Virus record (IMG/VR): IMGVR_UViG_3300013902_000013
Location: 1 to 64,000 of that record
Origin: a virus
Lineage: Duplodnaviria; Caudoviricetes
Length of the DNA stretch: 64,000 nt
Reading direction: 5' to 3' (one strand)
Shown: one piece after another, positions 1 through 64,000 of the stretch
How positions within the stretch are numbered: the first letter of the stretch is position 1
Layout of the letters: every line of letters begins with the position of its first letter
The notes under the pieces: generated by a model
Seen by the model: the letters and a program-made list of their open reading frames with translations, nothing else
What the model was told of the DNA's origin: nothing
Databases searched by the model: none
Program-made: the position numbers and the translations under genes

Positions 1-514
1 TCCAACTTCCAGTTCCACCAGAACCGATAACAGAAGAACCAGGACTGGTATTAACACCTGTATTAGTATATAAAATAGGAGCGGCTCCTCCTCCTCCCTG
101 GGCTTGATATAAAATAATTTTATTTGAAGAGATGGAACTTTCACCTCCAACCTCGCCTGAATTACCATAGGCATATCCAAATGATCCTCCTCCAGTACCT
201 CCTTTACCACCATCTCCTCCTTTACCAACTATTAAATTTAATAGAGTATTTTTGGGAAAATATTCATAAGCGGCAAACATTAAACCAGCACCTCCACCAT
301 TTCCTCCTCCGCTAACCTTGCCAGAGCGGGTATTGATATAAGGCCAACCGCCAGATCCACCTCCACCCCCTCCAGACATGAGAATGTAATACCAACCTGT
401 TTTTGAAATAGTATAAGAATAAGAGCCTGCTGTTGTAAAACTTTGAAAATTTTGCTCAGAGATTTCTATATTACTATTATTGTTTTGTCCTAACAAAATT
501 CCATTTATAGCCAT
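1..514 (-). CDS. Glycine-rich tail-fibre-like protein with GILLG N-terminus (partial, runs off window edge; not in the supplied ORF track)
   Basis: Hand translation from ATG at 514 (RBS AGAAAGGA upstream) is open to position 2: MAINGILLGQNNNSNIEISEQNFQSFTTAGSYSYTISKTGWYYILMSGGGGGGSGG...LIVGKGGDGGKGGTGGG. This is the pattern of phage Gly-rich tail domains. Confidence 0.8.
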   Translation of the reverse strand, partial: MAINGILLGQNNNSNIEISEQNFQSFTTAGSYSYTISKTGWYYILMSGGGGGGSGGWPYINTRSGKVSGGGNGGGAGLMFAAYEYFPKNTLLNLIVGKGGDGGKGGTGGGSFGYAYGNSGEVGGESSISSNKIILYQAQGGGGAAPILYTNTGVNTSPGSSVIGSGGTGSW

Positions 515-638
515 TAAAATCATCCTTTCTATCAGTCTCAGAAACCCACAATATTTGAATTGTTAATTATTACCATTTTAATTAAATAAAAAACATGTTA
601 TAATAAAATAAAAAGATTAAGAAAAGAAAGGCGCTACA

Positions 639-1259
639 ATGGAAACATATGGATATGCAAGAGTTAGTAGTCATGAACAGAAATTAGACAGACAGTTAAG
701 GGCACTAATTGACGCGGGAGTGGTTGAAGATCATATATTTAGTGACAAGGCCTCAGGCAAGGATTTTAACCGTCCATCTTATCAAAGGCTCATGAAGGTA
801 ATTAAAGAGGGCGATACCCTAATTATAAAATCTTTAGACAGGCTCTCGCGCCATTACGAGGAAGCGCTTCAAATGTGGTCAGAGCTAATCCAAAAGCGCC
901 ATATCCAGATAAAAGTAATTGATACACCTTTTCTTAACACTAATAATGAATTAGGTGAAATGGGAATATTTATTAACAATCTTATAGTAAATGTATTATT
1001 CTTTAGTGCTGAACAAGAGCGCAAATTCATCAAACAGCGCCAAGCAGAGGGTATTGCAATAGCGAAAGAAAAAGGAGTTGCGTTTGGGCGCCCAACTAGA
1101 AAGCTTCCAGAAAATTTTCCAATGATTTACAATCTGTGGAAAGAAGGTTATCCAATTACTGCGCTCTTGCAATTTGCTGATGGTTACTGTTATAGCACTT
1201 TGCGCAACATGTTAAGAGACCCAAAAAAATATGGTGCTGATATGGACAAATTATTATAA
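639..1259 (+). CDS. Small serine recombinase (resolvase/invertase family)
   Basis: N-terminal YGYARVSS...QKLDRQL catalytic motif, SGKDFNRP, LDRLSR, EQERKFIKQRQAEGIAIAKEKGVAFGRP and a short HTH-like C-terminus; 206 aa. Confidence 0.92.
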   Translation: METYGYARVSSHEQKLDRQLRALIDAGVVEDHIFSDKASGKDFNRPSYQRLMKVIKEGDTLIIKSLDRLSRHYEEALQMWSELIQKRHIQIKVIDTPFLNTNNELGEMGIFINNLIVNVLFFSAEQERKFIKQRQAEGIAIAKEKGVAFGRPTRKLPENFPMIYNLWKEGYPITALLQFADGYCYSTLRNMLRDPKKYGADMDKLL

Positions 1260-1307
1260 TCTTATTAGTGGAATTTTTATTTCTTATATAAAGGAGGAAT
1301 AAATTCC

Positions 1308-1691
1308 ATGGAACAATATATATATCAGATTATAGAAGCGCTGGGTGCAATTCTCAGTATCGTACTTATTCGTCTTTTGCATAACTTTGCTACAAAGGCT
1401 AGGCAAGAGGCAAAGAATGAGAAAGCTAATTTCTATATAGACCTGTTAGAAAAAGCTATCTCAGACGCGGTTTCCGCTACGAACCAGACCTATGTAGATG
1501 CACTCAAGGAACAGGGTAAATTTGACGAGAGCGCGCAGAAATTTGCTTTTAATAAAACTAAGAAGGCAGTTATGGATGTTTTAGGTGAAAATGGTCAGAA
1601 AATACTGGAAGCCGCAATTAAAGATTTAGACGCTTATATAGATGCTAAAATTGAAGCTGCGGTTAAAGAAGAGAAAATACTCACAAAATAA
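1308..1691 (+). CDS. Putative holin (LL-H-like)
   Basis: One N-terminal hydrophobic helix followed by AVSATNQTYVDALK...KF and IEAAVKE, typical of LL-H-type holins; AGGAGG RBS. Confidence 0.65.
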   Translation: MEQYIYQIIEALGAILSIVLIRLLHNFATKARQEAKNEKANFYIDLLEKAISDAVSATNQTYVDALKEQGKFDESAQKFAFNKTKKAVMDVLGENGQKILEAAIKDLDAYIDAKIEAAVKEEKILTK

Positions 1692-1730
1692 GAAAAAGGG
1701 TAGTAACATAAGTTACTACCCTTTATTTTT
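1692..1730. terminator. Bidirectional intrinsic terminator
   Basis: 13-bp inverted repeat AAAGGGTAGTAAC / GTTACTACCCTTT with A- and T-rich flanks between convergent genes. Confidence 0.85.
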
Positions 1731-2037
1731 ATGTGATTCGTGAGAAAATTTTATTGGCTTGTGTAATAATTTCAAATCCATATGTAGCTATTAAGTCAGC
1801 AATAAACTCTTCTAGTTCCGCGCTCATGACGACATTATAACTGAACATCGCGGCATGGGTAATCTCATGAGCTAGAACCTTCCATGTTAAAGATTCGTCT
1901 AAGTTATCTACGATATAAATGCCCTTGGTTTGCCAGTCACACGCGCCTATGGTCCAAGTTCCGTCAGACTGGCGCATTTCTGGGTGATTGGGAGATACAA
2001 GATATATCTCCCATTTAATGTTATTAATCTTTATCAA
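1729..2037 (-). CDS. HExxH metallopeptidase-like protein (ImmA/IrrE-like fold)
   Basis: VLAHEITHAAM motif followed by EEFIAD; last gene of the 4613->1729 operon. Confidence 0.65.
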   Translation of the reverse strand: MIKINNIKWEIYLVSPNHPEMRQSDGTWTIGACDWQTKGIYIVDNLDESLTWKVLAHEITHAAMFSYNVVMSAELEEFIADLIATYGFEIITQANKIFSRIT

Positions 2038-2615
2038 ATTCTATTCACAAGACCTGCCATCTTATTCCTTAATAAATCTTTTTCCTCTTGTGATAAATCA
2101 TTTATTATTTCTATCATATCTTGAGTTAAATCATTCATGTATTTATCTAATTCTTTCATTTTAGTTTCTTTATCTAAATGACCTTCGCGCGCTTCCATAT
2201 AGCCTTTTCTTGAAAGCCCACTTCTTCCCTCGCGCGAGTCCCGCTTCATGGTCGGCACTTTAGTTTCACGGTATGGACCTATAGCATCATCATACTCGGA
2301 ATAGCGTTCGGGCTTCATTCTGATTCCCGCGCGGTCACCATGATAATACATTCTATAAGGCTCGTCTTGTTCATATCTATCTCTGTCATACATTGGATTA
2401 GGATAATATGGGATTTCTCTAAAGTAACGCTTTCTACCATATTCATCTTTTTCTTCCATTGCTTCTACTATTGTATGATAATAACAAGCTTCTTCAAGGT
2501 CTTTAATCATGTCTACGACTTCACCCATCTCATGCGCATCTACATTGCCCAGGTCTCCGATCTGACCCTGAACCGCCGCGATTAAAGTCTTTTTTATTGT
2601 TTTTAAATCTTCCAT
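2034..2615 (-). CDS. Hypothetical protein, charged and helical (unknown module gene 5)
   Basis: 193-aa ORF, translationally coupled to its neighbours. Confidence 0.8.
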   Translation of the reverse strand: MEDLKTIKKTLIAAVQGQIGDLGNVDAHEMGEVVDMIKDLEEACYYHTIVEAMEEKDEYGRKRYFREIPYYPNPMYDRDRYEQDEPYRMYYHGDRAGIRMKPERYSEYDDAIGPYRETKVPTMKRDSREGRSGLSRKGYMEAREGHLDKETKMKELDKYMNDLTQDMIEIINDLSQEEKDLLRNKMAGLVNRI

Positions 2616-2616
2616 A

Positions 2617-3036
2617 TTACGCCACCCTTTCTACAATTAAATTTGCATTTTGAATGTCTACGTTTACTCCACTAAGATTTTTGATACTTATAGAATAATT
2701 ATCTCCACGAGGAACATTTAAAAACATGCTTGAAAATACATTAAAATAATCACCAACTGCAGTAGGCGTTACTATCATTGAAGTTGAAGTATTAGCTTCT
2801 CCATCTATTGCAAGAGCTAAAGTAATTGGTCCAACTGTAGAACCTGTTGTAAGCGCTACATTTCCTCCAAATGAAATTCTAAAGCGGGAGCGACACTGCT
2901 GTGTCACTCCTCTAAGATTAACTAACCCAGAGCCTTGCCTATGGATTATGCTACATGACCCCGGAACCGCAGTTGCTGTAAATAAAACGTTTCCGTTTGA
3001 AGCTACTGTTTGAACAGCATTAGCAGTTATTTCCAT
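2617..3036 (-). CDS. Hypothetical beta-sandwich protein, possibly BclA-CTD/C1q-like (module gene 4)
   Basis: 139 aa of alternating beta-strand pattern (FRISFGGNV, ITLALAIDG, SISIKN, NANLIVERV). The fold call is inference. Confidence 0.6.
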   Translation of the reverse strand: MEITANAVQTVASNGNVLFTATAVPGSCSIIHRQGSGLVNLRGVTQQCRSRFRISFGGNVALTTGSTVGPITLALAIDGEANTSTSMIVTPTAVGDYFNVFSSMFLNVPRGDNYSISIKNLSGVNVDIQNANLIVERVA

Positions 3037-3050
3037 ATACTACTCCTTTC

Positions 3051-3917
3051 TTATGCGAGTGCGCCAGTATTATAGTTGCAACCGCATCCACCATAGTTAT
3101 AATTATAAGAACCAGTATAAGGATTTGGTACTACATATGCTGGCATTGCAGGTTTCGCGCCAAGTTGCTGTACAAGGTAAGCGTTCTGAGCTTGCTGTGA
3201 AGCCGCAAACTTAAGTGACTGATTTTCTGCTGTGAGCGCAGCAAGCCTGTCCTGAGTTAAGAAGTCAAGGATTGAACGAGTGTTTGCGTTCTGATTATCA
3301 ATTATGTCTCTTGCACTATCTGTTACCGCCTGTCTGGTCTGACACTCTTGGGTCGCGAGATTGTAGTTAAGGTCTGAGAACCCGGTCGTGATAGCTTGAC
3401 GGGTGTCACAACAACAGCTAGCCTGTTGAGCCGCCATGCTATTCAGCTGTGCGGTAATCGCGTTTGTATTCTGCATATTTGCAACAGTGTTAGAGTTGAT
3501 AGACTGTAAAATATCATAATCACCATTGGTAATAGTATTCTGAATAGTATTAAAACCTTGACAAAGTGAACTCTGTAAAGCGGCAGTATTATTTGCTCTT
3601 GCTAATGCGGCACTAGCAAAACCTTCTGATGTACCAGTAAATCCTGCGTCTATTGCGCGAGATAGATTATTAAAGTTTCCTTCTTCGCAGAGGTCAGCTC
3701 TTGTAAGCGCGCCCTGGAACGCCGGAGAATTTGCTGTACCTCCGCCGAAGCCACCTCTACCAAAGCCATCCCCGTAACCGAAGCCGCCCCAACAGAACAT
3801 TAGGATAAGGATCAACCACCAGCCATCGCCTCCCCAGCCTGAGTCTCTGTTACCATAACCGCCCGTAGCCGCAGCGATATCTGCTAAACTATAACCATTA
3901 GTATTACCGTTAAACAT
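3051..3917 (-). CDS. Gly/Cys/Asn-rich hypothetical protein with a hydrophobic segment (module gene 3)
   Basis: GGDGWWLILILMFCWGGFG hydrophobic stretch, SCCCD and GCGC cysteine clusters, coiled-coil-like C-terminal half. Confidence 0.8.
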   Translation of the reverse strand: MFNGNTNGYSLADIAAATGGYGNRDSGWGGDGWWLILILMFCWGGFGYGDGFGRGGFGGGTANSPAFQGALTRADLCEEGNFNNLSRAIDAGFTGTSEGFASAALARANNTAALQSSLCQGFNTIQNTITNGDYDILQSINSNTVANMQNTNAITAQLNSMAAQQASCCCDTRQAITTGFSDLNYNLATQECQTRQAVTDSARDIIDNQNANTRSILDFLTQDRLAALTAENQSLKFAASQQAQNAYLVQQLGAKPAMPAYVVPNPYTGSYNYNYGGCGCNYNTGALA

Positions 3918-3926
3918 AAATTTCTC

Positions 3927-4178
3927 CTATCTACGGAGCATTTCTTTTAATTCTGAGCTTGTTTTATCAAAATCCATTCCTTTGGCTTGGTACATATTTC
4001 TTACAATTTGTTCCATGTCATTTGTTTTATGTGAATTTGCAAGAGCTAAGAAATTTTGAGCCATTGGATTTTGAGACGCGTTTTGCTGTAGCATGCTCAT
4101 TACAATTTGCTGTGGATTTGCCCCGTTTTTCAGTTGCATTATAACTTTTAGTCTGGGGTCCATCTGCATATTATTCAT
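3927..4178 (-). CDS. Gln/Met-rich hypothetical protein (module gene 2)
   Basis: 83-aa ORF with RBS; NPQQIVMSMLQQ...NPM pattern. Confidence 0.75.
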   Translation of the reverse strand: MNNMQMDPRLKVIMQLKNGANPQQIVMSMLQQNASQNPMAQNFLALANSHKTNDMEQIVRNMYQAKGMDFDKTSSELKEMLRR

Positions 4179-4190
4179 TCTTTTCCTCCT

Positions 4191-4613
4191 TTAAAAATTA
4201 ATATCTAAAGGCTTCGCGGCAGGTTGTTCAGGAGTAGGGGTTGACGCCTCTATAGGCGGATTTTGCTGATTTTGCTGCAAAAGCGCGGTTAGCTTAGATA
4301 TAACATTATTGAATTCTTCTCTTGTAATATAATCTCCTTCTGAGAATTCAAAGTTGTTAGGAATCTCTTTTAATACATACATCTTAAGTGGCGCAGTTCC
4401 GTCCATCTGAAATTGTTTGGTATAAATACGGTTATTTGCTAAATCTGGAAAATAATTTATCATACCATCAAAGTCTATGGCGATTGCTCGCGCCTCTTCT
4501 ATAGAGGATACCGGTCTACCCTTTAAACCTGTCGGAGGAGCATTATAGATTGGCGCTCTAGGTGGGATATTTATCCCTTGAGCGCCGGGGTAATAATTAT
4601 TGTTATTCAACAC
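4191..4613 (-). CDS. Hypothetical protein (module gene 1)
   Basis: 140-aa ORF with RBS AAGGAG; Pro/Asn-rich ends flank a globular core (GRPVSSIEEARA...YFPDL..NRIYTKQ). Confidence 0.8.
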   Translation of the reverse strand: MLNNNNYYPGAQGINIPPRAPIYNAPPTGLKGRPVSSIEEARAIAIDFDGMINYFPDLANNRIYTKQFQMDGTAPLKMYVLKEIPNNFEFSEGDYITREEFNNVISKLTALLQQNQQNPPIEASTPTPEQPAAKPLDINF

Positions 4614-4708
4614 AATTCTCCTTTCTTGGAATTTATATTATACTTTAAACCCCTTCATTTATTATAAAAAATATAAGAAGATAATTGTGAATGTTCGTAA
4701 CTGTAATT

Positions 4709-4766
4709 TCCGACAAGATTCTACAAATTTCGACAAATTACTGCGCTCAGCTTACTGGATTCGACA
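4709..4766 (-). promoter_or_regulatory. Cluster of Spo0A (0A) boxes upstream of the 4613->1729 operon
   Basis: Minus-strand TGTCGAA at 4729-4735 and 4760-4766 (both in TTTGTCGAA context), plus one-mismatch TGTAGAA at 4719-4725 and TGTCGGA at 4709-4715. Three boxes are exactly 10 bp apart. TATAAT lies at 4661-4666 with no consensus -35. Confidence 0.65.
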
Positions 4767-4788
4767 AAACAGTAAGCTCAAAAAAGCA

Positions 4789-4825
4789 AAAAAAAATAGA
4801 ACCGCATTTAAGCGATTCTATTTTA
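4789..4825 (-). terminator. Intrinsic terminator ending the tail-fibre operon
   Basis: Hairpin ATAGAACCGC-ATTTAA-GCGATTCTAT followed on the minus strand by a T9 run. Confidence 0.6.
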
Positions 4826-5303
4826 TAATTACCAATACTGAGATTGGATTTATCGGTTGGTGTCCTGCTATGAATTGAATTTTTCCATTTTCTACTTTGC
4901 AAGCCAAAATTAAACTATACTCACGTTCGTTCTGAGTGCATTGTATTACTACAGATTCTGGATTATCTGCGCCAGTAATTTCTTCCTCATATACCCAGCG
5001 CGACTCGACCTCGGACCATTTATCTTTTTCTAATGTGATTGGGAACATCTTCGCACCCATAGAGACCTGGATTAAAAGATCATTAAGCTGTTCGCGCAAC
5101 TCTGCAATATCATTAATAGTTGCAATTTCATCAGCTTCCACTATTTCATCCTTTTGCACTATCGCGTTTGCCGCGACCCCGACACGCTCGGTCTCAGACA
5201 CGTCGGCATACATCAAGGCGTTCTTTGCGCTGGCGCGCTGTAAATAAACGTATCCTTTGGTTTTTTCTTTTGGTAAGGTGTCAACTAATTTAAATAATGC
5301 CAT
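4818..5303 (-). CDS. Tail-fibre-associated hypothetical protein
   Basis: 161 aa; the C-terminal ~75 aa resembles the domain in 8966-9265, 9281-9832 and the end of 11983-14439. Confidence 0.65.
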   Translation of the reverse strand: MALFKLVDTLPKEKTKGYVYLQRASAKNALMYADVSETERVGVAANAIVQKDEIVEADEIATINDIAELREQLNDLLIQVSMGAKMFPITLEKDKWSEVESRWVYEEEITGADNPESVVIQCTQNEREYSLILACKVENGKIQFIAGHQPINPISVLVIIK

Positions 5304-5341
5304 AATATTTTTCTCCTTTTATTTATATTATAACATAATTT

Positions 5342-7459
5342 TTAACTAATTTGGACGGGAATAGTATAATAATATAATTTTTCCCCATCTTGAAATAAAG
5401 TAAAGGATTTGTCTCTTGGAGTAAAATTACCTATAGAATTACGATTTCTTATTAATGGGCCTTTGTGAAATTTTGTCCATGAATTAGTGTCCTTGGAGTA
5501 GTAAAGTCCTCCAAAAGTTATACCAATCCAAAAACTACCAGTATAAAATACATAAAAAAGATCTAATATATTTTCAGAAGAAGAAGTATCAATATTATAA
5601 AAAGAATCGTTATCAAGAGAAAAATTTTTTCCATCATAACTTATATAAAAATTGGCTTGTTCATCAATAATAATATAAAGACCATCTCCATAAAACATAT
5701 AATCAATAGAAGAATATAAAGTGGTGCTACTTGAATACCAATAGTTAAAATCATCGCTAAAATAAATTAAATTCAAATTATTGTCAACAGCATATAATCG
5801 ATGATTAACACAAAAAAATTGAGTATATAAATTATTAGTATCATATGAAAAGCTGTTTTGATCATTAATAGAGCAACGGTCAATAATACTAGTTAAATAA
5901 ATACCCTTTTTTGCGAGACCCACAACGAAGAATCCGTTATCTATAACTGTATAAGCCTTACTGTTAATATTTTGTATATCCTGACTGTTAAATTCGCAAA
6001 GTAATGTTAAATCTACATTTTGTGTTGAATATTTTGTAAATTTTTCATCAAAAGCAAAAACAGTATTAGTATATTCTTCTAATTTTACAGGAGCTATTTT
6101 ATCTTTATCAATATTTATTATACCGGGATGAGTTGATGAAGTCACTGTAGACCAAGTATCTCCTTTTTCTGAATAATACCAATAATAAGTAGAATTATAA
6201 TTTGTGCAAATAAAAAAAGTACTTTGAACATAAGAAAGGCTCATGTAATTCTTTTCATTTGAATTAACAAATGCTGGCTGAGAAGCTTTTTTCCACGTAA
6301 TCCCATCCGAAGTATAATATATTTCATTGTTGTAAAGACCTATCGCAGAAGATTGTCCAACCGTAATAGAACTAAGTTTTACAGCAAATTGAGATTCTTT
6401 CCAATTTTTAAGATTTGTTGTAAAAAAAATTTTTTTTGTATTATAAATAAAAGTCCAATATTGCTCATTTATTTTTATTAAACTACCACAGCCAGGTAAA
6501 GAAATTGTTTGCCAATTTTTTCCGTTGTCATTAGAATAAATCATATTGACATTAGCAATAGCGGAGTTTGATGCCCATATACTCCAAAAATTATTATTAT
6601 TAAAAATTTGTATTCCATAGTGACCACTATGGACAATACTAACATTAGGCAAAGTGGCAATTAGATCATTATTAAGATTAAGTATATTACCTCCAGAGTC
6701 AAGAATAAAAAAATTGTTTTCCCCGCCAAGAAAATCTATAACATTGCCAACACTTGTCTTCTCCCAATTTTCACCATCGCTACTTTTATAAAGATAACTA
6801 TCAAAATTGGCATACCAAAAATTATTAAAGTATTCTACTTTAGTATAATAGTTACAAATCTTATTTCCATTTTGAGCCTGTATCCAATTTTTTCCGTTAG
6901 AAGATACGTATAAGGGTTGTGATTTATCTGAGTTTCCATCTGTTGCAAAAAATTTTCCTCCTTTAGACCAAACTCGAAAAGAGTTATTCGATTCTGTCAA
7001 GCCGGAAAGACTTTTTTGGAAAGTATCATCTTCTAAATAATAAATTTCTCTAAGTCCACCTGCAATAACTATGTCTCCATCTGTAGCTAACGAATAATAA
7101 GAATCTGTTGAGTTAATTTTTGAAAAGTCTGGAGCGGTAAGATTATTATTTATACACTTAAAAATATTATTTTGAGCTAAAAGATAAACTGTACTATTGT
7201 TTGTTATACATCCATCAGTAGGCGTTGTTACTAAAACTGAAAACCAATTTATTTTATCTGAAGAATAATATAACTTTTCACCCCCTAACATAAAATAAAG
7301 TCCAGAGACTTTATTATAAAGTATTTGTTTCATGGGAGACATGAATGTTGAAAATTGAATAGTATTTATTCCTTCTTCCCAAATACAAGGCTTTAAAATA
7401 TTTTCAATAGAAACAAGATATTCTACTTTTTGATTAGATTTTTGTCCTGAAGCTATCAT
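5342..7459 (-). CDS. Beta-propeller/BNR-repeat protein, candidate receptor-binding protein
   Basis: 705 aa with repeated Asp-box-like motifs (YYSSDKINW, YVSSNGKNW, YKSSDGENW, YSNDNGKNW, YTSDGITW, YISYDGKNF); very AT-rich. Confidence 0.7.
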   Translation of the reverse strand: MIASGQKSNQKVEYLVSIENILKPCIWEEGINTIQFSTFMSPMKQILYNKVSGLYFMLGGEKLYYSSDKINWFSVLVTTPTDGCITNNSTVYLLAQNNIFKCINNNLTAPDFSKINSTDSYYSLATDGDIVIAGGLREIYYLEDDTFQKSLSGLTESNNSFRVWSKGGKFFATDGNSDKSQPLYVSSNGKNWIQAQNGNKICNYYTKVEYFNNFWYANFDSYLYKSSDGENWEKTSVGNVIDFLGGENNFFILDSGGNILNLNNDLIATLPNVSIVHSGHYGIQIFNNNNFWSIWASNSAIANVNMIYSNDNGKNWQTISLPGCGSLIKINEQYWTFIYNTKKIFFTTNLKNWKESQFAVKLSSITVGQSSAIGLYNNEIYYTSDGITWKKASQPAFVNSNEKNYMSLSYVQSTFFICTNYNSTYYWYYSEKGDTWSTVTSSTHPGIINIDKDKIAPVKLEEYTNTVFAFDEKFTKYSTQNVDLTLLCEFNSQDIQNINSKAYTVIDNGFFVVGLAKKGIYLTSIIDRCSINDQNSFSYDTNNLYTQFFCVNHRLYAVDNNLNLIYFSDDFNYWYSSSTTLYSSIDYMFYGDGLYIIIDEQANFYISYDGKNFSLDNDSFYNIDTSSSENILDLFYVFYTGSFWIGITFGGLYYSKDTNSWTKFHKGPLIRNRNSIGNFTPRDKSFTLFQDGEKLYYYTIPVQIS

Positions 7460-8496
7460 AAACTTACCTCCTTTGTTTCTGAAGTATAAATTCCTGAATA
7501 AGTTGCCGCCATTAGAATACCATTTTGATAATTTACATCAAACACTTCTGAATCAATACCTTCGGTTTTTTCCCAACTCAAAGAATTTTCATTAAAATAA
7601 TAAATACCTTTTGTAGTTCCAGCATAATATCTATTATTTTCACAAAATAACTTTTTCCCTCCGGTATTTAACATCGTAGTCCTTTTAAGGGTAGATATAG
7701 AAAAATTTATTATAGCAGAATCCGTTATTATAAAAATATTATCGGTATCTTTTATAATAGCCGAATTCATTGTTTGAAATTCTACTATTGTTGTCGGTGA
7801 CCATTTATAATTATTTGCTATTTTTTGAGAATCCATTCCATCTAATTTACCTATTGCCACTATTCCAGGCATTATAAATATAAAGCCAATTTTGTCGATA
7901 TAAAAACAGTCTAGTGAATATGAAGTCTTACTAAAGCTAGCTACTAAAGTCCAATTATTACCAAATATGGTCCCATCAAGACTATTAAGTCCAAGGTCAA
8001 AATAGCCATCAATAAACCATCTTCCGTAAACTTTTTTTATAAAATGACTCGAAACAACACTCGTTAAGGTAGTTTTTTTCCAGCCTGTTAAACCGTCTAC
8101 AGTAATAGTATAATAATTTCCATTTTCATTAGAAGTCACCCATAATCCATTTTCTCCACAAGCTATCGCAGAACAGTTTGTTCCTTGAATAAGTGAATCT
8201 GTAATATCTACCCAAGTGATCCCATCTGTTGTTTGTTTTAATCCTGTTTGCGTTGCCGCTATTGCAATACGTTCTTTCATAATAGCAATACTTGTAGCTT
8301 GTGCATTGTCATTTCCGGTCTCAAAAGACCAAGTTTTTCCATTATTTTTAGAAAAATAAAGTCCCCCATCAGAATTTATCCCAATCCAAAGGTTTTGAAA
8401 AGGATAAATTTTTTCTAAACGCATTTTACTTACTTGAGTCCATTTTTTACCATTAAAATTTTTAGTTTCATCTTGTATTGCGCCCGATAATATCAT
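7456..8496 (-). CDS. Beta-propeller/BNR-repeat protein
   Basis: 346 aa; YFSKNNGKTW, QTTDGITW and GIYY/GIYT repeats. Confidence 0.65.
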   Translation of the reverse strand: MILSGAIQDETKNFNGKKWTQVSKMRLEKIYPFQNLWIGINSDGGLYFSKNNGKTWSFETGNDNAQATSIAIMKERIAIAATQTGLKQTTDGITWVDITDSLIQGTNCSAIACGENGLWVTSNENGNYYTITVDGLTGWKKTTLTSVVSSHFIKKVYGRWFIDGYFDLGLNSLDGTIFGNNWTLVASFSKTSYSLDCFYIDKIGFIFIMPGIVAIGKLDGMDSQKIANNYKWSPTTIVEFQTMNSAIIKDTDNIFIITDSAIINFSISTLKRTTMLNTGGKKLFCENNRYYAGTTKGIYYFNENSLSWEKTEGIDSEVFDVNYQNGILMAATYSGIYTSETKEVSL

Positions 8497-8954
8497 TACT
8501 TACCCCCCTCTTGTATTTCGTCCACTTTAAATTGAAAAGTATCATTATTTGAACTTTGTGAGCCATCTTTAATATATTTTATATCTATAAAATGGTCACC
8601 TTTTTCAACACTCGTATAAGTACATGATTGTTCAGAACTTTGTGATTTTCCTTTAAAGTTCATTTCATAAGTGCTATCAGCACTATTGCTTAAACTTAAA
8701 GCAGTATCTACTTTTCCCATAATACCGTAATCATAATTAGACTCTGCGTAATTTATACACTTAAAGAAAACAATACTATTTGCAACCAAATGTAATTTAA
8801 CCCTGCAAATAGCATAAGAACTATTAATACCCTTGTTTTTACTTTCATAATAGCCATTACTATTCAGCTCAAATCCATAAGTAGCATTTGCAATAGGTTC
8901 AACGGTATAAGAGCTTACATCTGGAACATAAGGTTTAGATAAATTATAAATCAT
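8496..8954 (-). CDS. Tail-associated hypothetical protein (beta-sandwich/carbohydrate-binding-like)
   Basis: 152 aa; YYESKNKG..SSYA, ESNYDY and HFIDIKYIKDGSQSSNND patterns; located within the tail-fibre block. Confidence 0.55.
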   Translation of the reverse strand: MIYNLSKPYVPDVSSYTVEPIANATYGFELNSNGYYESKNKGINSSYAICRVKLHLVANSIVFFKCINYAESNYDYGIMGKVDTALSLSNSADSTYEMNFKGKSQSSEQSCTYTSVEKGDHFIDIKYIKDGSQSSNNDTFQFKVDEIQEGGK

Positions 8955-8965
8955 TTATAACCTCC

Positions 8966-9265
8966 TTATGAAAATTTTACATCCATTAAGAGAATATATA
9001 CTGAAAGCGCGCTTGTAGGAACTTCGGCGCAAGAGAAAGTAAGCGAATTCGCAGCTTGTGTAATACACTGTACATCACAATCATTATACATTGTTCTACT
9101 CGCCGCAGCAGGTGTAGGTAATATAAATTGACTATCTTCATCTGCCAAAACACCTGTAAGTGTTACTGTTTGCTGATTATCTGTCCAGCCCGCTGTAGTA
9201 AGTGTTATCTTGTGCGCGACTACAGTAGAACCACCCGCAACTGGAAGTGATGAATTAAATAACAT
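8966..9265 (-). CDS. Small tail-fibre accessory protein
   Basis: 99 aa consisting almost entirely of the repeated ITL..GW...QTV.V.G...LTF...VPT..L.VYIL domain. Confidence 0.65.
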   Translation of the reverse strand: MLFNSSLPVAGGSTVVAHKITLTTAGWTDNQQTVTLTGVLADEDSQFILPTPAAASRTMYNDCDVQCITQAANSLTFSCAEVPTSALSVYILLMDVKFS

Positions 9266-9280
9266 ATTTTATCCTCCTTT

Positions 9281-9832
9281 TTACATTACTACTCTCTTAA
9301 TTAAAACGTATACAGTTAAATTAGCTGTAGGTACTTTTGATGCTGTAAATGTAATTTGATTTTTTGCCTGCGCTGAAGCGTAAACTCCTGCTTCCATATA
9401 CGCGCTCATACTTGCTATTTCTGGCGTTATATGTATTTCCTGTTCTGTTTCTATTGCACTTGTGCCTGATACTGTGACTACCTGCGTATAAACATCTCCA
9501 CTTGCTGTCCATCCTGTTGACGAAAGGATAATACTTGTTTGACTTGGTATTAAATCAAAACTATAAGTTTGAACAAACATGGCATCTGCTTCTAAAGAAC
9601 TAATGTAGATTTTTTCATCGCTGATACATGAAAAAATTGCACGTGTATTTTTTTGATAATAACTAAGATTAAAATAAAGTGATCCATTATAAAAAACAAT
9701 TTCTTTTTTTCCTATTGCTCCATCTATTGATGTTAAAGCTGAATTTATTACTTTCGTACTTGTAAGTTTTGTTCCATCAATAACTAACGACGTACTACCA
9801 CCCGCGCCAAGTAAAATTCCATTTACTGCCAT
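9281..9832 (-). CDS. GILLG-cassette protein carrying the repeated C-terminal tail domain
   Basis: Start re-called to ATG 9832 (MAVNGILLGAGG; RBS GGAAAGGA upstream). The C-terminal half is homologous to 8966-9265. Confidence 0.75.
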   Translation of the reverse strand: MAVNGILLGAGGSTSLVIDGTKLTSTKVINSALTSIDGAIGKKEIVFYNGSLYFNLSYYQKNTRAIFSCISDEKIYISSLEADAMFVQTYSFDLIPSQTSIILSSTGWTASGDVYTQVVTVSGTSAIETEQEIHITPEIASMSAYMEAGVYASAQAKNQITFTASKVPTANLTVYVLIKRVVM

Positions 9833-9856
9833 TTTTATCAATCCTTTCCAATATTA

Positions 9857-9897
9857 AAAACCCACACTTTTTTGAAATGTAAAAAAGTGTAAGTTTT
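9857..9897. repeat. Imperfect 17-bp inverted repeat between the divergent cassette blocks
   Basis: AAAACCCACACTTTTTT-gaaatgt-AAAAAAGTGTAAGTTTT (15/17 complementary). Confidence 0.75.
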
Positions 9898-10071
9898 CAT
9901 TTGTAAACTATAAAAATTATAAAAAAATTGGTAAGAGATATAGTTATCCCTTACCGGCATAAGATATTCTATATCTCTATATATTATAAAAACGCGCTCA
10001 GCGGCTTGAGCCATTTTTGTCCAAAAAATTTTACTGATTTTATTATCTTGTAAATAGACAAGGAGGTCTTT

Positions 10072-10464
10072 ATGGCAGTTGATGGTATTTTACTTGGAAA
10101 AAGTAATAATAGTAATACTCCTTTTAAAAAAATAGAATATACAGGAGGAGCAGATTGGTCAACTTCTAATAAACTTACTTTTACTTTAGAATGTGAACCT
10201 ACTTATTTAATGATTTATTATAATTCATATAACTGCTTTTTACAGTATTTCAAGCTTGAAGACGGTTCAACAATGGGATATATAATGTATAATGGTAATG
10301 GACCAGTTTTAAATATTCAAAATGGATATATAGGTGGCAGTAATTATTATGAAATGTCTGTAACAATTTCTGGTAAAACAGTGACCTTAGTAGCGCCTTA
10401 TGTAAGTGGTCGTCCACCTTATTTTAATGGTGGTGGAGCAAAAGGTATTATTTTATATTATTAA
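10072..10464 (+). CDS. GILLG-cassette protein 2
   Basis: MAVDGILLGKS; AAGGAGG RBS; opposite strand to the surrounding operon. Confidence 0.8.
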   Translation: MAVDGILLGKSNNSNTPFKKIEYTGGADWSTSNKLTFTLECEPTYLMIYYNSYNCFLQYFKLEDGSTMGYIMYNGNGPVLNIQNGYIGGSNYYEMSVTISGKTVTLVAPYVSGRPPYFNGGGAKGIILYY

Positions 10465-10512
10465 AATTTTATTTAATATTTTTATTCTGTACTCACAAAA
10501 GGAGTGAATTAA

Positions 10513-10893
10513 ATGAGTACAGAAGGAATTTTATTAAATCAATTATCTTTATCTGAGAGTTTAAAGGTAAAAAGAATATATTTTAAAACCAGTTCTATGG
10601 ATAGAAACAAAGGATGGGGGATTGGTATTATAGCACCTACACAATTCCCTTTACCTTTTGAAATAAATCCTGAAAAAACTATTGTTCTTATTAATGGTGG
10701 TTTAGTATGTAGTGATAGTGGTTCAAGCTCTTATCCTGATACTGATATTGGAACAATATATGTCTCTGAAATTACTTCAAACACAATAGCGTTTAGTATG
10801 AGTCATGCTTTTTATATAGACTATGATAGCAAGACTCAAATATATGGATATAAAGCAGGCACTTTTAATTGGATTTTAATTGAATTTGAATAA
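10513..10893 (+). CDS. GILLG-cassette protein 3
   Basis: MSTEGILLNQ; AAGGAG RBS. Confidence 0.8.
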   Translation: MSTEGILLNQLSLSESLKVKRIYFKTSSMDRNKGWGIGIIAPTQFPLPFEINPEKTIVLINGGLVCSDSGSSSYPDTDIGTIYVSEITSNTIAFSMSHAFYIDYDSKTQIYGYKAGTFNWILIEFE

Positions 10894-10940
10894 TTTTTTA
10901 ATTAAATTAAAAACCTGTACTCAAAGAAAGGATACTTTAC

Positions 10941-11411
10941 ATGAGTACAGGAATATTACTTGGTCAAGGCGGCGGTAGCTCAATCCCCGCAGGCCTAATA
11001 TGTATGTGGTCTGGTTCTAGTTCTAATATACCTAACGGATGGGTACTATGCAATGGAAGTAACAACACTCCAGACTTAAGAGATAAATTTGTGCTGGGTG
11101 CAGGCAATAATTATGCTGTGGGCGCAACAGGTGGTGAAAAAGAAGTTACTCTTACTGTTGCGCAAATGCCTAGTCATAATCATGATATTGGGAATCATAG
11201 CCATAGTATAATTAATTATTATGATTACAGAAGTGGTTCTTCTGGTTTGGGTCTTGAGTATAACACTTGTGGTTCTGGCAGCTCAAAAATTTTACCAGGT
11301 TTATATACAAGCGGCATATCTGGTGATACCACCACTTCATCTATAGGTGAAGGAAAATCTCACAATAATATGCCACCTTATTATGCTCTTTGTTTTATAA
11401 TGAAATTGTAA
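10941..11411 (+). CDS. GILLG-cassette protein 4: tail-collar/fibre-tip-type domain
   Basis: MSTGILLGQGG followed by IPAGLICMWSG...GWVLCNG..NTPDLRDKFVLGAG...GGEKEVTLTVAQMPSHNH...HNNMPPYYALCFIMK, the classic phage tail-collar signature. Confidence 0.85.
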   Translation: MSTGILLGQGGGSSIPAGLICMWSGSSSNIPNGWVLCNGSNNTPDLRDKFVLGAGNNYAVGATGGEKEVTLTVAQMPSHNHDIGNHSHSIINYYDYRSGSSGLGLEYNTCGSGSSKILPGLYTSGISGDTTTSSIGEGKSHNNMPPYYALCFIMKL

Positions 11412-11464
11412 AATATTACAAGTCTTTTAAATGGTGTATATTTCTAACACAAGGAGATTACACC

Positions 11465-11944
11465 ATGGCAACAAATGGAATTTTACTAGGACAAATAACT
11501 AATAATATAATAAATGCCGATACTGTCGAAGCAATTCAAGGAAATTTTGAAAATGGCAGGTATAAAACCATATATGAAAATAATGAAGGAAAAAACGCAA
11601 CATTTACCTTTACTCCAAAAATTAGTGGTTATATAAATTTTGTAGTTATAGATGGAAGCAGAGAAAATTCTGAAATAACATCATCCGCTTCAGTGTATAG
11701 GGTCTGCCTTCAAGATAGAAATAAATTATATTTTTATTTTTTTAAAAAAAGAATAATAGTGGACACAGTAGGAAAAATTTTAGATGAACCGCCCAGTGAT
11801 AATGCACGCTTCCACAAAATTTTAATTACCGAACCCGTAAAAATTACCGCTAACCAAACATTAACGATACAAACAATATGCAATACTGGAAAATGGTATC
11901 AAGTAGGCATTTTATATGATATAGTGCCTAAAATAGATATTTAA
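11465..11944 (+). CDS. GILLG-cassette protein 5
   Basis: Start re-called from 11390 to ATG 11465 (MATNGILLGQ; AAGGAG RBS), same frame. Confidence 0.75.
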   Translation: MATNGILLGQITNNIINADTVEAIQGNFENGRYKTIYENNEGKNATFTFTPKISGYINFVVIDGSRENSEITSSASVYRVCLQDRNKLYFYFFKKRIIVDTVGKILDEPPSDNARFHKILITEPVKITANQTLTIQTICNTGKWYQVGILYDIVPKIDI

Positions 11945-11982
11945 AAAATCCCCTCTACTAATTACAGTAGAGGGGATTTTTT
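11943..11982. terminator. Bidirectional intrinsic terminator
   Basis: 17-bp inverted repeat AAAAAATCCCCTCTACT / AGTAGAGGGGATTTTTT between convergent genes. Confidence 0.9.
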
Positions 11983-14439
11983 TTATTGTGGATAAAAAGT
12001 AAATAAGTTAATCGCTTTACTATTTTCTTTACTCATAACAACAGTTATTGTATTCGTATCAAAACTAATACTTTCTATATTACTATAATCTTCATTGTCT
12101 TTATCTTTACAAACTACCATAGGTTGTTTATCGCTTGTAAAATTATTTGCAACAGAAAGAACAACTTGTACCTTATTATCTGAAGTAGTAGACCAAGTGC
12201 CTGTTCCAGAAGATTTAAGTGGAATGGTAAAATTTGTCTTTATAGTTGTCGCCGCGGCAACCTGTCGACCTAATTCATTACAATAATCTGTTAGAACATC
12301 TACTTGGTCATCAATCTCTGCTGCACTATATACACTTAAATTCTTGCGCGCCTGCTCTACGGTCGTGGCACCAGTTCCGCCATGCGCAATATCTATGGTA
12401 GAACTCTTAAAGTTATTTAAACTTGTTTGAATAGTATTTATTTGACTTTGCATATTTGAAAAAGCATCATCAAATACAGTGTCATCATCTATAGACACCT
12501 TTAAAGCTATATCTTGAGTTTCAAATGAAACATCTTCTGACATTTTTTTTAAGAGGGCTTCATCGAAATTCAAGATTCCACCTCTTGATACTTGATTAGA
12601 AGTTGTTATAACTCTTAGTTCAGTTAATTTTTTAACAGTGCTATCTATTGATTTAAGACTATTATTTAATGTTGTAAGCTGTGTTGTAAATTCACTATTT
12701 TTCTGATTTATATAATTAACAGTATAAGTTTTATCCATTGCGCCTGTACTATCATAAGTATTTTGCAATAGAGTAGCTAAAGAGCCTGCGCTTCCAGTAA
12801 CTTTGATAGAATCCCAAACACCAGCATCTGTCTTAAATACCCAATATCCATTTATTTCACCTTCACTATTGGTATAGTCTACACTAAACAAATTAGCTGA
12901 AGTAGCTGTATGTCCGTAAACTGCTTCTGCAATAGCACCAAATTGAGCTACATCTGCAGCGTTATTTGGATTAAGATTACCCTTGTATTTTCTTGTATCA
13001 ACTTTTGTATATCCAGAAACCGAAGCATCATAAGTAAAATCATAGTAATCTGCTATAGTGATTGGTGCGCCGGTATCACCCTTGTCACCCTTTTCTCCAG
13101 TATCACCTTTATCGCCCTTTTCACCTTGAACACCCTGTATTCCTTGGTCACCTTTTTCGCCTTGAACACCCTGTATTCCTTGGTCACCTTTCTCGCCTTG
13201 GATACCTTGTATACCTTGCTCTCCTTGAATACCTTGGTCACCTTTATCTCCTTTATCACCTTTTTCACCCCTAATATTGCATTGTTTGATCCAAGCACCG
13301 TTGGTCGCACGATAAATGTCCCAAGTATCGTTTCTAAGATAAAAGTCTCCATTCAAAGAGCCAGAACCTATGGTTGGTAGACTAGTACCTGCGCGCCACA
13401 CAGAAGGCTTTGCAAGAGCAAATGAAAGTTGATAAGTATTTGCATCTTTAATTGCGCCAGTCACTGCGGTTTTGCTTACATCATCTGGGGCGAGTGTAGA
13501 GAATGTGGTTGTAAATAAAGAGGTTTTAGGTAAATTCAATTTTAAGCGCCACTGGGTATCGTCCATGACTGAACTTGCGGTTGGTGTAGATGCTATCCAA
13601 GAACTTCCATCTTTAATGAAAGGGGAAAGAACCGTAGTATCAACCCCATCGAGCTGACGCGCGAGCGTAGCACAATACTTAAAAGTATAAGTTGTGCCAT
13701 TTACAGTGGTACAAAGATAAGTATTACCATTTTTACTATTTACGTAATAATCTCCAGAACCAAATTTTACACCATTTAATTCATCTGTAGTTATTGTTGT
13801 TGTTGTGTCACTTTTATTGGTAAGCTTAGTTCCATATAAATAAGTTAAACCTTTAGGTAGCTTAAAGTAAATGTTTGGATGCTCCGCATCAGAACTATCA
13901 ACACTTGCTTTTGGTTCTTGGTTAGTAAATATCCATTCACTATCCACAGTTATAATAGGGACATTACCAGTTAATGAAGCAACCAAATGATAACCAATGC
14001 CGAAATCATCATTTATCATATATTTATCCATACCATTTACTGGGTCTATACGTTCATCTTCAACTACAAGTTTATCATCACTAGTATAACATTTTTCCCA
14101 AATTGTAGTATTGAAAAGTTTTCCGTCTGCTACATCTTTATAAGTTCCATCCTTTTGTAAAGTAGGCACTTTATATTCTTTGTCAATTTGTCTATTGTAT
14201 TCCCAACGAGTTAAATCTTTAGTAAAAGTATAAGTTTGACCATAACATTCTTTAGTTTCTGCTTTTTGATAAATTGTTTTATCCGCAGGATTACCATAAT
14301 TTATAAAAACAAGTTCATTAATACCAATATTAGAATTCCAACGTGCTTGTAAATCTTCAAGCATTTCGGCTTTATTTTCAAAAATTTTAGCTATTCTAAA
14401 GCTTTTGCCTTGCTTACCACCATAAAAACTCATATCCAT
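11983..14439 (-). CDS. Tail fibre protein with collagen-like (G-X-Y) segment
   Basis: 818 aa; about 23 consecutive G-X-Y triplets, a coiled-coil and an IAHGGTGATT...ARKNL fibre motif. Confidence 0.8.
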   Translation of the reverse strand: MDMSFYGGKQGKSFRIAKIFENKAEMLEDLQARWNSNIGINELVFINYGNPADKTIYQKAETKECYGQTYTFTKDLTRWEYNRQIDKEYKVPTLQKDGTYKDVADGKLFNTTIWEKCYTSDDKLVVEDERIDPVNGMDKYMINDDFGIGYHLVASLTGNVPIITVDSEWIFTNQEPKASVDSSDAEHPNIYFKLPKGLTYLYGTKLTNKSDTTTTITTDELNGVKFGSGDYYVNSKNGNTYLCTTVNGTTYTFKYCATLARQLDGVDTTVLSPFIKDGSSWIASTPTASSVMDDTQWRLKLNLPKTSLFTTTFSTLAPDDVSKTAVTGAIKDANTYQLSFALAKPSVWRAGTSLPTIGSGSLNGDFYLRNDTWDIYRATNGAWIKQCNIRGEKGDKGDKGDQGIQGEQGIQGIQGEKGDQGIQGVQGEKGDQGIQGVQGEKGDKGDTGEKGDKGDTGAPITIADYYDFTYDASVSGYTKVDTRKYKGNLNPNNAADVAQFGAIAEAVYGHTATSANLFSVDYTNSEGEINGYWVFKTDAGVWDSIKVTGSAGSLATLLQNTYDSTGAMDKTYTVNYINQKNSEFTTQLTTLNNSLKSIDSTVKKLTELRVITTSNQVSRGGILNFDEALLKKMSEDVSFETQDIALKVSIDDDTVFDDAFSNMQSQINTIQTSLNNFKSSTIDIAHGGTGATTVEQARKNLSVYSAAEIDDQVDVLTDYCNELGRQVAAATTIKTNFTIPLKSSGTGTWSTTSDNKVQVVLSVANNFTSDKQPMVVCKDKDNEDYSNIESISFDTNTITVVMSKENSKAINLFTFYPQ
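13070..13272 (-). repeat. Collagen-coding repeat, including a near-exact 36-bp tandem duplication
   Basis: Units at 13124-13159 and 13160-13195 (CCTTGAACACCCTGTATTCCTTGGTCACCTTTYTCG) encode GEKGDQGIQGVQ twice. Confidence 0.85.
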
Positions 14440-15065
14440 TAGTTACTACCTCCTTCCTCTATTAAGAAGTCTATAATAACATTATTAATTTCTTTAACTC
14501 CTTTTTCTACATACACTCCATTAATTCCTCGGATTATTTCTGAACAAGCGCCATCCATCTGTGCAGAGTATCCAGTTTCAATTACCTCTCCATTAGAAAG
14601 TGTTCCACCTTGATAAATTACATTGTAATCTTTCCAATATTGAGCAGTGTAATTACCCTGAGAGTCTTTATTACCAGATAATCCTGCGATTGTAGTCATA
14701 TACTTATCATAAAAAGCTTTTGCAGCTTTACTTTGAGCTATACCATTAGTCAAATGTTTTTGAGTTTCGCCCTCATCTAATTCATAATTCTTTGGAGCTT
14801 CAAATCTTAAAAAATTAACATTTATATCTTCATCTAATTCATAAATTCCAGTTCTACCAATCATAATTGGAGAAGTGGAAGAATTTATATAAAATTTTGT
14901 ACCTGCCGGCGCCTGTATGCCTAACTTACTAAAATTTCCTTTTTTAAATTGAGAGACAATATCATTATAAATATTTAATGCCGTCCCCTCTATCGCAGAG
15001 GTCTGGTATCTCTCTTCTGTTCGGAAATCCTCTAACCTATAATATAATTGATACGGCTGAGCCAT
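14439..15065 (-). CDS. Tail-region hypothetical protein
   Basis: 208-aa ORF coupled to the fibre gene. Confidence 0.65.
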   Translation of the reverse strand: MAQPYQLYYRLEDFRTEERYQTSAIEGTALNIYNDIVSQFKKGNFSKLGIQAPAGTKFYINSSTSPIMIGRTGIYELDEDINVNFLRFEAPKNYELDEGETQKHLTNGIAQSKAAKAFYDKYMTTIAGLSGNKDSQGNYTAQYWKDYNVIYQGGTLSNGEVIETGYSAQMDGACSEIIRGINGVYVEKGVKEINNVIIDFLIEEGGSN

Positions 15066-15076
15066 TCCTTTTCCTC

Positions 15077-17080
15077 CTATACTCTAATCAGCGCTTCTTG
15101 TGCTGTGATAGACATAGTTCCATCATATGCAAGAGGAAGGCTGAATTGGGAGATTACATAATCTCCATCTATATTACTTAATTTATCTTTAACCTTTATC
15201 AAACAGTTTGGCTCTAAATAATAAATCGGCGTACAATTTATTGAAATAGCAGTATTATATACCAAATTCTGATAAAGTGATTCTCTAATATTTTCAAACG
15301 CGCTTGCACTTGTAGAAGATGTCAAAAAATAATTCTCCTGCTGAGGAGTATACAAACAATATTGTTGTCCATATGTATTATAATTATCACATGCAACTAT
15401 TATTTCTGCATTATTATCTTCTGAATTCAATACATAAATCACATCTGGTACTTCATTTTGATACAAGAGTGAAATAGTATTAACATTATTAACCTTTGCG
15501 CGGCGCCCGATCTTAGATACCGAATACCTACCTATCGCGGCACTTGAGTCTATGAAATCAAGCCAATACTCTAGAACAGCGGGATTTTGATATACGGTTG
15601 GATTCCAACCTTTATGACTTATATCTTCTCCCTCTTCAAGTTTAGTCCATTCTTCGTTACTTGGGTCATAGAGTTTGCGCCATTCTGCTAAAAGTTCATC
15701 ATCATAGACCTTTTTCTGATAAGATGAGTCTTGATAATTTATAACTGCGCGTCGATAAAGTTCTTCACGCCAGTCCGCCCACTCTAAATCACATGCCGGC
15801 GCGCATAAAAACCAACCATTATCTTTTTCCTCTTGCACTATACCCTCTGGAAGAATTGGCTTCGCACCACCCTTATCTACAAACTCATATCTGATAATTT
15901 TTTTATCTTTTACAAGTTTATACATATCCATTAAACATAAGTCAAGTTCTGGTTTCTTATCAATAACCACATGATATCTTATTCCTATAGATAATGAATC
16001 GGTAAGTTTGCGTTGACCCCAACAAATATAATCATTCTTAATATTATCGTATGATGGACTTTTGCTTACAGAAATTAATGTCTTAGAGTCATTAAAGGCG
16101 TAAGCATATTTACTATCATTAAAGAAGTTAATATAGTTTTCACCATTTAGCTTTTGTATTGGTGTATAAGATGTATTTAAATAATTTTTCTTAGATTGAA
16201 AGATAAATCTACCAAACACATCATAATAATATTCATAATTGCCGCCAAGTGCAGTAATTATTTTATCTAATACATTAGTAACACTCTGACCCGCGGACAT
16301 AGTTAAATCCCCCGGATATGTTAGAGGCGTGGACTTGTACCCTACATCTTCGCCGGATTCATATTTCTTCCAAGCTTCTGTATTTTTGTCTGGCGGTTCA
16401 TTTCCTATATAAAAGTATGAACCATCGTCTCTAAGCCACATAGGAGTAGAACCTTTATATTTTATTAATAATTTACCTGTTTCATCAACATCATTAATAA
16501 AAATATTACTTTCATCTTCTGCGCCAAAATGGAACACAGCTTCTCTAATAATCTGTCTTATGGTAGGGTATTCATAAGTAATATTACCTTCTTCATCTTC
16601 TACGTCAATCTGATGAAAAGCAACAGAAGAAGGAAGCATACCACCTACAGAGCCGTCAAGAAGAACCATCTTATCCTTACCACTAATAGAAATACTACAT
16701 CCTGAAGTTGAATTACTCATATTCGCGCTTGATATTACAAAAATACCGCATGGAAACCAAATTGTATCTCCATATTTCTTTTTATAACTTTTAAAAGGAT
16801 TGGTTAAACCAACTTCTACCTTAATCTTTTTATCAATACTAATTAAATTATCAATATTTTCAAGGTCATTGGTTTCTTCATTGGCAATCATGGTTAAACT
16901 AATAGTTCTTCTTATTGCCGCACTACCATTGACATTGAGTGAGCCACTAGATATAAGTCCTTGAATTTCTTTTATTGGTTCTTCTGCAAAAGAAAGAACA
17001 GTAAGTTTGCACCAGTGTTCTCTAAGATTCGCGCGATCCAGCTTTAAGAGGAATTCACTATCCTGAAGATACTCATACAT
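15077..17080 (-). CDS. Tail-tip/hub-like protein
   Basis: 667 aa; N-terminal GSLNVNG.AAIRRTISL and C-terminal YLEPN.LI.V......GDYVISQFSLPL...GTMSI patterns seen in tail hub proteins; located in the tail-tip block. Confidence 0.6.
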   Translation of the reverse strand: MYEYLQDSEFLLKLDRANLREHWCKLTVLSFAEEPIKEIQGLISSGSLNVNGSAAIRRTISLTMIANEETNDLENIDNLISIDKKIKVEVGLTNPFKSYKKKYGDTIWFPCGIFVISSANMSNSTSGCSISISGKDKMVLLDGSVGGMLPSSVAFHQIDVEDEEGNITYEYPTIRQIIREAVFHFGAEDESNIFINDVDETGKLLIKYKGSTPMWLRDDGSYFYIGNEPPDKNTEAWKKYESGEDVGYKSTPLTYPGDLTMSAGQSVTNVLDKIITALGGNYEYYYDVFGRFIFQSKKNYLNTSYTPIQKLNGENYINFFNDSKYAYAFNDSKTLISVSKSPSYDNIKNDYICWGQRKLTDSLSIGIRYHVVIDKKPELDLCLMDMYKLVKDKKIIRYEFVDKGGAKPILPEGIVQEEKDNGWFLCAPACDLEWADWREELYRRAVINYQDSSYQKKVYDDELLAEWRKLYDPSNEEWTKLEEGEDISHKGWNPTVYQNPAVLEYWLDFIDSSAAIGRYSVSKIGRRAKVNNVNTISLLYQNEVPDVIYVLNSEDNNAEIIVACDNYNTYGQQYCLYTPQQENYFLTSSTSASAFENIRESLYQNLVYNTAISINCTPIYYLEPNCLIKVKDKLSNIDGDYVISQFSLPLAYDGTMSITAQEALIRV

Positions 17081-17086
17081 AGCCTA

Positions 17087-20000
17087 TCACCCCGCATTCG
17101 CCGCCGCGCCCATTGTAAGAACACTAACCTTACATGTATAATTAATTAATGCATAATTCTTGGTATTGTCCGCAAATTTTAGGCTTGCTATATCTCCATC
17201 AGATAAATTATTTAGCACATATCTTTCTGTTGCACCTATTCTAATTGCGCGGTCAGTTTTGTCATATTTAGATTTAATATAAATAATAGTGCCTTCATCT
17301 GCTTCTATATCAAGCTTAGATATATGTTCAAAGGCATAATACCTTGTACCATCATTATAAGTATCATCAGTTTCATCATAATTAGAAAAACTTGTTTTAT
17401 AAGTATTTTCAGTTTGTTTACGACACATTTGTTTGATAGTCTCAAGAATATCGTCTGTTTGAATTACTATATAATTCATTTGATGTTGAGCGTCATAGGT
17501 ACTGTCTACTGCATTTGGGTCTGCTTCATTATAAACTCTATACTCAGTTTTTATTCTCTTGTCATTATAATTATTTAAAATCTTTTTATCTGTCTCAAAT
17601 GCACCACCCAGCTGACCCCATATAGTAAGCATATCTTTGCTAACAACAGTTCTGGATAAAGCTTCAGTTGTAATAACTCGTGCAGTATAATTAATTGTAA
17701 TAGGCGTATAATATTTCTGCTTTATTCCATCTTTATCAGTTGCTTCAAAAGGTAAAGTAAAAATCTGATGACCAGAAGTCATAGCAAAATTATCAAAATT
17801 ATATGTCCTATTAGGTTTTATTCTAATCTCATTACCGTCTATTGTAAGTTTAATTGAAGAATAATAAGTATTCTTAGAAATTGCTTCTTGGAGCGTTTCG
17901 AGTGTTGTTCTCTGTTTTTGTAGCTCCGCAATCTCGTTCTTTAACCTTAATACTTTATATTCTATAGTTTCTAATTCAAGTGAAGTTTTCTTTCGAGCTA
18001 TTTCAGTATCAATAATACTAATTTGAGCGTCAAAATTTTGATTAGGATAAACGTCTATAGAAATAGCTTTGAGATTTCTAAATTGATATTCATAATCAGA
18101 ATCTCCAATCCTTTGACGACAATTCTCTACAATAGCTTGCATAATATCATCAGTTTCTGTAAATAAACCGCTGACCTGTCCGCAAATAGTTTCAGTATCA
18201 CCAACTTGTTCTTGGAACTCGCCTATATCTATTAAATCGAATTCGTCTAAGTTCTCAAGGCTAGGTTCATCTACTTCAATCGCAGTCGCGCTAAATGAAT
18301 AAATTAATCTGCCTAATTCTTCTTTCGGCGTTAAAGAAACTTCTGTAAGAACTACTAATATATTTCCTTCAGTTGGAGACTTATATAATTTATATTCTCC
18401 ATCATTTAAAAAATCTATTAACAGCTCTCTATATTTGCGTTCAACAAAATAATAATCATCTGTTAAATCATTACTATTATCCAAGTTATTTACATCACAA
18501 ACATAAATTCCACCGAGCCACTCTTTAATATTTCCATCTTCATCTTCTATTCTATCAAAATCTTCAAAATTATCCGCGCGGCGCCAGTAATTATCTTTGC
18601 TATTTACACTAAAACAAATTTTATCTGCTCCAACCAAATAATCTCCAGATTTGAATCTAAAGCTGTCAGAATCTACATATTCTGCAACCTCTTGTTCTAC
18701 GGAAATAAGCCCTTCAACCTGAAACTCAGAATAATAAGCATAACCATTCTTAGTTACAACTGGATATTTTCCACCTATTGTATCTTGTTTATTTTGTAAA
18801 ACATTTTTCTTAAAAGATTGAATTGTATTATCATACATCAGTCTAATATGACCTTTAGTTCCAAGAATATAATTGTATTGAAAATCAACCCAGCGCGCAG
18901 GCGCACCTTTCTCCATAAGAGGTACAGACCTATATCCCGAACTATTTTCTTTAACTATTGCATATTTATATTTAATACCACTTTCTATTGTATAATCAGT
19001 TTTGTATAAAATATCTTTAGTACCAACAACTGTAAAATAACATAAATCTTCCCAAAAATTATAATCAGAATATTCGTCAGTTCTTATAATTACAAAATTA
19101 CCAGATATGCTATCTTTAAAATCAATGGCTAACACCATGCAGCCTTCTTCATTCGTTAAAGCATTAGTATGGTCATATACTTCAAGAGTTATCCCTGCTA
19201 ACTGATTTAAACGACTAGGGATTACTTCAAAATAACTGGGGTTGGAAGAACCTTCATATCCATTCTTTGTTATAACAGAATATAATAAAGTATATTGCTC
19301 GTTTTCTGATAAAGTCTGTTTAAATCTGTACTTATCACTACTTAACACAGCAGGTGTTTTACTTATAAGGTCTTCAATTTGATTTTCTTGTAACCAATTT
19401 TTATCTAAAGAAACATTATCTTGCGTAACATTATGTTGAAGCCATCCTGTATCTAAAAATAAATCTGCTTCGTCTGTAGATTGTCCTTTATAAACTCTAA
19501 ACCTATATTTATCTACAGGTTCGTTAGAAATACAACCATAACGACCAGAAAATAATGGTGTTATTGTATCTACTGCGTGCAACGTACTATCAAACTGTAC
19601 ATTACTACTTGAATCAGACAACTGTTCACTTGAAAGTGCTATTAATGGTTGACTTATACATTTTAAAACCATAATAGTAGACCACTCACCAAAAGTCTGG
19701 TAAGTGGTCGTATTATTAGTTATCTGTGTAGTTTTCCAATTATAAAAATCTTTTCGATTTTTTTCATCAAGCCAAGAAAGCTCAGAATCTGCGCCAAAAC
19801 GCATCTGAACCTTATAATAAGTATCTTGTTGCCATCTAGGCTCTGCTAAATCAGAATTAAGTATAGTAACTTCACCATCTGTAAAATTTACATCAGTGTT
19901 TTTCTTATAAATAATTCCGTCTGGGTATTTAGTAGTATCTACTATAGATGCACCATTAGATTGTTTAACAATCTTTATTTGAACGTGTCCTATGTCAGAT

Positions 20001-20101
20001 AAAGATACTAATTCTGGCATTGTAAATTTAATAGTATATAAACTCGCAGAGACAAAAGCAGGTTGTGAAGCCGCCAAAGTAGGCGGATATAATGTTGCCA
20101 T
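17087..20101 (-). CDS. Large tail/baseplate structural protein (Fn3-like segments)
   Basis: Start re-called to ATG 20101 (MATLYPP; AGGAGG RBS); DYTIESGIKYKYAI Fn3-like motif. Confidence 0.65.
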   Translation of the reverse strand: MATLYPPTLAASQPAFVSASLYTIKFTMPELVSLSDIGHVQIKIVKQSNGASIVDTTKYPDGIIYKKNTDVNFTDGEVTILNSDLAEPRWQQDTYYKVQMRFGADSELSWLDEKNRKDFYNWKTTQITNNTTTYQTFGEWSTIMVLKCISQPLIALSSEQLSDSSSNVQFDSTLHAVDTITPLFSGRYGCISNEPVDKYRFRVYKGQSTDEADLFLDTGWLQHNVTQDNVSLDKNWLQENQIEDLISKTPAVLSSDKYRFKQTLSENEQYTLLYSVITKNGYEGSSNPSYFEVIPSRLNQLAGITLEVYDHTNALTNEEGCMVLAIDFKDSISGNFVIIRTDEYSDYNFWEDLCYFTVVGTKDILYKTDYTIESGIKYKYAIVKENSSGYRSVPLMEKGAPARWVDFQYNYILGTKGHIRLMYDNTIQSFKKNVLQNKQDTIGGKYPVVTKNGYAYYSEFQVEGLISVEQEVAEYVDSDSFRFKSGDYLVGADKICFSVNSKDNYWRRADNFEDFDRIEDEDGNIKEWLGGIYVCDVNNLDNSNDLTDDYYFVERKYRELLIDFLNDGEYKLYKSPTEGNILVVLTEVSLTPKEELGRLIYSFSATAIEVDEPSLENLDEFDLIDIGEFQEQVGDTETICGQVSGLFTETDDIMQAIVENCRQRIGDSDYEYQFRNLKAISIDVYPNQNFDAQISIIDTEIARKKTSLELETIEYKVLRLKNEIAELQKQRTTLETLQEAISKNTYYSSIKLTIDGNEIRIKPNRTYNFDNFAMTSGHQIFTLPFEATDKDGIKQKYYTPITINYTARVITTEALSRTVVSKDMLTIWGQLGGAFETDKKILNNYNDKRIKTEYRVYNEADPNAVDSTYDAQHQMNYIVIQTDDILETIKQMCRKQTENTYKTSFSNYDETDDTYNDGTRYYAFEHISKLDIEADEGTIIYIKSKYDKTDRAIRIGATERYVLNNLSDGDIASLKFADNTKNYALINYTCKVSVLTMGAAANAG

Positions 20102-20170
20102 AAAAAAGCCTCCTTTATCTCTTCTCATTTATTATAAAAAATATTTACAATAGATGATAGAAAAATGCCC

Positions 20171-20530
20171 TTACTCAGCAATAATTTCATACAGCGCGTC
20201 AAGCTGATTTACTGTCATCTCAAAAGACTGTAATTCATCAAGTTTAAAAGGCATTAAATTAATTTCTATTTCTGTATGAATTAAATCGTTTAACTGTCTT
20301 TGAACATCGTCAACCATTTCTGGCGGTACAGAAATATTTCCATTGCCATCATCTTTTCCATTCTCTCTAATTAACTTCTCTCTTGCTTCATAAATTTCTT
20401 TAATCTCTGGCTCAAGAAGTCTAAGGTTTCTAACTACTTTAAAAGATGTCTTTACGTCTACTGCGCTCTTATCTCTGAGTGTTTGTAAAGTATCATTAAT
20501 TGGTATAAGTTTTTCATAAGATAATTTCAT
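20171..20530 (-). CDS. Small helical phage protein (DUF1617-like)
   Basis: 119 aa; SFKVVRNLRLLEPEIK..YEAREKLI pattern. The family call is from memory only. Confidence 0.5.
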   Translation of the reverse strand: MKLSYEKLIPINDTLQTLRDKSAVDVKTSFKVVRNLRLLEPEIKEIYEAREKLIRENGKDDGNGNISVPPEMVDDVQRQLNDLIHTEIEINLMPFKLDELQSFEMTVNQLDALYEIIAE

Positions 20531-20562
20531 ATTTTTTCTCCTTTATCTCTTTAATATATAAA

Positions 20563-23500
20563 TTAACCGAACACTGCGGTTAAATTTAAACCATTCACGC
20601 TTACTCCACTAAGATCAAGCTCTGCTAATTCAGACAGGTCTAACTCATTTCCTATCATTTTAAACTGAGTTGAATCTTGAGAACCACCTGAAGTTATAGT
20701 AAAATAAGTACCAATTGTTAATGAGCCGCCCCATTTATTACCTTGAAAATAAATTCCCCAACCGTCTTTTTCTTTATTTCCAGGAATATATAAACCTTGA
20801 CTATCTAAAACTAATGCTCCATTAGTTAATTGGTCATTTTCTATTTCCCAACCCCCAATAGTGCCAGAAGTAGCTGTAATTGTTCCAGTAATATCCGCGC
20901 CAGTAGCTTTCATATTTCCAGCATAATCAACTGTAAATTTATTATTTACGTTAATTGCTAAATCACTGTTGCTAGAACCATTTAATTTTAAAGTCATTCT
21001 TTGAGCGCCATTCATTTTACCTGCAATAGTAGAATTTGTTGGGGTTATAGTAATTTCTCCATTTTTACCAAAAGAAGCATTTCCAGTATTAGCGTCTAAG
21101 AAAAAACTTCTTTCCCCAGTTCCATACCCAAAAAGTCCAGTTTCTCCACTACTAAGCTCTCCCATTACCATACCAGTAAATTGATTTTGGTCATTTTTAC
21201 TACCCGCGCCAACCATTGCCGCAAGTAAATAATTCCCTTGTTCGTCAATTTTCATTTGAGTTCCATCCCAACCATTAATTTCAGCCATTCCATAAGTATT
21301 TCTATACATCATAATAGTATAGACTATATAATTGGTATCATTAATAGGAATTTTTAATGCCGCAGAACCTGCACTATATAAAAAATTTGAAGCCAAAGTT
21401 AAATAATATTTTTCTCCTAAAAGGCTTATATTTACTAAATCGGGGGTATAGGAAGTAATTTTACTAATTTTTTCTTCATCTTTTACTCTTGCATATAATT
21501 CAGAATATTTGTAAGAAGGTGTTGTGCCGTCTGATTCATATTGCACAAAAGAAGGTAAATTAGTTTCCAAAATCAATCCTTCTATATTATTAGAAGAATA
21601 AACTATAGGATAGTTATAATAAACTATTATTTTTCGCTTTAAATCTTTATGAGAAATGGTTACTGCAACTTTTAAAACTGCGCCGGCTGCCAAAACACTA
21701 TCAGCAGTTTCAAAAAGATTAGGTTTTTGAATTGATATAGTGTTATTCTCTTTTTGAATAATATTGGTTTGGTTTATTTGAAATTTACCTTGAGAAATAT
21801 CTACATTTGACTTATCTACAACTAAAGTTTGTGCCGGGGTAGCATCATCTCGAATTACATTTTCACCAGACCACTCAAAAGAAAAAGTATAACCTTTTTC
21901 ACCAGATTTTATTTCTTCACCATCTTTATATACAAAAGCTTTAAAAGTTTTATTATTACTATTAAAAACTGTAAAATCTTTATCTAACTTTCCATTATCA
22001 TCTACAGGACGAATCATGGTAATATAAGTAGTACCATTAGTTCCTTGCTCACCGTCTTTAACAAATAGTATATCACAAGGAAACTCATAAACCTTTTCAT
22101 CAATGGTAGTAATCTTCATTGTTAAACTATTATTTTGATAATAATTATAATATTTAGGACTAATCATGTAATGTAAAACGTTATATCCGTCAACGTAAAC
22201 TTCCTTAAGCATAGAGTTTTTAGGTTGTATTTTGTCAGTTCCAATAGAAACTCCATAACCATCAACCCACTCAACTTTAAATGCAGTTCCAGCGCCTTCG
22301 CGCCATGTTATCTTACCATCTATAGTTTTCTCTTTTTCTGACTCTTCTATTGCTATATCACCATTGGCGTCATATCTGTAAACCTTTTCACCTTCAAAAC
22401 TAACAGTCACATCAGCCTCTTCACCCACATTGTTAATATCATAATGACGAGTTACTAAAAAATTATTATTTTTATCATAAATTTTACAATAGATAGTAAA
22501 ACTAGGATATGATAAAAACTCAGTAATATTGACTTTATTATAGGCTTTTAAAGTTTTATTTACCTCTCCATCTGCATTACTACCTACATTTACAGTAACT
22601 TCAGTTGTGTTACTTGCGCTATATTGTTCTGAAAGGTTTATATATGAACCATTTGGTAATTCTCGATACCAAGTACCTTTATACTCTTGGTTCTCAATAT
22701 ATAGATAATCCTTATCTTTTACAGTATCACGCAAAAGCTGAGCATTAATAATCTTAGAGTCAGAATTATATACAGTTATAATTCCAGTAAATGGACTTTG
22801 CTTTTTACCATATAAGATTAATACCTTATATCTTTGTTCTATTATAACATCATTTTTAGAAATTGTCAACACATTATTAGAAACTTTTTTCTCGTCATCT
22901 ATCAATTCCCAACCACAACCTACTTGCGCGCTGTACAGTGGCGTTCCTACAAGCACGTCCGGGTTCTCTTTATACCAGTATACTTCGCAAGAGGAATCAG
23001 TAATTATGTTTTCTCCTTTGTATATAAGGCGCGGACTTACTGTGATTTCTGACACGTTTCCGCCCAGAGTATTGCCCTTTGGAGTATCAATCAAAACATA
23101 ATATGTGTCTTGTGTATAGTCTAAAATTTGAACATAATTTACTGAAATATCTTTAACGTATATATTTGATGTTTTTATTTCTTCTTTAATAGCCGTTGTT
23201 GGGTCGCTCGGGTCTGGCTTAGTCCAAACATCTACTTCCATTCCTTCTTGAAAAAATACTAATTTCTCAGCACTTATAAAACTATTCTTTGGAATCTGAA
23301 AAACCGCATACTGTGGACTATAAGAAGATAATTCATAAACATTTCCTGTAAAAGAAGTTGTGTCTAAAATAAAATCTTTAGTTACTGGATTCTTGTCATC
23401 TTCCATATTAACTATTTTTAAAGTTAATTTTAAACCATAGTTACCTTGAATATGCTTTCCTAAAAAATTAGTCATAAAAGAAGCCTTTATAATAAACTTA

Positions 23501-24000
23501 TCAAATTCTTTATTATAAGTCTTTAACAAAGTATCCGTTCCAGTATGCTGCGCGCTTGCGCTATCATGTTGCCAAATAGGAATCTCTTGTGCGTTCTCAC
23601 TTCCAGCTACAAGACCTTTTACCTCAGGCAAAACCCCGTAAGTGGATGCCGCGAACCAACTTGGCTCTACATCAATAATAGTATTGCTTATTATATTGCG
23701 CTCTTGCTCTGTGGTATCTTTATTATTAACTTTCCCCTCGATAATCTTGGTATTAGTAAAATCACCCTCGGGTATCTTCACATAGACTGAATCGCCTTTG
23801 TTATACTTTGCATTTAAGTCCACGGCAAAGGCTTGAAGGGTATTACCCTGGTATTTAACCGCATATTCTCCAGTGGTGGCATCTATAAGCTGAATTATTT
23901 CCATAACTACAGTTTTATCATATTTCAATTTAGAATCACTGGAATCCGCTATTTTAGACATGGCTTCTAAAAGTTTGTCAAAACTAGTAAAATGCGCCAT
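20563..24000 (-). CDS. Large tail structural protein
   Basis: 1145-aa ORF directly downstream of the tape measure gene; C-terminal ATGADITGTITATSGTIGGW fibre-like motif. Confidence 0.7.
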   Translation of the reverse strand: MAHFTSFDKLLEAMSKIADSSDSKLKYDKTVVMEIIQLIDATTGEYAVKYQGNTLQAFAVDLNAKYNKGDSVYVKIPEGDFTNTKIIEGKVNNKDTTEQERNIISNTIIDVEPSWFAASTYGVLPEVKGLVAGSENAQEIPIWQHDSASAQHTGTDTLLKTYNKEFDKFIIKASFMTNFLGKHIQGNYGLKLTLKIVNMEDDKNPVTKDFILDTTSFTGNVYELSSYSPQYAVFQIPKNSFISAEKLVFFQEGMEVDVWTKPDPSDPTTAIKEEIKTSNIYVKDISVNYVQILDYTQDTYYVLIDTPKGNTLGGNVSEITVSPRLIYKGENIITDSSCEVYWYKENPDVLVGTPLYSAQVGCGWELIDDEKKVSNNVLTISKNDVIIEQRYKVLILYGKKQSPFTGIITVYNSDSKIINAQLLRDTVKDKDYLYIENQEYKGTWYRELPNGSYINLSEQYSASNTTEVTVNVGSNADGEVNKTLKAYNKVNITEFLSYPSFTIYCKIYDKNNNFLVTRHYDINNVGEEADVTVSFEGEKVYRYDANGDIAIEESEKEKTIDGKITWREGAGTAFKVEWVDGYGVSIGTDKIQPKNSMLKEVYVDGYNVLHYMISPKYYNYYQNNSLTMKITTIDEKVYEFPCDILFVKDGEQGTNGTTYITMIRPVDDNGKLDKDFTVFNSNNKTFKAFVYKDGEEIKSGEKGYTFSFEWSGENVIRDDATPAQTLVVDKSNVDISQGKFQINQTNIIQKENNTISIQKPNLFETADSVLAAGAVLKVAVTISHKDLKRKIIVYYNYPIVYSSNNIEGLILETNLPSFVQYESDGTTPSYKYSELYARVKDEEKISKITSYTPDLVNISLLGEKYYLTLASNFLYSAGSAALKIPINDTNYIVYTIMMYRNTYGMAEINGWDGTQMKIDEQGNYLLAAMVGAGSKNDQNQFTGMVMGELSSGETGLFGYGTGERSFFLDANTGNASFGKNGEITITPTNSTIAGKMNGAQRMTLKLNGSSNSDLAINVNNKFTVDYAGNMKATGADITGTITATSGTIGGWEIENDQLTNGALVLDSQGLYIPGNKEKDGWGIYFQGNKWGGSLTIGTYFTITSGGSQDSTQFKMIGNELDLSELAELDLSGVSVNGLNLTAVFG

Positions 24001-24058
24001 ATTTTCTCCTTTCTCTCCTTGATATTAAGAGGGGAAATTAATCCCCTCTTATATTATA

Positions 24059-27000
24059 CTAAACTCTTTTTATACTTGCAAATTGTGCCGCTTGGTTCGC
24101 TAAATCGTTAAATGCTTCTTCTATTTCTGATGCAACAGAGACATTAGGGAATGAAGCGTCTATGGTAACCATTTGTGGAACTTTTTCTGTAGAGCTGTTA
24201 ATATTTGTATTAATCTTACCTAAAGAACCTACTAAATCTACTAAATCACCTACAAGAGAAGAAGTAATTGATTGACTCATAGAACGAATTACATTCACTG
24301 CGTCCAGAATATTTTCCGTATCTGATTTATTAAGCACTAATTCTTTCTCATGTAAAAGCGCGAGCTTGCTTTCAGGCCCCCAAGGTCCAGTATAACCACC
24401 GGTATCAAAGGAAGAAGTACCTTTATAAGGATTATCCTTAGTGATTTTATTCATAATTTCAACCCACCATTGTAAAGCACTTCCACCATTATTTACAGAA
24501 TCAAGCATATCTTTTGCAGCTTCATAGTAATCAGAATCTGGATTGTTATAATATTTTGCCCATTTTTGTAAACGTTCATTACTAATTAAACTTGATAAAG
24601 TTTTACTATTCATAGTTGCCATTTTGCCTGCACGCTCGGTTAAAAGTTGATTAGCTAGCTCTGTATCCCCTGCCGCAATCGCGTTCATATACTGCTTAGA
24701 CAAATCTCCCGTATGACCAGTTTTATCTCCTGTTGCAACATAAGCTTCGCCAGTCGTACCAAAAGCAGCGCTCGCCGCAGCAGAATATTCCTGTATCTTT
24801 TTAATACTATCATCTAAAGCCATATTAAAAGCTTTTAAATCTTCTTGTGTAGATATGGTCATTGTGGTTACGCTGTCCATAATTCTATTGTTAGCATCAT
24901 AGAAGGTATCTGCTAAATCACCCACATCTATTCCTACCGAATTTAAAATGTCTTTAATGGCATTGGCTTGGTCTTCTGCATTGGTAGTTGCATCTGTAGA
25001 AATATCTTTGATAAACTCATTTGAATCATCAAAAAGCTGTTTTAAGTTTTCCATAGAGGTAGCCTTTTGCAAGTTACTATCTTTAAAAGTTAAAGTAGAA
25101 TTTTCATATACTTTATTTAATTCATCATAAATATATTTTATTTTTTCTGCATAAATTCTATCTAATTCTTTCTTTTGTTCATTAAACTCTGTTTGGTCTA
25201 TTATACCTGCTTGATATTTTTCTTGGAGTTCTTGAACTCTTTCTTCATACTGTTGTAAAACATCAAACCAAGAAGCTGCAATTTTTTCTTCATATTCTTT
25301 AGAAATATCATACAAATTCTTTTGCTTATCTTCTACATTTTGTTCAGCATCTGAAATAGCATCCGCGTCAGCGGTATAAACATATGTATAATTACCAGAA
25401 GCGTCACGTCTTAAACGCATAGTAGTTTTATTATTTTGGGCTTCTTCTAATGCTATCTGTGCAAGAGTAAGCTGATATTTAGCATTTAACAAATCTACAT
25501 TATACTGGCTTAATTTAACGCCTTCTGCTTGTTTTTGAGTTACTTCATCTGCAAGCGCTGCCAGTTCTTTTGCGCCAGTAACATTATTCTTATCAGCGAT
25601 AGAATTATTTATCTGGCGCATTAATTTACCTAATTCATAAGTTTTTTCTGTATTATCTAAATATTCTTCTGAAAGGTCTTGGTATTCATCATAGTAATTT
25701 TTCATCATCTCTAAATCACCCATGTTGAATAACTTCATTTCAGCTTTCTTCATAGAATTTTCAAGCGCTTCTGTTGCAGCATCTACAATAGCAGAGATAG
25801 ACTCTTGAATCGCGCTTGTTAAATCTGCGCTTAGCGAAGTAATTTGTTCAGTGGCTTCTTTTATTTTATCATCCCACTGCTTTAAAACAGCATCATCAGC
25901 ACCTTGCGTAGCCAGTTCCGCGCGAGCTTCTTCCATACGTTTTTTTGCCATTTTTAAGCTTTCTAATTGTTGTTTTAATATAGAAGCATTATTTTTATTT
26001 GTCTGTTCTATTGTGTATTGAAGAGCATTATAAGTGCTATTTTTAGTATACTTTTGTCCAGAAAGACTTATAATATCTTTCATATTACTAAGGATATCAC
26101 CAAAATTACTTAATTTATTTTTTGTACTTTCAACCCTATCATCTAAATCATCAAATATTTTTTGAATATCATTTCCAATATCATCAACTTTATTTTCTAT
26201 ATCAGTTACAAGTGAATCTATATTTTTCTTAGCTTCATTAATCGCATCTTGCAGATTTTTATTCATACCGTCTGTGGCTGCTTCTGCATTTAGCTGTCTG
26301 AGGTAATGGCGCTGATACTCAAGTTTATTGAGCATTTCACCTAATTCATCCTCTTGCGCGTCTACAAGTAATGATACATTGAGTTTATAGTGGTCTAAAT
26401 GTGAAAGTCTTGAAGATATATGGTCAAGCGCAGCATCAGCTTTATCTGTATTTACATCTAATTCGAATTGGAAATCACTTAATTTATTATCTATTATTTC
26501 ATTAGTTATTTCTTCTATTGTACTAGTTAAATCAGCATACGTATCATGTTCATCTTGCCATTGTTCTACTTTGTTTTTTAAAATCTCCCAACGCTCTTTA
26601 ATCTTTTCTGCGGCTTCATCGCTACCAGCTTTATTTAATTGCATTTGGAATGAAGCTTTTTGATTCTCCATAAAGGCTTTATAATTAGTCATGTTGCCCC
26701 AAGAATCAAATTGCGCACCAAGTCCAGTTAAATATTTTTTATCAAATTCTAAGTCATTTAATACTTCTGCTTGATATTTTTTATAAACTTCAAGTTGCGC
26801 TTTAAGATTTGCGTTCATCTGCGCGGTCTTAGCGGAATAGTCCTTCGGGTCATAAGCGCGGTCGCGCGCAGCAGATAATCTGTCATAGGCTTTCGCTAAA
26901 TCATCTATTGTTTTCTCGTAATAATAATATTTATCAAATTCGTCATCAAGCTGATCTGGTTCGTATTTACTTTCAGAGCCGGAGCCACCGCTGCCACCTT

Positions 27001-30000
27001 TGGATTTACCTCCAGAGCCTTTACTTCCAGAAGTACCCGTTGCTTTTGGAATAGATGCTGTAGTGCCTGCGGCACCTGAGGTAGTTGAAAATTTAATTTT
27101 TGGAAGTTTTAATGTAACAGAAGAATTAGAAAGATTTACTCCTTGGCGTTTTAAACTAGCGATTGCGGAGCCAGCCCGTGGGTCAGCATATTGCATCATA
27201 TTAGAAGTTACATTAGGGATTGGAATAGAAACTGTTTCCCAATCATCTACTGAACCACTTATAGTAAAACCAAAAAGCTTACCTATTTGATCTGCTGTCG
27301 TTCCAGCCGCTGTAGCCATTGTTTGTAAAGCAGCAATAAATTGAGCATCATCAATTTCTGCGCCAATTTCCAAGTTATGACTTGACACCCAATTGGTAAT
27401 TAAACCAGCCATTTGAGTTAAATCTTCTCGCATACCAGAATCATCTATTTCATCTGCGTATACTTCAAAAAAGATTTTTTCTTGCGCCTTTGCTTTTAAC
27501 CTATCAACTGCATCTGCATCACCATTTAAAGCTTGCTCGGCTAATTTTAAAGATTCTGTATCTGCTAAGAAAGTAATGTCTATTGGCTCACCGGCGGTGT
27601 TTTGAAGTCCTTGTAATTGCATGCCAAGAACTTTTTCCATTTGTGTGGTGTAATCATTAAAAGTATTTGACCATTCAGAATTATTTTGACTACCTTTTGC
27701 TAAAATAGGTTGCCATGTTTCCCATCCAGAACGAATTTTTTCAAGACCGTCATTCATCTTTTGATATGCAAAAGCAACTTCAAGAGCAGTATCATAATTA
27801 TCTGCTAAAGTCTTATTAGCTATTTTTCCTTCTTTTGCTAATCTTTGAAGCTGTTTAGCATAAGCTTCAACGTCAGAAGTATCAAAACTATAAGTATCAC
27901 CCGCATCTTTAACAGCATCTATTTCTTTAGTAATATTAGCTAGTGTATCCGCAGCTTCTAAATCGTCAGAATATTTCTTAATATACCCGGAAGCATCTTT
28001 AACAAATTTTTTAGCTTCTTCTTCAGTTAATTCGGGCACAACTTCCAAAGCTACTTTTTTATCATCTTCCGATAAGCTATCATAAGCTTTAGTTACAGCT
28101 TTTTTAGTGCTGTCTGTTAGATCACTGTCTTCAAGTGCTTTTCCTACTGCGCCACCCTTATTCTTATTCTTCCAATTATCGAAAACATTGATGGCACGCT
28201 TAATAAATCCCCAAGCTGATTCTTCTCCAAAAAGACCCATATATTCAATAGCTTGCTCACCATCTGTACCAAATATAGCTTTAGCAATTTTATCTGGGGA
28301 AGAATTAGCATCTAAATTATCAGTTTTCGCATGAATTGCATCTATTGCAGCATCTATTTCAGCATCGGTATAACCTTCAAGTGAGCCACCTGTTAATAAT
28401 TGTCCAAGTATTCCACCAGTGGTTTCGCCATATGTATTAACTAAACTTTGTAAAGCTTCATTTACTTTTTGAATAGTTTCTTCCGCTTCCTCTGCATTAA
28501 CAGAAGTCATTGCCAAGTATTCAGCTTGCGCTTTTGTGTTTTTTAAATATCCTTCATCATCTTTAGTTAATCCAGTTTTCTCTTCATATCTACTTCTAAT
28601 ACCTGTTTTTTCATATGTTGCATAGCTATCTTTAACATCTTTGCCAAATCTCTTGGATAAAGCTTTATTTACAGCTTCTTTATTTTTACTATTATTATAA
28701 GCGTCATTGTCAGATAAATAAGTACCAAAATAACTCTCTAAGGCATTATCTTTAGAACTATTATTTGTTTTTATTTTATTCCCATTTTCAAGTATATTTT
28801 GAGTTCTACTATCTACTTCTGCAAGTATTTTTTCCCATTTTTCTGCATTTAATCCAACTTCAACTAAAGTGCCATTATATTCAGCAGTTCCTTTTTTAAG
28901 TCCTGCCATTTTATCTTCAAGATTACCAAAATCCTCTGCGTCAAAACCTAAAATCTCTGACGCGCCTATACTATTTCTTAATTGAGTTTCATTTATTGTA
29001 CCACTTGTATATTGGTCTAAATATTTTCTATCTTTTCTCTTTACACTATTTCTATTAACGACATTTTCAGAATCCCAAACTGCATTTTGACCAGCCATTT
29101 GCGCGGCTTGTTTGTCCGCAACTTCTTTGCGCTTTTGCTCAATTAAATTATCCCAACCCTCTTTAGAAATCTCTAAGCCATTTTCGCCTTGAGAAACATA
29201 TGCCCAAAGTTCTGGATAATTAGTTAAAATTTCTAAGATTTTTTGGTTTACTTCATCAAGAGCTTCATACCAATCCTGAGTTCCTTTTACAACATCATTT
29301 AATCCAGATTTAGCTTCATCATAAACACTTTGAGCATCTTTAATACCTTCGTAAGCAGATTTAGCTTCTGATAAAGCTTGATTTAATTCACTTAATTTTT
29401 GCTTATTTGCTTCAAGCGCATCTGTATCTGCGCTTAATGCTTTGCTAATTGCCCAAATGCTAGCTACTACTGCTGCGGCTGCCGCAGCAAACCAGACCAA
29501 AGGATTAGCCAATAAAGCGACTGCAAGTTCTTTAGCGGCAACAGCAACAACTTGTAATGCCGCAGCTAAACCCGCGTGAGCTGCCGCTGCTGCACCTGCG
29601 CTAGTTGCACTTGCCGCTTCCGCAGACGCTTGCATCATAGTAGCAAGAACACCTTGTTTTTCTATTGCAATAGATATACGTTGAGTTTGATTTGCTTTAT
29701 CTTTCGTAATAATACCAGCTGAAAGCGCCTTGGTTTTTAATTCTTCAATTTCAACAGCAGATAAATCAGTTTTAGTGTTTAATTCTGTAATAGCATTGCT
29801 TGCAGTGGTAACTACATTATCCTTAGAATGAGCTTCTGCGCTTGCTAAAGTTGCTTTTGCATTCTCATATTGAGCACGAGTTTCTTGTTCAATATTTTCG
29901 GCATTAATCTTTGCCTGTTCAGCATTATTCTTTCTATTCTCGGCAGAAGTCACTTTTTGTTCTGCTTCAGTTGCAGTATTTCTAAAATCTGCAAGGTTGT

Positions 30001-33000
30001 TTTTCCTAGTTTCGATTCCTTGTTTAATATTATTTTGTTTTTTTTCATTTTCTTCAATTTGGGCTTGAATTCGTTTATAAGCAACTCCATCTTTTACTAA
30101 ATTATTTTGTCGTTCTATTAAAGCGTTTTTTTCTTTCTGTAAAGCAACTAATTTTTCTTCTTGTTTAGTTAATTCACGCTGTTTTTGTGCTACTCTTTGA
30201 GTAGCTTTTTCAGATTTTTCAACTGCTTGGTTATATTCTTCTTGTGCTATTTTCGCCTTTTTTTCAGCTTCTTCTCTATTTTGTTTAGGGATATTTATTT
30301 TAGCTCTTTTACTTTGAACATCACTTTTTAATTCTTTAATCCTATCTTCTGAAAAAATATTATTTTTGACATCCGCGGCTTTATTTCTACCTTCTGTACG
30401 TTTACTACTAAATTTATTAATAGCATCAAATCCAGTTTTTACCGAAGGAAGCAATAGACTTAAAGACATTAAAACTGAAACCATTTTTTCTGTTGAAGTT
30501 GTAGCTTCATCTGAAAAAACTGATTTAATACTCTGCAAACTAGAAATCGCTAAAGCGGCTTGACCTGCGGCAGATGATAATTTTAACATTGTCTCTAAAG
30601 AAGACTTTCCTGCGCTCTGAGTTATTATTGAGTTCTCAGCTTGGCTCATGCGCATCTGACCTTCAATCATCTGTTTCTCAAAATTCCAATATTTTTCTGC
30701 TCTATCGTGCATTGGCTTTGCGCCATAGCCTATATCAGAGAAAAAACTACTTAAATCATTCCGCTGCCCACGTACCTGTTCTTTTGTTTGTTTTAATTGC
30801 TGTACAACTCTATCTGAATACTGTTTTAAAGTATCTAAATCAGAAATAGCCATATTTTCTAAAGAATCTAAAATACCTTTATTATTTTTAGATAGTTCTT
30901 CATAGACTGTTGGAAAATAGTCCTTTAAACTTTTTACAGCGTTAGACACCTGTTTTTGAATTGCCATAGTGCTATTTCCTGTTGCGCTAAATGCATCTCG
31001 GATACTACTAGCAGTTAAACTACTTGCTTCACTTAATCTATTATTTTCTATAACTAAATTTTGATAGCGGTCTGTTAAATTAACTAATAAATCTTCTAAA
31101 TTATTTACGTCACCTATATTAGAAATATCATTTGCAATAACTGTATCTATAGCATCATTAAAACTTGGCACTCTTCTTCCAGTTAAGAATCTGTCCATTT
31201 CTGTGCCATTTTTACTTGTCATTATATCTTCTTGTTCAGCTAAACTTTCACGTAATTTTTCTTGTGCCTCATTTTGAGCTTCCAAGCTCTGAATAATAAC
31301 ATTATTATATTGTTTTTCTTGTTCTGTTAAACTTTTTGATTGTTCAAATGCTTTCTGCCTAACTTGGATTAAATGTTCTTGAGCTTCAATATTTTTTAAT
31401 ATGGTTGGGTCTGTAATTCTTTCTTTTGCAACAGCAATTGAATCTACCATATCTTTTTGTAGATTCTTAAACATATCTGAACCTTTTAACCATACTTGGA
31501 AATTCTGATTCATACGAGTAAAAGCTGCATTTATTTGAGTAGAAAACGCGCCGCCAGCAATACCTGCAATAGCAAGAAATAAAGTTTTTACTCCTCCCAT
31601 TTGCTCTAAAAGATTCGCGGCACTACTAGCAACCTTATCTAATGCATTATATAAAGCTTTTGCGCCATCCTCTATATCTAATTGGTTATATACTTGATTT
31701 AAAGAATCTTTAAAACGGTTTTGTGCGGCTGTCCAAGATTCTTCATAAACTTCCATTTGTTTATCTACTGCACCATCTGCATTTTTCGCCCAATCCAGGT
31801 TCTGGCGATAAGAATCTTTGGCTTCCATCAAAGCCATGAATCTAGAATATTGGTATACACCCGCAACCGCTTGTGCCGTTGCCACCTGCTGAGTACGACT
31901 TAATGTATCCCATTTATCCATTATATCGTCAAGAATGGTATCAGCATCTTTTAATTGTCCAGAAGTGTCAAGAACTTGTACCCCAATCTTAGACAATGCT
32001 AAAGAATATTTATTTAAATCAACACCATCTTCTAAAGTCTTACCTAAACTCAATCCTTCTAATCTTGAAAATATTGTCTTAAAAGAATTACCAATTACAT
32101 TTGCTGATTCTCGCGTGCTTGAACTTACTGCCGCTAATGCCGCAGCCGCGTTATCGAATGAAAGCCCTATAACCGGACCAAGTGCTACAAATTGCTGTAA
32201 TCCATCCGCAATCTCAGAAGAACTAGATGCTGTACGCGCACCCAAATCCGCCATAACATCAGTAAAGTGTTCAAGATTTTCTGAACCTTTTGCATAATTA
32301 TTCCAAATAGCAGTCATATAGGAAGATACTTGTGAAGCGCTATCCCCAGTAACATTAGCCATTTTTAATGTGGTCTCGGTTCTAGCTCTTGACTCCTCTT
32401 GGTCTAGACCTTGCTGGTAATAGATCAAGGCACCTTCCGCATAATCCTTGGTCGTAGAACTTAAACGTTTCGCCGCCTTACTTGCGTCTATAGCAAATTG
32501 CTCCATGGACTCAGCACTTTCATCTGATACTATCCTAATGTCTCTTAAAGCGCTATCTAATTGATGAGCATAAGACACTGCATCTGAAATAGCACCAGTA
32601 AAGCTACCTAAAGCACTTGCTGTTAATTGCCAACGCACAGTATTTTTCATAGTTACCCACATTTCATCAAGCATTTTACTTGTCTGTTTAATAGGCTCTT
32701 GCGCGGTAGCAACGGATTTTGCAAAAGAAGCAAATGCCTGTTGACCTTCCCTACCAAAATTTAACATCTGTTTAGAAATCTGGTCAACTGACATTCCTGC
32801 CTTCTTTAATTCAGTATTAAAATTTCCTAAATTTAATTTCCCAGCAGAGTTGGTTGAAGCGCTCAACATACGAGATAAATTTTGAATCTCAGCCTTGGCT
32901 TCTTTTAAACTCGCAGTATTAAATTTTAAAGGATTGTTATACAAAGCTTCAAGCTGTGTTTGTAACTGTTTTAAAGAGCTTTCCGCTTCTTTTGTATTGG

Positions 33001-33037
33001 CTTTAAAATTTAAATTATAATTTAATGCTTTAGCCAA
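24059..33037 (-). CDS. Tail tape measure protein
   Basis: 2992 aa, mostly helical; N-terminal TP901-like core (LDSALRDIRIVS...DFA..A...AK.L..TT.DY..GALIYYQQG) and C-terminal SFDTGGYTG...LHEKELVLN; TTG start with RBS. Confidence 0.92.
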   Translation of the reverse strand: MAKALNYNLNFKANTKEAESSLKQLQTQLEALYNNPLKFNTASLKEAKAEIQNLSRMLSASTNSAGKLNLGNFNTELKKAGMSVDQISKQMLNFGREGQQAFASFAKSVATAQEPIKQTSKMLDEMWVTMKNTVRWQLTASALGSFTGAISDAVSYAHQLDSALRDIRIVSDESAESMEQFAIDASKAAKRLSSTTKDYAEGALIYYQQGLDQEESRARTETTLKMANVTGDSASQVSSYMTAIWNNYAKGSENLEHFTDVMADLGARTASSSSEIADGLQQFVALGPVIGLSFDNAAAALAAVSSSTRESANVIGNSFKTIFSRLEGLSLGKTLEDGVDLNKYSLALSKIGVQVLDTSGQLKDADTILDDIMDKWDTLSRTQQVATAQAVAGVYQYSRFMALMEAKDSYRQNLDWAKNADGAVDKQMEVYEESWTAAQNRFKDSLNQVYNQLDIEDGAKALYNALDKVASSAANLLEQMGGVKTLFLAIAGIAGGAFSTQINAAFTRMNQNFQVWLKGSDMFKNLQKDMVDSIAVAKERITDPTILKNIEAQEHLIQVRQKAFEQSKSLTEQEKQYNNVIIQSLEAQNEAQEKLRESLAEQEDIMTSKNGTEMDRFLTGRRVPSFNDAIDTVIANDISNIGDVNNLEDLLVNLTDRYQNLVIENNRLSEASSLTASSIRDAFSATGNSTMAIQKQVSNAVKSLKDYFPTVYEELSKNNKGILDSLENMAISDLDTLKQYSDRVVQQLKQTKEQVRGQRNDLSSFFSDIGYGAKPMHDRAEKYWNFEKQMIEGQMRMSQAENSIITQSAGKSSLETMLKLSSAAGQAALAISSLQSIKSVFSDEATTSTEKMVSVLMSLSLLLPSVKTGFDAINKFSSKRTEGRNKAADVKNNIFSEDRIKELKSDVQSKRAKINIPKQNREEAEKKAKIAQEEYNQAVEKSEKATQRVAQKQRELTKQEEKLVALQKEKNALIERQNNLVKDGVAYKRIQAQIEENEKKQNNIKQGIETRKNNLADFRNTATEAEQKVTSAENRKNNAEQAKINAENIEQETRAQYENAKATLASAEAHSKDNVVTTASNAITELNTKTDLSAVEIEELKTKALSAGIITKDKANQTQRISIAIEKQGVLATMMQASAEAASATSAGAAAAAHAGLAAALQVVAVAAKELAVALLANPLVWFAAAAAAVVASIWAISKALSADTDALEANKQKLSELNQALSEAKSAYEGIKDAQSVYDEAKSGLNDVVKGTQDWYEALDEVNQKILEILTNYPELWAYVSQGENGLEISKEGWDNLIEQKRKEVADKQAAQMAGQNAVWDSENVVNRNSVKRKDRKYLDQYTSGTINETQLRNSIGASEILGFDAEDFGNLEDKMAGLKKGTAEYNGTLVEVGLNAEKWEKILAEVDSRTQNILENGNKIKTNNSSKDNALESYFGTYLSDNDAYNNSKNKEAVNKALSKRFGKDVKDSYATYEKTGIRSRYEEKTGLTKDDEGYLKNTKAQAEYLAMTSVNAEEAEETIQKVNEALQSLVNTYGETTGGILGQLLTGGSLEGYTDAEIDAAIDAIHAKTDNLDANSSPDKIAKAIFGTDGEQAIEYMGLFGEESAWGFIKRAINVFDNWKNKNKGGAVGKALEDSDLTDSTKKAVTKAYDSLSEDDKKVALEVVPELTEEEAKKFVKDASGYIKKYSDDLEAADTLANITKEIDAVKDAGDTYSFDTSDVEAYAKQLQRLAKEGKIANKTLADNYDTALEVAFAYQKMNDGLEKIRSGWETWQPILAKGSQNNSEWSNTFNDYTTQMEKVLGMQLQGLQNTAGEPIDITFLADTESLKLAEQALNGDADAVDRLKAKAQEKIFFEVYADEIDDSGMREDLTQMAGLITNWVSSHNLEIGAEIDDAQFIAALQTMATAAGTTADQIGKLFGFTISGSVDDWETVSIPIPNVTSNMMQYADPRAGSAIASLKRQGVNLSNSSVTLKLPKIKFSTTSGAAGTTASIPKATGTSGSKGSGGKSKGGSGGSGSESKYEPDQLDDEFDKYYYYEKTIDDLAKAYDRLSAARDRAYDPKDYSAKTAQMNANLKAQLEVYKKYQAEVLNDLEFDKKYLTGLGAQFDSWGNMTNYKAFMENQKASFQMQLNKAGSDEAAEKIKERWEILKNKVEQWQDEHDTYADLTSTIEEITNEIIDNKLSDFQFELDVNTDKADAALDHISSRLSHLDHYKLNVSLLVDAQEDELGEMLNKLEYQRHYLRQLNAEAATDGMNKNLQDAINEAKKNIDSLVTDIENKVDDIGNDIQKIFDDLDDRVESTKNKLSNFGDILSNMKDIISLSGQKYTKNSTYNALQYTIEQTNKNNASILKQQLESLKMAKKRMEEARAELATQGADDAVLKQWDDKIKEATEQITSLSADLTSAIQESISAIVDAATEALENSMKKAEMKLFNMGDLEMMKNYYDEYQDLSEEYLDNTEKTYELGKLMRQINNSIADKNNVTGAKELAALADEVTQKQAEGVKLSQYNVDLLNAKYQLTLAQIALEEAQNNKTTMRLRRDASGNYTYVYTADADAISDAEQNVEDKQKNLYDISKEYEEKIAASWFDVLQQYEERVQELQEKYQAGIIDQTEFNEQKKELDRIYAEKIKYIYDELNKVYENSTLTFKDSNLQKATSMENLKQLFDDSNEFIKDISTDATTNAEDQANAIKDILNSVGIDVGDLADTFYDANNRIMDSVTTMTISTQEDLKAFNMALDDSIKKIQEYSAAASAAFGTTGEAYVATGDKTGHTGDLSKQYMNAIAAGDTELANQLLTERAGKMATMNSKTLSSLISNERLQKWAKYYNNPDSDYYEAAKDMLDSVNNGGSALQWWVEIMNKITKDNPYKGTSSFDTGGYTGPWGPESKLALLHEKELVLNKSDTENILDAVNVIRSMSQSITSSLVGDLVDLVGSLGKINTNINSSTEKVPQMVTIDASFPNVSVASEIEEAFNDLANQAAQFASIKRV

Positions 33038-33157
33038 TTTAATTCTCCTTTCTCTCCTTAAAAATATCTATAAAAAAATCCACCCATAATAGAACGGGTG
33101 GATATATCTTTCCATATTAAATAAAAATTTTATTCAGCAGTTTCTAACAAAATGCCC

Positions 33158-33685
33158 TTATGCATTTTCAATAATTTTCTTTACATATTCAAGATTTTCT
33201 GGATTTAAGCCTTCAGTAATTTTATCTACATCCATAGCAATAGCATCGTTATCTGCGCGCATTCTACTAAGCATACCTGCAAGACTACAATTATATCTTT
33301 CTATTGCAACAGAACAAGATTCTATAGTTTTAATAATACTATCATATTCTTCCTTTGGAATCGCGCCAATTATTGCGTCAGTCGCGCCAGCCGCATCTAA
33401 AAGGTCCATGGTCTTGAACAAATTATCCCCAATCTGTTTTTCTGTGAAAGTAATATTAGTATATGCTTTAATTAATTCTATAGTTGTAATAAAATCAATC
33501 TTAATAGGATTAAAATAACCATATATTTCATCAACCGATTTGGTTAAAATAGATTCTATTAATTCTAACTTTTCATCAGTTGATAAAAATTGCTTCACAG
33601 CAACTTGCGCGCCATTAATTTCTATTGTTTTTTCTTCCTTGTTTACCTTAGGAAGATTAAGTTTTGTAAAAGTAATTTTTGCCAT
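33158..33685 (-). CDS. Hypothetical protein, possible tail assembly chaperone
   Basis: 175 aa; immediately upstream of the tape measure gene. Confidence 0.55.
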   Translation of the reverse strand: MAKITFTKLNLPKVNKEEKTIEINGAQVAVKQFLSTDEKLELIESILTKSVDEIYGYFNPIKIDFITTIELIKAYTNITFTEKQIGDNLFKTMDLLDAAGATDAIIGAIPKEEYDSIIKTIESCSVAIERYNCSLAGMLSRMRADNDAIAMDVDKITEGLNPENLEYVKKIIENA

Positions 33686-33727
33686 AATAGCCTCCTTTAT
33701 CTCATATATAATATATTATATCAAAAA

Positions 33728-35149
33728 TTATTTCGCATACAAAGCCGTTCTATTCATAGAAACAGAAATTTTATATTTATGTAATTCCATTAAAGTATTA
33801 GAGATTCTCTCCATTGCACCATTGATTCCTCCATCTGGAACCGTTCCAACCCAACTATTTGCAAGCCGCACATTATCTAAACCCTGGAAAGTAAAATATG
33901 TATCAACATTATTTTTAACGCTATTAAATAATCTACTCATATCTACTACTCTTACCTGTCCACCCACTCTATCATTAACAATTAATATTTGCGCTGAATA
34001 ACCTTGCTTTTCGCCTATTGCTCCCTGCAAAGATTTCATAGCCGCAACCTGTTTAACAGCTTTATTATAACTTGATATTAATTGACTATTTAAAGCTACA
34101 ATACCAGTCCCATTATAACTCATCATGTTTAAATAGTGAGTTACAAATTCTGCATTTTGGTCAAGCAAAAGGGTAAGTAAAGGAGTAGAATCAACCATTC
34201 CAATTTTATCTACACCTATGTTTTTTGCAGAAATACCTAAAGACTTTTCTCCATCTTTAAAATTTACAGTTATATCAGCTTTTGCAATCCTGTTATCAAA
34301 ATTCCAAGTGTACTCTCCTTTTGCATTCTTAGATAAATCATATTTTCCCTTTATAGCATTTCTTGAAAGTTGAGTCATGTTTTCTGGTGTAAAACTAATT
34401 GTAACTCTATCGGATTTCGTTATATTAGTTAAATTTTCTTGAACCAAATTATCTGCCCAGTTCTCATCAACTTTACTTAAAGCTGATATCCCAGAACTAA
34501 TTGCAGATAAAAGAAAATCTTCCAATATTTCTGTTTTAGGAAAATTTGCTTTTTCTATTAAAGCATTTATCTCGTCTAAATATTTCCAAAATTCAGAATC
34601 TTTAAAGACTCGCTTACCCTCAAAATTTGAACTGTTAAAAATTGATTCAAAATTACGCGCCTGTTGCAAGAGGGAAGAAGCTGTATTAACAGAAATAAAA
34701 CCTTTATTTGCTTCTTTTGTTACATTATTTATCATGATTTGAAGTCTATTTTGTACGGTTGATAATCTTACATATGATTCCCTATTAGTATTTATCTTGC
34801 GCGCGGATTTGAATTCCGGTCTTTCAATTCCACCTCCAGACTCCCACATAACAGGTATAAGGTTATCATATTTAGCTAAAAGCCCCTCGATGCGGGCGCG
34901 CGCTTTTTTAATTTCATCTTTTGATATATTTTTACTTTTCTTCTTTGAATATAAAATAGCATTTAAAATCTGTTCTAAACGTCTTAAGTTTCCTGCGGAA
35001 ATACTACTATTCTTAGGAATTTTTATTTTATCATGTTGCGTTTTTAAAGCTTGAGAAGCATCTGGTTTTTTGCTTGTTCCTCTTCTATTAATACCATATT
35101 TTATATAATTAAGTTTATTATAATGGACATAATCACCAATTCCACTCAT
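33728..35149 (-). CDS. Hypothetical protein, possible restriction-endonuclease-like fold
   Basis: 473 aa; KADITVNFKDGEKSLGISAKN resembles a D-Xn-(E/S)xK nuclease core. Confidence 0.55.
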   Translation of the reverse strand: MSGIGDYVHYNKLNYIKYGINRRGTSKKPDASQALKTQHDKIKIPKNSSISAGNLRRLEQILNAILYSKKKSKNISKDEIKKARARIEGLLAKYDNLIPVMWESGGGIERPEFKSARKINTNRESYVRLSTVQNRLQIMINNVTKEANKGFISVNTASSLLQQARNFESIFNSSNFEGKRVFKDSEFWKYLDEINALIEKANFPKTEILEDFLLSAISSGISALSKVDENWADNLVQENLTNITKSDRVTISFTPENMTQLSRNAIKGKYDLSKNAKGEYTWNFDNRIAKADITVNFKDGEKSLGISAKNIGVDKIGMVDSTPLLTLLLDQNAEFVTHYLNMMSYNGTGIVALNSQLISSYNKAVKQVAAMKSLQGAIGEKQGYSAQILIVNDRVGGQVRVVDMSRLFNSVKNNVDTYFTFQGLDNVRLANSWVGTVPDGGINGAMERISNTLMELHKYKISVSMNRTALYAK

Positions 35150-35203
35150 AGTAAACTCCTTTCACCTATAAAAAAAAGGAGGGATAAAACCCTCCTTAAT
35201 TTA

Positions 35204-35974
35204 TTATTCAGTTTCAGTATCGTCTTCTGTAAACTTTTCAGTTCCAAAATAGAAACCATCAGTATCTTCATTGTACTGATATCTCTTATAAGTTACTTCA
35301 CCAGCTTCTACACCAGTTTCAACATCAAAGTTGTCATCTGCTCTCAGAATCTGGAGTGCTGCAAGTGTTTTCTTGCTTGCTCCCTTAACATAGCCTGGGA
35401 ACGCGTCAACCGTGAACTGGAATGTACTTGGATCGCCACTTGAAGACATTGTAAACGTGAACGCGGTCTGAACCTTACCCTTAGGGATAATAATTTCTGC
35501 CGGTACGTCTACGCCATCAAGTTCTCTTCTATAAAGAGTTGAACCCTCAATATAGAAATAACCTGCAAACTGGTCTGGTGTAATTTCTATTCTCATAGCA
35601 TCTGTCATATACTTATGATAGTAGTCTACCATAATTCTATCGCCCTTCTTGATAAGGTCGCTTGATACGATAGTGCCTGCTTCTGTTACTTTTGTACCTT
35701 CAATCTTTACAGCCGTACCAGACATTTCACCATTGTCATCTAACAGCATAATATAAACAGGTCTTTCAACCTCACCTTCCTGTGAAACGTAAATAGAAGG
35801 GTCAGTAGAAGTAAGTGTTACTTTACCATCTTCTGTTGCAATAAGTGAAACTGTTTCATGTCCAAATACTGCGTTAGCCTCAGTGTTGTCGGCCTGGATC
35901 AGATTCGCACCGGTCAGGATAGCCATACCCACAGGGCTAATGAGAGCATCGGTAAATGTGAAGGTTACGTTCTT
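35204..35974 (-). CDS. Major tail (tube) protein, exon 2
   Basis: Reads KNVTFTFTDAL...; the track's TTG start is the intron's terminal TTG. Joined to exon 1 it gives a 323-aa protein ...LIAWEGE|KNVTFTF... High-expression-type codon usage like the capsid gene. Confidence 0.8.
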   Translation of the reverse strand, partial: KNVTFTFTDALISPVGMAILTGANLIQADNTEANAVFGHETVSLIATEDGKVTLTSTDPSIYVSQEGEVERPVYIMLLDDNGEMSGTAVKIEGTKVTEAGTIVSSDLIKKGDRIMVDYYHKYMTDAMRIEITPDQFAGYFYIEGSTLYRRELDGVDVPAEIIIPKGKVQTAFTFTMSSSGDPSTFQFTVDAFPGYVKGASKKTLAALQILRADDNFDVETGVEAGEVTYKRYQYNEDTDGFYFGTEKFTEDDTETE

Positions 35975-37196
35975 CAATTGTTTCTTATGTCTCCATAAGC
36001 TTTAGACTATATCTTCTCTATATACGCGGCGTGGTTCTTCTAGCGCATATAGAGTCCCTCACTGTCTCCATTAAGGAGCACTTAGTCGTTGAAGTTTTTA
36101 ATTATAATTTTCCAGAAATCAGAAGTTGTCAAAAACTTCTCTAATTCGTTAAAATATTGATAAGGAATAATTAACAAAGGAATGTGATTATCTTCTGCAA
36201 ATTTTTGTTTTATATAATCATGCTTTTGTGTATAAATTAATCTCTCTGGAGTATTCCATTGAGTCCCACGAGCAGAATAATGCTGATCACCATTATTTTC
36301 AATCAAACCAATTAATTCATCATTTTTATTAAATAATGCAAAATCAAATGGAAGCGGCGCTTTATCTCGACAATCTTCAAAACGGTACTCTCTTTTAAAA
36401 GGAATCTCTAATTTTGTTAAGATTCTGCCCATTTCTTCATTAGCCTTAGAATTTATACATCCACAAGAAGTAGTATTACCATTAAATAAATTCCCACCTC
36501 TCACAGTAACTTCATTACCACACTCGCATTTACATTTATAATAATATTTATCTCCATGTAGTTCATAATTGATAATTGTCAATTTACCATATTTTTCTCC
36601 AATATGATTAGCGGCGTTTTCTTCATTATATTTTTTAGTATTTTCAACTTTTAAACAACCACAGCTTTTAGTAGCGCCTTGTAATAAACTTCCTCTATAA
36701 ACACTTTTTACAGTGCCACAATCACATTTACAAATATAATATCTTGGTCTACTAGAATCCTTTTTTAATACCGTCCATCGACCAAATTTCATTCCTATTA
36801 AAGTATTCATGCAATCTCTAGAACAAGCTGTAGATTCACCTCTGATAAGACTTGTACCTCTTACAGGCTTCTCCGTTCCACAAACATCACATTTACATAA
36901 AAAATATTTAACTCTATGAGCATTATTATGACTAAATTTTATTACATCCCAATGCCCAAACTTCATTCCTGGTTTTATCTCACTTGGAGTCATGGTTTAA
37001 AGTCTCCTTTTTCAATGATTAAATAATTAACTTACCTGCGGATTGTCTTATAATCTTATGCTTTTTACTATACCTTGGACATTACTCCTTGCCCTTGGTT
37101 ATGTCACCATACCAAGTTAGTATATAAGACCTTCAAGAGATCCCCGCAATTCAAGGGTTTGATTTAGAAGGGAACGAACGTAGCCTAAAGGGCTTC
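35975..37196 (-). ncRNA. Group I self-splicing intron (IA-like, ~1222 nt) in the major tail gene
   Basis: Minus-strand core elements: P AATTGCGGGGA (37141-37151), Q AATCCGCAG (37036-37044), R TTCAACGACTA (36083-36093), S AAGATATAGTCT (36004-36015; GACTA/TAGTC P7 pair), P9 hairpin CTTATG-GAGA-CATAAG (35984-35999) and terminal G at 35975. The IGS (37167-37185) pairs with both exons. Confidence 0.88.
36082..36993 (-). CDS. Intron-encoded putative homing endonuclease
   Basis: Three repeats of G.KFG.WTV....CKCDCG...V.G..L..G.T.SCGC followed by a Vsr/DUF559-like nuclease domain (EYRFEDC...LPFDFAL...IENNGDQHY...HD..KQ.FA...IPLLIIPY). The stop codon overlaps the intron R element. Confidence 0.8.
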   Translation of the reverse strand: MTPSEIKPGMKFGHWDVIKFSHNNAHRVKYFLCKCDVCGTEKPVRGTSLIRGESTACSRDCMNTLIGMKFGRWTVLKKDSSRPRYYICKCDCGTVKSVYRGSLLQGATKSCGCLKVENTKKYNEENAANHIGEKYGKLTIINYELHGDKYYYKCKCECGNEVTVRGGNLFNGNTTSCGCINSKANEEMGRILTKLEIPFKREYRFEDCRDKAPLPFDFALFNKNDELIGLIENNGDQHYSARGTQWNTPERLIYTQKHDYIKQKFAEDNHIPLLIIPYQYFNELEKFLTTSDFWKIIIKNFND

Positions 37197-37397
37197 TTCC
37201 CCTTCCCACGCGATTAATCTAGAGTTACCTCTTCCGCCCTGGGCATAGGTAGTCGTAGACTCGCCCGTAAGTTCGGAAGTGGTTACTGTATCAAAATAAA
37301 TAACTGGTTCGCCCTTTTTAAAAACATGATTACCTATCTTCATGTTTGCAAGAGCTTTAAAGCATACATCAACGCATTCGCGTACACCTAAACGCAT
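37197..37397 (-). CDS. Major tail (tube) protein, exon 1
   Basis: MRLGVRECVDVCFKA...TTTYAQGGRGNSRLIAWEGE, followed by an in-frame stop inside the intron P1 loop region. Confidence 0.8.
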
Positions 37398-37422
37398 AGA
37401 TATACCTCCTAAAAATTTTAAT

Positions 37423-38154
37423 CTATGTAATATCTTTCATCCAATCATCTACCGGTTGTTCTGGAGAGCCACCCGCTAGACGTATCTTAAGATCTATATT
37501 CCATGCCATATTTAAATTAAATCTTTCAAAAACTTCATATAAAGTAGGTAACGTCCATTTGCAAATCTCCAGAGGATTAATATGTAAGCCCACAGACAGA
37601 ATTGAAATGTAGCGCGCCAGTATAGATTCTTGAATAGAACCTTTCTGTGCAGCAACTCGTTGTTTACCTCTTTTTATTTTTTCAGCTATATCCGCAGCTT
37701 TCTTATTTACGGGATTATAAATCTGTTCAGCGCCAAAAATTTTATAGGTCTGAAAAATTTCCCTTAATTTTTCCTGCAATATTTCAAATTTAATATCATC
37801 TATAAGAACAGAGTGTTCAGTTTCCACATTATTAGCAATTAAACCGCCAGAAGGTGAAAACATAAACTTATAGTTAGGAAATAAAATAAACAACAGCGAA
37901 AAAGTATTATCTTTAAGTTCTTTAGATTCTTTTTCTTGAAGTATTGTTGAAAAAATCTTAAAATTAGTTATTTCTGCGAAAGCTGGTAGATTTTGAAAGT
38001 AATTTTCTTTTTTTAATGTGATAAATTTTATTACAGAGAAAATAACTTCATCGTTTCCAAGATATGATAATTCTGTAATTGATGGTTGATGTAAAACCAA
38101 TCCTAATTCTGGAATGGGTATATCCACGCCAGTAAAATGACTTAGCTTAACCAT
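37423..38154 (-). CDS. Hypothetical neck/tail-region protein
   Basis: 243-aa ORF in the structural operon. Confidence 0.65.
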   Translation of the reverse strand: MVKLSHFTGVDIPIPELGLVLHQPSITELSYLGNDEVIFSVIKFITLKKENYFQNLPAFAEITNFKIFSTILQEKESKELKDNTFSLLFILFPNYKFMFSPSGGLIANNVETEHSVLIDDIKFEILQEKLREIFQTYKIFGAEQIYNPVNKKAADIAEKIKRGKQRVAAQKGSIQESILARYISILSVGLHINPLEICKWTLPTLYEVFERFNLNMAWNIDLKIRLAGGSPEQPVDDWMKDIT

Positions 38155-38698
38155 TTAAAGTTTTAATATCCTTTACTTGGTCATCTTTACCATGTGTTAC
38201 AGAATACATTAAAGTCAATCCGGCAATTTCATCACTAACAACTATTTGGCTTGCGCCAGTAAATTTAACAGTGCCAATACCAGTCAACTTTTGATTATTA
38301 AACATAGAATCAATAATACCGGCAATTTTATAAGGTCTTAATTGAAAATCAGTTAATTCCCATAATTTAAAATTACACAATATATCAAATACTATATCAC
38401 AATCTCTAAACTCTGGATTTCCACTCTGAACAAAATTATCAAAAGAAATAATAACTTGCGCCTTTAGCTCTGGCTCAACTTCAGCTTTCGGCACAATTTT
38501 AATATATTTCTTTGTAATTAAATCTAAAACTTCATCCTCCGAAAGGTTAGGACAAGAGGAAGAAAGACATGTTTTATCGGTACGATAAAGCAACTTTTTA
38601 AAATCCTCATTATCTAAAAGTTTATTAATAATTAAGCGATAATCTTTTTCCAGAGATAGAAAACTAGAGTTAGCCTTTTCATAATGCACTCTTTTCAT
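38147..38698 (-). CDS. Putative tail completion/terminator-like protein
   Basis: 183 aa; position between the neck and major tail genes. Confidence 0.5.
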   Translation of the reverse strand: MKRVHYEKANSSFLSLEKDYRLIINKLLDNEDFKKLLYRTDKTCLSSSCPNLSEDEVLDLITKKYIKIVPKAEVEPELKAQVIISFDNFVQSGNPEFRDCDIVFDILCNFKLWELTDFQLRPYKIAGIIDSMFNNQKLTGIGTVKFTGASQIVVSDEIAGLTLMYSVTHGKDDQVKDIKTLNG

Positions 38699-38717
38699 AT
38701 CTCAAACTCCTTTTTCT

Positions 38718-39648
38718 CTAAAATAATGATTCTACCACAATCATTTTCTCATAAGTTACGCCGTCCACTGTATATACCAATGTAAAGCTACCACTTACAA
38801 CATCATTCCAAACTAATTTTACGCGTTGGTCTGCAAGAGGAAGTAAAGTTATAGGACGTTTTTCCTTAATTGACCACGCGCCGCCAGCAAGACCGGCGCC
38901 ATATACATAAGATTTTTTAGGTCGAATAACACCTTCGCCCTCTACGATATGTTCACCAGATTTCTCTTCTCTTGCAGGTTTTATTACAAATGCGTCTGCA
39001 AGTGCTTCATCTGATTTGTCTTTATCAACATCTTTGTAATATTCAAGGGCAGTTATCTGTAAAATACCCTCAACACTAATACTGTCAACTACTTGGATTT
39101 CCCAAGCCATATCATTAAAAAGAAAACGTGCATATCTTTTAAAAAATTTCTTAGTATCTGGATTGTTTGGAATTAATATCTCTAAAGACCAGTTAGGCGT
39201 ATCTATACTAATACCTGATTTTTGCAGATAGTTAATCTTCGTTTCTACTGGACCTTGGATATAACACCATGAAGATTTTTTTACCATCTACCCAAAAAAG
39301 CTCCCATTTACAACGTCTAATTTCCGCCTTAAAAAAAGAATCTTCAGTAGAGTGAGGTAAATATACTAACCATTTTGTATCTGTATTAAGCCATTCAAAT
39401 ATATCTCCTGGCATAAATTTAGAAGCAAAATCTATAGAAAGTATTTTATCATCATAATCTTCTTTTTCTTTGTCTGGGTTTATGAGCGCGCGCCACTGCA
39501 CGTCTTCACCCAGCTTTCTGACATCCTCAGCTTGATGACTATATTTTAAAGTCTTGAGAAATGCCTTATATTTATCTTGTATCATTCTGTGCTCTTGGTC
39601 ACCGCCCTGCCAATCAAGCCTTTTCTTCATTAATTCTAGATTACTCAT
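38718..39648 (-). CDS. Putative head-closure/neck protein split by a +1 frameshift at an A7 tract
   Basis: The ORF from ATG 39648 (MSNLELMKK) reaches GAT GGT AAAAAAA TCT TCA (T7 at 39276-39282 on +). Removing one A fuses it to 38718-39287 as one 309-aa protein (...WVDGKKSSWCYIQGPVET...). Confidence 0.7.
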
Positions 39649-39928
39649 GATACAATTCATTAAACATTGTAATACTCTCAAACACATTACGTCTATAAGG
39701 TTCAAAATGTTTAATAATCTTCATTCCCTCTAACTTAGACAAGAGTGTAAGAAAGTTTACATGCCCTTTAAAAATTTCATTAAGTCCTGCTATTTCAATA
39801 ATTACACTATCTAGCTGTTTTTCCCAATCAGCATTTTCTTCCCAAAGTGGAATCAATTTCCATATTTGATTGGTCATGCGCTTGCGGCTTTGGTCAAGGT
39901 CACAATCAAACCCATATTTAGTCGTCAC
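39641..39928 (-). CDS. Hypothetical protein (neck region)
   Basis: 95-aa ORF overlapping both neighbours by a few nt. Confidence 0.7.
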   Translation of the reverse strand: MTTKYGFDCDLDQSRKRMTNQIWKLIPLWEENADWEKQLDSVIIEIAGLNEIFKGHVNFLTLLSKLEGMKIIKHFEPYRRNVFESITMFNELYHE

Positions 39929-40388
39929 TAAGCGCGCTCTTTTCTATAAGAACTGACCAATTTGATTCCATACTACCATCTTCTTCTTTTCTGCGGCGGC
40001 GCCTATAAAGACGCTGCATATGGCGCTCTTCAGTCGAAATATTATCTTTAAGGGAAATTAACTTAGCTAAATGATTCGCTTGGCTAGTCATCTTAAAATC
40101 AGCGTTTGAATACTTCATACGAGTGTTCTCGATGCTAGTTATCTGACGCTGAACCCAAGCGCGCATCATTAAAATTGCAAGAATATTTATTTCCTCTTGG
40201 GTTAGGTCGGCGGTAAACCCATTTTCATCATAATCATAGATTGCGAATCGAGGAAATTCAAAATAAGGAATTGCATCAGCTAAAATGTTTCTGCAATCCT
40301 CTATCGTTTCCTCTTTTGTCCACTCTTGATACATGTCATCAGTGATTTTTCCAAGGAAACGGTCATAAATTACATCGAAAGAAGTCAT
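39918..40388 (-). CDS. Putative head-tail adaptor
   Basis: 156 aa; MTSFDVIYDRFLGKITD...LTQEEINILA pattern; located downstream of the capsid gene. Confidence 0.6.
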   Translation of the reverse strand: MTSFDVIYDRFLGKITDDMYQEWTKEETIEDCRNILADAIPYFEFPRFAIYDYDENGFTADLTQEEINILAILMMRAWVQRQITSIENTRMKYSNADFKMTSQANHLAKLISLKDNISTEERHMQRLYRRRRRKEEDGSMESNWSVLIEKSALSDD

Positions 40389-40406
40389 ATGTCTCCTTTC
40401 TATCTA

Positions 40407-40958
40407 TTATTCAATAATCTCATATTTTGGTGCCGCAGTTCTGCGCCCGCCAGTAGAAGCTGCCGGTTCAACTCTACGAGTCTTTTCTTCTGCTTTTGGA
40501 GCATCAGTTTCTTCTGAAGCCTTTTTGTTTAAAATAGCTCTGTCAACATCAAATTTTAAGATTTCTTTAATAGCATCTCTTTTAGCAGAATCATTTAATG
40601 GGAGAGAAACAGCATAGTCTTTTATCATATCTTTAATTGCCTGTGGAGCAAAATCAAGACAATCCTTAAAAGCATCCAGTGTTCCTTCTCTCATAAGCTT
40701 CTTGACATCTTCCTCAGACATGGCATATTCTGGTTCAACCTCTAAGTTTACCTTAGCTATTGCGTCCTTGTCAAGAATCTGTAAATAATTCTTTAAAATT
40801 TGCTCACCGCCGCCAATATAAGTCAGCGCTTCAAGCTCTTCCTCTGGAATTTCTTTAGTTTCATGCGGTGCAAATTCTCTTCTTATATTTCTTTTATCAC
40901 CTAATTCTGGAATAACATAAACAGCTTTTCCATTACTGCGATTTTTTACTTTTGCCAT
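40407..40958 (-). CDS. Hypothetical protein downstream of the capsid gene
   Basis: 183-aa ORF with RBS. Confidence 0.7.
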   Translation of the reverse strand: MAKVKNRSNGKAVYVIPELGDKRNIRREFAPHETKEIPEEELEALTYIGGGEQILKNYLQILDKDAIAKVNLEVEPEYAMSEEDVKKLMREGTLDAFKDCLDFAPQAIKDMIKDYAVSLPLNDSAKRDAIKEILKFDVDRAILNKKASEETDAPKAEEKTRRVEPAASTGGRRTAAPKYEIIE

Positions 40959-41022
40959 AACTTAACTCCTTTATCTCCTTTATAAATTGGGTGGAGAAAA
41001 ATCCCCACCCAATCAATCTATA

Positions 41023-42069
41023 TTATTCGTTTGCAAGCTTACCTGCAAGCGCAGTATCTACATAAGAGCAGATGTTGTTAGTCATCATAACTACAACACC
41101 AACCTTTTTGTAAACCTGAATATCTCTTGACCTATCATAATGAGCAAACTCGTCAACGATAGTATCACCTTCAAAAGCAACCTTTACTGGCTTAGAGTCA
41201 GTACCACCTGGAATAATCCAGCAGTAACCTGGGTCAATAACCTTAGTTGCATTTGTTTCATCCTCGAAAGACTGTGGAAGGATTATTACTGGAATATTAC
41301 CCTTATAACGAGTAAAGTAACCATTTTTCCATACTTCATCTCTCATACTGTCAGAAACCCAAGTGGTTGCAGAAGGCATCATCTTAACAGCAAACTCATA
41401 AGTACAATAAATTGCAGGAGCGCCATAAGCTGAAGCAGTAGCAATCAGTCTATCAAATTCAACTTCATCAAAACCAGTTGCTGAAACTCTATTTGCAGCT
41501 GGAAGCTGTGCAATAGAAGAAGTAAGAGCCTTAGCAATTTCTCTGTAAACGAGTTCATCCATGCCATTCATTACAATCTGAGTGAGTTCTGAGAAGTCTA
41601 CTCTACCATCAAGGAACTCTTCCAGACCTATCTGAGCAGCTCCGCCAATTGCGCTTGTCTGTACTTCAAAGTTTTCCTGTCCAAGCTTGAATACTTCATA
41701 AATACCAGCAAGACCAACTCTAGTGATGAACTGCTTAGCTCTCATTCTACCGGTCTTATGCTTAAAGATTGGCTTAGTACCCTGCGCGAAAGTCTTAACT
41801 TCTGCGAACTGACCATACTGTTCAAGAACTCTCTTAGGAAGCAGGTCATCCATAGTCTCTTCAATAAGTGAGAAGAGCATATTCTTATTTTCTCTGTAAA
41901 GAGCATAAGTACCTACATACTCATTAAGCTCCTTTCTCAGAGTTTCATTCATAGCCTCATAAGAGAAAGTCTGTGGCTTTCCTTCATAGCTAAAATTAAC
42001 TGGCGCGCTTGGTGCTGCCTTTGCTGTTGCCTTCATAAGGGCAAGCAGATCTTTATATTCCATAGCCAT
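41023..42069 (-). CDS. Major capsid protein
   Basis: 348 aa; follows the protease/scaffold and decoration genes; optimised codon usage; followed by a hairpin at 40986-41011. Confidence 0.8.
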   Translation of the reverse strand: MAMEYKDLLALMKATAKAAPSAPVNFSYEGKPQTFSYEAMNETLRKELNEYVGTYALYRENKNMLFSLIEETMDDLLPKRVLEQYGQFAEVKTFAQGTKPIFKHKTGRMRAKQFITRVGLAGIYEVFKLGQENFEVQTSAIGGAAQIGLEEFLDGRVDFSELTQIVMNGMDELVYREIAKALTSSIAQLPAANRVSATGFDEVEFDRLIATASAYGAPAIYCTYEFAVKMMPSATTWVSDSMRDEVWKNGYFTRYKGNIPVIILPQSFEDETNATKVIDPGYCWIIPGGTDSKPVKVAFEGDTIVDEFAHYDRSRDIQVYKKVGVVVMMTNNICSYVDTALAGKLANE

Positions 42070-42088
42070 TTATATCTCCTCCTTTCTC

Positions 42089-42697
42089 TTACTGTATTCT
42101 CTGAACCTTAACTGCCGGCTGTAAATCACCGAGAGTGTAAACCTTAGCTACCTGCCAAATCATACCCTCAGAAGCGCCGTCTTCCTTCTTGAGGAATCCA
42201 TCTTCGCCAACTGTGAGTAAATCACCCTTCTTGAGTTCCTTAATCTGATTCTGAACTGCATTAGTAGTGAAAATATCACCAACTTCAGTCTTAAATACTC
42301 TTGGAACCATATTAGTGTCTTCTGGCATGAAAGAGTTATCAGCGCCATAAACTCTTGCAATATAGTTAGACTTCTTCATTGCAAAGTCAGCGTCTGTATC
42401 TCTGTCATAATATACCTTTACTTCATTAAATACGAGCATCCATTCGCCCTTACCAGTAAAGTCTACAACACCCTCTGGATAATCATACTTTACAAACTGT
42501 CCATTCTCAAGGACTTCTATATCACTCTTGCATGGGAGCTGTGCATAAATTGCGCCAGTTCTCTGAGCTGAAAGGTGGTTTGGCTCAACCTGAGCATAAC
42601 CATATGATACGCCAGCTGCCTGGCTTGAGCTTACGCCCTTTGTATTGCCGACAGTTACGTTAAATGTCTTGTCAGCATTGCTTACCATAGTAGCCAT
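42089..42697 (-). CDS. Capsid decoration/minor head protein
   Basis: 202 aa between the scaffold and capsid genes; GYAQVEPNHLSAQRTG.IYAQLP motif. Confidence 0.6.
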   Translation of the reverse strand: MATMVSNADKTFNVTVGNTKGVSSSQAAGVSYGYAQVEPNHLSAQRTGAIYAQLPCKSDIEVLENGQFVKYDYPEGVVDFTGKGEWMLVFNEVKVYYDRDTDADFAMKKSNYIARVYGADNSFMPEDTNMVPRVFKTEVGDIFTTNAVQNQIKELKKGDLLTVGEDGFLKKEDGASEGMIWQVAKVYTLGDLQPAVKVQRIQ

Positions 42698-42712
42698 TAA
42701 AACTTCCTCCTA

Positions 42713-44008
42713 TTATAAATTCTTTTCTGTCTCTTTTACTGCCTTTATCCATTCTGGAACATCGTCAGTTTCTTCTGTGAGACTATATGTAAGTTTATCT
42801 GCTATTTCTTCTTCTTTCTTATCTAATGAAAAATCTACTCTATTACGAACGCAGATAACTGATAATTTTGATTCTATTTCATCAAGAGAATAAGTATCTA
42901 TGTGAGAAACCACATCAGCTTTATCTTCATCAGAAAGCATATAGAACTGGTCTATCATTTTCTGCTTTTCAGCCTTTTCAGCGGCAGCCTTAAATTCTCT
43001 TAATTCTTTAACCTCTTCCGCAAGAGCAGAAAAATCAGTGGTGAGCTGAGAGAACTTTTCATTAAGTTCTACATATTCTGGAATTTCATCTAAAGAATAT
43101 TCCTTTTTCTTAGGTTCCTCCTCTTTAGGTTCTTCTTCCTTTTTTTCAGGCTCTTCTGTCTTTTCTTCTTCTTTTGGTTCAGGCTTTTCTTCCTTTTCTT
43201 CCGCTTTAAAATCTTGCGCCGGCTCAGGTGTTTCTTCCTTATGCTGGTCCGCAAACTCTTCAGCTGGAGTAGGATCTTCTATCTGGCTAAATTCTTCAGC
43301 CGGCTTCTTATCCTTTTCAGAATCCATTGGGTTTCCTCCTTCTCCAAAAATTTTCTTTACTTCATCTACCATAGAGAAAAGAGTTTTCTTGAAACCTTCA
43401 TCTAATGAGAATGAAGCCTTAATCTGAGCGCCCTCAAAACATGGTTCAAAATCCTCGCCCAAGATACAGAGTTTAGAAATGATGGCTTTATTTACAATAA
43501 AGAATTGCGGCTCTCCATTCGCATTTCTCTCCCATTGTCCTTCCATGGTCGCGCCATCCAGTTCCATAGACTGATTATTTCCATGCTCTATAATTCTTTG
43601 AGATTCTGGATATGTACCTGTCCAAATGTAACCCTCAGTCATTAAATATTCACGCTCAACTTGATTATCGTCAATAAATTTCTGAAACCAAACTTGAGCA
43701 TTTATATCAACAAAACCATAAGGTTTTGTGTCTTCTGTAATTGTGAATTCACCATTTGAGATTTTAATGGTCTTATTATGCTCCTCATAATCCTGTTCAG
43801 ATTCATTATAGAATCCTACAATAGGGCAACCACGAAGAGAAGGCGCCAATTCATTGCGCGCAACTTCCTTAGTAATCACTGAACCATTGCGATTAGGAGT
43901 ATCAGAAACATAACAAACTTTAATCTGACACTTTGATATAAGTGGATTTGGGGTACTCTCAAGATTGATAAATTCACATTGTGCATCTTTTGGAACACTT
44001 AAATGCAT
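42713..44008 (-). CDS. Prohead protease/scaffold
   Basis: N-terminal protease-like domain (NRNGSVIT, QSMEL, LCILGED.EPCFEGA) followed by an acidic E/K/P-rich scaffold-like tail. Confidence 0.75.
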   Translation of the reverse strand: MHLSVPKDAQCEFINLESTPNPLISKCQIKVCYVSDTPNRNGSVITKEVARNELAPSLRGCPIVGFYNESEQDYEEHNKTIKISNGEFTITEDTKPYGFVDINAQVWFQKFIDDNQVEREYLMTEGYIWTGTYPESQRIIEHGNNQSMELDGATMEGQWERNANGEPQFFIVNKAIISKLCILGEDFEPCFEGAQIKASFSLDEGFKKTLFSMVDEVKKIFGEGGNPMDSEKDKKPAEEFSQIEDPTPAEEFADQHKEETPEPAQDFKAEEKEEKPEPKEEEKTEEPEKKEEEPKEEEPKKKEYSLDEIPEYVELNEKFSQLTTDFSALAEEVKELREFKAAAEKAEKQKMIDQFYMLSDEDKADVVSHIDTYSLDEIESKLSVICVRNRVDFSLDKKEEEIADKLTYSLTEETDDVPEWIKAVKETEKNL

Positions 44009-44020
44009 TTTATCCTCCTA

Positions 44021-45643
44021 TTAGCTCATACCTTCTCGATTTTGGATGGTCTTTTCTGACTTTTGATCATCCGGAAGCTCAGGGCGCCCGCCCTTACTTT
44101 CCTCAGAATCTACCACTTTAGTAGTTTTCTTCGTGGTAGTTTGAGAAGCGCTTTTCTTGGTAGCCGCGTTAATTTCTTGAGATTCTACCTTACCACTCAT
44201 AGTGTTACTACTCATAGGTGGTATCATAATATCAGAAAGATGTAAAACTTGATTTTCAAATGTTGCCATTGCCAAAATTTCACTCTGAGAATGTCCAAGC
44301 GCAATTTGCGGCAACATCTTAGAATAACCAAGTTGTACTTGGTCTTTATATAATTTTGACAATTCTTTATAATTAAATTGCGTTGTTTCAAGCATCCTAA
44401 AATTAAAATGATATTTCTTATTTTTACTTGAAATAAGCTTTAAAATTCTATCAAAGAAAGCTTGAAAAGTTAATACAAGAGTGCGAATAGTTGCTTCGTC
44501 TACCAAAGTAGATTTCTCAAGGGCTATATTACCATCAGAGTTGAATAAATTCTTCGCGAAGCCAAACTCGTTATATACTGCGCGCTCCACCTTTGCTAAA
44601 TCATCAGAGGTAGTAGCAGTATTAGAATCTGATAAATTTATTGCGTCAGTGTCAGCGAACGTTGTTAATACGTCAACACCAATCGAATTTTTTAGCATTG
44701 TAACTGCATTATTATGTAAGTCTCTTGCTTCTTCAACGTCAAATATTAAATCACCATTTTTATCTGTTGGTAATTTCTGAATAATAATCTTTAAAAGACG
44801 TTGCATCATTTTCTTTCTATCTAAATCTTGCGCCTCTGCTAAATTAATAATTGCCGGTATTGCATTGGCTAAAATTGGCATGTCGCTGCCGCCAAGATTT
44901 AATTTAAAAGCAAGATCTGGGTCAAGCATATACCACCCAGAAGTATCCCCACTATAATCTGGTTTCAATTTTCCGCTTTTGTACATTACATAAGCTTTAG
45001 AAAATTCTTCTGGAAAAGCTTTTAACACTCTTAATCTGTACTGAGCATCAGTAAATTTATCGTCAAAATATCTCATGTTAAATTCAACTACTGGAATTGA
45101 ATTCTTCATGTAACGAGTCCTACAGTATTCTATAGGTAACTCTTGTATACTTAAATGGGTATTTGCTTTAAGAATATACCCATAATAGCAACCATTTTTA
45201 ATTACTTTAAGTGCTAAATCATTACACTGAAGTTTTAAATGAGAATTATCAAAAAATTCTAATAAATTAGCAAATTCTTTTAAAACCTTATCTTCATTAA
45301 TCTTATCAGAATCATTTATATAAGGCACTAAATACCAATCATATCTATATAAACTTGCTAAATATTTACAAGCATGTGAATAAATACCACTACTATCAAA
45401 GAATAAATTTGAAATTCTTCTAAGAGATTCAAAATCCTTATTGGTTAAGGCTTTAAGAATAAAATTCTTATCGGCATATTTCTTGCTTGAGCCTAAACTT
45501 TTATAAGGGTTAGTATCTACAATAGCATCCTCAAGTGTTTTAACACCAACACGTAATTTTGAAAAATCAAGGGGTGCGCCAGTAGGTTCTGACTCTGTTA
45601 AGGCAAAACCTTTAGCTCGAATTTCTTCTTGTCTATGTCTCAC
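44021..45643 (-). CDS. Portal protein
   Basis: 540 aa between the terminase and protease genes; C-terminal GGRPELPDDQKSEKT tail typical of portals. Confidence 0.8.
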   Translation of the reverse strand: MRHRQEEIRAKGFALTESEPTGAPLDFSKLRVGVKTLEDAIVDTNPYKSLGSSKKYADKNFILKALTNKDFESLRRISNLFFDSSGIYSHACKYLASLYRYDWYLVPYINDSDKINEDKVLKEFANLLEFFDNSHLKLQCNDLALKVIKNGCYYGYILKANTHLSIQELPIEYCRTRYMKNSIPVVEFNMRYFDDKFTDAQYRLRVLKAFPEEFSKAYVMYKSGKLKPDYSGDTSGWYMLDPDLAFKLNLGGSDMPILANAIPAIINLAEAQDLDRKKMMQRLLKIIIQKLPTDKNGDLIFDVEEARDLHNNAVTMLKNSIGVDVLTTFADTDAINLSDSNTATTSDDLAKVERAVYNEFGFAKNLFNSDGNIALEKSTLVDEATIRTLVLTFQAFFDRILKLISSKNKKYHFNFRMLETTQFNYKELSKLYKDQVQLGYSKMLPQIALGHSQSEILAMATFENQVLHLSDIMIPPMSSNTMSGKVESQEINAATKKSASQTTTKKTTKVVDSEESKGGRPELPDDQKSEKTIQNREGMS

Positions 45644-45655
45644 TATTCACACCTC

Positions 45656-46072
45656 TTAAAACAATCCTGCGCGCTCCATTATATAATCATAAGAAATTAA
45701 ATTCTCATCAGTATAAGGTATTTCAATTAAATTAATCTTATTTAAAGCGCAGAATCTTCTTTTTTTATTATCATTATGTTGTTGTTGGTAAAAACCTCGT
45801 TTTCCACCAAATTTTTGCGAAGGTTCATAATGTTGTTTTCCTTGATACTCTATCAAGCAACATAAGTGTCCTTCGTCATCAAATATCGCGAAGTCAAATC
45901 GAAGTGGGGTTCCGTTCTCAGAACAAAGCCCTTCTATCACATACTCTTCCTGAAAAACAATACCGTTAGATTCAAGAATTTCATGGATTTTTCTTTCGCC
46001 AAATGATGCCAACATATTTTTCACCTCCATTCTTAATGCAAGAGGTAAAGAAGAATGAAAATCGAAATTCAC
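45656..46072 (-). CDS. Vsr/DUF559-like endonuclease domain protein
   Basis: SFGERKI..IL...EEY...PLRFDFAI...LIEYQGKQHY...HNDNKKRRFC..NKINLIEIPY; the likely start is the internal Met (MLASFGE). Confidence 0.75.
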   Translation of the reverse strand: MNFDFHSSLPLALRMEVKNMLASFGERKIHEILESNGIVFQEEYVIEGLCSENGTPLRFDFAIFDDEGHLCCLIEYQGKQHYEPSQKFGGKRGFYQQQHNDNKKRRFCALNKINLIEIPYTDENLISYDYIMERAGLF

Positions 46073-46141
46073 TCTTCTAATACCTATAAAAACTCTTACA
46101 AAGCGATTATAAAGACGTGACCAAATTTTTGAGAATTTTTT

Positions 46142-47881
46142 TTAGTTCATAAATAAAAATTCTGAGATATTGTGGCGCCGGCGCCTGCTTGGGTCATCTT
46201 CCTCTACCTTTATGTAGAATAACCCATATCCAAGGGAGGAAACCTTATCCTTCTTTATATTTTTATTCGCGCGCTTGAGTATGATATTAACACCCTCGGT
46301 CTCTTCTCTAAGGTTTAGTAACTGTTCGCGCAATATAGAAGTTAAAGTGAACGGGCGCAAATACGTATCTCTTTCCTCTTGCGACATTCGCTTTGTTTGG
46401 TTCATTGCTAAGAGTTTTTCTTTTTTAACTCTTTCATCAATCAAGAATTTAATCTTGCCTGCATTTAATTGCGCCTGTAGGATTGTATACATTTCTGTAT
46501 TGAAAGGCGCATTTGCTTTAACTATATATAAAACATTATCTTCTGTATCGCCAGTTCTAAAACGCTTATAATTACCTTCTGTATCATTATAAACGCCAAA
46601 TGGCGGGAAGTACTCTCCGGTCTTTGGGTCCACCTGACTCTTCACGAGGTAGTCCACGAGTCCATGGCCTAGACCGTTTCCATCTATAACCACGCGCCGC
46701 GCGTTATACTTATAGTAAAGGCGCTTTATCTGAATCGCCTGGTCTTCAAAGTGCATCTTCTCTAATGAATAAAGATTTACTATTTGTTTTAATGAAGATA
46801 ATGAATTTTGCGGATTAACTTTAATAATTGTAATATCTGATAAGTCATTCAATCGTCCTACATCGACTGAAATGACATAATATCCGCCTTTTCCTATTCT
46901 CTTGCTTGCCTCAGTTTCCGCGGTATTAATAACACGATTCTTGTCAAAGGCGTCTGCGTTAAAGAACGCATCCTCTACGGACCCAGCCCATAAACTCTCG
47001 AACTCTCGGTCAAAGGCGGCTTCGTTAAAAGTTGCATCAGACTTTAAGTCATTGACAAAATTTCTAGATTGAAGACCCTCGAGAACTGGTATGCGCCACG
47101 TACCCCCGAGTACGATAGCTCTATCTGGCTGAACAATACTTCGAACTAGAATTTGGATAAGTTTGTTATAAGGGTATGTGTTCTTATACCCAGCTGTTGT
47201 GATATAGAGCTGGCTCTTATTCAACATTTCATCCTCATATCGTTTACCATCTCCCGCGAGTCGATCTATATTCATCAGGGGTATGATAACTTGATTTAAC
47301 ACATCCCCGTCGATACCAGCGCATTCCTCCATGGTACCATCTGTACGACGCTTACCTCTAGAGGACTCGCGCGCAGCTACGTTATCTATATACGAGCCAT
47401 TCTTAAATAAAATTTTAGTATAATCCTTTGATTTTGTTGTACCTTTACCTCTTCCCTCATAAATCTCGTTCTTAAGAGCAGGAATAAGCTCGCATAACTC
47501 TTCTACCTTTTCTGCTAAGATACCACTACTCTGCTCCTTACCTCCTGAAGTCACGAATGAATGCGAATTAGGGTAGAGTATCGCTTTTATCATTTTAGCG
47601 AGCACGGCTAAGAAGGACTTCGAGTAAGCTCTAGGGTAAACGCAATATACATATTTGTGTCTTAAACTAGCCCTTAGATACACACGCTGATAATAGTAAA
47701 ATCGGAACTTGTTATCTGGGTTTAAACTCGCGAGCCAGTCTACAAAGATATCAGGATACCATCTGAAAAATGAAATTATTTCTCTGCCTTTTGCAACAGC
47801 CGCAATTAATCGTTCGTCAGACATACCCATTTTAACAGTTTCTTTAGAATGAGAAAGATTTAATAAATCATTAAGCGCCAT
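46142..47881 (-). CDS. terL: Terminase large subunit
   Basis: Walker-A-like PRAYSKS, Walker-B-like GTMEEC, ITTAG coupling motif, nuclease VISVDVGR and VVIDGNGLG, C-terminal KKDKVSSL; upstream of the portal gene. Confidence 0.9.
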   Translation of the reverse strand: MALNDLLNLSHSKETVKMGMSDERLIAAVAKGREIISFFRWYPDIFVDWLASLNPDNKFRFYYYQRVYLRASLRHKYVYCVYPRAYSKSFLAVLAKMIKAILYPNSHSFVTSGGKEQSSGILAEKVEELCELIPALKNEIYEGRGKGTTKSKDYTKILFKNGSYIDNVAARESSRGKRRTDGTMEECAGIDGDVLNQVIIPLMNIDRLAGDGKRYEDEMLNKSQLYITTAGYKNTYPYNKLIQILVRSIVQPDRAIVLGGTWRIPVLEGLQSRNFVNDLKSDATFNEAAFDREFESLWAGSVEDAFFNADAFDKNRVINTAETEASKRIGKGGYYVISVDVGRLNDLSDITIIKVNPQNSLSSLKQIVNLYSLEKMHFEDQAIQIKRLYYKYNARRVVIDGNGLGHGLVDYLVKSQVDPKTGEYFPPFGVYNDTEGNYKRFRTGDTEDNVLYIVKANAPFNTEMYTILQAQLNAGKIKFLIDERVKKEKLLAMNQTKRMSQEERDTYLRPFTLTSILREQLLNLREETEGVNIILKRANKNIKKDKVSSLGYGLFYIKVEEDDPSRRRRHNISEFLFMN

Positions 47882-49073
47882 CCTCTTCCTCTCTTTCTAC
47901 GTCTGCCGCAAGTTCTTGTTCTTCAAATGCGCGTAATTCTTGATAATCTTCCAAAGAAGTATCTTCACCATTATTATCTTCATCAGAATACTTCATTATT
48001 TCATCAATAGCATCCTGTTCAGTATGCTCATTTTCCTTTTCTATTGCTTTAATAGCACTTTCAATCAACATATCAAGACTTGATTCAGTTTGTACAAGAG
48101 TGCGCAAGTAGCGTTTAGTATCCGCTAATGTTTCATCTACTCTATCTTGCGGCTCTGGTGTATAATACTGCGGAATAAAACCACCTTCTTGTTCACAAAG
48201 CGCAACAAATTTACCAAGACAATCAATTCCCTTAGATTCATCGCGGAGCTGGCTTGAGGTGAACTTGTTCTGCTTCATGAGGGTTTCGTACACGCGTGTG
48301 AGCTTTTGGAACCCGTCCACATCTCCTAGATCTATTAACTGGTGGGCTTTGAGCGAGGTCTTACAAATCATTTTCAAACTGTCGCGCTCACCCGCTGTCT
48401 GTATATCATATGATTCATTCATCTCAACCCAGAGCTGCTCTAACTTAACCCATTCATCCGGGGAATATGAGCTACCCCATTTAATAGAAAGATAGTTAAT
48501 ATCATCCTCTGTCAACCCCAATTCTTCCGCAGATTGTGCATTAGATGCAAGAGGAGAAGAAGAAACAGTTGCGCTTTTTGCTGCGGCAGCGCGTTCAGCT
48601 TCTTTAAAAATCTCTGGCTTTTCTATCGGTGCGCGGTCTTCCTCAAGGGTCTTTTGGATCTCGCTTTCGGTCTTTCCCTGTTGGCGCATTGATACTTCTT
48701 TCTCATTATCTTCTACCTTCATAAGATATTCAGTATCAGCCCATCTATATTTTTTGTATTGCGCCATTCGCATCGCGCCCAAGTATCTACCTATTACGGT
48801 CATACCATTAACCTTTGCAGGGTCTTGACAATAAGTCTTAAGTAACCTGTTCCAAACCCGCGGTATATAAGGCACATCCGCTTCTTGTAAAATTGGTAAA
48901 TAAGTATCTGCGTCCCAGTTGTCCACATTCATTGTAATACACTTCTTACAAATATTCATATAACCATCATTTTTAGCATATTTCTCTAAATTACTTTTAT
49001 AGAAGCTATCTTCAACATATGTGGATTTACATTTTTCACAATATATTTTTCTTTTTGTTGATGCTCTTCCCAA
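47871..49073 (-). CDS. Zn-ribbon protein upstream of terL, possible terminase small subunit
   Basis: N-terminal CEKC...ICKKC; acidic C-terminus; coupled to terL. Confidence 0.55.
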   Translation of the reverse strand: MGRASTKRKIYCEKCKSTYVEDSFYKSNLEKYAKNDGYMNICKKCITMNVDNWDADTYLPILQEADVPYIPRVWNRLLKTYCQDPAKVNGMTVIGRYLGAMRMAQYKKYRWADTEYLMKVEDNEKEVSMRQQGKTESEIQKTLEEDRAPIEKPEIFKEAERAAAAKSATVSSSPLASNAQSAEELGLTEDDINYLSIKWGSSYSPDEWVKLEQLWVEMNESYDIQTAGERDSLKMICKTSLKAHQLIDLGDVDGFQKLTRVYETLMKQNKFTSSQLRDESKGIDCLGKFVALCEQEGGFIPQYYTPEPQDRVDETLADTKRYLRTLVQTESSLDMLIESAIKAIEKENEHTEQDAIDEIMKYSDEDNNGEDTSLEDYQELRAFEEQELAADVEREEEDGA

Positions 49074-49120
49074 AAAGATAACACCTCCTTTATATTATAT
49101 AAAAATAAGGTCAGACCGCA

Positions 49121-50239
49121 TTATAGAGGTCTGACCTTTTTATTTCGACATTCTTTACAAATACTATAGAGTCCATCTTTGCTTGTTCTATTTCTAGTAA
49201 AATAACGTGGAATAGATAATTTATTCTGACCGCATTTTGAGCATCTTTTATATTTACCTTTTTCCTTTTCAGTGAAATACCAATTAAGCCAATCTTCTTG
49301 CGCCTGTTCTGCTATTGTATTAGGTATCTTGCGGCACCACAGCGAAGAGATGAATTCTTCAGAATATTCTACCTTAAATTCTTGCATTAACTTCTCTCGT
49401 ATTTGAGAATTTGTTTTTCCATCAATCTTCGCAATAGCAATAGCAAAAAGAATAGGATGTTTAGAAAGCGCGCGTTCGCTTAAAGCGTCAAAATCTCGTA
49501 CCGCGGACCACATATCAGAGTTAAGCTCCTCTGAGCAGTCCTGGTGCAACCGCGAGTAATTTTGAAGCATCTGCGCGCATACATCATTTCTTAAAAAAGA
49601 GAAACCTTTGATATCAAAGACACCCTCTTCATCTATTGAAATTTCCTCGTTTAAAAAGATAATCGTCTTAGTTTTTGTAATTGCTTTAGGAATAATAGGA
49701 GGTCTATTACTCATTTTCATTAAATACTGATCTCTTCTCATTTCTATAAGCATTTTCTTTATCGCATATTTATTTCTTTCATCAGACACCTCTTTTAATT
49801 TATCTTCCCAAAATTTTATTGTGTCGCGCAACTGCTGCAAATCTTTATTCTCTTCTATGTCACGCTTATTAATAGTAATTTTAGGAGCTAAAAGTACGTT
49901 TTTATTATCTGATGTTAAGTTATATATTCCATCTTCGCCGCCATCCAACTGAGAAACCAAGCCCTCAAATGAAGTTTCGCGTTTTGCTATAGTTGCCGCA
50001 CGGTTAGCAGTTGTGACCTCTTTGGTGCGCTCTTTCTTTTCTATTGCAAAAACTAAATAGTCGGCGAGGGTTTCTAATGTTCGAGAAGATGGATTAGGAT
50101 TCTCCGCCAGAAATTCATTCACCTTTTCTAAACGTTCTTCTGGTTCTGTAATTTTTTTATCTAATAACACTTGTTTTCTCAAAACCCTTCCGCTTTTATT
50201 TGCGATTATAAATAATCGTCTTTTTTCTTTCTTTACCAA
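49121..50239 (-). CDS. Hypothetical DNA-binding protein with a C-terminal Zn ribbon; first gene of the virion operon
   Basis: 372 aa; HTH-like region (AIAKIDGKTNSQIREKL) and CSKC...SICKEC. Confidence 0.6.
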   Translation of the reverse strand: MVKKEKRRLFIIANKSGRVLRKQVLLDKKITEPEERLEKVNEFLAENPNPSSRTLETLADYLVFAIEKKERTKEVTTANRAATIAKRETSFEGLVSQLDGGEDGIYNLTSDNKNVLLAPKITINKRDIEENKDLQQLRDTIKFWEDKLKEVSDERNKYAIKKMLIEMRRDQYLMKMSNRPPIIPKAITKTKTIIFLNEEISIDEEGVFDIKGFSFLRNDVCAQMLQNYSRLHQDCSEELNSDMWSAVRDFDALSERALSKHPILFAIAIAKIDGKTNSQIREKLMQEFKVEYSEEFISSLWCRKIPNTIAEQAQEDWLNWYFTEKEKGKYKRCSKCGQNKLSIPRYFTRNRTSKDGLYSICKECRNKKVRPL

Positions 50240-50250
50240 TTCACAAATAT

Positions 50251-50279
50251 ATTATACCAAAAATTTTAACCTTCGTCAA
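50251..50279 (-). promoter_or_regulatory. SigA-type promoter for the minus-strand operon
   Basis: TTGACG-17 nt-TATAAT with an extended -10 TG; a TGACGAA 0A-box sequence overlaps the -35. Confidence 0.7.
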
Positions 50280-50595
50280 GCTTATTTGCCCAAAAATTTT
50301 TCGGCGCGCCGGTCCTTGCAAAAGCAGTAAGAACAGTTGCGCGCCGCAGCAAATTTGACAACACAAAAATTTTCTGCTATAATTTTGTTGTAAACAAAAA
50401 ACAAACAAAAAAAGCAAAAACTGTGTTGAGGTCTAAACCAAAACCCTTTTATAAAAACTATAAAAAATATTATATAATAAATATATAAAGAAAAAGAAAT
50501 AAAGAAATTTGGAAAAAGTAAAAATTTATGATATAATAAATATATCAATTCACTTAAAAAAGTTATTACAAAAGGAAAGGAAAAAAAAGAATAAA

Positions 50596-50883
50596 ATGAA
50601 TTTAATTAATGAAAGCGCAAGTCGAAAGATCGATGACTTAGGTAGAATAACTATTCCTAAAAATATGAGAAAAAGATTAAATGTACATTCGGGAGAGGAT
50701 TTAGATTTCTATAGTTTAGAGCATGAAGGTAAATATTATGTATGCTTAACTTCTAAGCGGAATCCGCCATCTTATAAATATAAAATAGTAACAGATATTT
50801 TTAAAGAATATAATATAGAAGTACCAAAAGAATTTTTAGATGCAATAGCAAAAGAAACATTTAAAACAAGAGAAGAAGAATAA
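50596..50883 (+). CDS. abrB: AbrB/SpoVT-family transcriptional regulator
   Basis: Start re-called to ATG 50596; SRKIDDLGRITIPKNMRKRLNVHSGEDLDFY closely follows the AbrB N-terminal DNA-binding motif (RKVDELGRVVIP.ELRR.L.I...D.LEIY). Confidence 0.8.
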   Translation: MNLINESASRKIDDLGRITIPKNMRKRLNVHSGEDLDFYSLEHEGKYYVCLTSKRNPPSYKYKIVTDIFKEYNIEVPKEFLDAIAKETFKTREEE

Positions 50884-50994
50884 AAGGAGATTAAGTATGT
50901 TTGCAATATTAATAATTTTAGGATTTATATTTTTACCAACCTATTGTATGATTAAAGCACAGGAATTAAATAGACATTATTAAGGAAAAAAGTT

Positions 50995-51200
50995 ATGAAA
51001 GAATATTATTATTCTAATTGTTTTATTGAAGCACTAAAATAAAATGCCCATCTAAAATAAAAATTACTGTTATTTCACCTTTTATAAATGAGGTGTTTTG
51101 TCCACATTTTTATGGAGTGATGGTAATTATGATTATGATTTTGGGTTTGAAGGAAAAATATCTTTATTTAAAGCTTGGACTCTACACAAAGGAAATTAGG
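50995..51200 (+). pseudogene. Decayed small ORF
   Basis: MKEYYYSNCFIEALK* followed by protein-like fragments in shifted frames (EVFCPHF; WSDGNYDYDFGFEGKISLFKAWTLHKGN*). Confidence 0.45.
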
Positions 51201-51333
51201 CTTTAATCAAAAATATAAACAAAAATTATCTCATGCAAGAGCAAAGAAAAAAAGAATGCGCGCGCAGACTCTGAGAAAAATTTGTCAGAAACTGGTGCGT
51301 CTTATATTAAATATAGAAAGGAATAAATGAAGT

Positions 51334-51951
51334 ATGATAAAAAATTGTCAGAGTTTGCCGCCAGACCCACATGGCATCATCACTAACGCGTACATCTATA
51401 ATATGAGTAATGCTGTTCGCGCGTCTAAATATCCTATGGCGGCGGATGTGAGTAAATGTACTGATGAAGTTAAGGAGATTACAAAGAAATTAGCAAGCGC
51501 GCCGCGTGGAAGTGGGCATGATAATTTTCTGCATGGAATTTTAGTAGGGTTTGATTTGACGCTTAGTAATAAGGCATGGGTTGAGTGGGAAAGATATCAC
51601 TTTCAGGACATAATCTCGAGTCAGTCTACTATGCACAGGATCGTAAGATTAGTGGACGAGGGCAATGACGCGTTTAATGAATATGTTACAGAAAATACGA
51701 AAGAAGAGGTTAAGAGGTTAGTTAAGGAATATGAAGAGGTGAAAGATATTCCAACTCTTGCGAACGATGCTTATCTTAGGCTTTTGTATAATATTCCAAG
51801 TGGGCTGAAGCTGACCGCGGGAATTGTTACGAATTTAGGTCAGATAAAGACGATGATAAATCAGAGGGAAAATCACAGATTGCCGGAGTGGAGATATGTG
51901 ATTGCTTATTTCAAGATGATTGTGGAGAAGATTGGGGTATATGAAATGTAA
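51334..51951 (+). CDS. ThyX-like (flavin-dependent thymidylate synthase-like) protein
   Basis: SGHDNFL, WERYHFQDIISSQSTMH and Y..R..HRLPEW motifs resemble divergent phage ThyX homologs; the canonical RHRx7S motif is not exact. Confidence 0.5.
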   Translation: MIKNCQSLPPDPHGIITNAYIYNMSNAVRASKYPMAADVSKCTDEVKEITKKLASAPRGSGHDNFLHGILVGFDLTLSNKAWVEWERYHFQDIISSQSTMHRIVRLVDEGNDAFNEYVTENTKEEVKRLVKEYEEVKDIPTLANDAYLRLLYNIPSGLKLTAGIVTNLGQIKTMINQRENHRLPEWRYVIAYFKMIVEKIGVYEM

Positions 51952-52692
51952 AGATTATTGTTTTTTTTCTCGGGATTGTCTTATAGGCAATCAGAAATCG
52001 TTTTAAGAAAGTGTGGTTGCCTGAAAGGCAACCATAAGTTTTAATCTACCGTCTTTTAATTTTAAAATGGTTTTAAGAAAATATTTTTCCAGGCAATCTC
52101 GATATGCTTCACAATTTAAAGATTTACCCGTAATATACCCGCCCCTATCCAGTTTTTAACTGGTAAAAATATAACAAATGTATTGTTGACCTATTCAACT
52201 ATTGTATAGAACAATTAAAATATACCCTGCTACACTGTAAACGCATTACAGCCGTTTACAGTGTTTTTTGTGATTGCTTGTAATACAGCAATCACTTTTT
52301 TTTATGCGTCCATTGATAGTTTATACCTAAAAGCGTAAAAAATCGCTTAAAACGCAATTTAGAGCCTTACAAGGGTATCTATTTCTTTATGTGGTTGCTA
52401 TTGTGTAAAAATACTGCTCTGAAAAAATTTTTTAAAAATTTGAAAAATTTATGTTGACATGCGTTTATAAGTTTGATATCTTATAGGTGCGGACGGCGTT
52501 AAGCCAAACGCAAGAAAAAAATAAAAATTAGGTATTGACACAATACCTCATCTGTAGTAAAATTACTACAGAAACAATTTAATAGGAGACGCCCCACGGC
52601 GTGTAATAGGCTTTAATGTGGGGGCGGCGTGAAATAAGACCGCACAAAATGTATTAGTTTTTTAAAAATTTAACCAATGGAGGTTTAAAAAG

Positions 52693-53226
52693 ATGTTAAT
52701 TAACAATTTACAGGTCTATGACCGTCATTCTAAGTTCTTAAACGTGATAGCACGCTTAATGAACGACAAAGCGTCACATTCATATGAATGTGACGCCATT
52801 GTTGAAACTGACGTATTATACGTCATGTCTTCCGAGTATGACGTGGTCGTAAGACCATGTCATGAGCTATATAAGATGACTGTGTTTGACTATGACAATA
52901 TGGTTAAACACAGTCATCTTATATGTGATATTACGGATGTCGCTAAAGCCATCCGTAATATTCACATATATCGTAATGTGTATGTGTATGCATACACATA
53001 TGAATACCTGTTAGGCGAAGATTACATGATTTCGCCTAATTTAACAGGATGTGACAGCATCCACATATGCATTGTGGATGCTGATAAGTTCAATACCGTC
53101 TCAGGTATTGAATTCTGTCACTATAGTGATGGACGGTACATGTACCGTTATCACTTTAGTGATAACAGACATCCTGTAAAATCAGAGGCTCATACCCTCA
53201 AGGACTTCCTTGAGGGATGGGCGTAA
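52693..53226 (+). CDS. Hypothetical early protein
   Basis: 177-aa ORF with GGAGG RBS, downstream of promoter-like sequences at about 52454 and 52535. Confidence 0.7.
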   Translation: MLINNLQVYDRHSKFLNVIARLMNDKASHSYECDAIVETDVLYVMSSEYDVVVRPCHELYKMTVFDYDNMVKHSHLICDITDVAKAIRNIHIYRNVYVYAYTYEYLLGEDYMISPNLTGCDSIHICIVDADKFNTVSGIEFCHYSDGRYMYRYHFSDNRHPVKSEAHTLKDFLEGWA

Positions 53227-53519
53227 TGGTAAAGAGAGCGGCTTTTATAGCCGCTTTTATAGGGCTTATGGTAGGCTATTGCCTACCACAAACGCCAAGT
53301 CTGACCTTGAAAGATGGTCAGGTTTTTGAGGTATGCACATACCTCGAAGACACCAAGAACGCCGGTACAGGCGTTTTCATTTATGACGGCGGTCATACCG
53401 CCGTTAGTAATAAAAGGGCTATTGATAGCCCTTTAAAACATTCACCATTACACAATGGTGAAAATTATATCGTTAAATTCAAAGACGATACCATTATAGA
53501 ATGGTATCGTCTGAAATAA
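53217..53519 (+). CDS. Small exported/membrane-anchored protein, paralog of 56278-56532
   Basis: N-terminal hydrophobic segment; AGTGVFIYDG...L.N...YIV...DDTIIEW shared with 56278-56532. Confidence 0.7.
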   Translation: MGVMVKRAAFIAAFIGLMVGYCLPQTPSLTLKDGQVFEVCTYLEDTKNAGTGVFIYDGGHTAVSNKRAIDSPLKHSPLHNGENYIVKFKDDTIIEWYRLK

Positions 53520-53534
53520 CAGGGGGGGGATATC

Positions 53535-53882
53535 ATGGAAAATAATAAGAATTTAATTAAATCTGTCGTACTGGCTGATTATAGCCAGTTCGTTGATGGC
53601 AAACACCGTAACGGTGGTTGCTATGGGTATGACGTGATTTACACGTATATGCCCGAACAGAACGGATTTGCTCGTGAATGGTGTACCACGTGCGAACTGA
53701 TACCAGACGCGCCAAGTGGCGTTTATTCGCTCACCGACGTGTTGAACGAAACAGCGGATTTTGTCCGCCGTCACGCTAACGAACAGGATTGTTACGTTAG
53801 CGTAAATTATACAATGGTGTGGGAGTCCACTCCATCAGAAAATACTGACATTGATATGTCAGATTGTTTTCTTGACGATTAG
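53535..53882 (+). CDS. Hypothetical early protein
   Basis: 115-aa ORF followed by a terminator hairpin at 53884-53915. Confidence 0.7.
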   Translation: MENNKNLIKSVVLADYSQFVDGKHRNGGCYGYDVIYTYMPEQNGFAREWCTTCELIPDAPSGVYSLTDVLNETADFVRRHANEQDCYVSVNYTMVWESTPSENTDIDMSDCFLDD

Positions 53883-53995
53883 AAAAATAAGGGGAACGTT
53901 TGTTCCCCTTATTTTTTTTATTTAAAACGAACAAGTGTTTGTTTCACTTGTTAGTTAGTTAGTCCTAACCAACAAACACTTGTTCTACTTTAATG

Positions 53996-54307
53996 CTTTA
54001 ATCCATTAAAGTAATTGCCCTGTACAACGATATACTTTAATACATTAAAGTATTAAAATGTTTTACAAGTGAATTATTTACTGTTCCATTTTAACGCTTT
54101 AGTGTATTAAAGTAATTGCACTCTGCAAGAGTAGGTTTAATGCTTTAGTGTAGTAAAGTATTTTACATTTCGTTTATTGAACTGTTCCACTTTAGTGTAT
54201 TAAAGTATTTTTCAAATGAAATATTGCACTGTTCCACTTTAATGCTTTAATGCGGTGAAGCAAGAAAATTATAAATCGTTGCACTTTACCACTTTAGTGT
54301 AGTGAAG
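53996..54307. repeat. Array of the CTTTA-N6-TAAAG palindrome, island 1
   Basis: Perfect copies at 53996, 54035, 54097, 54143 and 54190; near copies at 54245 and 54292. Confidence 0.9.
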
Positions 54308-54316
54308 TGCTGAAGC

Positions 54317-54366
54317 CCGAGCCAAGACGCCACATCTTTTTGGTCACTTGTTGCGTCTTGGCTCGG
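54317..54366. repeat. GC-rich hairpin, island 1
   Basis: Perfect 14-bp arms CCGAGCCAAGACGC / GCGTCTTGGCTCGG with a 22-nt loop. Confidence 0.9.
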
Positions 54367-54661
54367 CATTTAATTGAATTGTGAATTACTAAAAAATTAA
54401 TTGAAAAGTGCATAGTGCAAAAGTGAAAAGTCCAGCCCGAAACCATTCACTTATAAAACGAACGAACATATGTTCCAGTCGCATAGGTCACGAACACACG
54501 TTCATAGAACCTACGTTCTGGATACTTTTACCAGTGAACGCGCGTTCTATGTATTGAAATAAAAACATAATTATTTTCATTCCACCTATTGCAATTAATC
54601 CTATATGTGTTATAATGGTATTAAGTTAAGCGCAAGAGCGCAGAAAGTGAGGTATTTAAAA

Positions 54662-55132
54662 ATGAAAAAATTCAATATCTACTTAGATATGGATGGTACT
54701 ATTGCAAACCTTTACAATGTACCGAATTGGTTAGAAAAATTAAAAAATGAGGATACAACTCCATATGAACAAGCAGAATCCCTTGTTGATATGGAATTAT
54801 TAAGTGAATTATTAAAAAGTCCACTTGTATCGGCTAACATACTTTCATGGACTTCAAAGGGCGGCTCTATTAAATATAATCGTAAAGTTAGATATAGCAA
54901 ATTGAGATGGTTGCAGTCTCACGGTTTAGATATGCACATTATAGATAAATATATTATAGTTCCATACGGCACAAATAAAGCTGAAGCAATAGGAACAAGA
55001 TTAAATAGTTCATTTTATCTATTTGATGATGAATTAAACAATCGTTTAAATTGGATGAATGCGGGCGGTACTGCTTACGGGGCAGAAAAAATTATCGAAA
55101 AAATCAGATTTTTGCTTGACTTATATAAATGA
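54662..55132 (+). CDS. HAD-superfamily phosphatase (5'-nucleotidase-like)
   Basis: IYLDMDGTIANLY motif I, K...I, and LFDD motif IV; start re-called to ATG 54662 after a GAGGT RBS. Confidence 0.8.
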   Translation: MKKFNIYLDMDGTIANLYNVPNWLEKLKNEDTTPYEQAESLVDMELLSELLKSPLVSANILSWTSKGGSIKYNRKVRYSKLRWLQSHGLDMHIIDKYIIVPYGTNKAEAIGTRLNSSFYLFDDELNNRLNWMNAGGTAYGAEKIIEKIRFLLDLYK

Positions 55133-55210
55133 ATATGATAATATAATTACAGGAAGTTATTAAGGGCGGATACAGCAAAATCCGCCCAGTCAGAAAAGGA
55201 TGGTAAACAA

Positions 55211-55447
55211 ATGAATCTTGAAATTTTAAACATCACAGCAATTCAGATGGGCGCTCTTGTAAATGAGGGCGCCGACCACGTAACAATTATGGGGATTAAT
55301 GACCCTGTAGTTATGATTGCAATATACAAAGAAAACAAATTAGTGGTTACATATTATAGCCACGCAGTAAAAGAACACGTACTGTATACGGGTGTAACTG
55401 CTGAACCTGAAAAAATAATATGTGGTTTAATGGGAATGTTATTATAA
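55211..55447 (+). CDS. Hypothetical protein
   Basis: 78-aa ORF with RBS and an upstream promoter-like sequence. Confidence 0.65.
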   Translation: MNLEILNITAIQMGALVNEGADHVTIMGINDPVVMIAIYKENKLVVTYYSHAVKEHVLYTGVTAEPEKIICGLMGMLL

Positions 55448-55470
55448 TAGAAAAGAGAGGTATTTAAAAA

Positions 55471-55800
55471 ATGATTATCGAAACAAAAGAATTTAATAAG
55501 TTAATGGAATTAAACCCATCATGGGAGTTCTGGACAAGATTTGAAAGCACACATGCAGTTTATATAAGAATTTCTGACGTAAAATCAGAAGAATTTTTAT
55601 ATAATATTGTTATGCACGACACTTATTGTGTATTACAGGACAAAGAAGATAATATTATTTTAAAAAGTAATTTTCCGGAAATTGTAAAATATTTAACAAT
55701 GAGCAGGGAAGAATTAAAACAAGAATTAATAGAAGCAATAAACAATGAAGAATATGCAATAGCTATTGCATTAGTAAATATTTTAAGAGATGATTATTAG
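55471..55800 (+). CDS. Hypothetical protein
   Basis: 109-aa ORF with GAGGT RBS. Confidence 0.65.
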   Translation: MIIETKEFNKLMELNPSWEFWTRFESTHAVYIRISDVKSEEFLYNIVMHDTYCVLQDKEDNIILKSNFPEIVKYLTMSREELKQELIEAINNEEYAIAIALVNILRDDY

Positions 55801-55900
55801 ATAAAGAAAAATTTAAAATGAGCTTGTTAATGTTCCATTTTTTTTAAAATGAGTATTAACAAGCTCCAGTAAATAAATAAAAGAAAATTTTGAAATGAGC

Positions 55901-55929
55901 TTGACAAAGCTCCAGTAATGCGGTATAAT
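55901..55929 (+). promoter_or_regulatory. Consensus SigA promoter
   Basis: TTGACA-17 nt-TATAAT. Confidence 0.85.
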
Positions 55930-55961
55930 TAGTTATCAAATGAAACAGGAGGAATTTAAAA

Positions 55962-56264
55962 ATGAAAATCATAAATCTTACACCACACACAATCAATATT
56001 TCTGATTTGGTTATTCCATCAAGTGGAATAGCAAGAGCAAAGCAGGAAAGTAAACAGGTTGACACTATTGACGGAATACCAGTTTACAATACGGTTTATG
56101 GAGAGGTTGAAAACCTTCCAGAGCCGCAGGACGGAGTTATATACGTCGTATCTGCTTTGACTGCACAGGCAGTTCCAGACCGCAAAGACGTATATATCAC
56201 ATTCGGCGCGGTAAGAGATGAAGCCGGTAAAATTATCGGTTGCACCGGATTAGCACATATTTAA
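55962..56264 (+). CDS. Conserved-looking phage hypothetical protein
   Basis: MKIINLTPHTINI...IPSSGIAR...ENLPEPQDGVIYVVSAL.AQA..DRKD; AGGAGG RBS. Confidence 0.75.
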   Translation: MKIINLTPHTINISDLVIPSSGIARAKQESKQVDTIDGIPVYNTVYGEVENLPEPQDGVIYVVSALTAQAVPDRKDVYITFGAVRDEAGKIIGCTGLAHI

Positions 56265-56277
56265 AGGGAGGTTAAAA

Positions 56278-56532
56278 ATGAAAGGTATTTTAATGGGTTT
56301 AATATTATTAAGTTCCATCACAACAGCGCCAACTGAATACATGGTAGAAATGGAATATTACAATGACATTCCAAGCGTCGCAGGCGTTGGCGTTTTTTAC
56401 GACGGTGACACATGTTATTATTCAGTAGAAGATATTACCCTTGAAAACGAACATCGTTACATTGTCGTTTTAAACGACCAAGGAACAGCAGATAAAAACG
56501 ACGACACAATCATTCTATATTGGGAGAAATAA
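56278..56532 (+). CDS. Small exported protein, paralog of 53217-53519
   Basis: Signal-peptide-like N-terminus; AGVGVFYDG...LEN..RYIV...DDTIILYW. Confidence 0.7.
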   Translation: MKGILMGLILLSSITTAPTEYMVEMEYYNDIPSVAGVGVFYDGDTCYYSVEDITLENEHRYIVVLNDQGTADKNDDTIILYWEK

Positions 56533-56559
56533 AAAAATTAAAGATTCACATTTTAATCA

Positions 56560-57420
56560 GTTCCATGCAAGAGCAAAGATTAAAATGTGAATCTTTTTTT
56601 AAACATGTATACAAGCAAGAGCAAAGAAAACATGTATACAATCGCGCGGACGCAGCAAAATTCAACTGTTCGCGCGGTCAATTATTAGCTGTTCCACCTA
56701 TTGCGCGTGAAATAATTGATAATGTCAATAATTTCATTTGAAACAATTGCACTTTACCACTTTAGCACTTTAAAGCGTGAGCCGTGAGCCTCGCTGTGAC
56801 GTTTGCGCCCTTTGAACGTCACAGCGAGGCATTTACTTAACAAGTGAATTATCAATTTTTTAATTAACAAGTGCATAGTGAACTTGTGAATAGTTGGCGC
56901 CCGAAACTATTGACCTCTTCAAACACTTTAGCGCAGTAAAGCGTTAATGCGCTAAAGTGAAAACTATAAACTCCCTCTTCAGCACTTCACTGCGCTAAAG
57001 CGTTAATGTACTAAAGCGAAATTTAAAACATGTATACAATCATGCGGATTGTATACGATTTGAGAATTGTATACATGTTTTAAATTTCGCTTTAGTACAT
57101 TAAAGTGGAAGAGCGCAATAATCCGCAGAGTCAACGGTACGCCGGAGCATGTATACAATATGCAACATACAAAATACAATGCTCCCAAATGGAATAAAAA
57201 ACGAACTGATATGCAGAACAGTTGTTTGCCGTGCTCCCGGAGCATTTCACAAGTGAATTATTGACAAGATCAATGATCGGAGCACGGGAGCATCATTCAT
57301 TGTTTAGATCAATTATATGTATGACAATTATATCATGCTATTGCATGCTCCCGCAATAAAATTGTATTTTTGTATACGTGTATTTGAGTAGAAAAACACT
57401 TGCAATCTATCCTCCCACGG
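56560..57420. repeat. Non-coding motif island 2
   Basis: TGTATACA at 56606, 56633, 57031, 57068 and 57150; CTTTA-N6-TAAAG at 56760, 56926 and 57090 plus near copies; 16-bp hairpin at 56788-56830; GGGAGCA/TGCTCCC at 57180, 57232, 57286 and 57346. Confidence 0.85.
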
Positions 57421-57608
57421 TCTATAATATAATTGTTCTTGAGAACGGGAACACAACGGGAGTTGAAAACAAGTTTTCAAGAATGAAAAAAAGTGATTGA
57501 CAACTTACTGAAAAAGTTTTAAAATAGTAAGTGTCAAGGGAACTTGATAAAATGTTTATAAAAGTAAAGTCAGGTACAAGACTATAAAACCGAAAGGATA
57601 GGTAAATT

Positions 57609-57977
57609 ATGGTAACTAACAAGATGACACAGGTAAAAGCTTTAGCACTTGCGATTGAAGCAGTTAGAAACGGCGAAACCGTTTCTGATGAAGTTGTCAA
57701 CAAGCTTGTTGACATTAAGAACGCGCTTGAGAAAAAGGCTAATTCTACAAGTCGCAAGGCGTCAAATGCAAACGCTGAACTGTTAGAAAAGGTGCTCCCA
57801 CTGTTTACAGATGCGCCAAACACACTTACAGAGGTGCTTACTGCACATCGTGAAGAGTTTGACAAGTTAGGGATTTTGACAAGTCAGAAGTTGAACGCCG
57901 TTATCCGTCCAGCCGTGGAAGATGGTCGCATCTTCAGAGAAAAGGACGGTAAAACGACCACTTTTAAGCTTGCTTAA
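57609..57977 (+). CDS. Putative winged-helix DNA-binding protein, copy A
   Basis: C-terminal LTEVL...LTSQKLNAVIRPAVEDGRIFREKDGKTTTFKLA is wHTH-like; the C-terminal half is nearly identical to 60660-61022. Confidence 0.7.
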   Translation: MVTNKMTQVKALALAIEAVRNGETVSDEVVNKLVDIKNALEKKANSTSRKASNANAELLEKVLPLFTDAPNTLTEVLTAHREEFDKLGILTSQKLNAVIRPAVEDGRIFREKDGKTTTFKLA

Positions 57978-58037
57978 AATCGTTATTGCTTGTGAGTTGG
58001 GAGCTTTAAAGCTCCCAACGATTAAAGGACTTGCACA

Positions 58038-58427
58038 TTGAAAACAGAATACAACGAAAATCAGATTGTTAATCTGATGCAGTCGCTTGACATCTCACGC
58101 AATGAAGCAATGGAGATATTACAAGCGGATGCGGAAATTGATAAAGGCGCAAAACTGTTTGAATTGACCGCCGAACAGAAAGCCGTTGAAAAAAAGATGC
58201 GTAAAACTGTCAAGACAGTATCTCCCAACGGCAAAAAGATTCAGCGTGAATTAAAAATTGACGACAACAGAGAATTGTTGTTGACTTCAATAATTGAGTT
58301 GTTCAAGAATGAGTTTTCGATTGAAAATATCAAACGACCGCCACGCACGACAAACAAAATTCGGTTTGATTTTAATGGTGACACTTTTAATATCACTATT
58401 GCAAAGGAAAGGAAGAAAGGTAAATAA
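58038..58427 (+). CDS. Hypothetical protein, copy A of the second duplicated gene
   Basis: LDIS..EA.EI..AD.EID.GAKLFEL..EQK.VEK.MRKTVK.V.PNGKK shared with 61090-61452. Confidence 0.75.
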   Translation: MKTEYNENQIVNLMQSLDISRNEAMEILQADAEIDKGAKLFELTAEQKAVEKKMRKTVKTVSPNGKKIQRELKIDDNRELLLTSIIELFKNEFSIENIKRPPRTTNKIRFDFNGDTFNITIAKERKKGK

Positions 58428-58432
58428 TTAAA

Positions 58433-59140
58433 ATGTTTTACAATCCAGTTCAGAACAAAGATAACCGCCGTACATACTACATGGTTTTAGATACCGAAAC
58501 CGCAACATACAAAGAAAATATTAAGGCGGTCAAAGGTACAAATATGCTTGTCTATGATTTAGGCTATGCAATAGTAGACAAGAACGGGCGTATTTATGAA
58601 ACAGGTTCATACATCGTAAAAGAAATATTCTATGATGAAATAGAACGTATGAGAACGTGTTATTTTGCTGACAAGCGTACGGACTATATACAGGATATAG
58701 AATTTGGTTTACATACAGTTGTAAACTGGTCTAATCTTATGTTTCTGTTATTGGAACGTGCGGAACACTGGAACATCCGTGCAATATGCGCTTATAATGC
58801 AAAATTCGATTACGGCGCAATTTGCCGCACGAATAATTACGTTAACGGCAAATACTGGATACCACCATTGCTGAAAAAGTTTCCAACGTGGGATATTATG
58901 AAAATGGTAAAAGATACCATTTATGATAGACCTACATATCAGCAGTTCTGTTTTGATAATGGGAACCTGACGGCGCACAAACCGCCACGAGCACAGATAA
59001 AAGCCGAAACAGTAAAACAGTATCTTGATAATAATCCACTGTATGAAGAAATACATACAGGTTTAGAGGATGTTTTAATTGAATCTGAAATACTGGCTAA
59101 ATGTTTCAGCACTCACAAAAAGATGCGCCGTGAACTGTAA
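58433..59140 (+). CDS. DEDDh-family 3'-5' exonuclease
   Basis: MVLDTETA (ExoI), AYNAKFD (ExoII), HTGLEDVLIE (ExoIII). Confidence 0.85.
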   Translation: MFYNPVQNKDNRRTYYMVLDTETATYKENIKAVKGTNMLVYDLGYAIVDKNGRIYETGSYIVKEIFYDEIERMRTCYFADKRTDYIQDIEFGLHTVVNWSNLMFLLLERAEHWNIRAICAYNAKFDYGAICRTNNYVNGKYWIPPLLKKFPTWDIMKMVKDTIYDRPTYQQFCFDNGNLTAHKPPRAQIKAETVKQYLDNNPLYEEIHTGLEDVLIESEILAKCFSTHKKMRREL

Positions 59141-59213
59141 TAAATAATTAAAGTTAAAAGGTCAAGCAGTTTATTATAAACTGCTTGACTGATAGAAAAT
59201 GGGGATTTAAAAC

Positions 59214-59564
59214 ATGTTTAAAGCAGCAATAACAAATATAGCAAATATCTGTAATTATATAAATGATTTTGCACTTATTATAGATTATGCAGATAAAATC
59301 ATAAAAATAGTGGATGCAAATGAATATGAAAACGATATTATATCAATTCATTTTGTAGATGATGAGATTGAATGTTACAATGAAAAATACGTCGAATATC
59401 CTTTTATAGTAGATACTATTGAAGAATTAAATACATTCATTTGCAGAAATATTTTAACATTAGAATTTGAGATGCTTTTAGATGAAATAGATTTAAACAC
59501 AAGTAATTTTAAAGAATTGCTTGAATGTTTAGGCAAGATGAATGCTATGTATATTCTTAATTAA
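59214..59564 (+). CDS. Hypothetical acidic protein
   Basis: 116-aa ORF with RBS. Confidence 0.6.
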   Translation: MFKAAITNIANICNYINDFALIIDYADKIIKIVDANEYENDIISIHFVDDEIECYNEKYVEYPFIVDTIEELNTFICRNILTLEFEMLLDEIDLNTSNFKELLECLGKMNAMYILN

Positions 59565-59627
59565 GAATAAATAATTTACAGCTTAAGTGGCGGCTACAGC
59601 AAGCCGCCACAATAAAGGAAGTATATA

Positions 59628-59927
59628 ATGAATAAAACAGATAAATATTTAAATATTAGTAAGATAGCAGAAAAAATTGAACACATAATTAATAACAATG
59701 ATTATGATTTTGAGGTAACCGATAATTGTTTAATGGTTTGCGACAACGATACAATAATCATAATATTAACTGATAATTTTTTAAATAGTCATAACTTGAA
59801 TGATGTCATATACAATATAAAAGTTGGAATGTTAATCAATGAGATAAATATTCGTCATGACAATTATTGTCTTGACGATGAACAGGTTGACGCAATGTTA
59901 AATATTGTAACAGGATTAAACTATTAA
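59628..59927 (+). CDS. Hypothetical acidic protein
   Basis: 99-aa ORF with RBS. Confidence 0.6.
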   Translation: MNKTDKYLNISKIAEKIEHIINNNDYDFEVTDNCLMVCDNDTIIIILTDNFLNSHNLNDVIYNIKVGMLINEINIRHDNYCLDDEQVDAMLNIVTGLNY

Positions 59928-59929
59928 CA

Positions 59930-60400
59930 AGTGAAAAGTTCCCGACACTTTATCACTCTATTGCGGTAAAGCGTTGGGAGCATCGTTTTAGTCCTTTACC
60001 ACTTTACTCTATTAAAGCGGGAGCACGAACGAATGTTTGTTCGAGAGTACGAGAACACGAACAGACGTTTTAGAAAACATGCGTTCGCCGAACGGGAGCA
60101 TCGAACAGGTGTTCGCGAACAGACGTTCACAGGGAGCATGGCCTCGCTGTCACGACTGCTCTTCGTTTGTCGTGACAGCGAGGCATTTAGCTGAAACTTC
60201 ACTTGTGAATTATTTGTTTGGACAATCAAATTATTAGTATGACAATTATTTCGCCTGAAACTATTGATATATACAATAATTCACAAGAGAAGTGAAATTG
60301 TATACATGTTTTAATGCAGATCAATTGTATACAATCCGAAAATTGTATACATGTTCTTTAATCTTCTAAAAAATACAATTTTAATGCTTTAATGTGGCAA
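59930..60400. repeat. Non-coding motif island 3
   Basis: SOS boxes (perfect at 60103 and 60117; near at 60027, 60059 and 60075); GGGAGCA at 59976, 60019, 60094 and 60132; CTTTA-N6-TAAAG at 60002; 16-bp hairpin at 60141-60184; TGTATACA at 60299, 60326 and 60344. Confidence 0.85.
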
Positions 60401-60659
60401 AATATGTTAAAAATTTAACAAAAAGTATACAAAATACATAAAAAATGCACAAAATTTTTCAAAAACGCTTGCAAAACTGCAAAAAATTTGTTATTATTAT
60501 AATACAAACAAGAGGGAAAGAAAAAGAAAAAATCCTCTTCAAAAAAAATTAAAAAACCTATTGACAAACCTTCAAGCTTATGTTAATATATAAGTACAAA
60601 AGGGGAACAAAACAAAGTCAGCTGACAAAGACGTTAAAACAGAGAAAAGGAACAAATTA

Positions 60660-61022
60660 ATGGAAAAGATGACACAGAAGAAAGCAATGGAAATCACTAT
60701 CGAAGCACTTGAAGGTAAGGAAATAGTTTCAGATGAAATTATTGGCAAGCTCAAGGATATACTTACCGCACTTGAAAAGAAGAGCAAGAGCGTAAGTAAA
60801 AAGAAGAGCGAACAGAATGAGGAGCTTCTTGAAAAGGTGCTTGACCTCTTCAGCGACGCGCCAAACACGCTGACTGAAATACTGGTAGCGCACAGAGAAG
60901 AATTTGACCAGTTGGGTATTCTTACCAGTCAGAAATTAAATTCTGTAATCAGACCTGCTGTAGAGGACGGCAGACTGTTCAGAGAAAAGAACGGAAAGAC
61001 AACTACTTTTAGATTAGCTTAA
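60660..61022 (+). CDS. Putative winged-helix DNA-binding protein, copy B
   Basis: Paralog of 57609-57977. Confidence 0.7.
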   Translation: MEKMTQKKAMEITIEALEGKEIVSDEIIGKLKDILTALEKKSKSVSKKKSEQNEELLEKVLDLFSDAPNTLTEILVAHREEFDQLGILTSQKLNSVIRPAVEDGRLFREKNGKTTTFRLA

Positions 61023-61089
61023 TCAATTTAAATGTCAAACAACCTGGGGCAAGTTTTTAGCTTGCCCCATTTTAAACAAGAGGTGAATT

Positions 61090-61452
61090 ATGAACAAAGA
61101 AATTGAAAAGTTAATGAAAACACTTGACATTTCAGAAGAGGAAGCGCGAGAAATAATTGAAGCTGACAAAGAAATTGACCGCGGCGCGAAGCTGTTTGAA
61201 CTTTCAGACGAACAAAAGAAAGTTGAAAAACAGATGCGTAAAACTGTAAAAATTGTTGCACCAAACGGTAAAAAGACAGAGCGCCCACTTAAAATAGACC
61301 CAACGCGCGAAAGCCTAATGCAGGCTATCACAGACGCGTTAAAAGACCGCACAGACGCAATCACGCGCCCGGAAAAGACAACAAACACATTGTTATTAGA
61401 TATTGGCGCGGATACATTTAAAATAGTTGTTTCAAAGATACGCAAAAAATAA
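61090..61452 (+). CDS. Hypothetical protein, copy B
   Basis: Paralog of 58038-58427. Confidence 0.75.
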   Translation: MNKEIEKLMKTLDISEEEAREIIEADKEIDRGAKLFELSDEQKKVEKQMRKTVKIVAPNGKKTERPLKIDPTRESLMQAITDALKDRTDAITRPEKTTNTLLLDIGADTFKIVVSKIRKK

Positions 61453-61476
61453 GTGGTAGAAATACCACTTTTTTTA

Positions 61477-61505
61477 TTGACACTGTGCGCGACCTGTAGT
61501 ATAAT
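61477..61505 (+). promoter_or_regulatory. Consensus SigA promoter
   Basis: TTGACA-17 nt-TATAAT directly after a terminator hairpin. Confidence 0.85.
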
Positions 61506-61534
61506 TAAGATAGTTAAAAAAGGAGGAAAACACA

Positions 61535-61678
61535 ATGTTATTCGTATTCACACTAATTATGATTTTAATTGAAGCTTATTTCTTATTTCAGTATTGGGAA
61601 GAAGATAAACCAAAATTTAAAATCTATGTTTCAATCACTTATGTTATTTGGATTTTAAGTTTAATATTTATTTTTTAA
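61535..61678 (+). CDS. Small membrane protein (47 aa, below the ORF track cutoff)
   Basis: AGGAGG RBS, two hydrophobic segments, own promoter. Confidence 0.6.
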   Translation: MLFVFTLIMILIEAYFLFQYWEEDKPKFKIYVSITYVIWILSLIFIF

Positions 61679-61757
61679 TTTGGGCTTGACAAAAGCCCAA
61701 ACTTATGTTAATATATAATTGCAAGAGGAAAGAAAAAAAGAAAGAGAGGTTTTTAAA

Positions 61758-62114
61758 ATGAAAAAATTATATCTTAAAACAGAAGTGTTCTTTGAAAGTG
61801 TGCGCGGATTGCAGTACATCGGCGCGAGTCCTTATTTTAGGTACGCGGATTTACTGGAGCGCGCGGAATATAATTACAACACATTTGAAGAATTTGAAGA
61901 GATTCTGATTGCTATCGTAGATGCTTATTATATAAGAAGTATGTCAGAACTTGAATATATACCAAATGGGAAAATTATTGTTTTAAATACTCCATTTGAG
62001 AAAAACGATTTTATATTTTGGAGCGGTGCAGAGATACTTAAAAATTTGCTCAATGAAGAAGAAAATGAATATAGAATATTCAGAGGTTTAAGAACGAAAA
62101 TAGAAAAGAGGTAA
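61758..62114 (+). CDS. Hypothetical protein
   Basis: Start re-called to ATG 61758 after a GAGGT RBS. Confidence 0.65.
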   Translation: MKKLYLKTEVFFESVRGLQYIGASPYFRYADLLERAEYNYNTFEEFEEILIAIVDAYYIRSMSELEYIPNGKIIVLNTPFEKNDFIFWSGAEILKNLLNEEENEYRIFRGLRTKIEKR

Positions 62115-62117
62115 ACA

Positions 62118-62591
62118 ATGAAATTATTAATTATATTTACAATACTTACAATAATAAACGTTATTGCTTCAACAATAAAATCACTTCTTACCGTAAATGG
62201 TGGGAAGTGGTTAGCGTCAATCAGTTCTGCCGTTTATTACGGCTACTACAACATTGTTTTAATATATACCGTAGCAAACTTCCCTATGTGGCAAAAAGTC
62301 GCTGTAACCGCGGCGTGTAATGTCGTAGGCGTATTCCTTGTTAAGTGGTGCGAAGAACGCGCGGAAAAAACAAAGTTATGGAAAGTAGAAGCTACATGCA
62401 AGTGGCGCGAAGCAAGCGCGCTTATAGAAGAATGTGAAAATAAAGACTTATCATTTAACTATGTAGATGTAAATAAGTATGTTATTTTCAACTTCTATTG
62501 TGCGACTAAAGAGGAAAGCGCAACAGTAAAAGAAGTATTGAAAAAATATGAAACAGTAAAATATTTTGTTTCTGAATCAAAAAATTTATAA
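62118..62591 (+). CDS. Membrane protein (DUF2179/DUF5698-like)
   Basis: Three N-terminal hydrophobic helices followed by a soluble alpha/beta domain. Confidence 0.55.
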   Translation: MKLLIIFTILTIINVIASTIKSLLTVNGGKWLASISSAVYYGYYNIVLIYTVANFPMWQKVAVTAACNVVGVFLVKWCEERAEKTKLWKVEATCKWREASALIEECENKDLSFNYVDVNKYVIFNFYCATKEESATVKEVLKKYETVKYFVSESKNL

Positions 62592-62665
62592 GTAGTTCTT
62601 GACTTTGTTCCCCTCTTGTGTTAATATATAATTACAAAAGGGGAACAATGAAAGGAAAGGTAAAA

Positions 62666-63001
62666 ATGAGAATGTTTATTGCTTTTGGTTTAGTTTTTTC
62701 AGTAACAATCGGCTTGTTTATGTCACTTGTTATAATTAGTATGTGTGACATAAAAAATAAAAAGAAAAAAAGAATTGCAATAATTGTATTGGCTTTTGTT
62801 ATTGGTTTTCTTATAGGCGGCACATTTTGCTTGCAGACGCAAATGGATAATAAAAACTGGAACAATGGTTTTTGTTTAAAATGTGGCGGACAATATGAAT
62901 TAACAGAGGTTACTCATATAAAAAATTCAGGAAACTTATATTATTATACTTGTAAAGATTGTGGATATACAATTAAATTAGAAACATTAAAAAATAATTA
63001 A
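62666..63001 (+). CDS. Membrane protein with a C-terminal Zn ribbon
   Basis: Two TM segments, then WNNGFCLKCGG...YYYTCKDCG. Confidence 0.7.
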   Translation: MRMFIAFGLVFSVTIGLFMSLVIISMCDIKNKKKKRIAIIVLAFVIGFLIGGTFCLQTQMDNKNWNNGFCLKCGGQYELTEVTHIKNSGNLYYYTCKDCGYTIKLETLKNN

Positions 63002-63008
63002 AAAAGAC

Positions 63009-63037
63009 TTGACACAAGAGAAAAGAAGTAGTATAAT
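63009..63037 (+). promoter_or_regulatory. Consensus SigA promoter
   Basis: TTGACA-17 nt-TATAAT. Confidence 0.85.
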
Positions 63038-63097
63038 ATAATTGTTCAAGGGTGCGGACAACAAACGCACCCAGTAAAAAAAGGAAGGTAAAAGAAA

Positions 63098-63268
63098 GTG
63101 AATAAGGAATTTAAAACAGAATTAATTAAGTTAATATTATTAATTGCGCTTATAGTTGGGGTAGTAGTAATACATTACAAAGTTTATGTATACAATGCTT
63201 GCGAATTATTAGGAATTGAGCCAACTATAAAAAATATGCTTACAGTTAATTTATTTACAGGAAGGTAA
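63098..63268 (+). CDS. Small membrane protein (56 aa, GTG start, below the track cutoff)
   Basis: Open frame with one hydrophobic helix, located between a promoter and the next gene. Confidence 0.5.
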   Translation: MNKEFKTELIKLILLIALIVGVVVIHYKVYVYNACELLGIEPTIKNMLTVNLFTGR

Positions 63269-63272
63269 AAAA

Positions 63273-63842
63273 ATGGCACATAATTGGAAGTGGTACGTAG
63301 AAAATAACGATTTTGAAGGATGCTTAGAAAGATTTAATGCGGCAACCAAAAATTGGAAAGAACATTGGTTTAGTACATTAGAAGATATATATAATAATTG
63401 TAAAGATTGGTCAAAAAAATATATTCTTGACCCCGTAGAAATGGTAGTTATAACCATTTCAGATTGTATTAAAAAAACAAGTAAAAAAATACAAAATCTT
63501 GTAAATGGTGCGAATAGTCACACATATTTAATAAACATGTATGATAAAGAGGACAATTTGGTTTTTACAAAAATTGGTAAAGCAGATAATATTAACAAAA
63601 GATTCGGTGCGCTTGAGCGCCAGTATTACGCCACACAAGATGTGCAGATTGCGCATGTAAAACCTATTCATATATTTAATGTCAAAAATGATGACCTTGC
63701 GCAAGTATTAGAATCGTTTATCAGAAATTTATTCCGTAAAACACATGAATTTATTCCAAACGATAGATTTAAACCATTTGAACCATCAGAAGAGGAATGG
63801 AAAGAAATGGAAAGATATTATAAATTAGTGTGTGCAGAATAA
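63273..63842 (+). CDS. GIY-YIG-like (T5orf172-type) protein
   Basis: HTYLINMY...FTKIGKADNINKRF...E..I...F pattern in the C-terminal half. Confidence 0.6.
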   Translation: MAHNWKWYVENNDFEGCLERFNAATKNWKEHWFSTLEDIYNNCKDWSKKYILDPVEMVVITISDCIKKTSKKIQNLVNGANSHTYLINMYDKEDNLVFTKIGKADNINKRFGALERQYYATQDVQIAHVKPIHIFNVKNDDLAQVLESFIRNLFRKTHEFIPNDRFKPFEPSEEEWKEMERYYKLVCAE

Positions 63843-63851
63843 AAAAAGGGG

Positions 63852-63880
63852 TTGACAAGTTCAATTCCTTGAGGTATAAT
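63852..63880 (+). promoter_or_regulatory. Consensus SigA promoter
   Basis: TTGACA-17 nt-TATAAT. Confidence 0.85.
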
Positions 63881-63916
63881 TAAGATACAAAAGGGGATAA
63901 AGAAAGAAGGTAAAAT

Positions 63917-64000
63917 ATGAATTACACAGAAATTGATTACACAGAAATGAAAAAACTTATAATCGGGTTAGGCAACTTGAACATTGATTTTGAAATCAGA
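63917..64000 (+). CDS. Hypothetical protein (partial, runs off window)
   Basis: ATG after a GAAGG RBS and consensus promoter; open to the window end. Confidence 0.55.
   Translation, partial: MNYTEIDYTEMKKLIIGLGNLNIDFEIR

Follow-up and report, generated by a model that had tools for sequence, protein, structure and literature searches.

Why do six small genes of a phage tail region, on both strands and close to a small serine recombinase gene, begin with the same short peptide when their bodies are unrelated? The window analyzed here (64,000 nucleotides of a 75,813-nt contig) belongs to a large, SPbeta-sized, siphovirus-like gut phage whose host is probably a member of the Firmicutes. In the explanation that we prefer, and to which we would give about an even chance as a whole, the proteins would be free-standing tail-fiber tips, receptor-binding or adhesin, in which a 9-residue hydrophobic N-terminal peg and a flexible linker precede a variable globular body. 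The peg (M-A/S-x-x-G-I-L-L-G/N) would dock every tip at one tail site, so that a single virion scaffold could bear several or alternative tips. The peg-coding DNA, together with a leader of ~37 nt at four 'S-type' slots (a repeat of ~75 nt), is also the seam along which related phages have swapped tip genes, fused them anew, and changed their orientation, and the adjacent small serine recombinase may catalyze these inversions, as in Mu G/gin.

A shared N-terminal tag on unrelated bodies

Genes beginning with M(A/S)x(x)GILL(G/N) start at 514 and 9832 on the minus strand and at 10072, 10513, 10941, and 11465 on the plus strand, exactly where the first-pass annotation had placed them, and no further start of this kind was found anywhere in the 75.8-kb contig. 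Six-frame translation of the contig contains GILL[GN] seven times; six of these matches are the starts of the ORFs and are confined to 11.5 kb. Unrelated prophage tail regions, 1.2 Mb in total, served as a control and yielded two loose matches, neither convincing. A Shine-Dalgarno sequence lies 7-11 nt 5' of each of the six starts, which bears out the claim that these are whole genes: every cassette has its own RBS and start codon, and only ~4-9 codons are common. The bodies had been described as unrelated after about 10 residues, and BLASTP indeed detected no similarity among them past residue ~10-20. The relative G001 likewise carries six genes with this tag.

Several of the bodies can be assigned. 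The minus-strand gene g514 (2..514; tag MAINGILLGQ) occupies the 'gamma' slot adjoining the recombinase and is cut by the contig end; relatives encode 291 aa. Its body is a Gly_rich_2 domain (E = 1.5e-4; for the full-length 291-aa relative L024:5845-6720, E = 5e-11). In the 'alpha' slot, g9832 (9281..9832, minus strand; tag MAVNGILLGA), the first gene past the intergenic region, encodes a two-domain tip protein whose C-terminal beta-sandwich recurs in the next gene, an untagged 99-aa paralogue of that domain (8966..9265, minus strand). In the AF2 model of g9832, the last ~90 aa find matches in the C-terminal ends of numerous viral tail-fiber, collar-fiber, and RBP models (rmsd ~2 Å; E as low as 3e-8). 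On the plus strand, B3 (10941..11411), whose tag is one residue shorter, is a tail-collar receptor-binding tip that matches PHROG 1800 (E = 1e-29), and of that family only the C-terminal part (383-545 of 545). These matches show three bodies to be of fiber-tip nature. The others are B1 (10072..10464, plus strand; 130 aa), B2 (10513..10893, plus strand; 126 aa), and B4 (11465..11944, plus strand; 159 aa), for which a language model gave a lead to the C-terminal receptor-binding domain of lambda J. The tagged tips are small, non-enzymatic domains of 126-380 aa. The 818-aa collagen-repeat tail fiber encoded at 11983..14439 on the minus strand is a candidate scaffold.

Selection on the tag as a protein module

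The tag residues are invariant or conservatively replaced over 19 sites in six genomes, while the second Leu is encoded by TTA, CTT, CTA, or CTC and the last Gly by all four of its codons; as judged from the sequences, protein-level selection acts on the tag. The first-pass annotation had made its proposal depend on conservation of the peptide in homologues, and this was found: homologues of g9832 with a body identity of only 41-56% have an identical tag, and ~20 homologues of B3 (54-79% identity) retain it with conservative I->F/L changes. Within the phage group the peptide is thus conserved, and other N-termini occur in other groups; more distant, stand-alone collar proteins have other short, lineage-specific N-termini.

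The tag also behaves as an exchangeable unit. An Asn- or Gly/Ser-rich linker follows it directly, and residues 1-12 of the g9832 model have pLDDT <50 against a mean of ~89 for the remainder. In one alignment with other phages, a single body type bears either the tag or a module of ~35 aa starting MANEIDALINVKDASG, and in many sequences both precede identical fiber-shaft motifs. In L041, a deletion of ~700 bp between short Gly-codon repeats has joined the tag in frame, via a Gly linker, to the domain of the next gene, that of the 99-aa paralogue. Given the conservation of the amino acids through synonymous change, the disordered N-terminus and linker, the replaceable module, the fiber-tip bodies, and the published precedent discussed below, the tag is likely a docking element for tips on the tail. 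The common docking tag proposed from the first reading is thus well supported, if indirectly; the physical docking of the peg is a step that we infer. No T4 gp10-like branching domain turned up when the neighboring proteins of 208, 667, 818, 1013, 1145, 705, and 346 aa were scanned with Pfam and PHROG.

Protein-level selection may not be the whole of the constraint. The Gly-Ile-Leu codons vary less than expected from codon usage in the genome, with GGA at 14 of 19 sites (against 29%) and ATT at 17 of 19 (against 54%); this uniformity of GGA ATT TTA hints at an additional nucleic-acid constraint on a core of ~9 nt.

An apparently stable operon and a seam of exchange

The four plus-strand genes had been read as a block inverted relative to the operon. 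They are, however, no flipped part of the late operon: B1-B4 form a regular divergent operon that has a terminator of its own, and in the window this inverted four-gene block looks stable. The operon extends from the 230-bp intergenic control region (9842..10071) at which g9832 and B1 diverge, and which is ~88-90% conserved in G001, L001, L002, and L041, to a bidirectional terminator with a 17-bp stem (11943..11982) that also serves the fiber gene. The minus-strand units from 9832 to 1729 are closed by another bidirectional terminator (1695..1724). Leader hairpins precede B2, where the hairpin pairs with start codons, as well as B3 and B4; because these hairpins are tied to their own start codons, B2-B4 can be argued to be fixed genes.

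At the S-type slots, the gamma leader (515..550, minus strand) comprises the RBS and the box TGTGGGTTTCTGA at 538-550, and the alpha leader (9833..9866, minus strand) carries the box TGTGGGTTTTTAA at 9854-9866. Similarity between genomes runs out at two borders, the tag and, opposite it, the leader box with its outer edge; for the gamma leader, similarity to relatives stops precisely at the outer edge of its box. Together, the window, G001, L001, and L024 contain at least 13 unrelated bodies bearing the tag. The same body can occupy different slots: the Gly-rich body lies in the gamma slot behind a MAI- start here and in a different slot behind MSV- in L024, and copies >90% identical have MSV- or MAV- starts. 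Similarly, the 'b1' body occupies the beta slot of L024 (MATT-) and the gamma slot of L026 (MAVN-), and copies that are 96% identical differ at residues 3-4. The orientation of leader and tag relative to the recombinase is opposite in the window and in L001. Cassette slot and orientation therefore vary among relatives, as anticipated. The proposed interchangeability of cassettes is supported on the evolutionary scale by the tagged bodies and the breakpoints at tag and leader. No leader swap was seen in nine clusters of near-identical copies with 2-9 members each (g9832, B1-B4, and X, Y, B1', and B2' of G001).

In relatives, segments containing the recombinase lie between inverted copies of the ~75-nt repeat, which comprises the leader and the tag codons. 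In L025, a 4.9-kb segment with the recombinase has perfect inverted leader ends (30 nt, k-1) as its borders, and in G001 an 84-bp, 89% inverted repeat surrounds 8 kb including the recombinase. The repeat lies upstream of the recombinase start codon, with 88 nt between them, here and in L024-L031. In the window, the two full S-type repeats (at 514 and 9832) are in direct orientation, and only an imperfect coding part of 26-64 nt is inverted between 514/9832 and B1-B4.

The recombinase and alternative explanations

The recombinase gene (639..1259, plus strand), with an extended -10 promoter upstream, encodes a small serine enzyme of the resolvase/invertase family (Pfam Resolvase, 1e-29; PHROG 125 'DNA invertase', 4e-47) whose scores favor the Sin and gamma-delta resolvases (1e-27) over Gin (1e-18). 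No dyad-symmetric crossover site of the 12-2-12 type (~26 bp with a 2-bp core) was found across 15 sites, where mean half-site complementarity was at most 0.52 at any register; a local A/T palindrome occurs at alpha slots only. An R64-type shufflon, which works through the tyrosine recombinase Rci and sfx repeats, does not agree with the serine type of the enzyme. For the suggestion that this recombinase shuffles or flips the set, the indications are circumstantial: the repeat adjoins it or, in relatives, flanks it in inverted orientation, but the crossover-site architecture was not found. Active inversion is no more than plausible, and homologous recombination between the 75-nt repeats could yield all the strain differences seen.

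A reading without the recombinase is possible, although we lean against it. The tag would reflect common descent together with purifying selection, which would act on an anchor peptide and its translation signals; ordinary homologous recombination and deletion at short repeats would explain the rearrangements, and the enzyme would serve another end, for example multimer resolution, or be a passenger. L002 and L041 fit this account, each having one tagged gene and no recombinase gene within the stretch read, and so does the origin of the L041 fusion by simple deletion. The missing dyad, the resolvase-like scores, the nine clusters with unswapped leaders, and the presence in the B operon of a terminator and coupling hairpins of its own point the same way. 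It is less at ease with the recombinase gene always directly adjoining, or lying inside, repeat-bounded segments, with flanking repeat copies that match almost perfectly within a genome (L025, L026/L028) and differ between genomes, and with identical bodies in opposite orientation and differing slots in related strains. The unusually uniform synonymous positions of GGA ATT TTA also count against it.

A more specific form of recombinase action, a '5'-end shufflon', seems to us rather unlikely. In it, the serine recombinase would cross over in the tag-coding core (around GGAATTTTA) or in the leader and flip whole tip genes between promoter-proximal slots. If so, one stretch of ~26-75 nt would be both recombination site and code for the docking peg, and host range would be varied via complete plug-in tips rather than fiber C-termini.

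We consider it improbable that the peptide is the mere translation of an invertase crossover site in the first codons, which would move bodies between promoter/leader slots and have no part in docking. Conservation of the core beyond the prediction from codon usage, leader/body chimeras, and the flanking of the recombinase by repeats agree with such a site. Nevertheless, four different codons are used for Leu8 and four for Gly9 while the amino acids are conserved, the tag is retained where the stretch read has no recombinase (L002, L041), a flexible linker follows it, and one and the same body can carry a different protein module in its place; B-type tags, moreover, are stable and tied to RNA hairpins. 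Least probable is a packaging or targeting signal that loads diverse small cargo, such as anti-defense effectors, into the particle for injection: a short N-terminal peptide on unrelated small proteins in a hypervariable locus recalls the T4 internal proteins with their ~10-residue capsid-targeting sequence, but the genes lie in the tail-fiber rather than the head module, three bodies are fiber-tip or receptor-binding domains and a fourth has the lambda J lead, and fiber-shaft motifs come right after the tag in some homologues.

Comparison with known systems

The closest precedent for the docking peg comes from branched RBP systems, whose secondary RBPs carry hydrophobic N-terminal docking peptides of 7-11 residues (Latka et al. 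2019, PMC6872550). The described groups include the hepta- and undecapeptides of K1-5/K1E/SP6 and those of KP32, KP34 ('MALxxLV'), Menlow, and PhiK64-1 (PMC6872550), and the docking peptide of branched RBPs has been validated experimentally (PMC13352976). There, as here, a short hydrophobic peptide sits at the extreme N-terminus of otherwise unrelated RBPs, is conserved within and different between phage groups, and precedes horizontally exchanged bodies. However, those systems belong to podo- and myoviruses of Gram-negative hosts and their bodies are depolymerase tailspikes, whereas the phage here is siphovirus-like and its tips non-enzymatic. Up to six tagged genes per genome, neighbor scans that returned no gp10-like partner, and tag-coding DNA belonging to a recombinase-associated repeat further distinguish the present locus. 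If the peg docks as proposed, the "conserved peptide" design would reach beyond Gram-negative podo- and myoviruses, making it a solution of general use and not a specialty of capsule-targeting phages.

Serine-invertase tail-fiber switches (Mu Gin/G segment, P1 Cin/C, e14 Pin, and p15B Min with six crossover sites) resemble this locus in the small serine recombinase gene that adjoins repeat-bounded variable fiber genes and in multiple sites in both orientations; convergent tip genes between inverted repeats are shared with the relatives. In those switches, the repeat lies at the junction of constant N-terminal and variable C-terminal parts, whereas here it lies at the 5' end (leader and first ~9 codons) of complete genes. 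The 26-bp dyad-symmetric site of the switches was not recognized here, the enzyme scores nearer to resolvases, and the differences in orientation seen here are between strains. Surveys of programmed inversions list tail-fiber genes and describe no 5'-end or N-terminal exchanges (PMC9881135). Should the recombinase act on the tag/leader repeat, the locus would be a tail-fiber switch that swaps whole genes at their 5' ends.

In switching of the Mycoplasma pulmonis vsa type, a tyrosine recombinase acts on silent cassettes that lack start signals. As proposed for the present locus, recombination in a conserved 5' region joins alternative bodies to a promoter-proximal slot, although each cassette here retains its own RBS and start codon. 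The gp38 of T2/S16-type phages is an adhesin that caps the tip of the long tail fiber through a folded N-terminal docking domain of tens of residues. It shares with our proposal a separate small adhesin, glycine-rich receptor-binding motifs, and N-terminal docking on the fiber of another gene, but a phage has a single such adhesin gene and the docking unit is a folded domain instead of a 9-residue peg. If the peg docks, the present phages would possess a very compact plug-in tip system, in which nine residues and a linker bear binding domains of 126-380 aa.

Six probable tail-tip genes with a common N-terminal sequence

The first nucleotide of the window is also that of a 75.8-kb contig, which is a piece of a larger phage genome. 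The contig is collinear with G001, an IMG/VR contig of 123 kb, a 137-kb contig resembling G001 is also recorded, and cassettes identical or near-identical to those described here are also encoded by contigs of 91, 137 and 142 kb. As a fragment, the 75,813-nt contig begins within a Gly-rich gene (window 1-228), ends in a TA repeat and is missing about 60 kb found in G001. A long structural operon on the minus strand has as its last gene that of an 818-aa collagen-repeat fibre (11983-14439). Six genes begin with M(A/S)x(x)GILL(G/N), referred to here as the tag, at 514 (-; g514), 9832 (-; g9832) and 10072, 10513, 10941 and 11465 (all +; B1 to B4). Each has its own Shine-Dalgarno sequence, and their bodies share no similarity past about 20 residues. 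GILL[GN] occurs at just one other site in the six frames of the contig (seven occurrences, six of them tagged starts), and 1.2 Mb of unrelated prophage tail regions, used as a control, yielded two loose tag matches. In G001, all six tagged starts fall inside 10 kb adjoining the fibre gene. The first-pass annotation had described whole genes with their own ribosome-binding sites and a shared N-terminal peptide before unrelated bodies, and this description is borne out in each respect.

Several bodies could be assigned to tail proteins. B3 matches tail-collar fibre families in its C-terminal receptor-binding part only (PHROG 1800, E 1e-29), and g514 is a member of the Gly_rich_2 fibre domain family, in which a full-length relative of 291 aa scores E 5e-11. 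The AF2 model of g9832 is confident (mean pLDDT 88.8), with residues 1-12 disordered and a C-terminal beta-sandwich of about 90 aa similar to the C-terminal ends of models of numerous viral tail-fibre, collar-fibre and receptor-binding proteins; a Foldseek search of the PDB gave no significant match. An untagged 99-aa gene 3' of g9832 (8966-9265) is a paralogue of this C-terminal domain. A possible kinship of B4 to the C-terminal receptor-binding domain of lambda J, suggested by a language model, is a lead only, and its single-sequence AF2 model had a pLDDT of 39 and no usable fold.

Relatives of the locus are scarce. In IMG/VR, G001 was the sole relative returned when the queries were the fibre, the recombinase (a small serine recombinase of 206 aa encoded at 639-1259, +), an alignment of baseplate proteins and a degenerate pattern for the tag. 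In JGI metagenomes, the recombinase found nothing and the tag pattern found one small relative, L041. Neither a prophage relative in GTDB genomes nor a relative among GenBank phages was detected, and no tag is carried by three fecal contigs whose recombinases share 42-52% identity with the 639-1259 product.

Conservation of the tag as a peptide

Codon comparison at 19 sites in six genomes showed that tag residues persist through changes of codon: four codons, drawn from two codon families, encode the second Leu, and each of the four Gly codons occurs at the closing Gly. Because residues are kept while codons vary, selection on the tag is judged from these sequences to act at the peptide level. 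As the first-pass annotation had proposed to check, the tag is conserved in relatives; it is unchanged on g9832 homologues with just 41-56% identity and kept on about 20 B3 homologues of 54-79% identity, with changes only of the I-to-F/L type. An Asn-rich or Gly/Ser-rich linker always follows. In one alignment of homologues, one and the same body bears either the tag or a different N-terminal module of about 35 aa, and both directly precede the same fibre-shaft motifs in many sequences; given this interchangeability, the tag takes the place of an attachment module. A deletion of about 700 bp in L041 joined the tag in frame, via GGGG, to a domain equivalent to the separate untagged 99-aa gene. 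The product (3440-3744, -) is, at 101 aa, a naturally occurring minimal tag-linker-tip protein. A signal peptide or prepilin was ruled out, the tag having no charged n-region, long hydrophobic helix or Glu+5.

Small stand-alone tail-collar proteins number in the thousands in metagenomes, and their short N-terminal extensions differ by lineage, one example being MVTGLTKIWAG (10 representatives). Given these differences, lineage-specific N-terminal pegs may be widespread.

Leader repeats and the exchange of bodies

The tagged genes have two kinds of 5' region. S-type slots, the genomic positions holding such genes, have about 75 nt in common, comprising a box (TGTGGGTTTTTAA) found nowhere else in the window's contig or G001, the ribosome-binding site and the first nine or so codons. 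Four S-type slots were told apart by the flank outside the box: alpha, adjoining the intergenic region near the fibre gene; beta, 5' of a 161-aa gene; gamma, directed away from the recombinase gene and 88 nt upstream of it; and delta, directed toward that gene from the far side. Of these, the window contains two, gamma (514) and alpha (9832), which lie in direct orientation. In B-type slots (10072-11465), the sequence in common is limited to a coding part of about 26 nt; the S-type repeats have no inverted partners in the window other than these B-type starts, which look fixed. In L001, a 28-codon ORF (18414-18502, -) bears the full leader and tag, and 88 nt past it lies a 244-aa gene with a shortened tag, MEGILLNQ, a start present in all 11 database copies of the protein; the arrangement looks like a decayed or nested slot.

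One limit of the similarity between genomes is the tag; the other coincides exactly with the box's outer edge. The Gly-rich body occupies the gamma slot with a MAI- start in the window and a different slot with MSV- in L024; its >90%-identical database copies start with MSV- (six) or MAV- (two). The b1 body is found in the beta slot with MATT- in L024 and in the gamma slot with MAVN- in L026; two copies that are 96% identical differ in their third and fourth residues and show no further difference before residue 53. Leader and tag are oriented alike in the window and L001, with the neighbouring recombinase gene reversed between the two. The L025 segment holding the recombinase gene, a 127-aa gene and the operon of the 161-aa and 102-aa genes spans 4.9 kb and is flanked by perfect inverted leader ends. 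In G001, an 84-bp inverted repeat (89%) surrounds 8 kb including the recombinase gene, and the tagged genes are convergent between the beta and alpha repeats, resembling the Mu G segment. L002 and L041 have one tagged gene each and no recombinase gene within their readable stretches. The GGA ATT TTA codons of the tag are more uniform than codon usage predicts, which may reflect a nucleic-acid constraint, with shared ancestry as a confounder.

Recombination between repeats and the role of the recombinase

The first-pass annotation had proposed that the cassettes are shuffled, possibly by the recombinase. Sequence comparison indicates that shuffling holds on an evolutionary scale, as bodies change slot and leader and the mosaic ends at the repeat; attribution to the recombinase is plausible yet unproven, and we lean somewhat against it. 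Homologous recombination between the 75-nt repeats could explain all between-strain differences seen, as with the L041 deletion. Hin/Gin-type sites consist of two symmetric half-sites, which were absent in every register of the tag or leader tested. The leader box contains only a half-site-like GGTTTTTAAGA, which fails the symmetry test as a hix/gix-like dyad, as does the tag DNA, which we took to resemble gix. The recombinase scores nearer the Sin and gamma-delta resolvases than Gin, with no specific family in NCBIfam. No leader exchange was found in nine clusters of near-identical copies (g9832, B1 to B4, and X, Y, B1' and B2' of G001). Contig breaks at the repeat in L024-L031 were rejected as evidence of inversion, being k-1 overlaps of exact repeats; that the window's contig and L026 both begin 513 nt inside the gamma gene was put down to chance, as the sequences differ. 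Given the absent half-sites, the resolvase-like scores, the lack of leader exchange, the ordinary k-1 breaks, the sufficiency of homologous recombination and the seemingly fixed inverted B-type partners, the locus is at most a candidate inversion switch.

Expression signals

The B1-to-B4 operon extends between an intergenic region of 230 bp and a strong terminator (11943-11982) that acts in both directions. The block is wholly absent from L001, L002 and L041 and present in G001, where the B1 and B2 bodies differ and the leaders are the same. Leader hairpins of B2 (10487-10525, z -4.8), B3 (10914-10951, z -4.9) and B4 (11431-11468, z -3.0) pair a box upstream of the ribosome-binding site with the start codon and the first two to three codons, leaving the site in the loop; this pairing would account for the conserved MST starts. 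The hairpins are kept in G001 (78006-78043 and 79163-79200), and their predicted pairing looks like translational coupling within the operon. Also in G001, a B3-type collar gene (79191-79469) is cut to 33 codons with leader and hairpin intact. The extended -10 element TGTTATAAT lies upstream of the 161-aa gene (~5325-5333, -) and of the recombinase gene (~597-606, +); thus, the genes of the 161-aa and 102-aa proteins and the recombinase gene appear to be self-contained transcription units. The alpha leader is preceded by a terminator-like hairpin and an A/T-rich hairpin (9930-9955, -, and 9880-9905), the latter overlapping the start of the box; a candidate attenuator for the g9832 operon may be formed by them.

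Relation to known docking peptides

Docking of the tips through the tag, as the first-pass annotation had suggested, is the best-supported reading. Peptide-level conservation, the linker, the module swap and published precedent favor it, whereas no gp10-like domain was found in nearby proteins with Pfam or PHROG. The secondary receptor-binding proteins of K1-5/SP6 and KP34 carry a "conserved peptide" of 7-11 hydrophobic residues (PMC6872550), experimentally shown to be a docking element (PMC13352976). The architecture here is the same, namely a short hydrophobic N-terminal tag on putative receptor-binding proteins. If the tag does dock the tips, the locus is best read as another member of this established class of design, found in a phage of a new kind and built in an unusually compact form with multiple copies.

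Follow-up and report, generated by a model that had tools for sequence, protein, structure and literature searches.

In bacteria, Spo0A is the master regulator of sporulation. It recognizes sites with a TGTCGAA core, usually in A/T flanks, and published sites include same-orientation pairs of such boxes (0A boxes) set 3 bp apart (PMC2731898, PMC3485338). Clostridial Spo0A uses the same TGTCGAA box, in which a change at C4 lowers the affinity about 10-fold in vitro (PMC3485338). In the phages phi29 and Nf, the late promoter A3 has no -35 and carries a consensus 0A box 40 bp upstream of its -10 element, and Spo0A keeps it from being activated (PMC2731898). Gut phages, for their part, carry sporulation regulators (PMC10294663).

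The window analysed here is a stretch of 64,000 nucleotides from a large gut phage of roughly 150 kb, for which a contig of 75.8 kb was analysed. On the late strand, immediately past the tail genes, it presents a cassette of six genes, p1 to p6 (Table 1). The terminator on the tail-gene side is kept in three near-identical relatives (L005, L086 and L169), and the holin-like gene that converges on the cassette (1308-1691, plus strand; phrog_13712) adjoins it in at least 10 other loci too. The gene p1 has a GTG start preceded by the RBS AAAGGAG. A sequence-only reading of this locus had described a six-gene operon running from 4613 to 1729, set apart from the tail genes by a terminator, as well as a TATAAT hexamer and four boxes. 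The six minus-strand ORFs, both terminators, the hexamer and the boxes were all found at the coordinates given; its observations were thus confirmed, whereas its interpretation as a sporulation-induced, spore-surface module was supported only in part.

Table 1. Features of the six-gene cassette and of its control region (window coordinates)
Feature	Position	Strand	Description
Bidirectional terminator-like hairpin	1695..1724	.	common to the cassette and the convergent holin-like gene
p6	1729..2037	-	102 aa; minimal HExxH metallopeptidase-like protein; optional cassette member
p5	2034..2615	-	193 aa; acidic helical ends flanking a Tyr/Arg/Asp-rich low-complexity middle
p4, putative knob	2617..3036	-	139 aa; predicted TNF/C1q/BclA-CTD-like jelly roll; phrog_20016
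p3, putative rod	3051..3917	-	288 aa; phrog_16490; AlphaFold2 model
p2	3927..4178	-	83 aa; helical, Gln/Met-rich; optional cassette member
p1	4191..4613	-	140 aa; N/Y/P-rich N-terminus, small conserved domain, C-terminal coiled coil
Second TATAAT, putative alternative -10	4637..4642	-	24 bp downstream of the first
Core promoter 20-mer ATATTTTTTATAATAAATGA	4655..4674	-	-10 TATAAT at 4666-4661; no -35
Head-to-tail array TGTCGAA-ATT-TGTAGAA-TCT-TGTCGGA	4709..4735	-	three 7-bp boxes with 3-bp gaps: TGTCGAA 4735-4729, TGTAGAA 4725-4719, TGTCGGA 4715-4709
Distal box TGTCGAA (perfect)	4760..4766	-	within the 12-nt gap of 9-bp inverted-repeat arms 4749-4757 / 4770-4778
Intrinsic terminator closing the upstream tail-gene transcription unit	4793..4824	-	13-pair stem, then T-run
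Sister core promoter 20-mer, exact copy without boxes	20125..20144	-	42-bp gap ahead of a 1013-aa tail-region gene

The candidate operator comprises 4-5 boxes of the TTTGTCGAA type, arranged head to tail 42-105 bp upstream of the -10 element. The exact 10-bp phasing reported earlier for the last three boxes was borne out and results from a 7-bp box followed by a 3-bp gap. The distal box, 31 bp upstream of the three-box array, belongs to a repeat unit of about 31 bp that has a shared GCTGAG part, and the copy number of this unit varies, L005, L086 and L169 each having one more than the source phage. Perfect TGTCGAA cores number two here and three in each of these relatives, all in a TTTGTCGAA(A/T) context, and two boxes of the array depart from the consensus, at C4 or A6. 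With TGTCGAA cores, A/T flanks, head-to-tail orientation and 3-bp gaps, the boxes appear, as far as sequence can tell, to be arranged like known Spo0A sites, in agreement with the earlier proposal. OmpR-type regulators likewise bind direct repeats with 10-11 bp spacing.

The array is not a chance occurrence. Across the whole window, TGTCGAA as such shows no excess (4 occurrences versus 5.7 expected). A chain of at least three boxes, with at most one mismatch each and a spacing of 10-11 bp, occurs once in the 75.8-kb contig and nowhere in 3.27 Mb strand-bases (both strands) of other loci, save for the orthologous sites of L005 and L086; with L169, three near-identical relatives have the phased array. 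In a 123-kb relative, the array supplies three of the only four TTGTCGAA words, against 15 occurrences of the reversed control word. None of the 32 box columns is variable among the window, L005 and L086, versus 17/135 columns elsewhere (Fisher p=0.022), a weak signal of constraint because the conservation spans only a very shallow divergence (at least 93% protein identity).

The promoter behind these boxes had been described as a TATAAT without consensus -35. Such an element is present, with the qualification that there are two hexamers: a distal one at 4666-4661, which is TATAAC in L005, L086 and L169, and a second at 4642-4637, which is conserved in all four close sequences. The poor -35 had been taken as a sign of activation by Spo0A, an argument that fails since the same 20-mer core promoter stands among the tail genes without any box; both copies of the 20-mer, including the box-less one, are retained in the relative G456. 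From the end of the nearest box to the -10 there are 42 bp, which matches the distance at phi29/Nf A3, so that 'switches on' is no better supported than 'switches off'.

The protein p4 (phrog_20016, E=3e-46) has no Pfam, NCBIfam or PDB sequence match, even with a 48-sequence profile. Its AlphaFold2 model (pLDDT 94.8) matched PDB entries 9h38, 7r1m, 8d02 and 1wck in Foldseek (probability 1.00, TM 0.75-0.79; identity over the structural alignments 10-16%), and the modelled jelly roll resembles the CTDs of F-BclA and BclA as well as ExsFA/BxpB, which supports the BclA-CTD-like fold suggested by the sequence-only reading. The TNF/C1q fold is equally common in virus fibre tips, the structure matches including fibritin and fibre tips. 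p4 corresponds to the 139-aa domain alone, without a collagen-like stalk or an N-terminal exosporium-targeting region. The GCC motif near-universal in its family (VP(R/K/A)GCC) is replaced by GDN in the source lineage (VPRGDNY), with loss of the CC pair.

The protein p3 (phrog_16490, E=4e-38) belongs to a family of more than 7365 clusters at 90% identity. It is composed of a hydrophobic anchor (residues 33-49), Gly-rich linkers, a helix (82-252) and a tail rich in Pro and Cys, with GCGC at its end; the AlphaFold2 model shows a continuous single helix of about 170 residues, or about 25 nm, and is weak outside this helix (pLDDT 65, pTM 0.23). The hydrophobic segment WWIIILFLF is conserved and short for a transmembrane helix. 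The CCC triplet (168-170) is present in 135/137 homologues, and the Cys-rich tail is retained in loci lacking p4. No p3-p4 fusion was seen, and the pairing of the two proteins is suggested by synteny. Among the remaining proteins, p1 has no Pfam or PDB relative and its family is found in 67/83 and 76/80 loci of two locus sets, each of which includes 33-34 loci with p2; p5 has no family match. p6 matches a family without functional annotation (phrog_1233, E=2e-15), its HExxH motif reads HEITH, and its score against ImmA/IrrE (Peptidase_M78), 19.8 bits, is under the 22-bit cut-off. A hydrophobic N-terminal segment or secretion signal is absent from p1, p2, p4, p5 and p6. The product features noted earlier, i.e., the CCC and GCGC clusters of p3, the Gln/Met-rich p2, the HExxH of p6 and the fold of p4, were all recovered.

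The cassette is syntenic, as p1-(p2)-p3-p4-p5-(p6), in about 160 other phage loci. Its core is p1-p3-p4-p5; p2 and p6 are often present, and a papain-like p0 is found in many other phages. The same-strand upstream neighbours across loci are holins, endolysins, portal/minor-head proteins and tail proteins, and in other phages the cassette also lies between portal/minor-head and capsid genes, so that its position varies. In eight loci, p3 is broken solely by in-frame TAG codons, and 5 of 12 such TAGs, in TAG-recoded phages, fall at a consensus Gln. Recoded stops mark lysis and structural genes (PMC10879173), and the in-frame TAGs in cassette genes thus fit late translation. One carrier, the Butyrivibrio virus Ceridwen, plaques lytically on Butyrivibrio fibrisolvens, the lytic cycle alone having been seen. 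This host is described as a non-spore-forming species. We take the cassette to be a widespread, unnamed late accessory unit of gut Bacillota phages.

The boxes do not travel with it, an outcome that the sequence-only reading had listed as one that would refute its proposal. The density of TGTCGAA is 0.108 per kb in 72 cassette upstream gaps versus 0.102 in 369 other gaps (0.43 versus 0.29 per kb for TGNCGAA). Cassettes in relatives at 49-64% identity have no 0A box upstream, and share with the source phage the leader 'TATAAT + RTGARRGG'. In other lineages this place is occupied by repeats of a different sequence: two copies of AAAGTGTCA, two copies of TGGGAAAATTT, or GATACTT repeats accompanied by a small HTH gene. 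Lineage-specific regulators would thus be the rule for this cassette, and several lineages set it off by terminators and supply it with a regulator of its own. Judging from the sequences compared, what is new is the Spo0A-type box array, particular to one lineage, the cassette itself being common.

Spo0A may be available in the infected cell. The MAG containing the 94%-identical phage contig L005 encodes Spo0A_C, the link between contig and MAG being the binning of an 11-kb contig. Spo0A is also encoded in 48 of the 55 cassette-carrying genomes, the other seven being implausible bins (e.g., Methanobrevibacter, Akkermansia, Bacteroides); this proportion says little because, to our knowledge, nearly all gut Clostridia have Spo0A. 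No further copy of the cassette was found in 400 sampled Bacillota genomes, which hence give no power for an association with sporulation. Neither the 75.8-kb contig nor the 123-kb relative, both incomplete, encodes a Spo0A_C or OmpR-type DNA-binding domain. The phage AbrB that had been cited as further evidence of a sporulation theme turned out to be a generic SpoVT/AbrB-domain protein.

We somewhat favour the view that this locus is a late accessory cassette encoding a putative rod-and-knob fibre, which in one lineage gained a Spo0A-type operator tying its expression to the state of the host. The cassette would most likely build a fibre assembled in the cytoplasm. Its rod would be p3, with a short hydrophobic anchor, a single helix and Cys clusters, and its knob the TNF/C1q-like jelly roll of p4, probably trimeric, whereas the low-complexity proteins would act as helpers and p6 as a small peptidase. 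Expression would belong to the late programme and start at a phage-type promoter without -35; for the source phage, this timing is suggested by the other lineages and by the promoter similarity. The operator would have been added upstream of the -10 in the source phage and its near-identical relatives only. Binding of the array by host Spo0A~P, or by a phage-borne receiver-less Spo0A, would then make expression of the cassette dependent on the stationary or sporulation state of the infected cell.

The same observations can be read in other ways. The cassette may encode dispensable virion parts (whiskers, head fibres, or a tail accessory fibre with its assembly helpers) whose promoter elements fine-tune late expression, a view that we regard as possible but rather unlikely. 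It would account for the location on the late strand, which is right behind the tail genes in the source phage and, in other phages, between the portal/minor-head and the capsid genes, for the five proteins devoid of a secretion signal and for a TAG recoding like that of structural genes, and a coiled-coil rod with a TNF-like tip, for which fibritin and fibre-tip matches were found, is a standard fibre design. The conserved WWIIILFLF and the Gly-rich linkers of p3 are odd for an exposed fibre, however, and terminator insulation, an own regulator in several lineages and a moron-like variability of position also argue against this view. We are similarly doubtful that the boxes serve a regulator other than Spo0A, be it phage-encoded or a host response regulator that reads direct repeats, the match to TGTCGAA then being convergent. 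The different repeats that other lineages carry at the same spot would suit such a regulator, as would a repeat unit longer than the box and including GCTGAG; but two to three perfect 7-mers in the TTTGTCGAA(A/T) context and in exact 7+3 register would be a demanding coincidence, and the two incomplete contigs provide no OmpR-type or Spo0A-type DNA-binding domain for this role.

If the boxes are indeed Spo0A sites, they could also act negatively as in phi29 and Nf. The cassette promoter would then be a -35-less late promoter in need of a phage activator, and Spo0A sitting some 40 bp from the -10 on its upstream side would prevent the activation, keeping the cassette off in cells committed to sporulation. 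We consider this unlikely, even if the distances agree (42 versus 40 bp) and the identical core promoter has no boxes in the tail genes, where its activity, if confirmed, would mean that the promoter can work without them. Contrary to phi29, the boxes occur at one promoter only, the early promoters and the other late gaps being free of them; no phage activator site was identified, and the combination of more boxes with a worse -10 in the relatives fits dependence on an activator better. That last combination, together with boxes lying upstream of the core promoter without overlapping it, speaks for the reading proposed originally, in which Spo0A~P activates the cassette when sporulation begins and the encoded proteins, namely an ExsFA/BclA-like knob, a Cys-rich rod and Gln/Tyr-rich partners, join the spore coat or exosporium, modifying the spore or letting the phage ride on it. 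In the PDB fold comparison, p4 was matched best by exosporium proteins, its partners have no signal peptides, like mother-cell coat proteins, and their Cys-, Gln- and Tyr-rich make-up also recalls coat proteins; sporulation regulators on gut phages and Spo0A in most of the carrier genomes would be in keeping with it. We nevertheless find this improbable, since homologous cassettes have other, lineage-specific controls instead of 0A boxes, stand among lysis, head and tail genes with late-type TAG recoding, and include one in a phage lytic on a host described as non-spore-forming. Neither a sigma-E nor a sigma-K type promoter can be discerned, p4 lacks the collagen stalk, the BclA N-terminal targeting region and any Pfam match, and its CC pair is lost in the source lineage. 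The only link between these proteins and spores is the p4 fold, which is just as frequent in virus fibre tips. Equally improbable in our eyes is the bolder version in which the phage senses sporulation through its Spo0A sites and responds by producing an exosporium-like rod-and-knob anchored in the membrane, with an ExsFA/BclA-type knob on a Cys-rich coiled-coil rod, which would mark or remodel the developing spore or travel with it; if true, it would represent a phage-encoded spore-surface structure.

Among known systems, the window is a full six-gene member of the gut-phage rod-and-knob cassette (PHROG 16490 and 20016), with the same families, the same gene order and a terminator-bounded unit by late genes, and differs from it by the box array, which the source lineage alone carries, and by the GDN in place of GCC in p4. 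The cassette shares with phage morons an own promoter, flanking terminators and a variable insertion point in the late region and, like them, often lies between lysis genes and the integrase; morons are single variable genes, whereas the cassette comprises six genes and is highly conserved, and its in-frame TAGs argue for late lytic translation rather than expression from a quiescent prophage. With ExsFA/BxpB and the BclA and F-BclA CTDs of the Bacillus cereus-group exosporium (PDB 7r1m, 8d02, 1wck and 9h38), p4 shares, according to its model, the same compact jelly roll, and, similar to ExsFA/BxpB in size, it likewise lacks a signal peptide and has a putative Cys-rich partner. In contrast to the ExsFA/BclA system, p4 is phage-encoded, including in one phage of a host described as non-sporulating, its gene lies in the phage late region, and its partner p3 is unrelated to ExsY/CotY. 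Finally, the array resembles the Spo0A operators of phi29 and Nf (PMC2731898) in that a site for a host sporulation regulator, here a predicted one, is placed on a phage genome, with paired TGTCGAA boxes and 3-bp gaps. In phi29, boxes at early promoters, the late promoter and replication origins jointly suspend the whole lytic cycle (PMC2731898), whereas the source phage has, as predicted from its sequence, a single array of 4-5 boxes before one accessory cassette.

The six ORFs p1 to p6, the terminators and the four Spo0A-type (0A) boxes upstream of p1 (see table), from which the sequence-only reading had proposed a Spo0A-driven sporulation or spore-surface module, were all confirmed, and the interpretation placed on them is partly supported. 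We marginally favour a widespread late accessory cassette, encoding a rod (p3) and a knob (p4), that acquired a Spo0A-type operator in one lineage only; a spore-surface function appears improbable.

Features of the cassette, its upstream boxes and the adjoining structural genes
Feature	Position	Strand	Remark
Structural-gene block	~50.2 kb down to 4.8 kb	-	Long single-strand run
Terminator closing the structural block	4824-4793	-	
Distal box TGTCGAA	4766-4760	-	31 bp upstream of the three-box array
Box TGTCGAA	4735-4729	-	First of the array
Box TGTAGAA	4725-4719	-	Second of the array
Box TGTCGGA	4715-4709	-	Third of the array
p1-p6 ORFs	4613 to 1729	-	Same strand as the structural block, downstream of its terminator
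Bidirectional terminator	1695-1724		Common to the end of p1-p6 and a convergent holin-like gene (phrog_13712)

The window makes up the leading 64 kb of an IMG/VR virus contig of 75.8 kb (CheckV completeness 49%); the GC content is 34%. The leftward structural block is headed by a near-perfect sigma-A type promoter, TTGACG-17-TGGTATAAT, located in the gap upstream of 49121-50440 (minus strand). A small serine DNA invertase (639-1259, plus strand; Resolvase domain, phrog_125) adjoins a Gly-rich, fibre-like ORF (2-523, minus strand) that runs off the window end, and the two may form an invertible tail-fibre switch. An 818-aa tail-region protein (11983-14439, minus strand) contains a collagen triple-helix repeat (PF01391, E=4e-10), indicating that the phage also has a conventional collagen-type fibre. 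The AbrB-like gene at 50509-50883, previously read as part of the sporulation theme, does encode a SpoVT/AbrB-domain protein (PF04014, E=6e-7), but lends that theme weak support, since this domain is common among phage regulators and antitoxins.

The p3 family (phrog_16490) comprises more than 7365 clusters at 90% identity and has neither a Pfam domain nor a name in any source. We assembled two sets of 80 loci each, one from GTDB species genomes and one from IMG/VR, and searched them with profiles iterated from the six proteins of the window. The order p1-(p2)-p3-p4-p5-(p6) was found almost everywhere among these 160 loci, many of which have an additional upstream gene, p0 (phrog_3754), whose consensus has papain-like Cys and His motifs. 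Upstream neighbours on the same strand encode holins, endolysins, portal or minor-head proteins and tail proteins, and downstream genes, mostly convergent, include those for dUTPase, integrase and RuvC; the cassette is thus placed variably within the late regions of phages of 30 to 170 kb. For instance, it lies between head genes in Dulem virus 35 and after the lysis genes in Butyrivibrio virus Ceridwen and bajarodcaudo virus 5. A tblastn search against 50,697 phage records detected the cassette in uncultured gut phages and in Ceridwen only. The latter virus has been observed in the lytic cycle only, and the paper describing it does not mention the cassette genes (PMC7372960).

In eight loci (L013, L014, L022, L023, L024, L027, L037 and L079), p3 is broken by in-frame TAG codons alone, five out of 12 of which align with a consensus Gln. 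In the corresponding phages TAG is apparently translated, the amino acid inserted probably being Gln. In recoded gut phages, in-frame TAG marks late-translated lysis and structural genes (PMC10879173), so that its presence in p3 is evidence that the cassette is expressed late in the lytic cycle, in the lineages concerned at least. The p5 and p4 genes are likewise fragmented in several of the eight loci.

Searches of p1 to p6 against Pfam, NCBIfam, PDB sequences and PDB profiles returned coiled-coil noise only, and ESM Atlas searches unnamed viral clusters only. The BclA-type fold guessed for p4 in the sequence-only reading proved right: the model (pLDDT 94.8) is a TNF/C1q-type jelly roll which, among solved structures, comes closest to the C-terminal domain of F-BclA, to ExsFA and BxpB, and to the C-terminal domain of BclA (TM 0.75-0.79). 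The next structural matches are TNF ligands and phage fibre tips, and viral look-alikes are plentiful; this fold is therefore no pointer to spores in particular. The p3 model combines a short hydrophobic helix and disordered, Gly-rich linkers with one single helix (residues 82-252, ~25 nm) and a Pro/Cys-rich tail that is also disordered; confidence is 75-88 over residues 82-252 and low in the other parts. In 135 of 137 p3 homologues, a CCC motif lies mid-helix. A VP(R/K/A)GCC motif is near-universal across the p4 family; it is replaced by VPRGDNY (residues ~108-114) only in the window and its near-identical relatives L005 and L086, which have lost the Cys pair and gained an RGD tripeptide. The p6 protein contains an HExxH motif and a Peptidase_M78 match below threshold.

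We infer that p3 and p4 could form a rod-and-knob fibre with the assistance of helper proteins. No hydrophobic N-terminal segment was detected in p1, p2, p4, p5 or p6, suggesting that whatever they build with p3 would be assembled in the cytoplasm. No p3-p4 fusion is present in the ~160 loci, in which only one hit is longer (P0121), and this has the look of a chimeric gene call. Linked Cys motifs in p3 and p4 were also considered and rejected, the Cys-rich tail of p3 being retained with or without p4. The putative fibre thus draws support neither from fusion nor from linked Cys-motif variation.

The TGTCGAA word is not enriched across the window (4 observed versus 5.7 expected), and it is the clustering of the boxes that is rare. 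The three boxes of the array are 7 bp long and separated by 3 bp. Chains of this kind (three or more boxes with at most one mismatch each, spaced by 10-11 bp) occur once in the entire 75.8-kb contig and, in 3.27 Mb strand-bases of related phage loci, at orthologous sites only. The 123-kb relative G456 (79% complete) contains TTGTCGAA four times, three of them forming the array, versus 15 times for the reversed control word. Three near-identical relatives (L005, L086 and L169; 93-96% protein identity) have kept the array, plus one extra 31-bp unit, and none of the 32 box columns is variable, versus 17 of the 135 other columns (p=0.022; window, L005 and L086). The rarity of the clustering and the invariance of the box columns among relatives indicate, at the level of sequence, that the array is a real cis-element, though the evolutionary depth of this comparison is shallow. 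Only one further tandem 0A pair turned up in the 1.68 Mb of loci (L067:5705); it spans the overlap between the p1 stop and the p2 start, and was treated as a coding coincidence.

A general Spo0A-driven module would have suggested such boxes in front of homologous operons too, but they do not recur there: TGTCGAA is present at 0.108 per kb in 72 gaps upstream of cassettes versus 0.102 in 369 other gaps (0.43 versus 0.29 for TGNCGAA), and the six-gene relatives at ~50% identity have no boxes. At the corresponding place, the loci L173-L180 have two AAAGTGTCA repeats and L170 two TGGGAAAATTT repeats. In a large group of 45-kb phages, a small gene encoding a sigma-region-4-like HTH protein is followed by GATACTT repeats and a hairpin; in L118-L165, L051, L053, L054, L066 and L082, the end of the HTH gene precedes TGATACTT repeats, a GC-rich hairpin, a T-run and then the cassette. 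This conserved non-coding TGATACTT/hairpin element, ~150 bp upstream of the first cassette gene, looks like the promoter or antiterminator site of a dedicated regulator encoded by the HTH gene. These lineage-specific elements suggest that the cassette is a separately regulated unit whose control has been repeatedly rewired, the Spo0A-type array being, as far as the upstream regions indicate, one lineage's solution. In L119, L121, L142, L156 and L160, tandem 12-bp repeats (AAGTCATAGAAT) are located directly before the RBS of the first gene, in 3-5 copies whose number differs between otherwise near-identical phages.

The array resembles a Spo0A site in all respects that can be judged from sequence. 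The published Spo0A core is TGTCGAA with A/T flanks (PMC2731898, PMC3485338), box pairs 3 bp apart are protected by Spo0A dimers in phi29 and Nf (PMC2731898), and the Spo0A protein of C. difficile recognises this box as well, contacting G2, C4 and G5 (PMC3485338). Spo0A is encoded in the MAG (G001) to which the 94%-identical contig L005 belongs (the phage-host assignment being by binning) and in 48 of 55 cassette-carrying genomes; the seven genomes without it are bins of low plausibility, for example Methanobrevibacter, Akkermansia and Bacteroides. Considering these features together, we lean towards binding of the array by a Spo0A-type protein. The search for a phage-borne binder revealed no Spo0A_C or OmpR-type winged-helix domain in the phage contig or in G456, both of which are incomplete. 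A survey of 400 sampled Bacillota genomes for an association between cassette and Spo0A had no power, with 0 further carriers.

Large cassette phage contigs (L017, L023, L030, L050, L060, L064 and L070) have been assigned to MAGs with the labels Methanobrevibacter, Akkermansia, Bacteroides, Endomicrobiaceae or Vampirovibrio, probably through faulty binning, and Spo0A is absent from those of these MAGs that were checked. Several of the cassette genomes G007, G020, G024, G026, G027, G039 and G040 hold 3-5 Spo0A_C matches, many in ORFs of 110-180 aa, which may be receiver-less Spo0A copies like those carried by gut phages (PMC10294663). The MAG of the putative host (G001) contains a perfect tandem pair, TGTCGAAAAATGTCGAA, at L168:271-287; we discarded it as a Spo0A target, as it sits between mnmE and mnmG, which is not a known Spo0A target.

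The nearest lineages share a TATAAT followed, after 3-4 nt, by RTGARRGG directly before the leader, which makes the distal TATAAT (4666-4661) the likely -10 of the cassette promoter. The 20-mer ATATTTTTTATAATAAATGA around it (4655-4674, minus strand) has an exact second copy at 20125-20144 (minus strand), without boxes, in the 42-bp gap preceding a 1013-aa tail-region gene, and G456 retains both copies, with TATAAC at the cassette and TATAAT at the tail gene. This repeat is a candidate phage-specific promoter type devoid of a -35. The poor -35 had been taken as a sign of Spo0A activation; the box-free twin in the tail genes points instead to a trait of the phage's internal late-type promoters. 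Similar elements (T-run plus TATAAT or TATAGT) are present in other late gaps, at 9.9, 24.0, 33.7 and 49.1 kb. No sigma-H, -E, -K, -F or -G consensus was seen upstream of p1 on reading the sequence.

If the array is bound, activation and blocking of the cassette promoter seem about equally likely. The end of the nearest box lies 42 bp upstream of the -10; in the late promoter A3 of phi29/Nf, which has no -35, a consensus box is found 40 bp upstream of the -10 and Spo0A prevents activation (PMC2731898). Blocking would agree with this phi29 geometry and with the existence of a promoter twin without boxes, activation with the absence of overlap between boxes and core promoter and with the combination, in relatives, of a worse -10 and an extra box unit.

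Few unstudied gene sets are as widespread in gut Firmicute phages as this cassette, and a handle on the timing of its expression would help to reveal its function; the combination of this cassette with Spo0A-type boxes is new here. If the boxes bind another factor, the finding shrinks to one more copy of the cassette. If they do bind Spo0A, the phage would couple one accessory function to the host sporulation switch, adding to the means by which gut phages are known to sense or manipulate dormancy of the host: in phi29, Spo0A acts on the whole lytic programme, whereas here a Spo0A-type array fronts a single accessory unit.

Follow-up and report, generated by a model that had tools for sequence, protein, structure and literature searches.

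The phage analysed here, a large siphovirus of the SPbeta-like type, probably infects gut Firmicutes. Its early operons are separated by gene-free islands, whose sequence supports functional non-coding DNA made of clustered operator-like palindromes. The window (the whole stretch analysed, 64,000 nucleotides) contains three such islands (Table 1), and a fourth, homologous to them, is found beyond the window edge, at positions 64610-65206 of the 75813-base (75.8-kb) record. Together they cover 3184 of the 75813 bases (4.2%). No genes were found within the islands by gene callers in eight related contigs. Since the islands are packed with sites and better conserved than the surrounding genes, they are most likely control modules. 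The best explanation, held at about even confidence, is that terminators, operator arrays and promoters are combined to make the early operons responsive to phage regulators and to the state of the host; it is based on the observed clustering of sites, on conservation, on covariation in the hairpin, on where the promoters lie and on matches to consensus sequences. An earlier note had claimed three gene-free islands built of operator-like motifs. Every feature it stated was found, and the observation proved larger than claimed: the three blocks are real, but a fourth exists in the record, and the true blocks are longer because promoters and leaders are included.

Table 1. Features of islands 1-3 and the adjoining genes (window positions).
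Feature	Position	Strand	Details
Island 1, whole block	53883..54661	+	from stop of gene 53535-53882 to ATG at 54662; ortholog alignment
Canonical intrinsic terminator of upstream operon	53886..53921	+	stem is GAAC-N4-GTTC palindrome, then T run
CTTTA-N6-TAAAG array	53989..54314	.	5 perfect and 3 one-mismatch sites, spacing 46-55 bp
Island 1 hairpin	54317..54366	+	14-bp stem plus 3-bp extension, 22-nt loop
Island 1 core, AT-rich, fixed-length	54367..54450	+	ATTTA, GTGAATTA, AAGTGCATAGTG, CCCGAAAC
Four perfect LexA-type boxes, GAAC-N4-GTTC	54464..54547	.	starts 54464, 54492, 54507, 54536
Predicted sigma-A-type promoter, island 1	54589..54616	+	TTGCAA, 16 nt, TATAAT with upstream TG; operon from 54662
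Island 2, whole block	56533..57608	+	central 700 bp (56.5-57.2 kb) 90-94% identical in relatives vs 70-82% for neighbouring genes
Terminator of operon upstream of island 2	56540..56603	+	19-bp AT-rich stem and T run
Candidate distal TGTATACA operator pair	56606..56640	.	island 2
Island 2 hairpin	56788..56830	+	17-bp stem; double substitutions in orthologs keep pairing
Island 2 core, fixed-length, 3' of hairpin	56831..56915	+	ends in CCCGAAACTATT
CTTTA-N6-TAAAG group and 38-bp perfect inverted repeat with TGTATACA sites	56926..57105	.	island 2; repeat arms 57003-57040 and 57066-57103
TGTATACA site and four GGGAGCA/TGCTCCC sites	57150..57352	.	island 2; also GAAC-N4-GTTT box (57216) and GTGAATTA copy (57253)
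Tandem predicted sigma-A-type promoters, island 2	57400..57525	+	P1 57400-57428, P2 57497-57525
Genes A1 (122 aa) and B1 (129 aa)	57609..58427	+	first genes 3' of island 2
Island 3, whole block	59928..60659	+	left edge without separate terminator
Two CTTTA-type sites, GGGAGCA after each	59948..60025	.	island 3
LexA-type array	60027..60128	.	perfect boxes at 60103 and 60117, which abut at 14 bp, and four GTTT/AAAC variants
Island 3 hairpin	60141..60184	+	16-bp stem; ortholog double substitutions at stem base and pair 11
Island 3 core, fixed-length, 3' of hairpin	60185..60270	+	ends in CCTGAAACTATT
Three candidate TGTATACA operators	60299..60351	.	island 3
Clostridial-type Rex box	60404..60421	.	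island 3; one mismatch; ends 48 bp upstream of P1 -35 hexamer
Tandem predicted sigma-A-type promoters, island 3	60469..60589	+	P1 60469-60497, P2 60561-60589
Genes A2 and B2	60660..61452	+	paralogs of A1 and B1 (71% and 56% identity)

The motif classes are strongly concentrated in the four islands. All 12 CTTTA-N6-TAAAG sites of the record lie inside them (binomial p=3e-17), as do all nine GAAC-N4-GTTC sites (p=4e-13), 8 of the 10 TGTATACA sites (p=4e-10), 8/12 GGGAGCA/TGCTCCC sites, and the three copies of GGCATTTA. The earlier description of two of these classes needs some correction: one of the nine GAAC-N4-GTTC sites (at 53894) is merely the stem of a terminator, and GGCATTTA varies in relatives (GGGATTTA, GACATTTA). 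The 19-mer common to islands 1 and 2 was confirmed, and so was AAGTGCATAGTG, at 54406 and 56869. Motif order and orientation vary from island to island. A 30-nt repeat family has eight copies, seven of them in the CTTTA array of island 1. Changes in the 38-bp inverted repeat of island 2 are uncompensated in relatives, which rules out a hairpin and points to symmetric sites. The palindromic arrays might be operators of at least three different dimeric DNA-binding proteins, and the CTTTA-N6-TAAAG, TGTATACA and GGGAGCA motifs are probably sites for phage-encoded or other host regulators.

The LexA operator of Bacillus and clostridia is GAAC-N4-GTT(C/T) (PMC4234289). The claim that at least one motif is a host repressor operator is thus borne out at the sequence level by the GAAC-N4-GTT(C/T) class. 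The single Rex-type box of the window matches the clostridial consensus perfectly in four relatives, and each genome of this lineage contains only one. Equivalent islands are present in Enterococcus phage H1, a distant cultured relative, and contain consensus boxes for Rex and CcpA (cre). Two of these islands include all seven of its Rex-type boxes and three of its five cre-type sites; all five cre-type sites fall within the early region (91.0-100.4 kb). When the patterns were reversed as a control, this Rex/cre search in phage H1 gave zero matches.

The right edges of islands 1-3 contain strong, consensus-like predicted sigma-A-type promoters. The island 1 promoter is kept in L136, a relative at 43% identity; P2 of island 2 has 11/12 consensus matches and sits within an inverted repeat. 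Relatives have TGTATACA sites close to two of these promoters: one overlaps the island 1 start site, and another is found about 20 bp upstream of the -35 hexamer of island 2 P1. Together with the distal clusters, these promoter-proximal TGTATACA sites are arranged as they are for repressors that act by looping. Of the LexA-type boxes, most are found 40-500 bp upstream of the sigma-A-type promoters and not over them, and LexA-type and CTTTA sites taken together are mostly 40-900 bp upstream without overlap. The only sigma-A-type candidate that overlaps a LexA box is a weak TTCACT-17-TATGTT over the box at 54464, which is not convincing. A plain reading of one promoter and one operator is therefore insufficient.

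Such distal arrays might suggest a decoy, in which the sites would sequester global regulators of the host (LexA in this phage, Rex and CcpA in its Enterococcus relatives) as phage DNA replicates, derepressing host regulons. The sites far exceed the need of a promoter (the four islands contain 18 LexA-type sites when one mismatch is allowed, and relatives contain 13-20 per 20-kb locus), most of the LexA-type ones lack promoter overlap, and their number varies freely among relatives. In addition, islands from two host lineages contain operators of consensus quality for three different global regulators. The E. coli datA locus, a chromosomal DnaA-box cluster, titrates DnaA independently of neighbouring promoters, and resembles the islands as a cluster of high-affinity sites beyond any promoter's need; the islands, however, are wired to terminators and promoters. 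Each is tied to these elements in a fixed order, and TGTATACA sites adjoin or overlap promoters in relatives, both of which fit a control module. Moreover, the spacers and the fixed-length core are as strongly conserved as the sites, and a pure sponge needs neither; the commonest palindrome classes (CTTTA-N6-TAAAG and TGTATACA) match no nameable host operator; and this lineage has a single Rex-type box per genome. The decoy is thus considered quite unlikely.

The central GC-rich hairpin claimed for each island was confirmed in islands 1-3, with stems of 14-17 bp, dG of -31 to -37 kcal/mol, and z of -5.8 to -6.8 against shuffles. The island 1 hairpin is about 95% conserved in L136, including its loop. 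Among nine hairpin variants, compensated changes were found at 6 of 17 pairs, and pairs 1-14 were never broken. Since the pairing survives double substitutions, the hairpin acts as a structure, and it behaves like a terminator-type structure rather than an operator; an AT-stem terminator with a T7 run takes its spot in island 3 of L136. The earlier reading of the islands as a control hub or decoy is partly supported: for conserved functional non-coding DNA and the host-operator match, but not for titration of host factors or for the central hairpin. The unit from the hairpin to CCNGAAAC spans a constant 151-152 nt in each of the 19 copies compared. Between early genes there are also smaller GC hairpins, which lack T runs.

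These hairpins might instead belong to structured non-coding RNAs or RNA-processing sites (e.g. RNase III sites in read-through early transcripts), with the repeats as RNA elements. Covariation in the GC hairpin is what RNA or a single-strand structure would show, the next conserved box follows at a constant distance, and the smaller intergenic hairpins would fit. Nevertheless, Rfam gave no matches up to E 1, save chance miRNA-type ones on palindromes, no consensus structure was found beyond the hairpin, and the hairpins have no convincing promoter ahead of them. The palindrome half-sites are sequence-conserved rather than covarying, the 38-bp repeat is uncompensated, and motif order and orientation are unlike between islands. 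An RNA role is very improbable.

A structural role of the DNA, as replication origin(s), a T5-like injection-pause or membrane-anchoring signal, or partition sites, is rather unlikely. The islands are large untranslated regions, rich in repeats and palindromes, in the early arm, and each hairpin is followed by a fixed-length AT-rich stretch, with iteron-like arrays at 46-55 bp spacing. A distance of 270 bp separates the start of the early arm from the head of the terminase-containing late operon, which may place this arm close to an end of the genome. The T5 injection-stop region is likewise untranslated and repeat-rich (bioRxiv 10.1101/866236). Both are large early stretches of a large siphovirus, crowded with direct and inverted repeats and palindromes, conserved family-wide, and of unsettled function. 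However, the T5 region lies in the terminal repeat and is defined by eight DnaA boxes in a set arrangement, whereas the islands have other motifs and none of the record's 27 DnaA sites with at most one mismatch. Four copies in 11 kb would be odd for origins, no recognisable replication-initiator gene adjoins them, and the GC skew merely tracks the direction of transcription.

The islands are retained in nine related metagenomic phage loci. The islands, motif classes and class order are kept in relatives with a protein A 75-98% identical, and in the one at 43%. Conservation of the motifs in relatives had been set beforehand as the test, and the motifs are conserved; the expectation that motifs rather than spacers are kept discriminates only in L136, as the spacers are kept as well at the divergence sampled. 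Site copy numbers shift while the classes remain constant: island 2 has 5-6 TGTATACA sites, rising to eight in L136, and the LexA-type segment of island 1 has four perfect boxes here versus 8-11 one-mismatch boxes in relatives. Judged from sequence, binding-site arrays usually behave in this way. The centre of island 3 is absent from the relative L129 and is hence dispensable.

T4-type phages contain promoter-stem-loop cassettes, and the islands might similarly be mobile regulatory cassettes or recombination linkers, serving mainly as homology blocks for exchange, duplication and loss of gene cassettes. Gene content between islands differs among relatives, while the islands are 86-94% identical. 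The paralogy of A2/B2 to A1/B1 indicates that island, A and B form one duplicated segment, and the deletion in L129 lies inside an island. The metagenomic contig L146 has a hybrid core, with the island 1 hairpin joined to the island 2 downstream half, as expected of inter-island recombination losing the genes between. This natural hybrid shows, at the sequence level, recombination between islands, and lends some evidence to the recombination part of the origin-or-recombination alternative raised earlier. Yet recombination may be a by-product of any repeated sequence, and the palindrome arrays, host-operator matches and compensated hairpin would be left unexplained. As the main function it is unlikely, although it is compatible with the control-module explanation and not exclusive of it.

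The control modules can be compared with known phage systems. SPbeta-like phages have dispersed repressor sites plus LexA-controlled genes; the SPBRE is bound by the master repressor MrpR/YopR/SroF, and the antirepressor Sar is LexA-controlled (PMC10516654; bioRxiv 10.1101/2025.11.27.690993). Both phages are large SPbeta-like siphoviruses with a YonG_N domain and a YonF-like terminase, host LexA boxes pass the SOS signal to the phage programme, and by description the SPBRE is also a conserved non-coding element recurring intergenically ahead of early genes. In contrast, the SPBRE is one 15-24 bp motif that occurs about once per promoter in roughly ten promoters, while the present phage has at least four motif classes, in arrays that reach 8-11 sites and are restricted to four islands, each about 1 kb long and with a hairpin core. 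LexA boxes are present in the early control region of Bacillus phage GIL01, and Spo0A boxes in that of phi29. Like the islands, these are consensus operators of a global host regulator in a phage early region, although they are one to few boxes over promoters, and the islands have arrays mostly upstream, with other classes.

Few candidates for the bound regulators were recognised. Protein A1 is a possible winged-helix protein, on the strength of two leads only: the gene that comes first after islands 2 and 3 encodes a C-terminus of helix-helix-helix-strand-strand, and its nearest named atlas clusters are all winged-helix families. Otherwise only one AbrB/MazE-type protein was recognisable as a DNA-binding candidate in 49% of the genome, and an integrase-fold repressor was not found in the half searched.

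In summary, the islands may be paralogous intergenic control modules between early operons. Each would consist of the terminator(s) of the upstream operon, including the structurally conserved GC hairpin; an AT-rich core of fixed length ending in CCCGAAACTATT; palindromic operator arrays for at least three different dimeric DNA-binding proteins; and one or two strong sigma-A-type promoters, which lie at the right edge and serve the operon that follows. Proteins at the promoter-proximal and distal sites, whose identity we infer together with transcription as the output, would form a higher-order, probably looped, complex that sets early promoter activity. As in GIL01 and phi29, host-regulator operators in the early region suggest that the phage reads host physiology, and early transcription would thereby be tied to phage regulators and to the SOS and redox state of the host.

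The three gene-free blocks described in the earlier note (islands 1-3) are real, and a fourth homologous block (island 4) was found in the same record just past the end of the window. The four islands make up 4.2% of the record, and they contain all 12 of its CTTTA-N6-TAAAG palindromes, all nine of its perfect GAAC-N4-GTTC palindromes, and eight of its ten TGTATACA palindromes (binomial p for the clustering of these three classes, 3e-17 to 4e-10). GGGAGCA/TGCTCCC sites are also concentrated there (8 of 12), which bears out the mosaic of clustered motifs noted earlier. The 19-mer and the 12-mer common to islands 1 and 2 were confirmed as well. Island 1 has eight CTTTA-type sites at a spacing of 46-55 bp; in island 2 the CTTTA sites form inverted pairs. 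The TGTATACA sites occur in pairs and triplets in islands 2 and 3, which also contain the GGGAGCA repeats; arrays of GAAC-N4-GTT(C/T) are present in islands 1 and 3 and, outside the window, in island 4. In island 4, a terminator made of GAAC palindromes is accompanied by three CTTTA-N6-TAAAG sites and by two perfect LexA-type boxes that abut. After these come a 9-bp hairpin, AATTTTCC, and about 300 nt of GC-rich DNA with CATAGCGCG-type repeats. The repeat number of this GC-rich block differs between relatives, and long stretches of it are identical in L136, a relative with 43% identity; the block has no Rfam match.

Coordinates of the islands and of their predicted signals (positions in the window unless stated otherwise)
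Feature	Location	Position	Remark
Gene-free block	island 1	53883-54661	
Gene-free block	island 2	56533-57608	
Gene-free block	island 3	59928-60659	
Homologous gene-free block	island 4	record 64610-65206 (L135:610-1206)	beyond the window
GC-rich hairpin	island 1	54317-54366	
GC-rich hairpin	island 2	56788-56830	
GC-rich hairpin	island 3	60141-60184	
Terminator	island 1, left edge	53886-53921	canonical, with T run
Terminator	island 2, left edge	56540-56603	canonical, with T run
Promoter	island 1, right edge	54589-54616	sigma-A-type
Promoters	island 2, right edge	57400-57428 and 57497-57525	sigma-A-type
Promoters	island 3, right edge	60469-60497 and 60561-60589	sigma-A-type

CheckV puts the completeness of the record at 49%; it is a linear fragment whose ends carry no repeats. 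The minus strand carries long structural genes between about 50.2 and 5 kb, and the plus strand carries small genes starting at 50.5 kb. In the large terminase, identity is 46-54% to the enzymes of the Enterococcus phages H1, EF1/EF5, and VRE9 (134-142 kb) and of a phage contig from human faeces. Kinship is looser with the terminases of Geobacillus phage E3, Brevibacillus phage Sundance (annotated YonF), and the Bacillus SPbeta-like phages. These relationships, and the YonG_N domain present on related contigs, mark the phage as an SPbeta-like large siphovirus with the islands in its early arm. No copy of the phage was found in one genome for each of 185,579 prokaryote species (protein-based scan, with an invariant 31-mer for prophage copies). 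Protein-based scans of IMG/VR and of the GTDB genomes found no relatives, a loose two-box DNA pattern gave only chance matches among viral contigs, and GenBank phages gave no match at the DNA level. A pattern scan of metagenomes returned 40 matches, including 10 true relatives. Protein A, encoded by genes A1 and A2 downstream of islands 2 and 3, has 153 metagenome homologs on contigs of up to 140 kb, and eight loci were retrieved through it: L125-L130 (76-80% identity) and L136-L137 (43%). The gene order and the gene-free gaps are the same in all eight, and no gene was called inside the gaps. Small ORFs in the islands were rejected on that ground and on the 1- and 8-nt indels inside these ORFs in relatives. 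Separately, phage Phass-1 (OQ749652.1; a genetic-code-15 relative) has a 1.4-kb gene-free gap with at least eight A-tract units phased at 10-11 bp (L134:11883-12003), a signature of intrinsically bent DNA.

The earlier note had proposed a search for the motifs in related phages, and the same motif classes were found again in the same islands. Sliding identity to the relatives is 90-94% in island 2 (56.5-57.2 kb), 90-93% in the island-1 core (the AT-rich stretch after the hairpin), and 86-92% in the right half of island 3. For the adjacent genes the figure is 70-82%, and several of the gene cassettes that separate the islands lack any counterpart. In L136 the island-1 hairpin is still about 95% identical, loop included. 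The terminators, the promoters, and the leader of gene A are all kept; CCCGAAACTA is present in three of three cores and CCCGAAACTATT in two. The number of sites varies: island 2 of L136 has eight TGTATACA sites, and its CTTTA class is down to one one-mismatch site. In island 1 of the closer relatives, four perfect LexA-type boxes are replaced by 8-11 one-mismatch boxes over about 450 bp. Constant classes with a fluid copy number are typical of binding-site arrays. In L125, L126, and L128, the 38-bp perfect inverted repeat of island 2 has single changes in one arm with no matching change in the other, which marks it as a symmetric set of sites and not a folded element.

The central GC-rich hairpin reported for each island is present in islands 1-3, followed by ATTTA, GTGAATTA, and CCNGAAAC. 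The stems of these three hairpins have 14-17 bp (z = -5.8 to -6.8 against shuffles); overall, the stems have 14-18 bp and a dG of -28 to -40 kcal/mol. The core unit, which extends from 60 nt ahead of ATTTA to 12 nt beyond CCNGAAAC, is 151-152 nt long in 19 of 19 copies of any island type. Pair counts were made on equal-length variants. Among nine distinct variants of islands 2 and 3, none of pairs 1-14 is broken, and six of the 17 pairs (1, 2, 12, 15, 16, and 17) have changed on both sides (GC to CG, CG to TA, AT to CG to TA, etc.); the island-3 hairpin of the window has an extra GC-to-CG swap at pair 11. These changes indicate selection on the pairing of the hairpin and not on its sequence. 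RNAalifold on the 19 cores recovered only four pairs because MAFFT misaligned the paralogous stems, and it gave no consensus RNA fold beyond the hairpin. Nothing in the window or the rest of the record reached the gathering score of Rfam 15. An RNA gene or an RNA-processing site would have the hairpin as its only support, and it is very unlikely. In island 3 of L136, a 21-bp AT-rich hairpin followed by seven T replaces the GC hairpin at the same place, just upstream of AAGTGAATTA, which points to a terminator-type role of the GC hairpins, though only AUUUA lies directly 3' of their stems. The island-2 hairpin was accepted as terminator-like by the scan. Three other readings of this region were rejected. 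A rolling-circle nick site in the hairpin loop was dropped since the loops differ between islands, a sigma-A-type promoter inside the core since its hexamers are unconserved between paralogs or in L136, and an ECF-type -35 element in CGAAAC since no CGT-type -10 lies at the right distance.

The islands are most readily understood as control modules composed of a terminator, an operator array, and promoters, a reading to which we give about an even chance. Each island would insulate one early operon from the next, and the activity of the promoters that follow would be set by protein complexes that span several sites and are probably looped, with host LexA and perhaps Rex as inputs. The parts occur in a fixed order, promoters are predicted at every right edge, and the TGTATACA sites of relatives lie beside or over these promoters in addition to distal clusters. 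SPbeta-like phages use dispersed repressor sites and LexA-controlled genes (PMC10516654; bioRxiv 10.1101/2025.11.27.690993). A weak further point in favour is that the first product after islands 2 and 3 might be a winged-helix protein. Against this reading, the LexA-type and CTTTA sites in most cases lie well upstream of the promoters, and no binding protein for the island sites was recognised in the available half of the genome (49% complete). Almost none of the neighbouring genes was named by Pfam or PHROGs. Searches of PDB sequences with proteins A and B found nothing, and their AlphaFold models are of low confidence (pLDDT 52 and 60). The first gene of the early arm (window 50509-50883) encodes an AbrB/MazE/SpoVT-type protein (Pfam PF04014, E 6e-7), and relatives have a second copy just before island 4; this protein is a candidate binder of one site class.

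Two kinds of small element were also observed among the early genes. Consensus early promoters lie inside short inverted repeats (window 55893-55929, 57497-57537, and 63840-63880; record 64215-64250), such that promoter and stem-loop overlap, for example in a stem containing the -35 TTGACA. Small GC-rich hairpins without a T run lie between early genes (window 55160-55185 and 59587-59610; record 65135-65160), just ahead of ribosome-binding sites. They have an ACAGCAA loop in common, and perhaps form a family of elements with a role in RNA stabilisation or processing.

The suggestion that a host repressor operator is among the motifs was upheld by comparison with published operators. The LexA operator is GAAC-N4-GTTC in Bacillus and GAAC-N4-GTT(T/C) in clostridia (PMC4234289), and the GAAC-N4-GTT(C/T) sites match this consensus: the nine perfect GTTC boxes, all in islands, are accompanied by GTTT/AAAC variants. 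With up to one mismatch allowed, 18 of the 34 LexA-type sites of the record lie in the islands. The relatives have about 13-20 such sites per 20-kb locus, and the share in islands is 85-90% in the six closer relatives and 7 of 12 in L136. Islands 3 and 4 share an arrangement in which perfect boxes abut at a spacing of 14 bp (two pairs). The boxes are located 42-125 bp upstream of the predicted sigma-A-type promoters in island 1 and 340-440 bp upstream in island 3; only the box at 54464 is overlapped by a candidate promoter, a weak one. The Rex operator is TTGTTAA-N4-TTAACAA in clostridia and TTGTGAA-W4-TTCACAA in bacilli (PMC5367854, PMC2883068). A clostridial-type Rex box in island 3 is perfect in L125, L126, L127, and L130, and has one mismatch in L129 and in the window (60404). 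Genomes of this lineage have one such site each, which for the window taken alone could be due to chance. The window box ends 48 bp upstream of P1, the first of the tandem island-3 promoters. No cre sites were found in the present phage.

Such an excess of sites, positioned off the promoters, could also suit a sponge or decoy, in which the islands would be dedicated titration loci that soak up host global repressors during replication. Each copy of a genome of about 140 kb would carry dozens of consensus operators: for LexA here, and in the Enterococcus relatives for CcpA and Rex. Host regulons for SOS, redox, and carbon would be switched on without any protein effector, and the same DNA would also be a multi-signal sensor for the phage early promoters. 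This scenario leaves the conserved spacers, the fixed core, and the wiring to promoters unexplained, and we consider it quite unlikely.

A structural role of the DNA, as an origin, a T5-like injection pause, or a partition site, is suggested by the likeness to the untranslated repeat regions of phage T5. However, the T5 injection stop signal is defined by eight DnaA boxes in a fixed arrangement, which are absent from the present islands; DnaA-box arrays were rejected, as none of the 27 TTATCCACA sites of the record (up to one mismatch) falls in an island. The T5 repeat regions are in the terminal repeat, the first DNA injected. We consider a structural role unlikely. The islands might also be linkers for recombination, which would be compatible with the control-module reading. 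Gene cassettes vary between constant islands. The paralogs A1/A2 are 71% identical and B1/B2, the genes encoding protein B, 56% (window 57609-58427 vs 60660-61452), so that island, A, and B make up a duplicated segment; L136 has one A/B pair only. In the metagenome contig L146 (L146:3727-3869, ULYM01046403.1), a hybrid core combines an island-1-type hairpin, preceded by its CTTTA array, with an island-2-type downstream half, as expected if islands 1 and 2 had recombined and the intervening genes had been lost. In L129:11942-12475, by comparison with island 3 of the window, the LexA array, most of the core, and the left hairpin arm are missing, so this part of the island would be dispensable unless the deletion is an assembly artefact. 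A primary role as recombination linkers seems rather improbable. The only recombinase encoded in the sequenced half of the genome is a small serine recombinase next to the tail-fibre region (window 639-1259; Resolvase domain, E 3e-31), more probably an invertase than an integrase.

The cultured Enterococcus faecium phage H1 (OP534061.1), with 33-47% protein identity to the present phage, has equivalent islands, one of 0.8 kb upstream of a HAD-type gene and one of 1 kb where the late and early genes diverge (L133:6794-7611, L181:6555-7535). All seven Rex-type boxes of its 138-kb genome (core TGTGAA-N4-TTCACA, up to one mismatch; the bacillus-type consensus, PMC2883068) are in these two islands. 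Three optimal cre palindromes also lie in the islands, and all five cre matches of the genome are in the early region; reversed-pattern controls gave 0 matches in H1. The H1 islands further contain the 11-mer GTGTTATTTTA many times over and, at their centre, a GC hairpin with ATTTTAC after it. These equivalent islands indicate that the architecture is old in the clade, that the motif sets are lineage-specific, and that operators of global host regulators recur as an ingredient.

Each of the ingredients is already known, namely LexA boxes, terminators, dispersed phage operators, and early promoters. The SPBRE/MrpR (SroF) system of SPbeta uses a single element of 15-24 bp in about ten promoter regions across the genome, whereas the present phage has several motif classes, arrayed, and only in four islands within 11 kb. 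For an integrase-fold repressor of the MrpR kind, PF00589 gave no match in the record (49% complete), MrpR being a divergent member of that fold. We found no published description of such an assembly of kb-sized, multi-class islands with a fixed hairpin core, better conserved than the genes beside them, present four times per genome and in different host lineages. Non-coding modules of kb size that are better conserved than their flanking genes are rare in phages, and these are without a described function. The islands recur in a widespread family of gut phages of about 130-140 kb, as indicated by the 153 homologs of the flanking gene, and islands with different motifs in cultured Enterococcus phages make experiments possible. 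Should LexA, Rex, or CcpA bind the arrays, a large phage would read or rewire the DNA-damage, redox, and carbon status of its host through DNA alone. Such binding would bear on the unexplained repeat regions of T5, and on how SPbeta-like phages couple induction to the SOS response.

Follow-up and report, generated by a model that had tools for sequence, protein, structure and literature searches.

LexA-type sites packed between the early operons of an uncultured SPbeta-related phage as candidate docking arrays for host LexA

Results

IMG/VR record IMGVR_UViG_3300013902_000013 (75.8 kb) is a distant SPbeta-type siphovirus. It represents a large, uncultured, SPbeta-related gut phage that is apparently virulent and whose host is probably a low-GC Firmicute, possibly a Clostridium. 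We analysed positions 1-64,000 of the record (64 kb; the window), together with a comparison set, G000-G004, that consists of the record itself (G000) and four relatives; these jointly cover most of one genome, the phage records being 26-79% complete.

Seven perfect GAAC-N4-GTTC sites (boxes) occur in the window, at 53894, 54464, 54492, 54507, 54536, 60103 and 60117, exactly where a preliminary description of this DNA had listed them (Table 1). The first, GGAACGTTTGTTCC (53894-53905), forms the top of an intrinsic terminator hairpin, within which it had indeed been placed, and a near-perfect variant begins 5 nt past the T-run of that terminator. The array of four perfect boxes that follows folds no better as RNA than its shuffles (z -1.1). 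Further along, 60025-60069 and 54458-54502 form a 71% direct repeat (D17), and a GC-rich hairpin (60139-60190) directly follows the back-to-back pair. HisR-type palindromes are found in the same stretch, and island II contains no perfect LexA-type box.

Table 1. Sites and signals mapped in the early-region islands of the window.
Feature	Position	Strand	Remarks
Intrinsic terminator	53884-53923	+	Serves gene 53535-53882; fold -23 kcal/mol, z -5.8; terminator scan
Near-boxes CGAACAAGTGTTTG (53929) and CAAACACTTGTTCT (53974)	53929-53985	.	Arms of 24-nt inverted repeat I19
HisR-type palindromes, five perfect CTTTA-N6-TAAAG	53996-54205	.	In 47-54-bp repeat units; families D1, D2, D4
Four perfect boxes	54464-54547	.	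Centre to centre 28, 15, 29 bp; pattern match
Promoter-like TTGCAA-16-TG-TATAAT	54589-54616	+	Serves gene 54662-55132; promoter scan; closest to four-box array
Island II	56760-57105	.	Three HisR-type palindromes and TGTATACA repeats
One-mismatch site AGAACAGTTGTTTG	57216-57227	.	Isolated; possibly chance
Four one-mismatch boxes (60027, 60031, 60059, 60075)	60027-60086	.	Clustered
Back-to-back pair CGAACAGGTGTTCG and CGAACAGACGTTCA	60103-60128	.	14 bp centre to centre

The preliminary description had put the chance expectation at ~0.6 perfect sites per window, and 100 dinucleotide-preserving shuffles bear this out (mean 0.58, maximum 3). Nine perfect sites are present in the whole record, the extra back-to-back pair, at 64752 and 64766, lying just beyond the window. 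All nine are in long early-region intergenic islands that amount to 3.1 kb, and the 54 kb of late genes contain none. Only the N4 spacing is enriched, with 9 sites in the record vs 0-3 for other spacings (range 0-10) and 116 vs 1-7 in the family, counts that overstate the number of independent events, the repeated cassettes sharing ancestry. The six near-perfect variants reported earlier all exist; we count five of them (53929, 53974, 60027, 60059 and 60075) because they are clustered in the islands, and the sixth, at 57216, may have arisen by chance. Sites with zero or one mismatch number 28 against 15.8 +/- 3.6 expected, the one-mismatch class being barely above chance and amounting to about 0.2 sites per kb across the record. 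No box enrichment was seen in the cultured relatives Enterococcus H1, Phass-1, Geobacillus E3 and SPbeta, and the trait is therefore confined to one clade.

The B. subtilis LexA consensus is CGAACATATGTTCG (PMC8270828). Outside a 14-bp stretch, the 125 sites from 11 array-bearing phage contigs carry no information, and their consensus is identical to this published sequence, with 33 sites matching it at 14/14 positions and 44 having one mismatch. The nine boxes of the record have 1, 1, 2, 3, 3, 3, 4, 4 and 6 mismatches to it (eight of the nine have four or fewer); those of the four-box array have 1, 3, 4 and 6, and the box in the terminator has 4, with its core intact. As a benchmark, LexA-bound sites have 3-5 mismatches to the 14-bp consensus and none in the core, and LexA binds, at 4-12 nM, SPbeta promoter regions whose boxes have 3-4 mismatches (PMC8270828 table). 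Several of the window boxes may bind LexA weakly, having G+C-rich spacers (GCGC, ACAC, AGGT) and as many as 6 mismatches. In core, N4 spacing and 14-bp fit the boxes agree with the Firmicutes LexA (Cheo/DinR) box; in position, they do not overlap or adjoin promoters as that box does.

In the same islands as the LexA-type boxes, CTTTA-N6-TAAAG palindromes match the Firmicutes HisR operator consensus, cacTTTAnnnnnnTAAAgtg (PMC9413887), and the window holds nine perfect HisR-consensus cores against 0.29 expected. A sister lineage carries LexA-type, HisR-type and Rex-type sites, and relatives have as many as 18 boxes of the clostridial Rex consensus, their spacers varying. These matches constitute three independent agreements with host repressor consensus sequences, which is unlikely to be coincidence. 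The Firmicutes LexA operator identity, which the preliminary description took as established, is kept here as a prediction from sequence, supported by the 14-bp consensus and by the HisR and Rex consensus operators alongside.

The statement that the window contains no lexA extends to the whole record and its four relatives, in which Pfam detects no LexA_DNA_bind (PF01726) or Peptidase_S24 domain. No Trp_repressor or MrpR (YopR) homologue was found in G000-G004, and no HisR gene was found in the phage. A MAG contig 70-87% identical to the phage (the MAG phage) belongs to a bin whose genome encodes a full LexA, which is weak evidence for host identity; Rex and HisR were not seen in this MAG, which is incomplete.

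The main alternative is that the boxes are operators of a phage-encoded binder and resemble LexA sites by coincidence or because they evolved to compete with LexA. This binder could be an early regulator, a master repressor of the SPBRE/MrpR type, a repressor of the stoperator type or a truncated LexA homologue (cf. GIL01 gp6). Phage repressors typically have repeated operators at numerous early intergenic sites: in SPbeta, MrpR binds about 10 SPBRE sites, the truncated LexA homologue of GIL01 binds its own palindrome, and GAACCACAGTTC serves as iteron-like repeats in unrelated high-GC phages. Because the phage records are incomplete such a protein may have been missed, either in unsampled DNA or as one too diverged for Pfam, and the record does have an HTH ORF of the Xre-like antitoxin type where early and late genes diverge (50509-50883) and an HTH_36 protein (72588-73277 of the record). 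We nevertheless consider a phage-encoded binder unlikely. The family consensus equals the host LexA optimum across exactly 14 bp, and the same cassettes hold HisR and Rex consensus motifs, so that three coincidences would be needed. Besides the failure of the searches described above to find a LexA_DNA_bind, S24, TrpR or MrpR homologue, the only two early proteins common to both box-bearing lineages, a DEDDh exonuclease and a deoxyribonucleotidase-like protein, are enzymes, and SPBRE (AAATACAAATAATATGTATATAA) differs in sequence and sits inside promoters.

The position of the boxes bears on whether they are classical SOS operators, at which LexA would repress the downstream early operons and DNA damage would induce them, as at GIL01 P1/P3, coliphage 186 tum and sar. 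LexA-controlled phage genes are well documented, SPbeta relatives included, the four-box array spans 41-125 bp upstream of the -35 element of promoter 54589, and cooperative or looping repression from upstream sites may occur. However, there is not one overlap with a consensus promoter among the 125 family boxes, which lie a median of 156 bp from the next -35. Some 430 bp separate the pair at 60103 from the promoter-like site that follows it (60561), the pair 64752/64766 sits between convergent gene ends, and the MAG phage, a close relative, keeps the genes without perfect arrays. Furthermore, no lysogeny module (integrase, large serine recombinase, MrpR/SroF or S24 repressor) was found in the incomplete records G000-G004, and there would therefore be no lysogeny to maintain. 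Since the boxes lie outside promoters, they are probably not classical promoter-occluding operators, and classical SOS control of the early genes, one of two functions put forward in the preliminary description, now appears improbable.

The early region of the relatives consists of successive terminator-palindromes-promoter cassettes set around 1-3 small genes. A box occurs 2-20 nt past the T-run at 43 of 130 terminators in the pooled set, most often at 10-11 nt, as in the sister lineage, and the hairpin and spacer sequences are unrelated. The same order of terminator and box is found in the present lineage (terminator end 53923 and box 53929; 64655 and 64660) and also in the MAG phage.

Comparison with the MAG phage reveals that homology breaks exactly at the four-box array, which is therefore lineage-specific. 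The near-boxes at 53929 and 53974 are both perfect in this relative (GAACATACGTTC and GAACGTATGTTC), with half-sites kept and spacers altered in a mirrored way. In the one-mismatch cluster at 60027-60086 the positions are conserved and the sites drift internally, and the pair at 60103-60128 is missing from the MAG phage, its flanks being conserved. Box number differs in this manner between close relatives whose flanks stay 80-84% identical, and box gain and loss with conserved flanks fits a dosage-type element.

The indels that distinguish G000 from the MAG phage are located at module borders. Taken with the cassette structure of the relatives and the precedent of PeSLs, this would suit the idea that the palindromes are modules that bound mobile PeSL-like regulatory cassettes or recombine them, kept for early-gene shuffling, and that their likeness to transcription-factor sites is secondary. 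We regard this idea as very improbable, given that homologous recombination needs no match to a host repressor consensus and that it explains neither the conserved half-sites with free spacers (Rex-like sites) nor the fixed 10-11 nt offset from unrelated terminators.

Discussion

The occurrence of host-repressor-type sites in gene-free islands, outside promoters, suggests that the phage probably docks or soaks up host repressors. Specifically, we put at about one half the probability that the GAAC-N4-GTTC sites are host LexA docking arrays that act by occupancy, via titration and/or roadblock. The islands between early operons would combine LexA sites with HisR-type operators (and Rex-type operators in the sister lineage), and incoming and replicating phage DNA would bind LexA at sites equal to or better than tabulated B. 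subtilis host operators. For the packed arrays of the window, the effect that we prefer is that a rising phage copy number would draw LexA off the SOS promoters of the host; such soak-up, the other function put forward in the preliminary description, appears compatible with the array layout. Where a box follows a terminator, a LexA roadblock might tighten termination between cassettes until SOS removes LexA, a third option that we draw from the relatives. Titration does not predict the fixed 10-11 nt terminator offset, whereas a roadblock does not explain packed arrays deep inside islands, and we infer LexA binding, titration and roadblock alike. More tentatively, the islands might be protein-free host-takeover DNA sponges for several host repressors (LexA and HisR here; LexA, HisR-type and Rex in the sister lineage), with replication stripping repressors off the chromosome and thereby inducing regulons for SOS, histidine supply and NADH recycling that would sustain phage growth.

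The borrowing of individual host-regulator sites by phages has precedents, among them LexA at a single promoter and Spo0A on phi29. Host Spo0A boxes are present in phi29 and Nf, two virulent phages of Bacillus, and those of phi29 overlap early promoters and origins, with binding demonstrated (PMC2731898). The phage described here is like phi29 and Nf in that it has sites for a host global regulator without a phage gene for it, is classed as lytic and would have host physiology act on its DNA; it is unlike phi29 in that the sites are predicted LexA- and HisR-type sites located outside promoters in packed arrays. GIL01 has dinBoxes with gp7/gp6, including tandem boxes at P3, the small co-repressor gp7 and the truncated LexA homologue gp6 (PMC4551915, PMC6182141), and SPbeta-like phages have an SOS-boxed antirepressor, sar (bioRxiv 10.1101/2025.11.27.690993). 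With these our phage would share the Firmicutes GAAC-N4-GTTC operator type and the use of host LexA in place of an SOS-sensing repressor of its own. Unlike them (temperate phages with one or two boxes in a promoter), it has 4-7 boxes per island, outside promoters, and the incomplete records G000-G004 yielded no lysogeny module, no MrpR/SroF and, in Pfam, no gp6-type LexA DNA-binding domain, nor do these records show GIL01-type lysogeny with boxes inside early and late promoters.

In the searchable literature we found no report of a phage that lacks signs of lysogeny and carries, away from its promoters, packed consensus-grade arrays for two or three host repressors unrelated to one another. 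If the sites bind, the phage would either read DNA damage, histidine level and redox state directly via host proteins or reprogram host regulons by titration without any phage protein, in each case a new virus-host coupling. The arrays could also be used as compact repressor decoys in Clostridia.

The cassettes also recall PeSLs, the mobile promoter-early stem-loop cassettes of T4-type phages (PMC2839356). In both, small non-essential early genes are flanked by repeated cassettes of a terminator and a strong promoter, which mark the places where genes are gained and lost; unlike the boxes here, PeSLs lack host-repressor operators. The stoperators of cluster A mycobacteriophages are asymmetric sites of 13-14 bp that follow the direction of transcription and are bound by the immunity repressor that the phage itself encodes. 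The present sites are, by contrast, palindromic in their half-sites, no phage repressor was found for them in the records searched, and their likeness to stoperators is functional only, consisting of the roadblock-like position just after terminators in the relatives. Lastly, the SPBRE of SPbeta is a 15-bp motif inside promoters that is bound by the integrase-fold repressor MrpR (PMC10516654). The boxes resemble it as a short element that recurs between early genes at many places in a large genome of the SPbeta type, but they differ from the SPbeta-derived motif, and the five records yielded no MrpR (YopR) homologue. The TGTATACA repeats of the phage are closer to SPBRE than the boxes are.

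Perfect LexA-type boxes are confined to non-coding islands

Pattern matching recovered all seven perfect GAAC-N4-GTTC boxes (the core of the Firmicutes LexA, or SOS, operator) that the preliminary description had reported in the window, and its chance rate of about 0.6 sites per 64 kb agrees with dinucleotide-preserving shuffles (mean 0.58, maximum 3, against 7 observed). A back-to-back pair beyond the window raises the total to nine in the whole 75.8-kb IMG/VR virus record, which begins with the 64-kb window and whose completeness is estimated at 49%. Rather than being uniformly frequent across the genome, all perfect boxes fall in the early region of the + strand, where three of the four long non-coding islands contain them. 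Combined, the islands cover 3.1 kb, 4% of the record; the fourth island has none, nor do the 54 kb of late genes. Only the N4 spacing is enriched (nine sites in the record, against 0-3 at spacings of 0-10). Most perfect boxes sit deep within islands, and those that stand back to back are 14-15 bp apart, centre to centre. The near-perfect boxes described earlier do exist, but the one-mismatch class barely exceeds chance (28 sites with 0-1 mismatch versus 15.8 +/- 3.6 expected); such boxes matter only where clustered, at 53929, 53974 and 60027-60086, and the one at 57216 may be a chance occurrence. The perfect box at 53894 caps the hairpin of a strong intrinsic terminator, and as RNA the box arrays fold no better than shuffles.

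Features of the early region in window coordinates and, beyond the window, record coordinates
Feature	Window	Record	Remark
Perfect GAAC-N4-GTTC boxes	53894, 54464, 54492, 54507, 54536, 60103, 60117	64752, 64766	
Islands with perfect boxes	53.88-54.66, 59.93-60.66 kb	64.48-65.21 kb	
Island with zero perfect boxes	56.74-57.61 kb		
CTTTA-N6-TAAAG palindromes	53996-54205, 56760-57105, 60002-60017	64688-64750	often in 47-54-bp repeat units
Perfect TTGACA-16/17-TATAAT promoters, + strand	50355, 55901, 61477, 63009, 63852	64227, 75678	
Deoxyribonucleotidase-like protein	54662-55132		common to both lineages
DEDDh exonuclease, 235 aa, phrog_20187 (unknown function)	58433-59140		conserved in both lineages; paralogues present
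AAAACATGTATACAAT / TTGTATACATGTTTTAA repeats (TGTATACA core)	56606-57157, 60299-60351, 63187		perfect 38-nt inverted repeat among them at 57003-57103
Long G+C-rich hairpins	54317-54366, 56788-56830, 60141-60184		-32 to -37 kcal/mol
GGGAGCA or complement	57180-57346, 59976, 60019, 60094, 60132		
G+C-rich non-coding stretch		64780-65080 (L004:4780-5080)	hairpin at start

The phage and its relatives

By its genes, the phage is a distant SPbeta-type large siphovirus: its terminase is YonF-like, with 42-47% identity to its counterparts in Enterococcus phages H1 and EF1, Phass-1 and Geobacillus virus E3 and ~32% to those in Bacillus phages, for example PK-3 and FADO, and an ORF of tape-measure size runs to 2,992 codons. 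Searches of the phage collection with 53500-60500 by megablast and blastn gave zero matches, PHROGs and Pfam assigned almost no functions to ~35 early ORFs, and neither Rfam nor a tRNA scan gave any hit in the window or the remainder of the record. G004, a 123-kb IMG/VR contig with a 94% identical terminase, spans the genome leftward; it terminates exactly at island I, and its remaining ~113 kb are without any box. A 28.6-kb phage contig (hereafter the MAG phage) is colinear with record positions 47.3-74.8 kb at 70-87% identity and was binned with an "uncultured Clostridium sp." MAG of ~31% G+C, similar to the phage. Binning is weak evidence that this MAG is the host. The MAG encodes a complete LexA; neither Rex nor HisR turned up in it (it is incomplete). 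On other MAG contigs, perfect boxes checked for adjacent SOS genes neighbour ACP, RNase III, a GGGtGRT protein and unknowns, and one of these contigs is phage-like.

The earlier reading that the window holds no lexA or cI extends to the record, G004 and three more relatives, in which we found no LexA DNA-binding domain or S24 peptidase. Nor did these records, all incomplete, yield a tyrosine integrase, a large serine recombinase, a TrpR/HisR-family protein or a homologue of MrpR (YopR); they therefore give no sign of lysogeny.

The box consensus is that of LexA

Relatives were sought in IMG/VR by the back-to-back arrangement and the perfect 14-mer. The resulting sister lineage of phage contigs (35-38% G+C; including G001-G003, L053, L061, L063, L066, L084, L086 and L106) carries 7-20 boxes per 7-18 kb, and its members have 10-20 early proteins in common with each other and only 1-3 with this phage. 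Among 125 boxes pooled from 11 contigs, information is limited to 14 bp with the consensus CGAACATATGTTCG, matched at 14/14 positions by 33 boxes and with one mismatch by 44, counts that overstate independence since repeated cassettes have common ancestry. The same CGAACATATGTTCG is the published B. subtilis LexA consensus (SPbeta review, PMC8270828), a match that supports the initial identification of the boxes as putative Firmicutes LexA operators. LexA binds with 4-12 nM to SPbeta promoter regions whose boxes carry 3-4 mismatches (PMC8270828); the nine boxes of the record have 1, 1, 2, 3, 3, 3, 4, 4 and 6, so that by this yardstick eight would qualify and the ninth has 6. We infer LexA binding, and all steps downstream of it, from such matches, and put the probability that host LexA is the binder at roughly 0.65. 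The count in related phages that had been proposed gave a divided answer: boxes are abundant in the sister lineage but not enriched in the cultured relatives Enterococcus phage H1, Phass-1, Geobacillus virus E3, Alicyclobacillus KKP_3916 or SPbeta, the last with four perfect-core boxes, also listed in PMC8270828.

Unrelated phage contigs of 62% G+C carry 6-7 tandem GAACCACAGTTC repeats (L007 1195-1321, L009 4785-4911), iteron-like arrays with the same half-sites as the boxes and a fixed spacer. These probably bind a phage protein, and they caution that not every GAAC-N4-GTTC array consists of LexA sites.

Boxes avoid promoters and, in relatives, are phased to terminators

Classical SOS repression of the GIL01, 186 or sar type, the form in which SOS control of the early genes had been suggested, fits poorly: 0 of the 125 pooled boxes overlap a TTGAC-N16-18-TATAAT-type promoter, though perfect promoters abound in these regions, the median distance from box to next -35 element is 156 bp, and the pair at 64752 sits between convergent genes. 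The early region of this record has seven perfect promoters, several with a common -10 and leader block (CTTATGTTAATATATAA..AAAAGGGGA), which points to very strong early transcription dependent on host sigma-A.

At 43 of 130 terminators, pooled over relatives, a box lies 2-20 nt past the T-run, the distances peaking sharply at 10-11 nt, and at seven further terminators it lies within the hairpin, against about one such case expected by chance. Because the hairpins and intervening bases are unrelated in sequence, it is the spacing itself that is conserved. The same layout of terminator then box is found in this lineage at 53923->53929, at 64655->64660 and in the first island of the MAG phage.

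Putative operators of other host repressors accompany the boxes

Nine perfect CTTTA-N6-TAAAG palindromes lie in the window (0.29 expected), all within islands, and 12 in the record. They match cacTTTAnnnnnnTAAAgtg, the operator consensus of the Firmicutes histidine repressor HisR, which was confirmed in vitro with the HisR of Ruminococcus gnavus (PMC9413887). Sister-lineage cassettes additionally contain TTGTTAA-N4-TTAACAA, given as the clostridial Rex operator consensus by Ravcheev et al. 2012 as quoted in PMC5367854. G002 has nine perfect Rex-type copies, all within its box-rich stretch, and L084 contains 18 Rex-like sites that keep their half-sites and differ in their spacers; Rex-like sites stand at no fixed distance from promoters. 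The record has only two Rex-type sites with one mismatch, one at 55682 inside an ORF (55471-55800) and one at 60404-60421 (ATGTTAAAAATTTAACAA), the only such site within an island; the MAG phage matches the consensus perfectly there. Since three independent repressor consensuses are matched without a cognate phage gene, host proteins are the most economical binders. Binding of the boxes by a phage-encoded protein seems unlikely to us, as the only early proteins common to both box-bearing lineages are two enzymes, though small regulators may have escaped detection. The larger of these was itself considered as the binder and rejected on the DEDDh 3'-5' exonuclease motifs in its alignment (DxE, NxxFDY, HTGLxD); with it as query, no related loci were found.

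That host repressors act by occupying the islands, through titration, roadblock or both, is a reading to which we give even odds. By titration, consensus-grade, back-to-back boxes away from transcribed and promoter DNA would hold LexA, HisR would be held likewise, and replication would make phage sites outnumber the repressor pool. As a roadblock, a repressor 10-11 nt past the T-run would meet RNA polymerase on the U-tract, and bound LexA would reinforce termination until SOS removes it. Titration may account for the arrays of this window and roadblock for the phasing in relatives; neither covers everything. Among known systems, four come closest: the boxes for host Spo0A on phi29 and Nf (PMC2731898), the LexA boxes in GIL01 and in SPbeta-like sar genes, the repeated SPbeta operator SPBRE bound by MrpR (PMC10516654) and promoter-early stem-loop (PeSL) cassettes of T4-type phages (PMC2839356). 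Unlike all four, the arrays here lie outside promoters, are multi-copy and combine operators of unrelated host repressors, and our literature search found no description of such multi-repressor arrays.

Turnover and other repeats of the islands

Between the islands of this phage and those of the MAG phage, identity is 80-84%, and homology breaks at the four-box array (54464-54547). At 60103 this phage has a pair inserted relative to the MAG phage, in which another HisR-type unit takes the place of the pair at 64752, and boxes common to both phages keep their half-sites while spacers drift. Through such gain, loss and drift, site number varies freely and adjacent sequence is conserved, a turnover that fits a dosage-acting element. 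A 24-nt inverted repeat (within 53920-53994) has the near-boxes at 53929 and 53974 as its arms; the spacers of both are altered in the MAG phage in mirrored fashion (AAGT/ACTT versus ATAC/GTAT), suggesting either selection for the repeat or gene conversion between its arms.

We rejected the boxes as this phage's version of the MrpR operator: SPBRE as derived from ten promoters occupied by MrpR (PMC10516654) is AAATACAAATAATATGTATATAA, lies between -35 and -10 elements and is unlike the boxes, and no MrpR homologue was found. Of the motifs here, the TGTATACA repeats most resemble SPBRE (ACAAATAATATGTATATAA), again with no MrpR homologue found. The stretch at record 64780-65080, between convergent genes and highly conserved in the MAG phage, is a candidate non-coding RNA with no match in Rfam. 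The three G+C-rich hairpins differ in their stems and conserve a GCATTTA flank, followed by an (A/T)GTGAATTA motif and a GCCYGAAACYATTGA motif; the lack of a T-run in all three sets them apart from ordinary terminators. Islands II and III contain eight copies of the heptamer GGGAGCA or its complement, the rest of the record four; the heptamer seems to delimit short modules, the inserted tandem LexA-type pair included.
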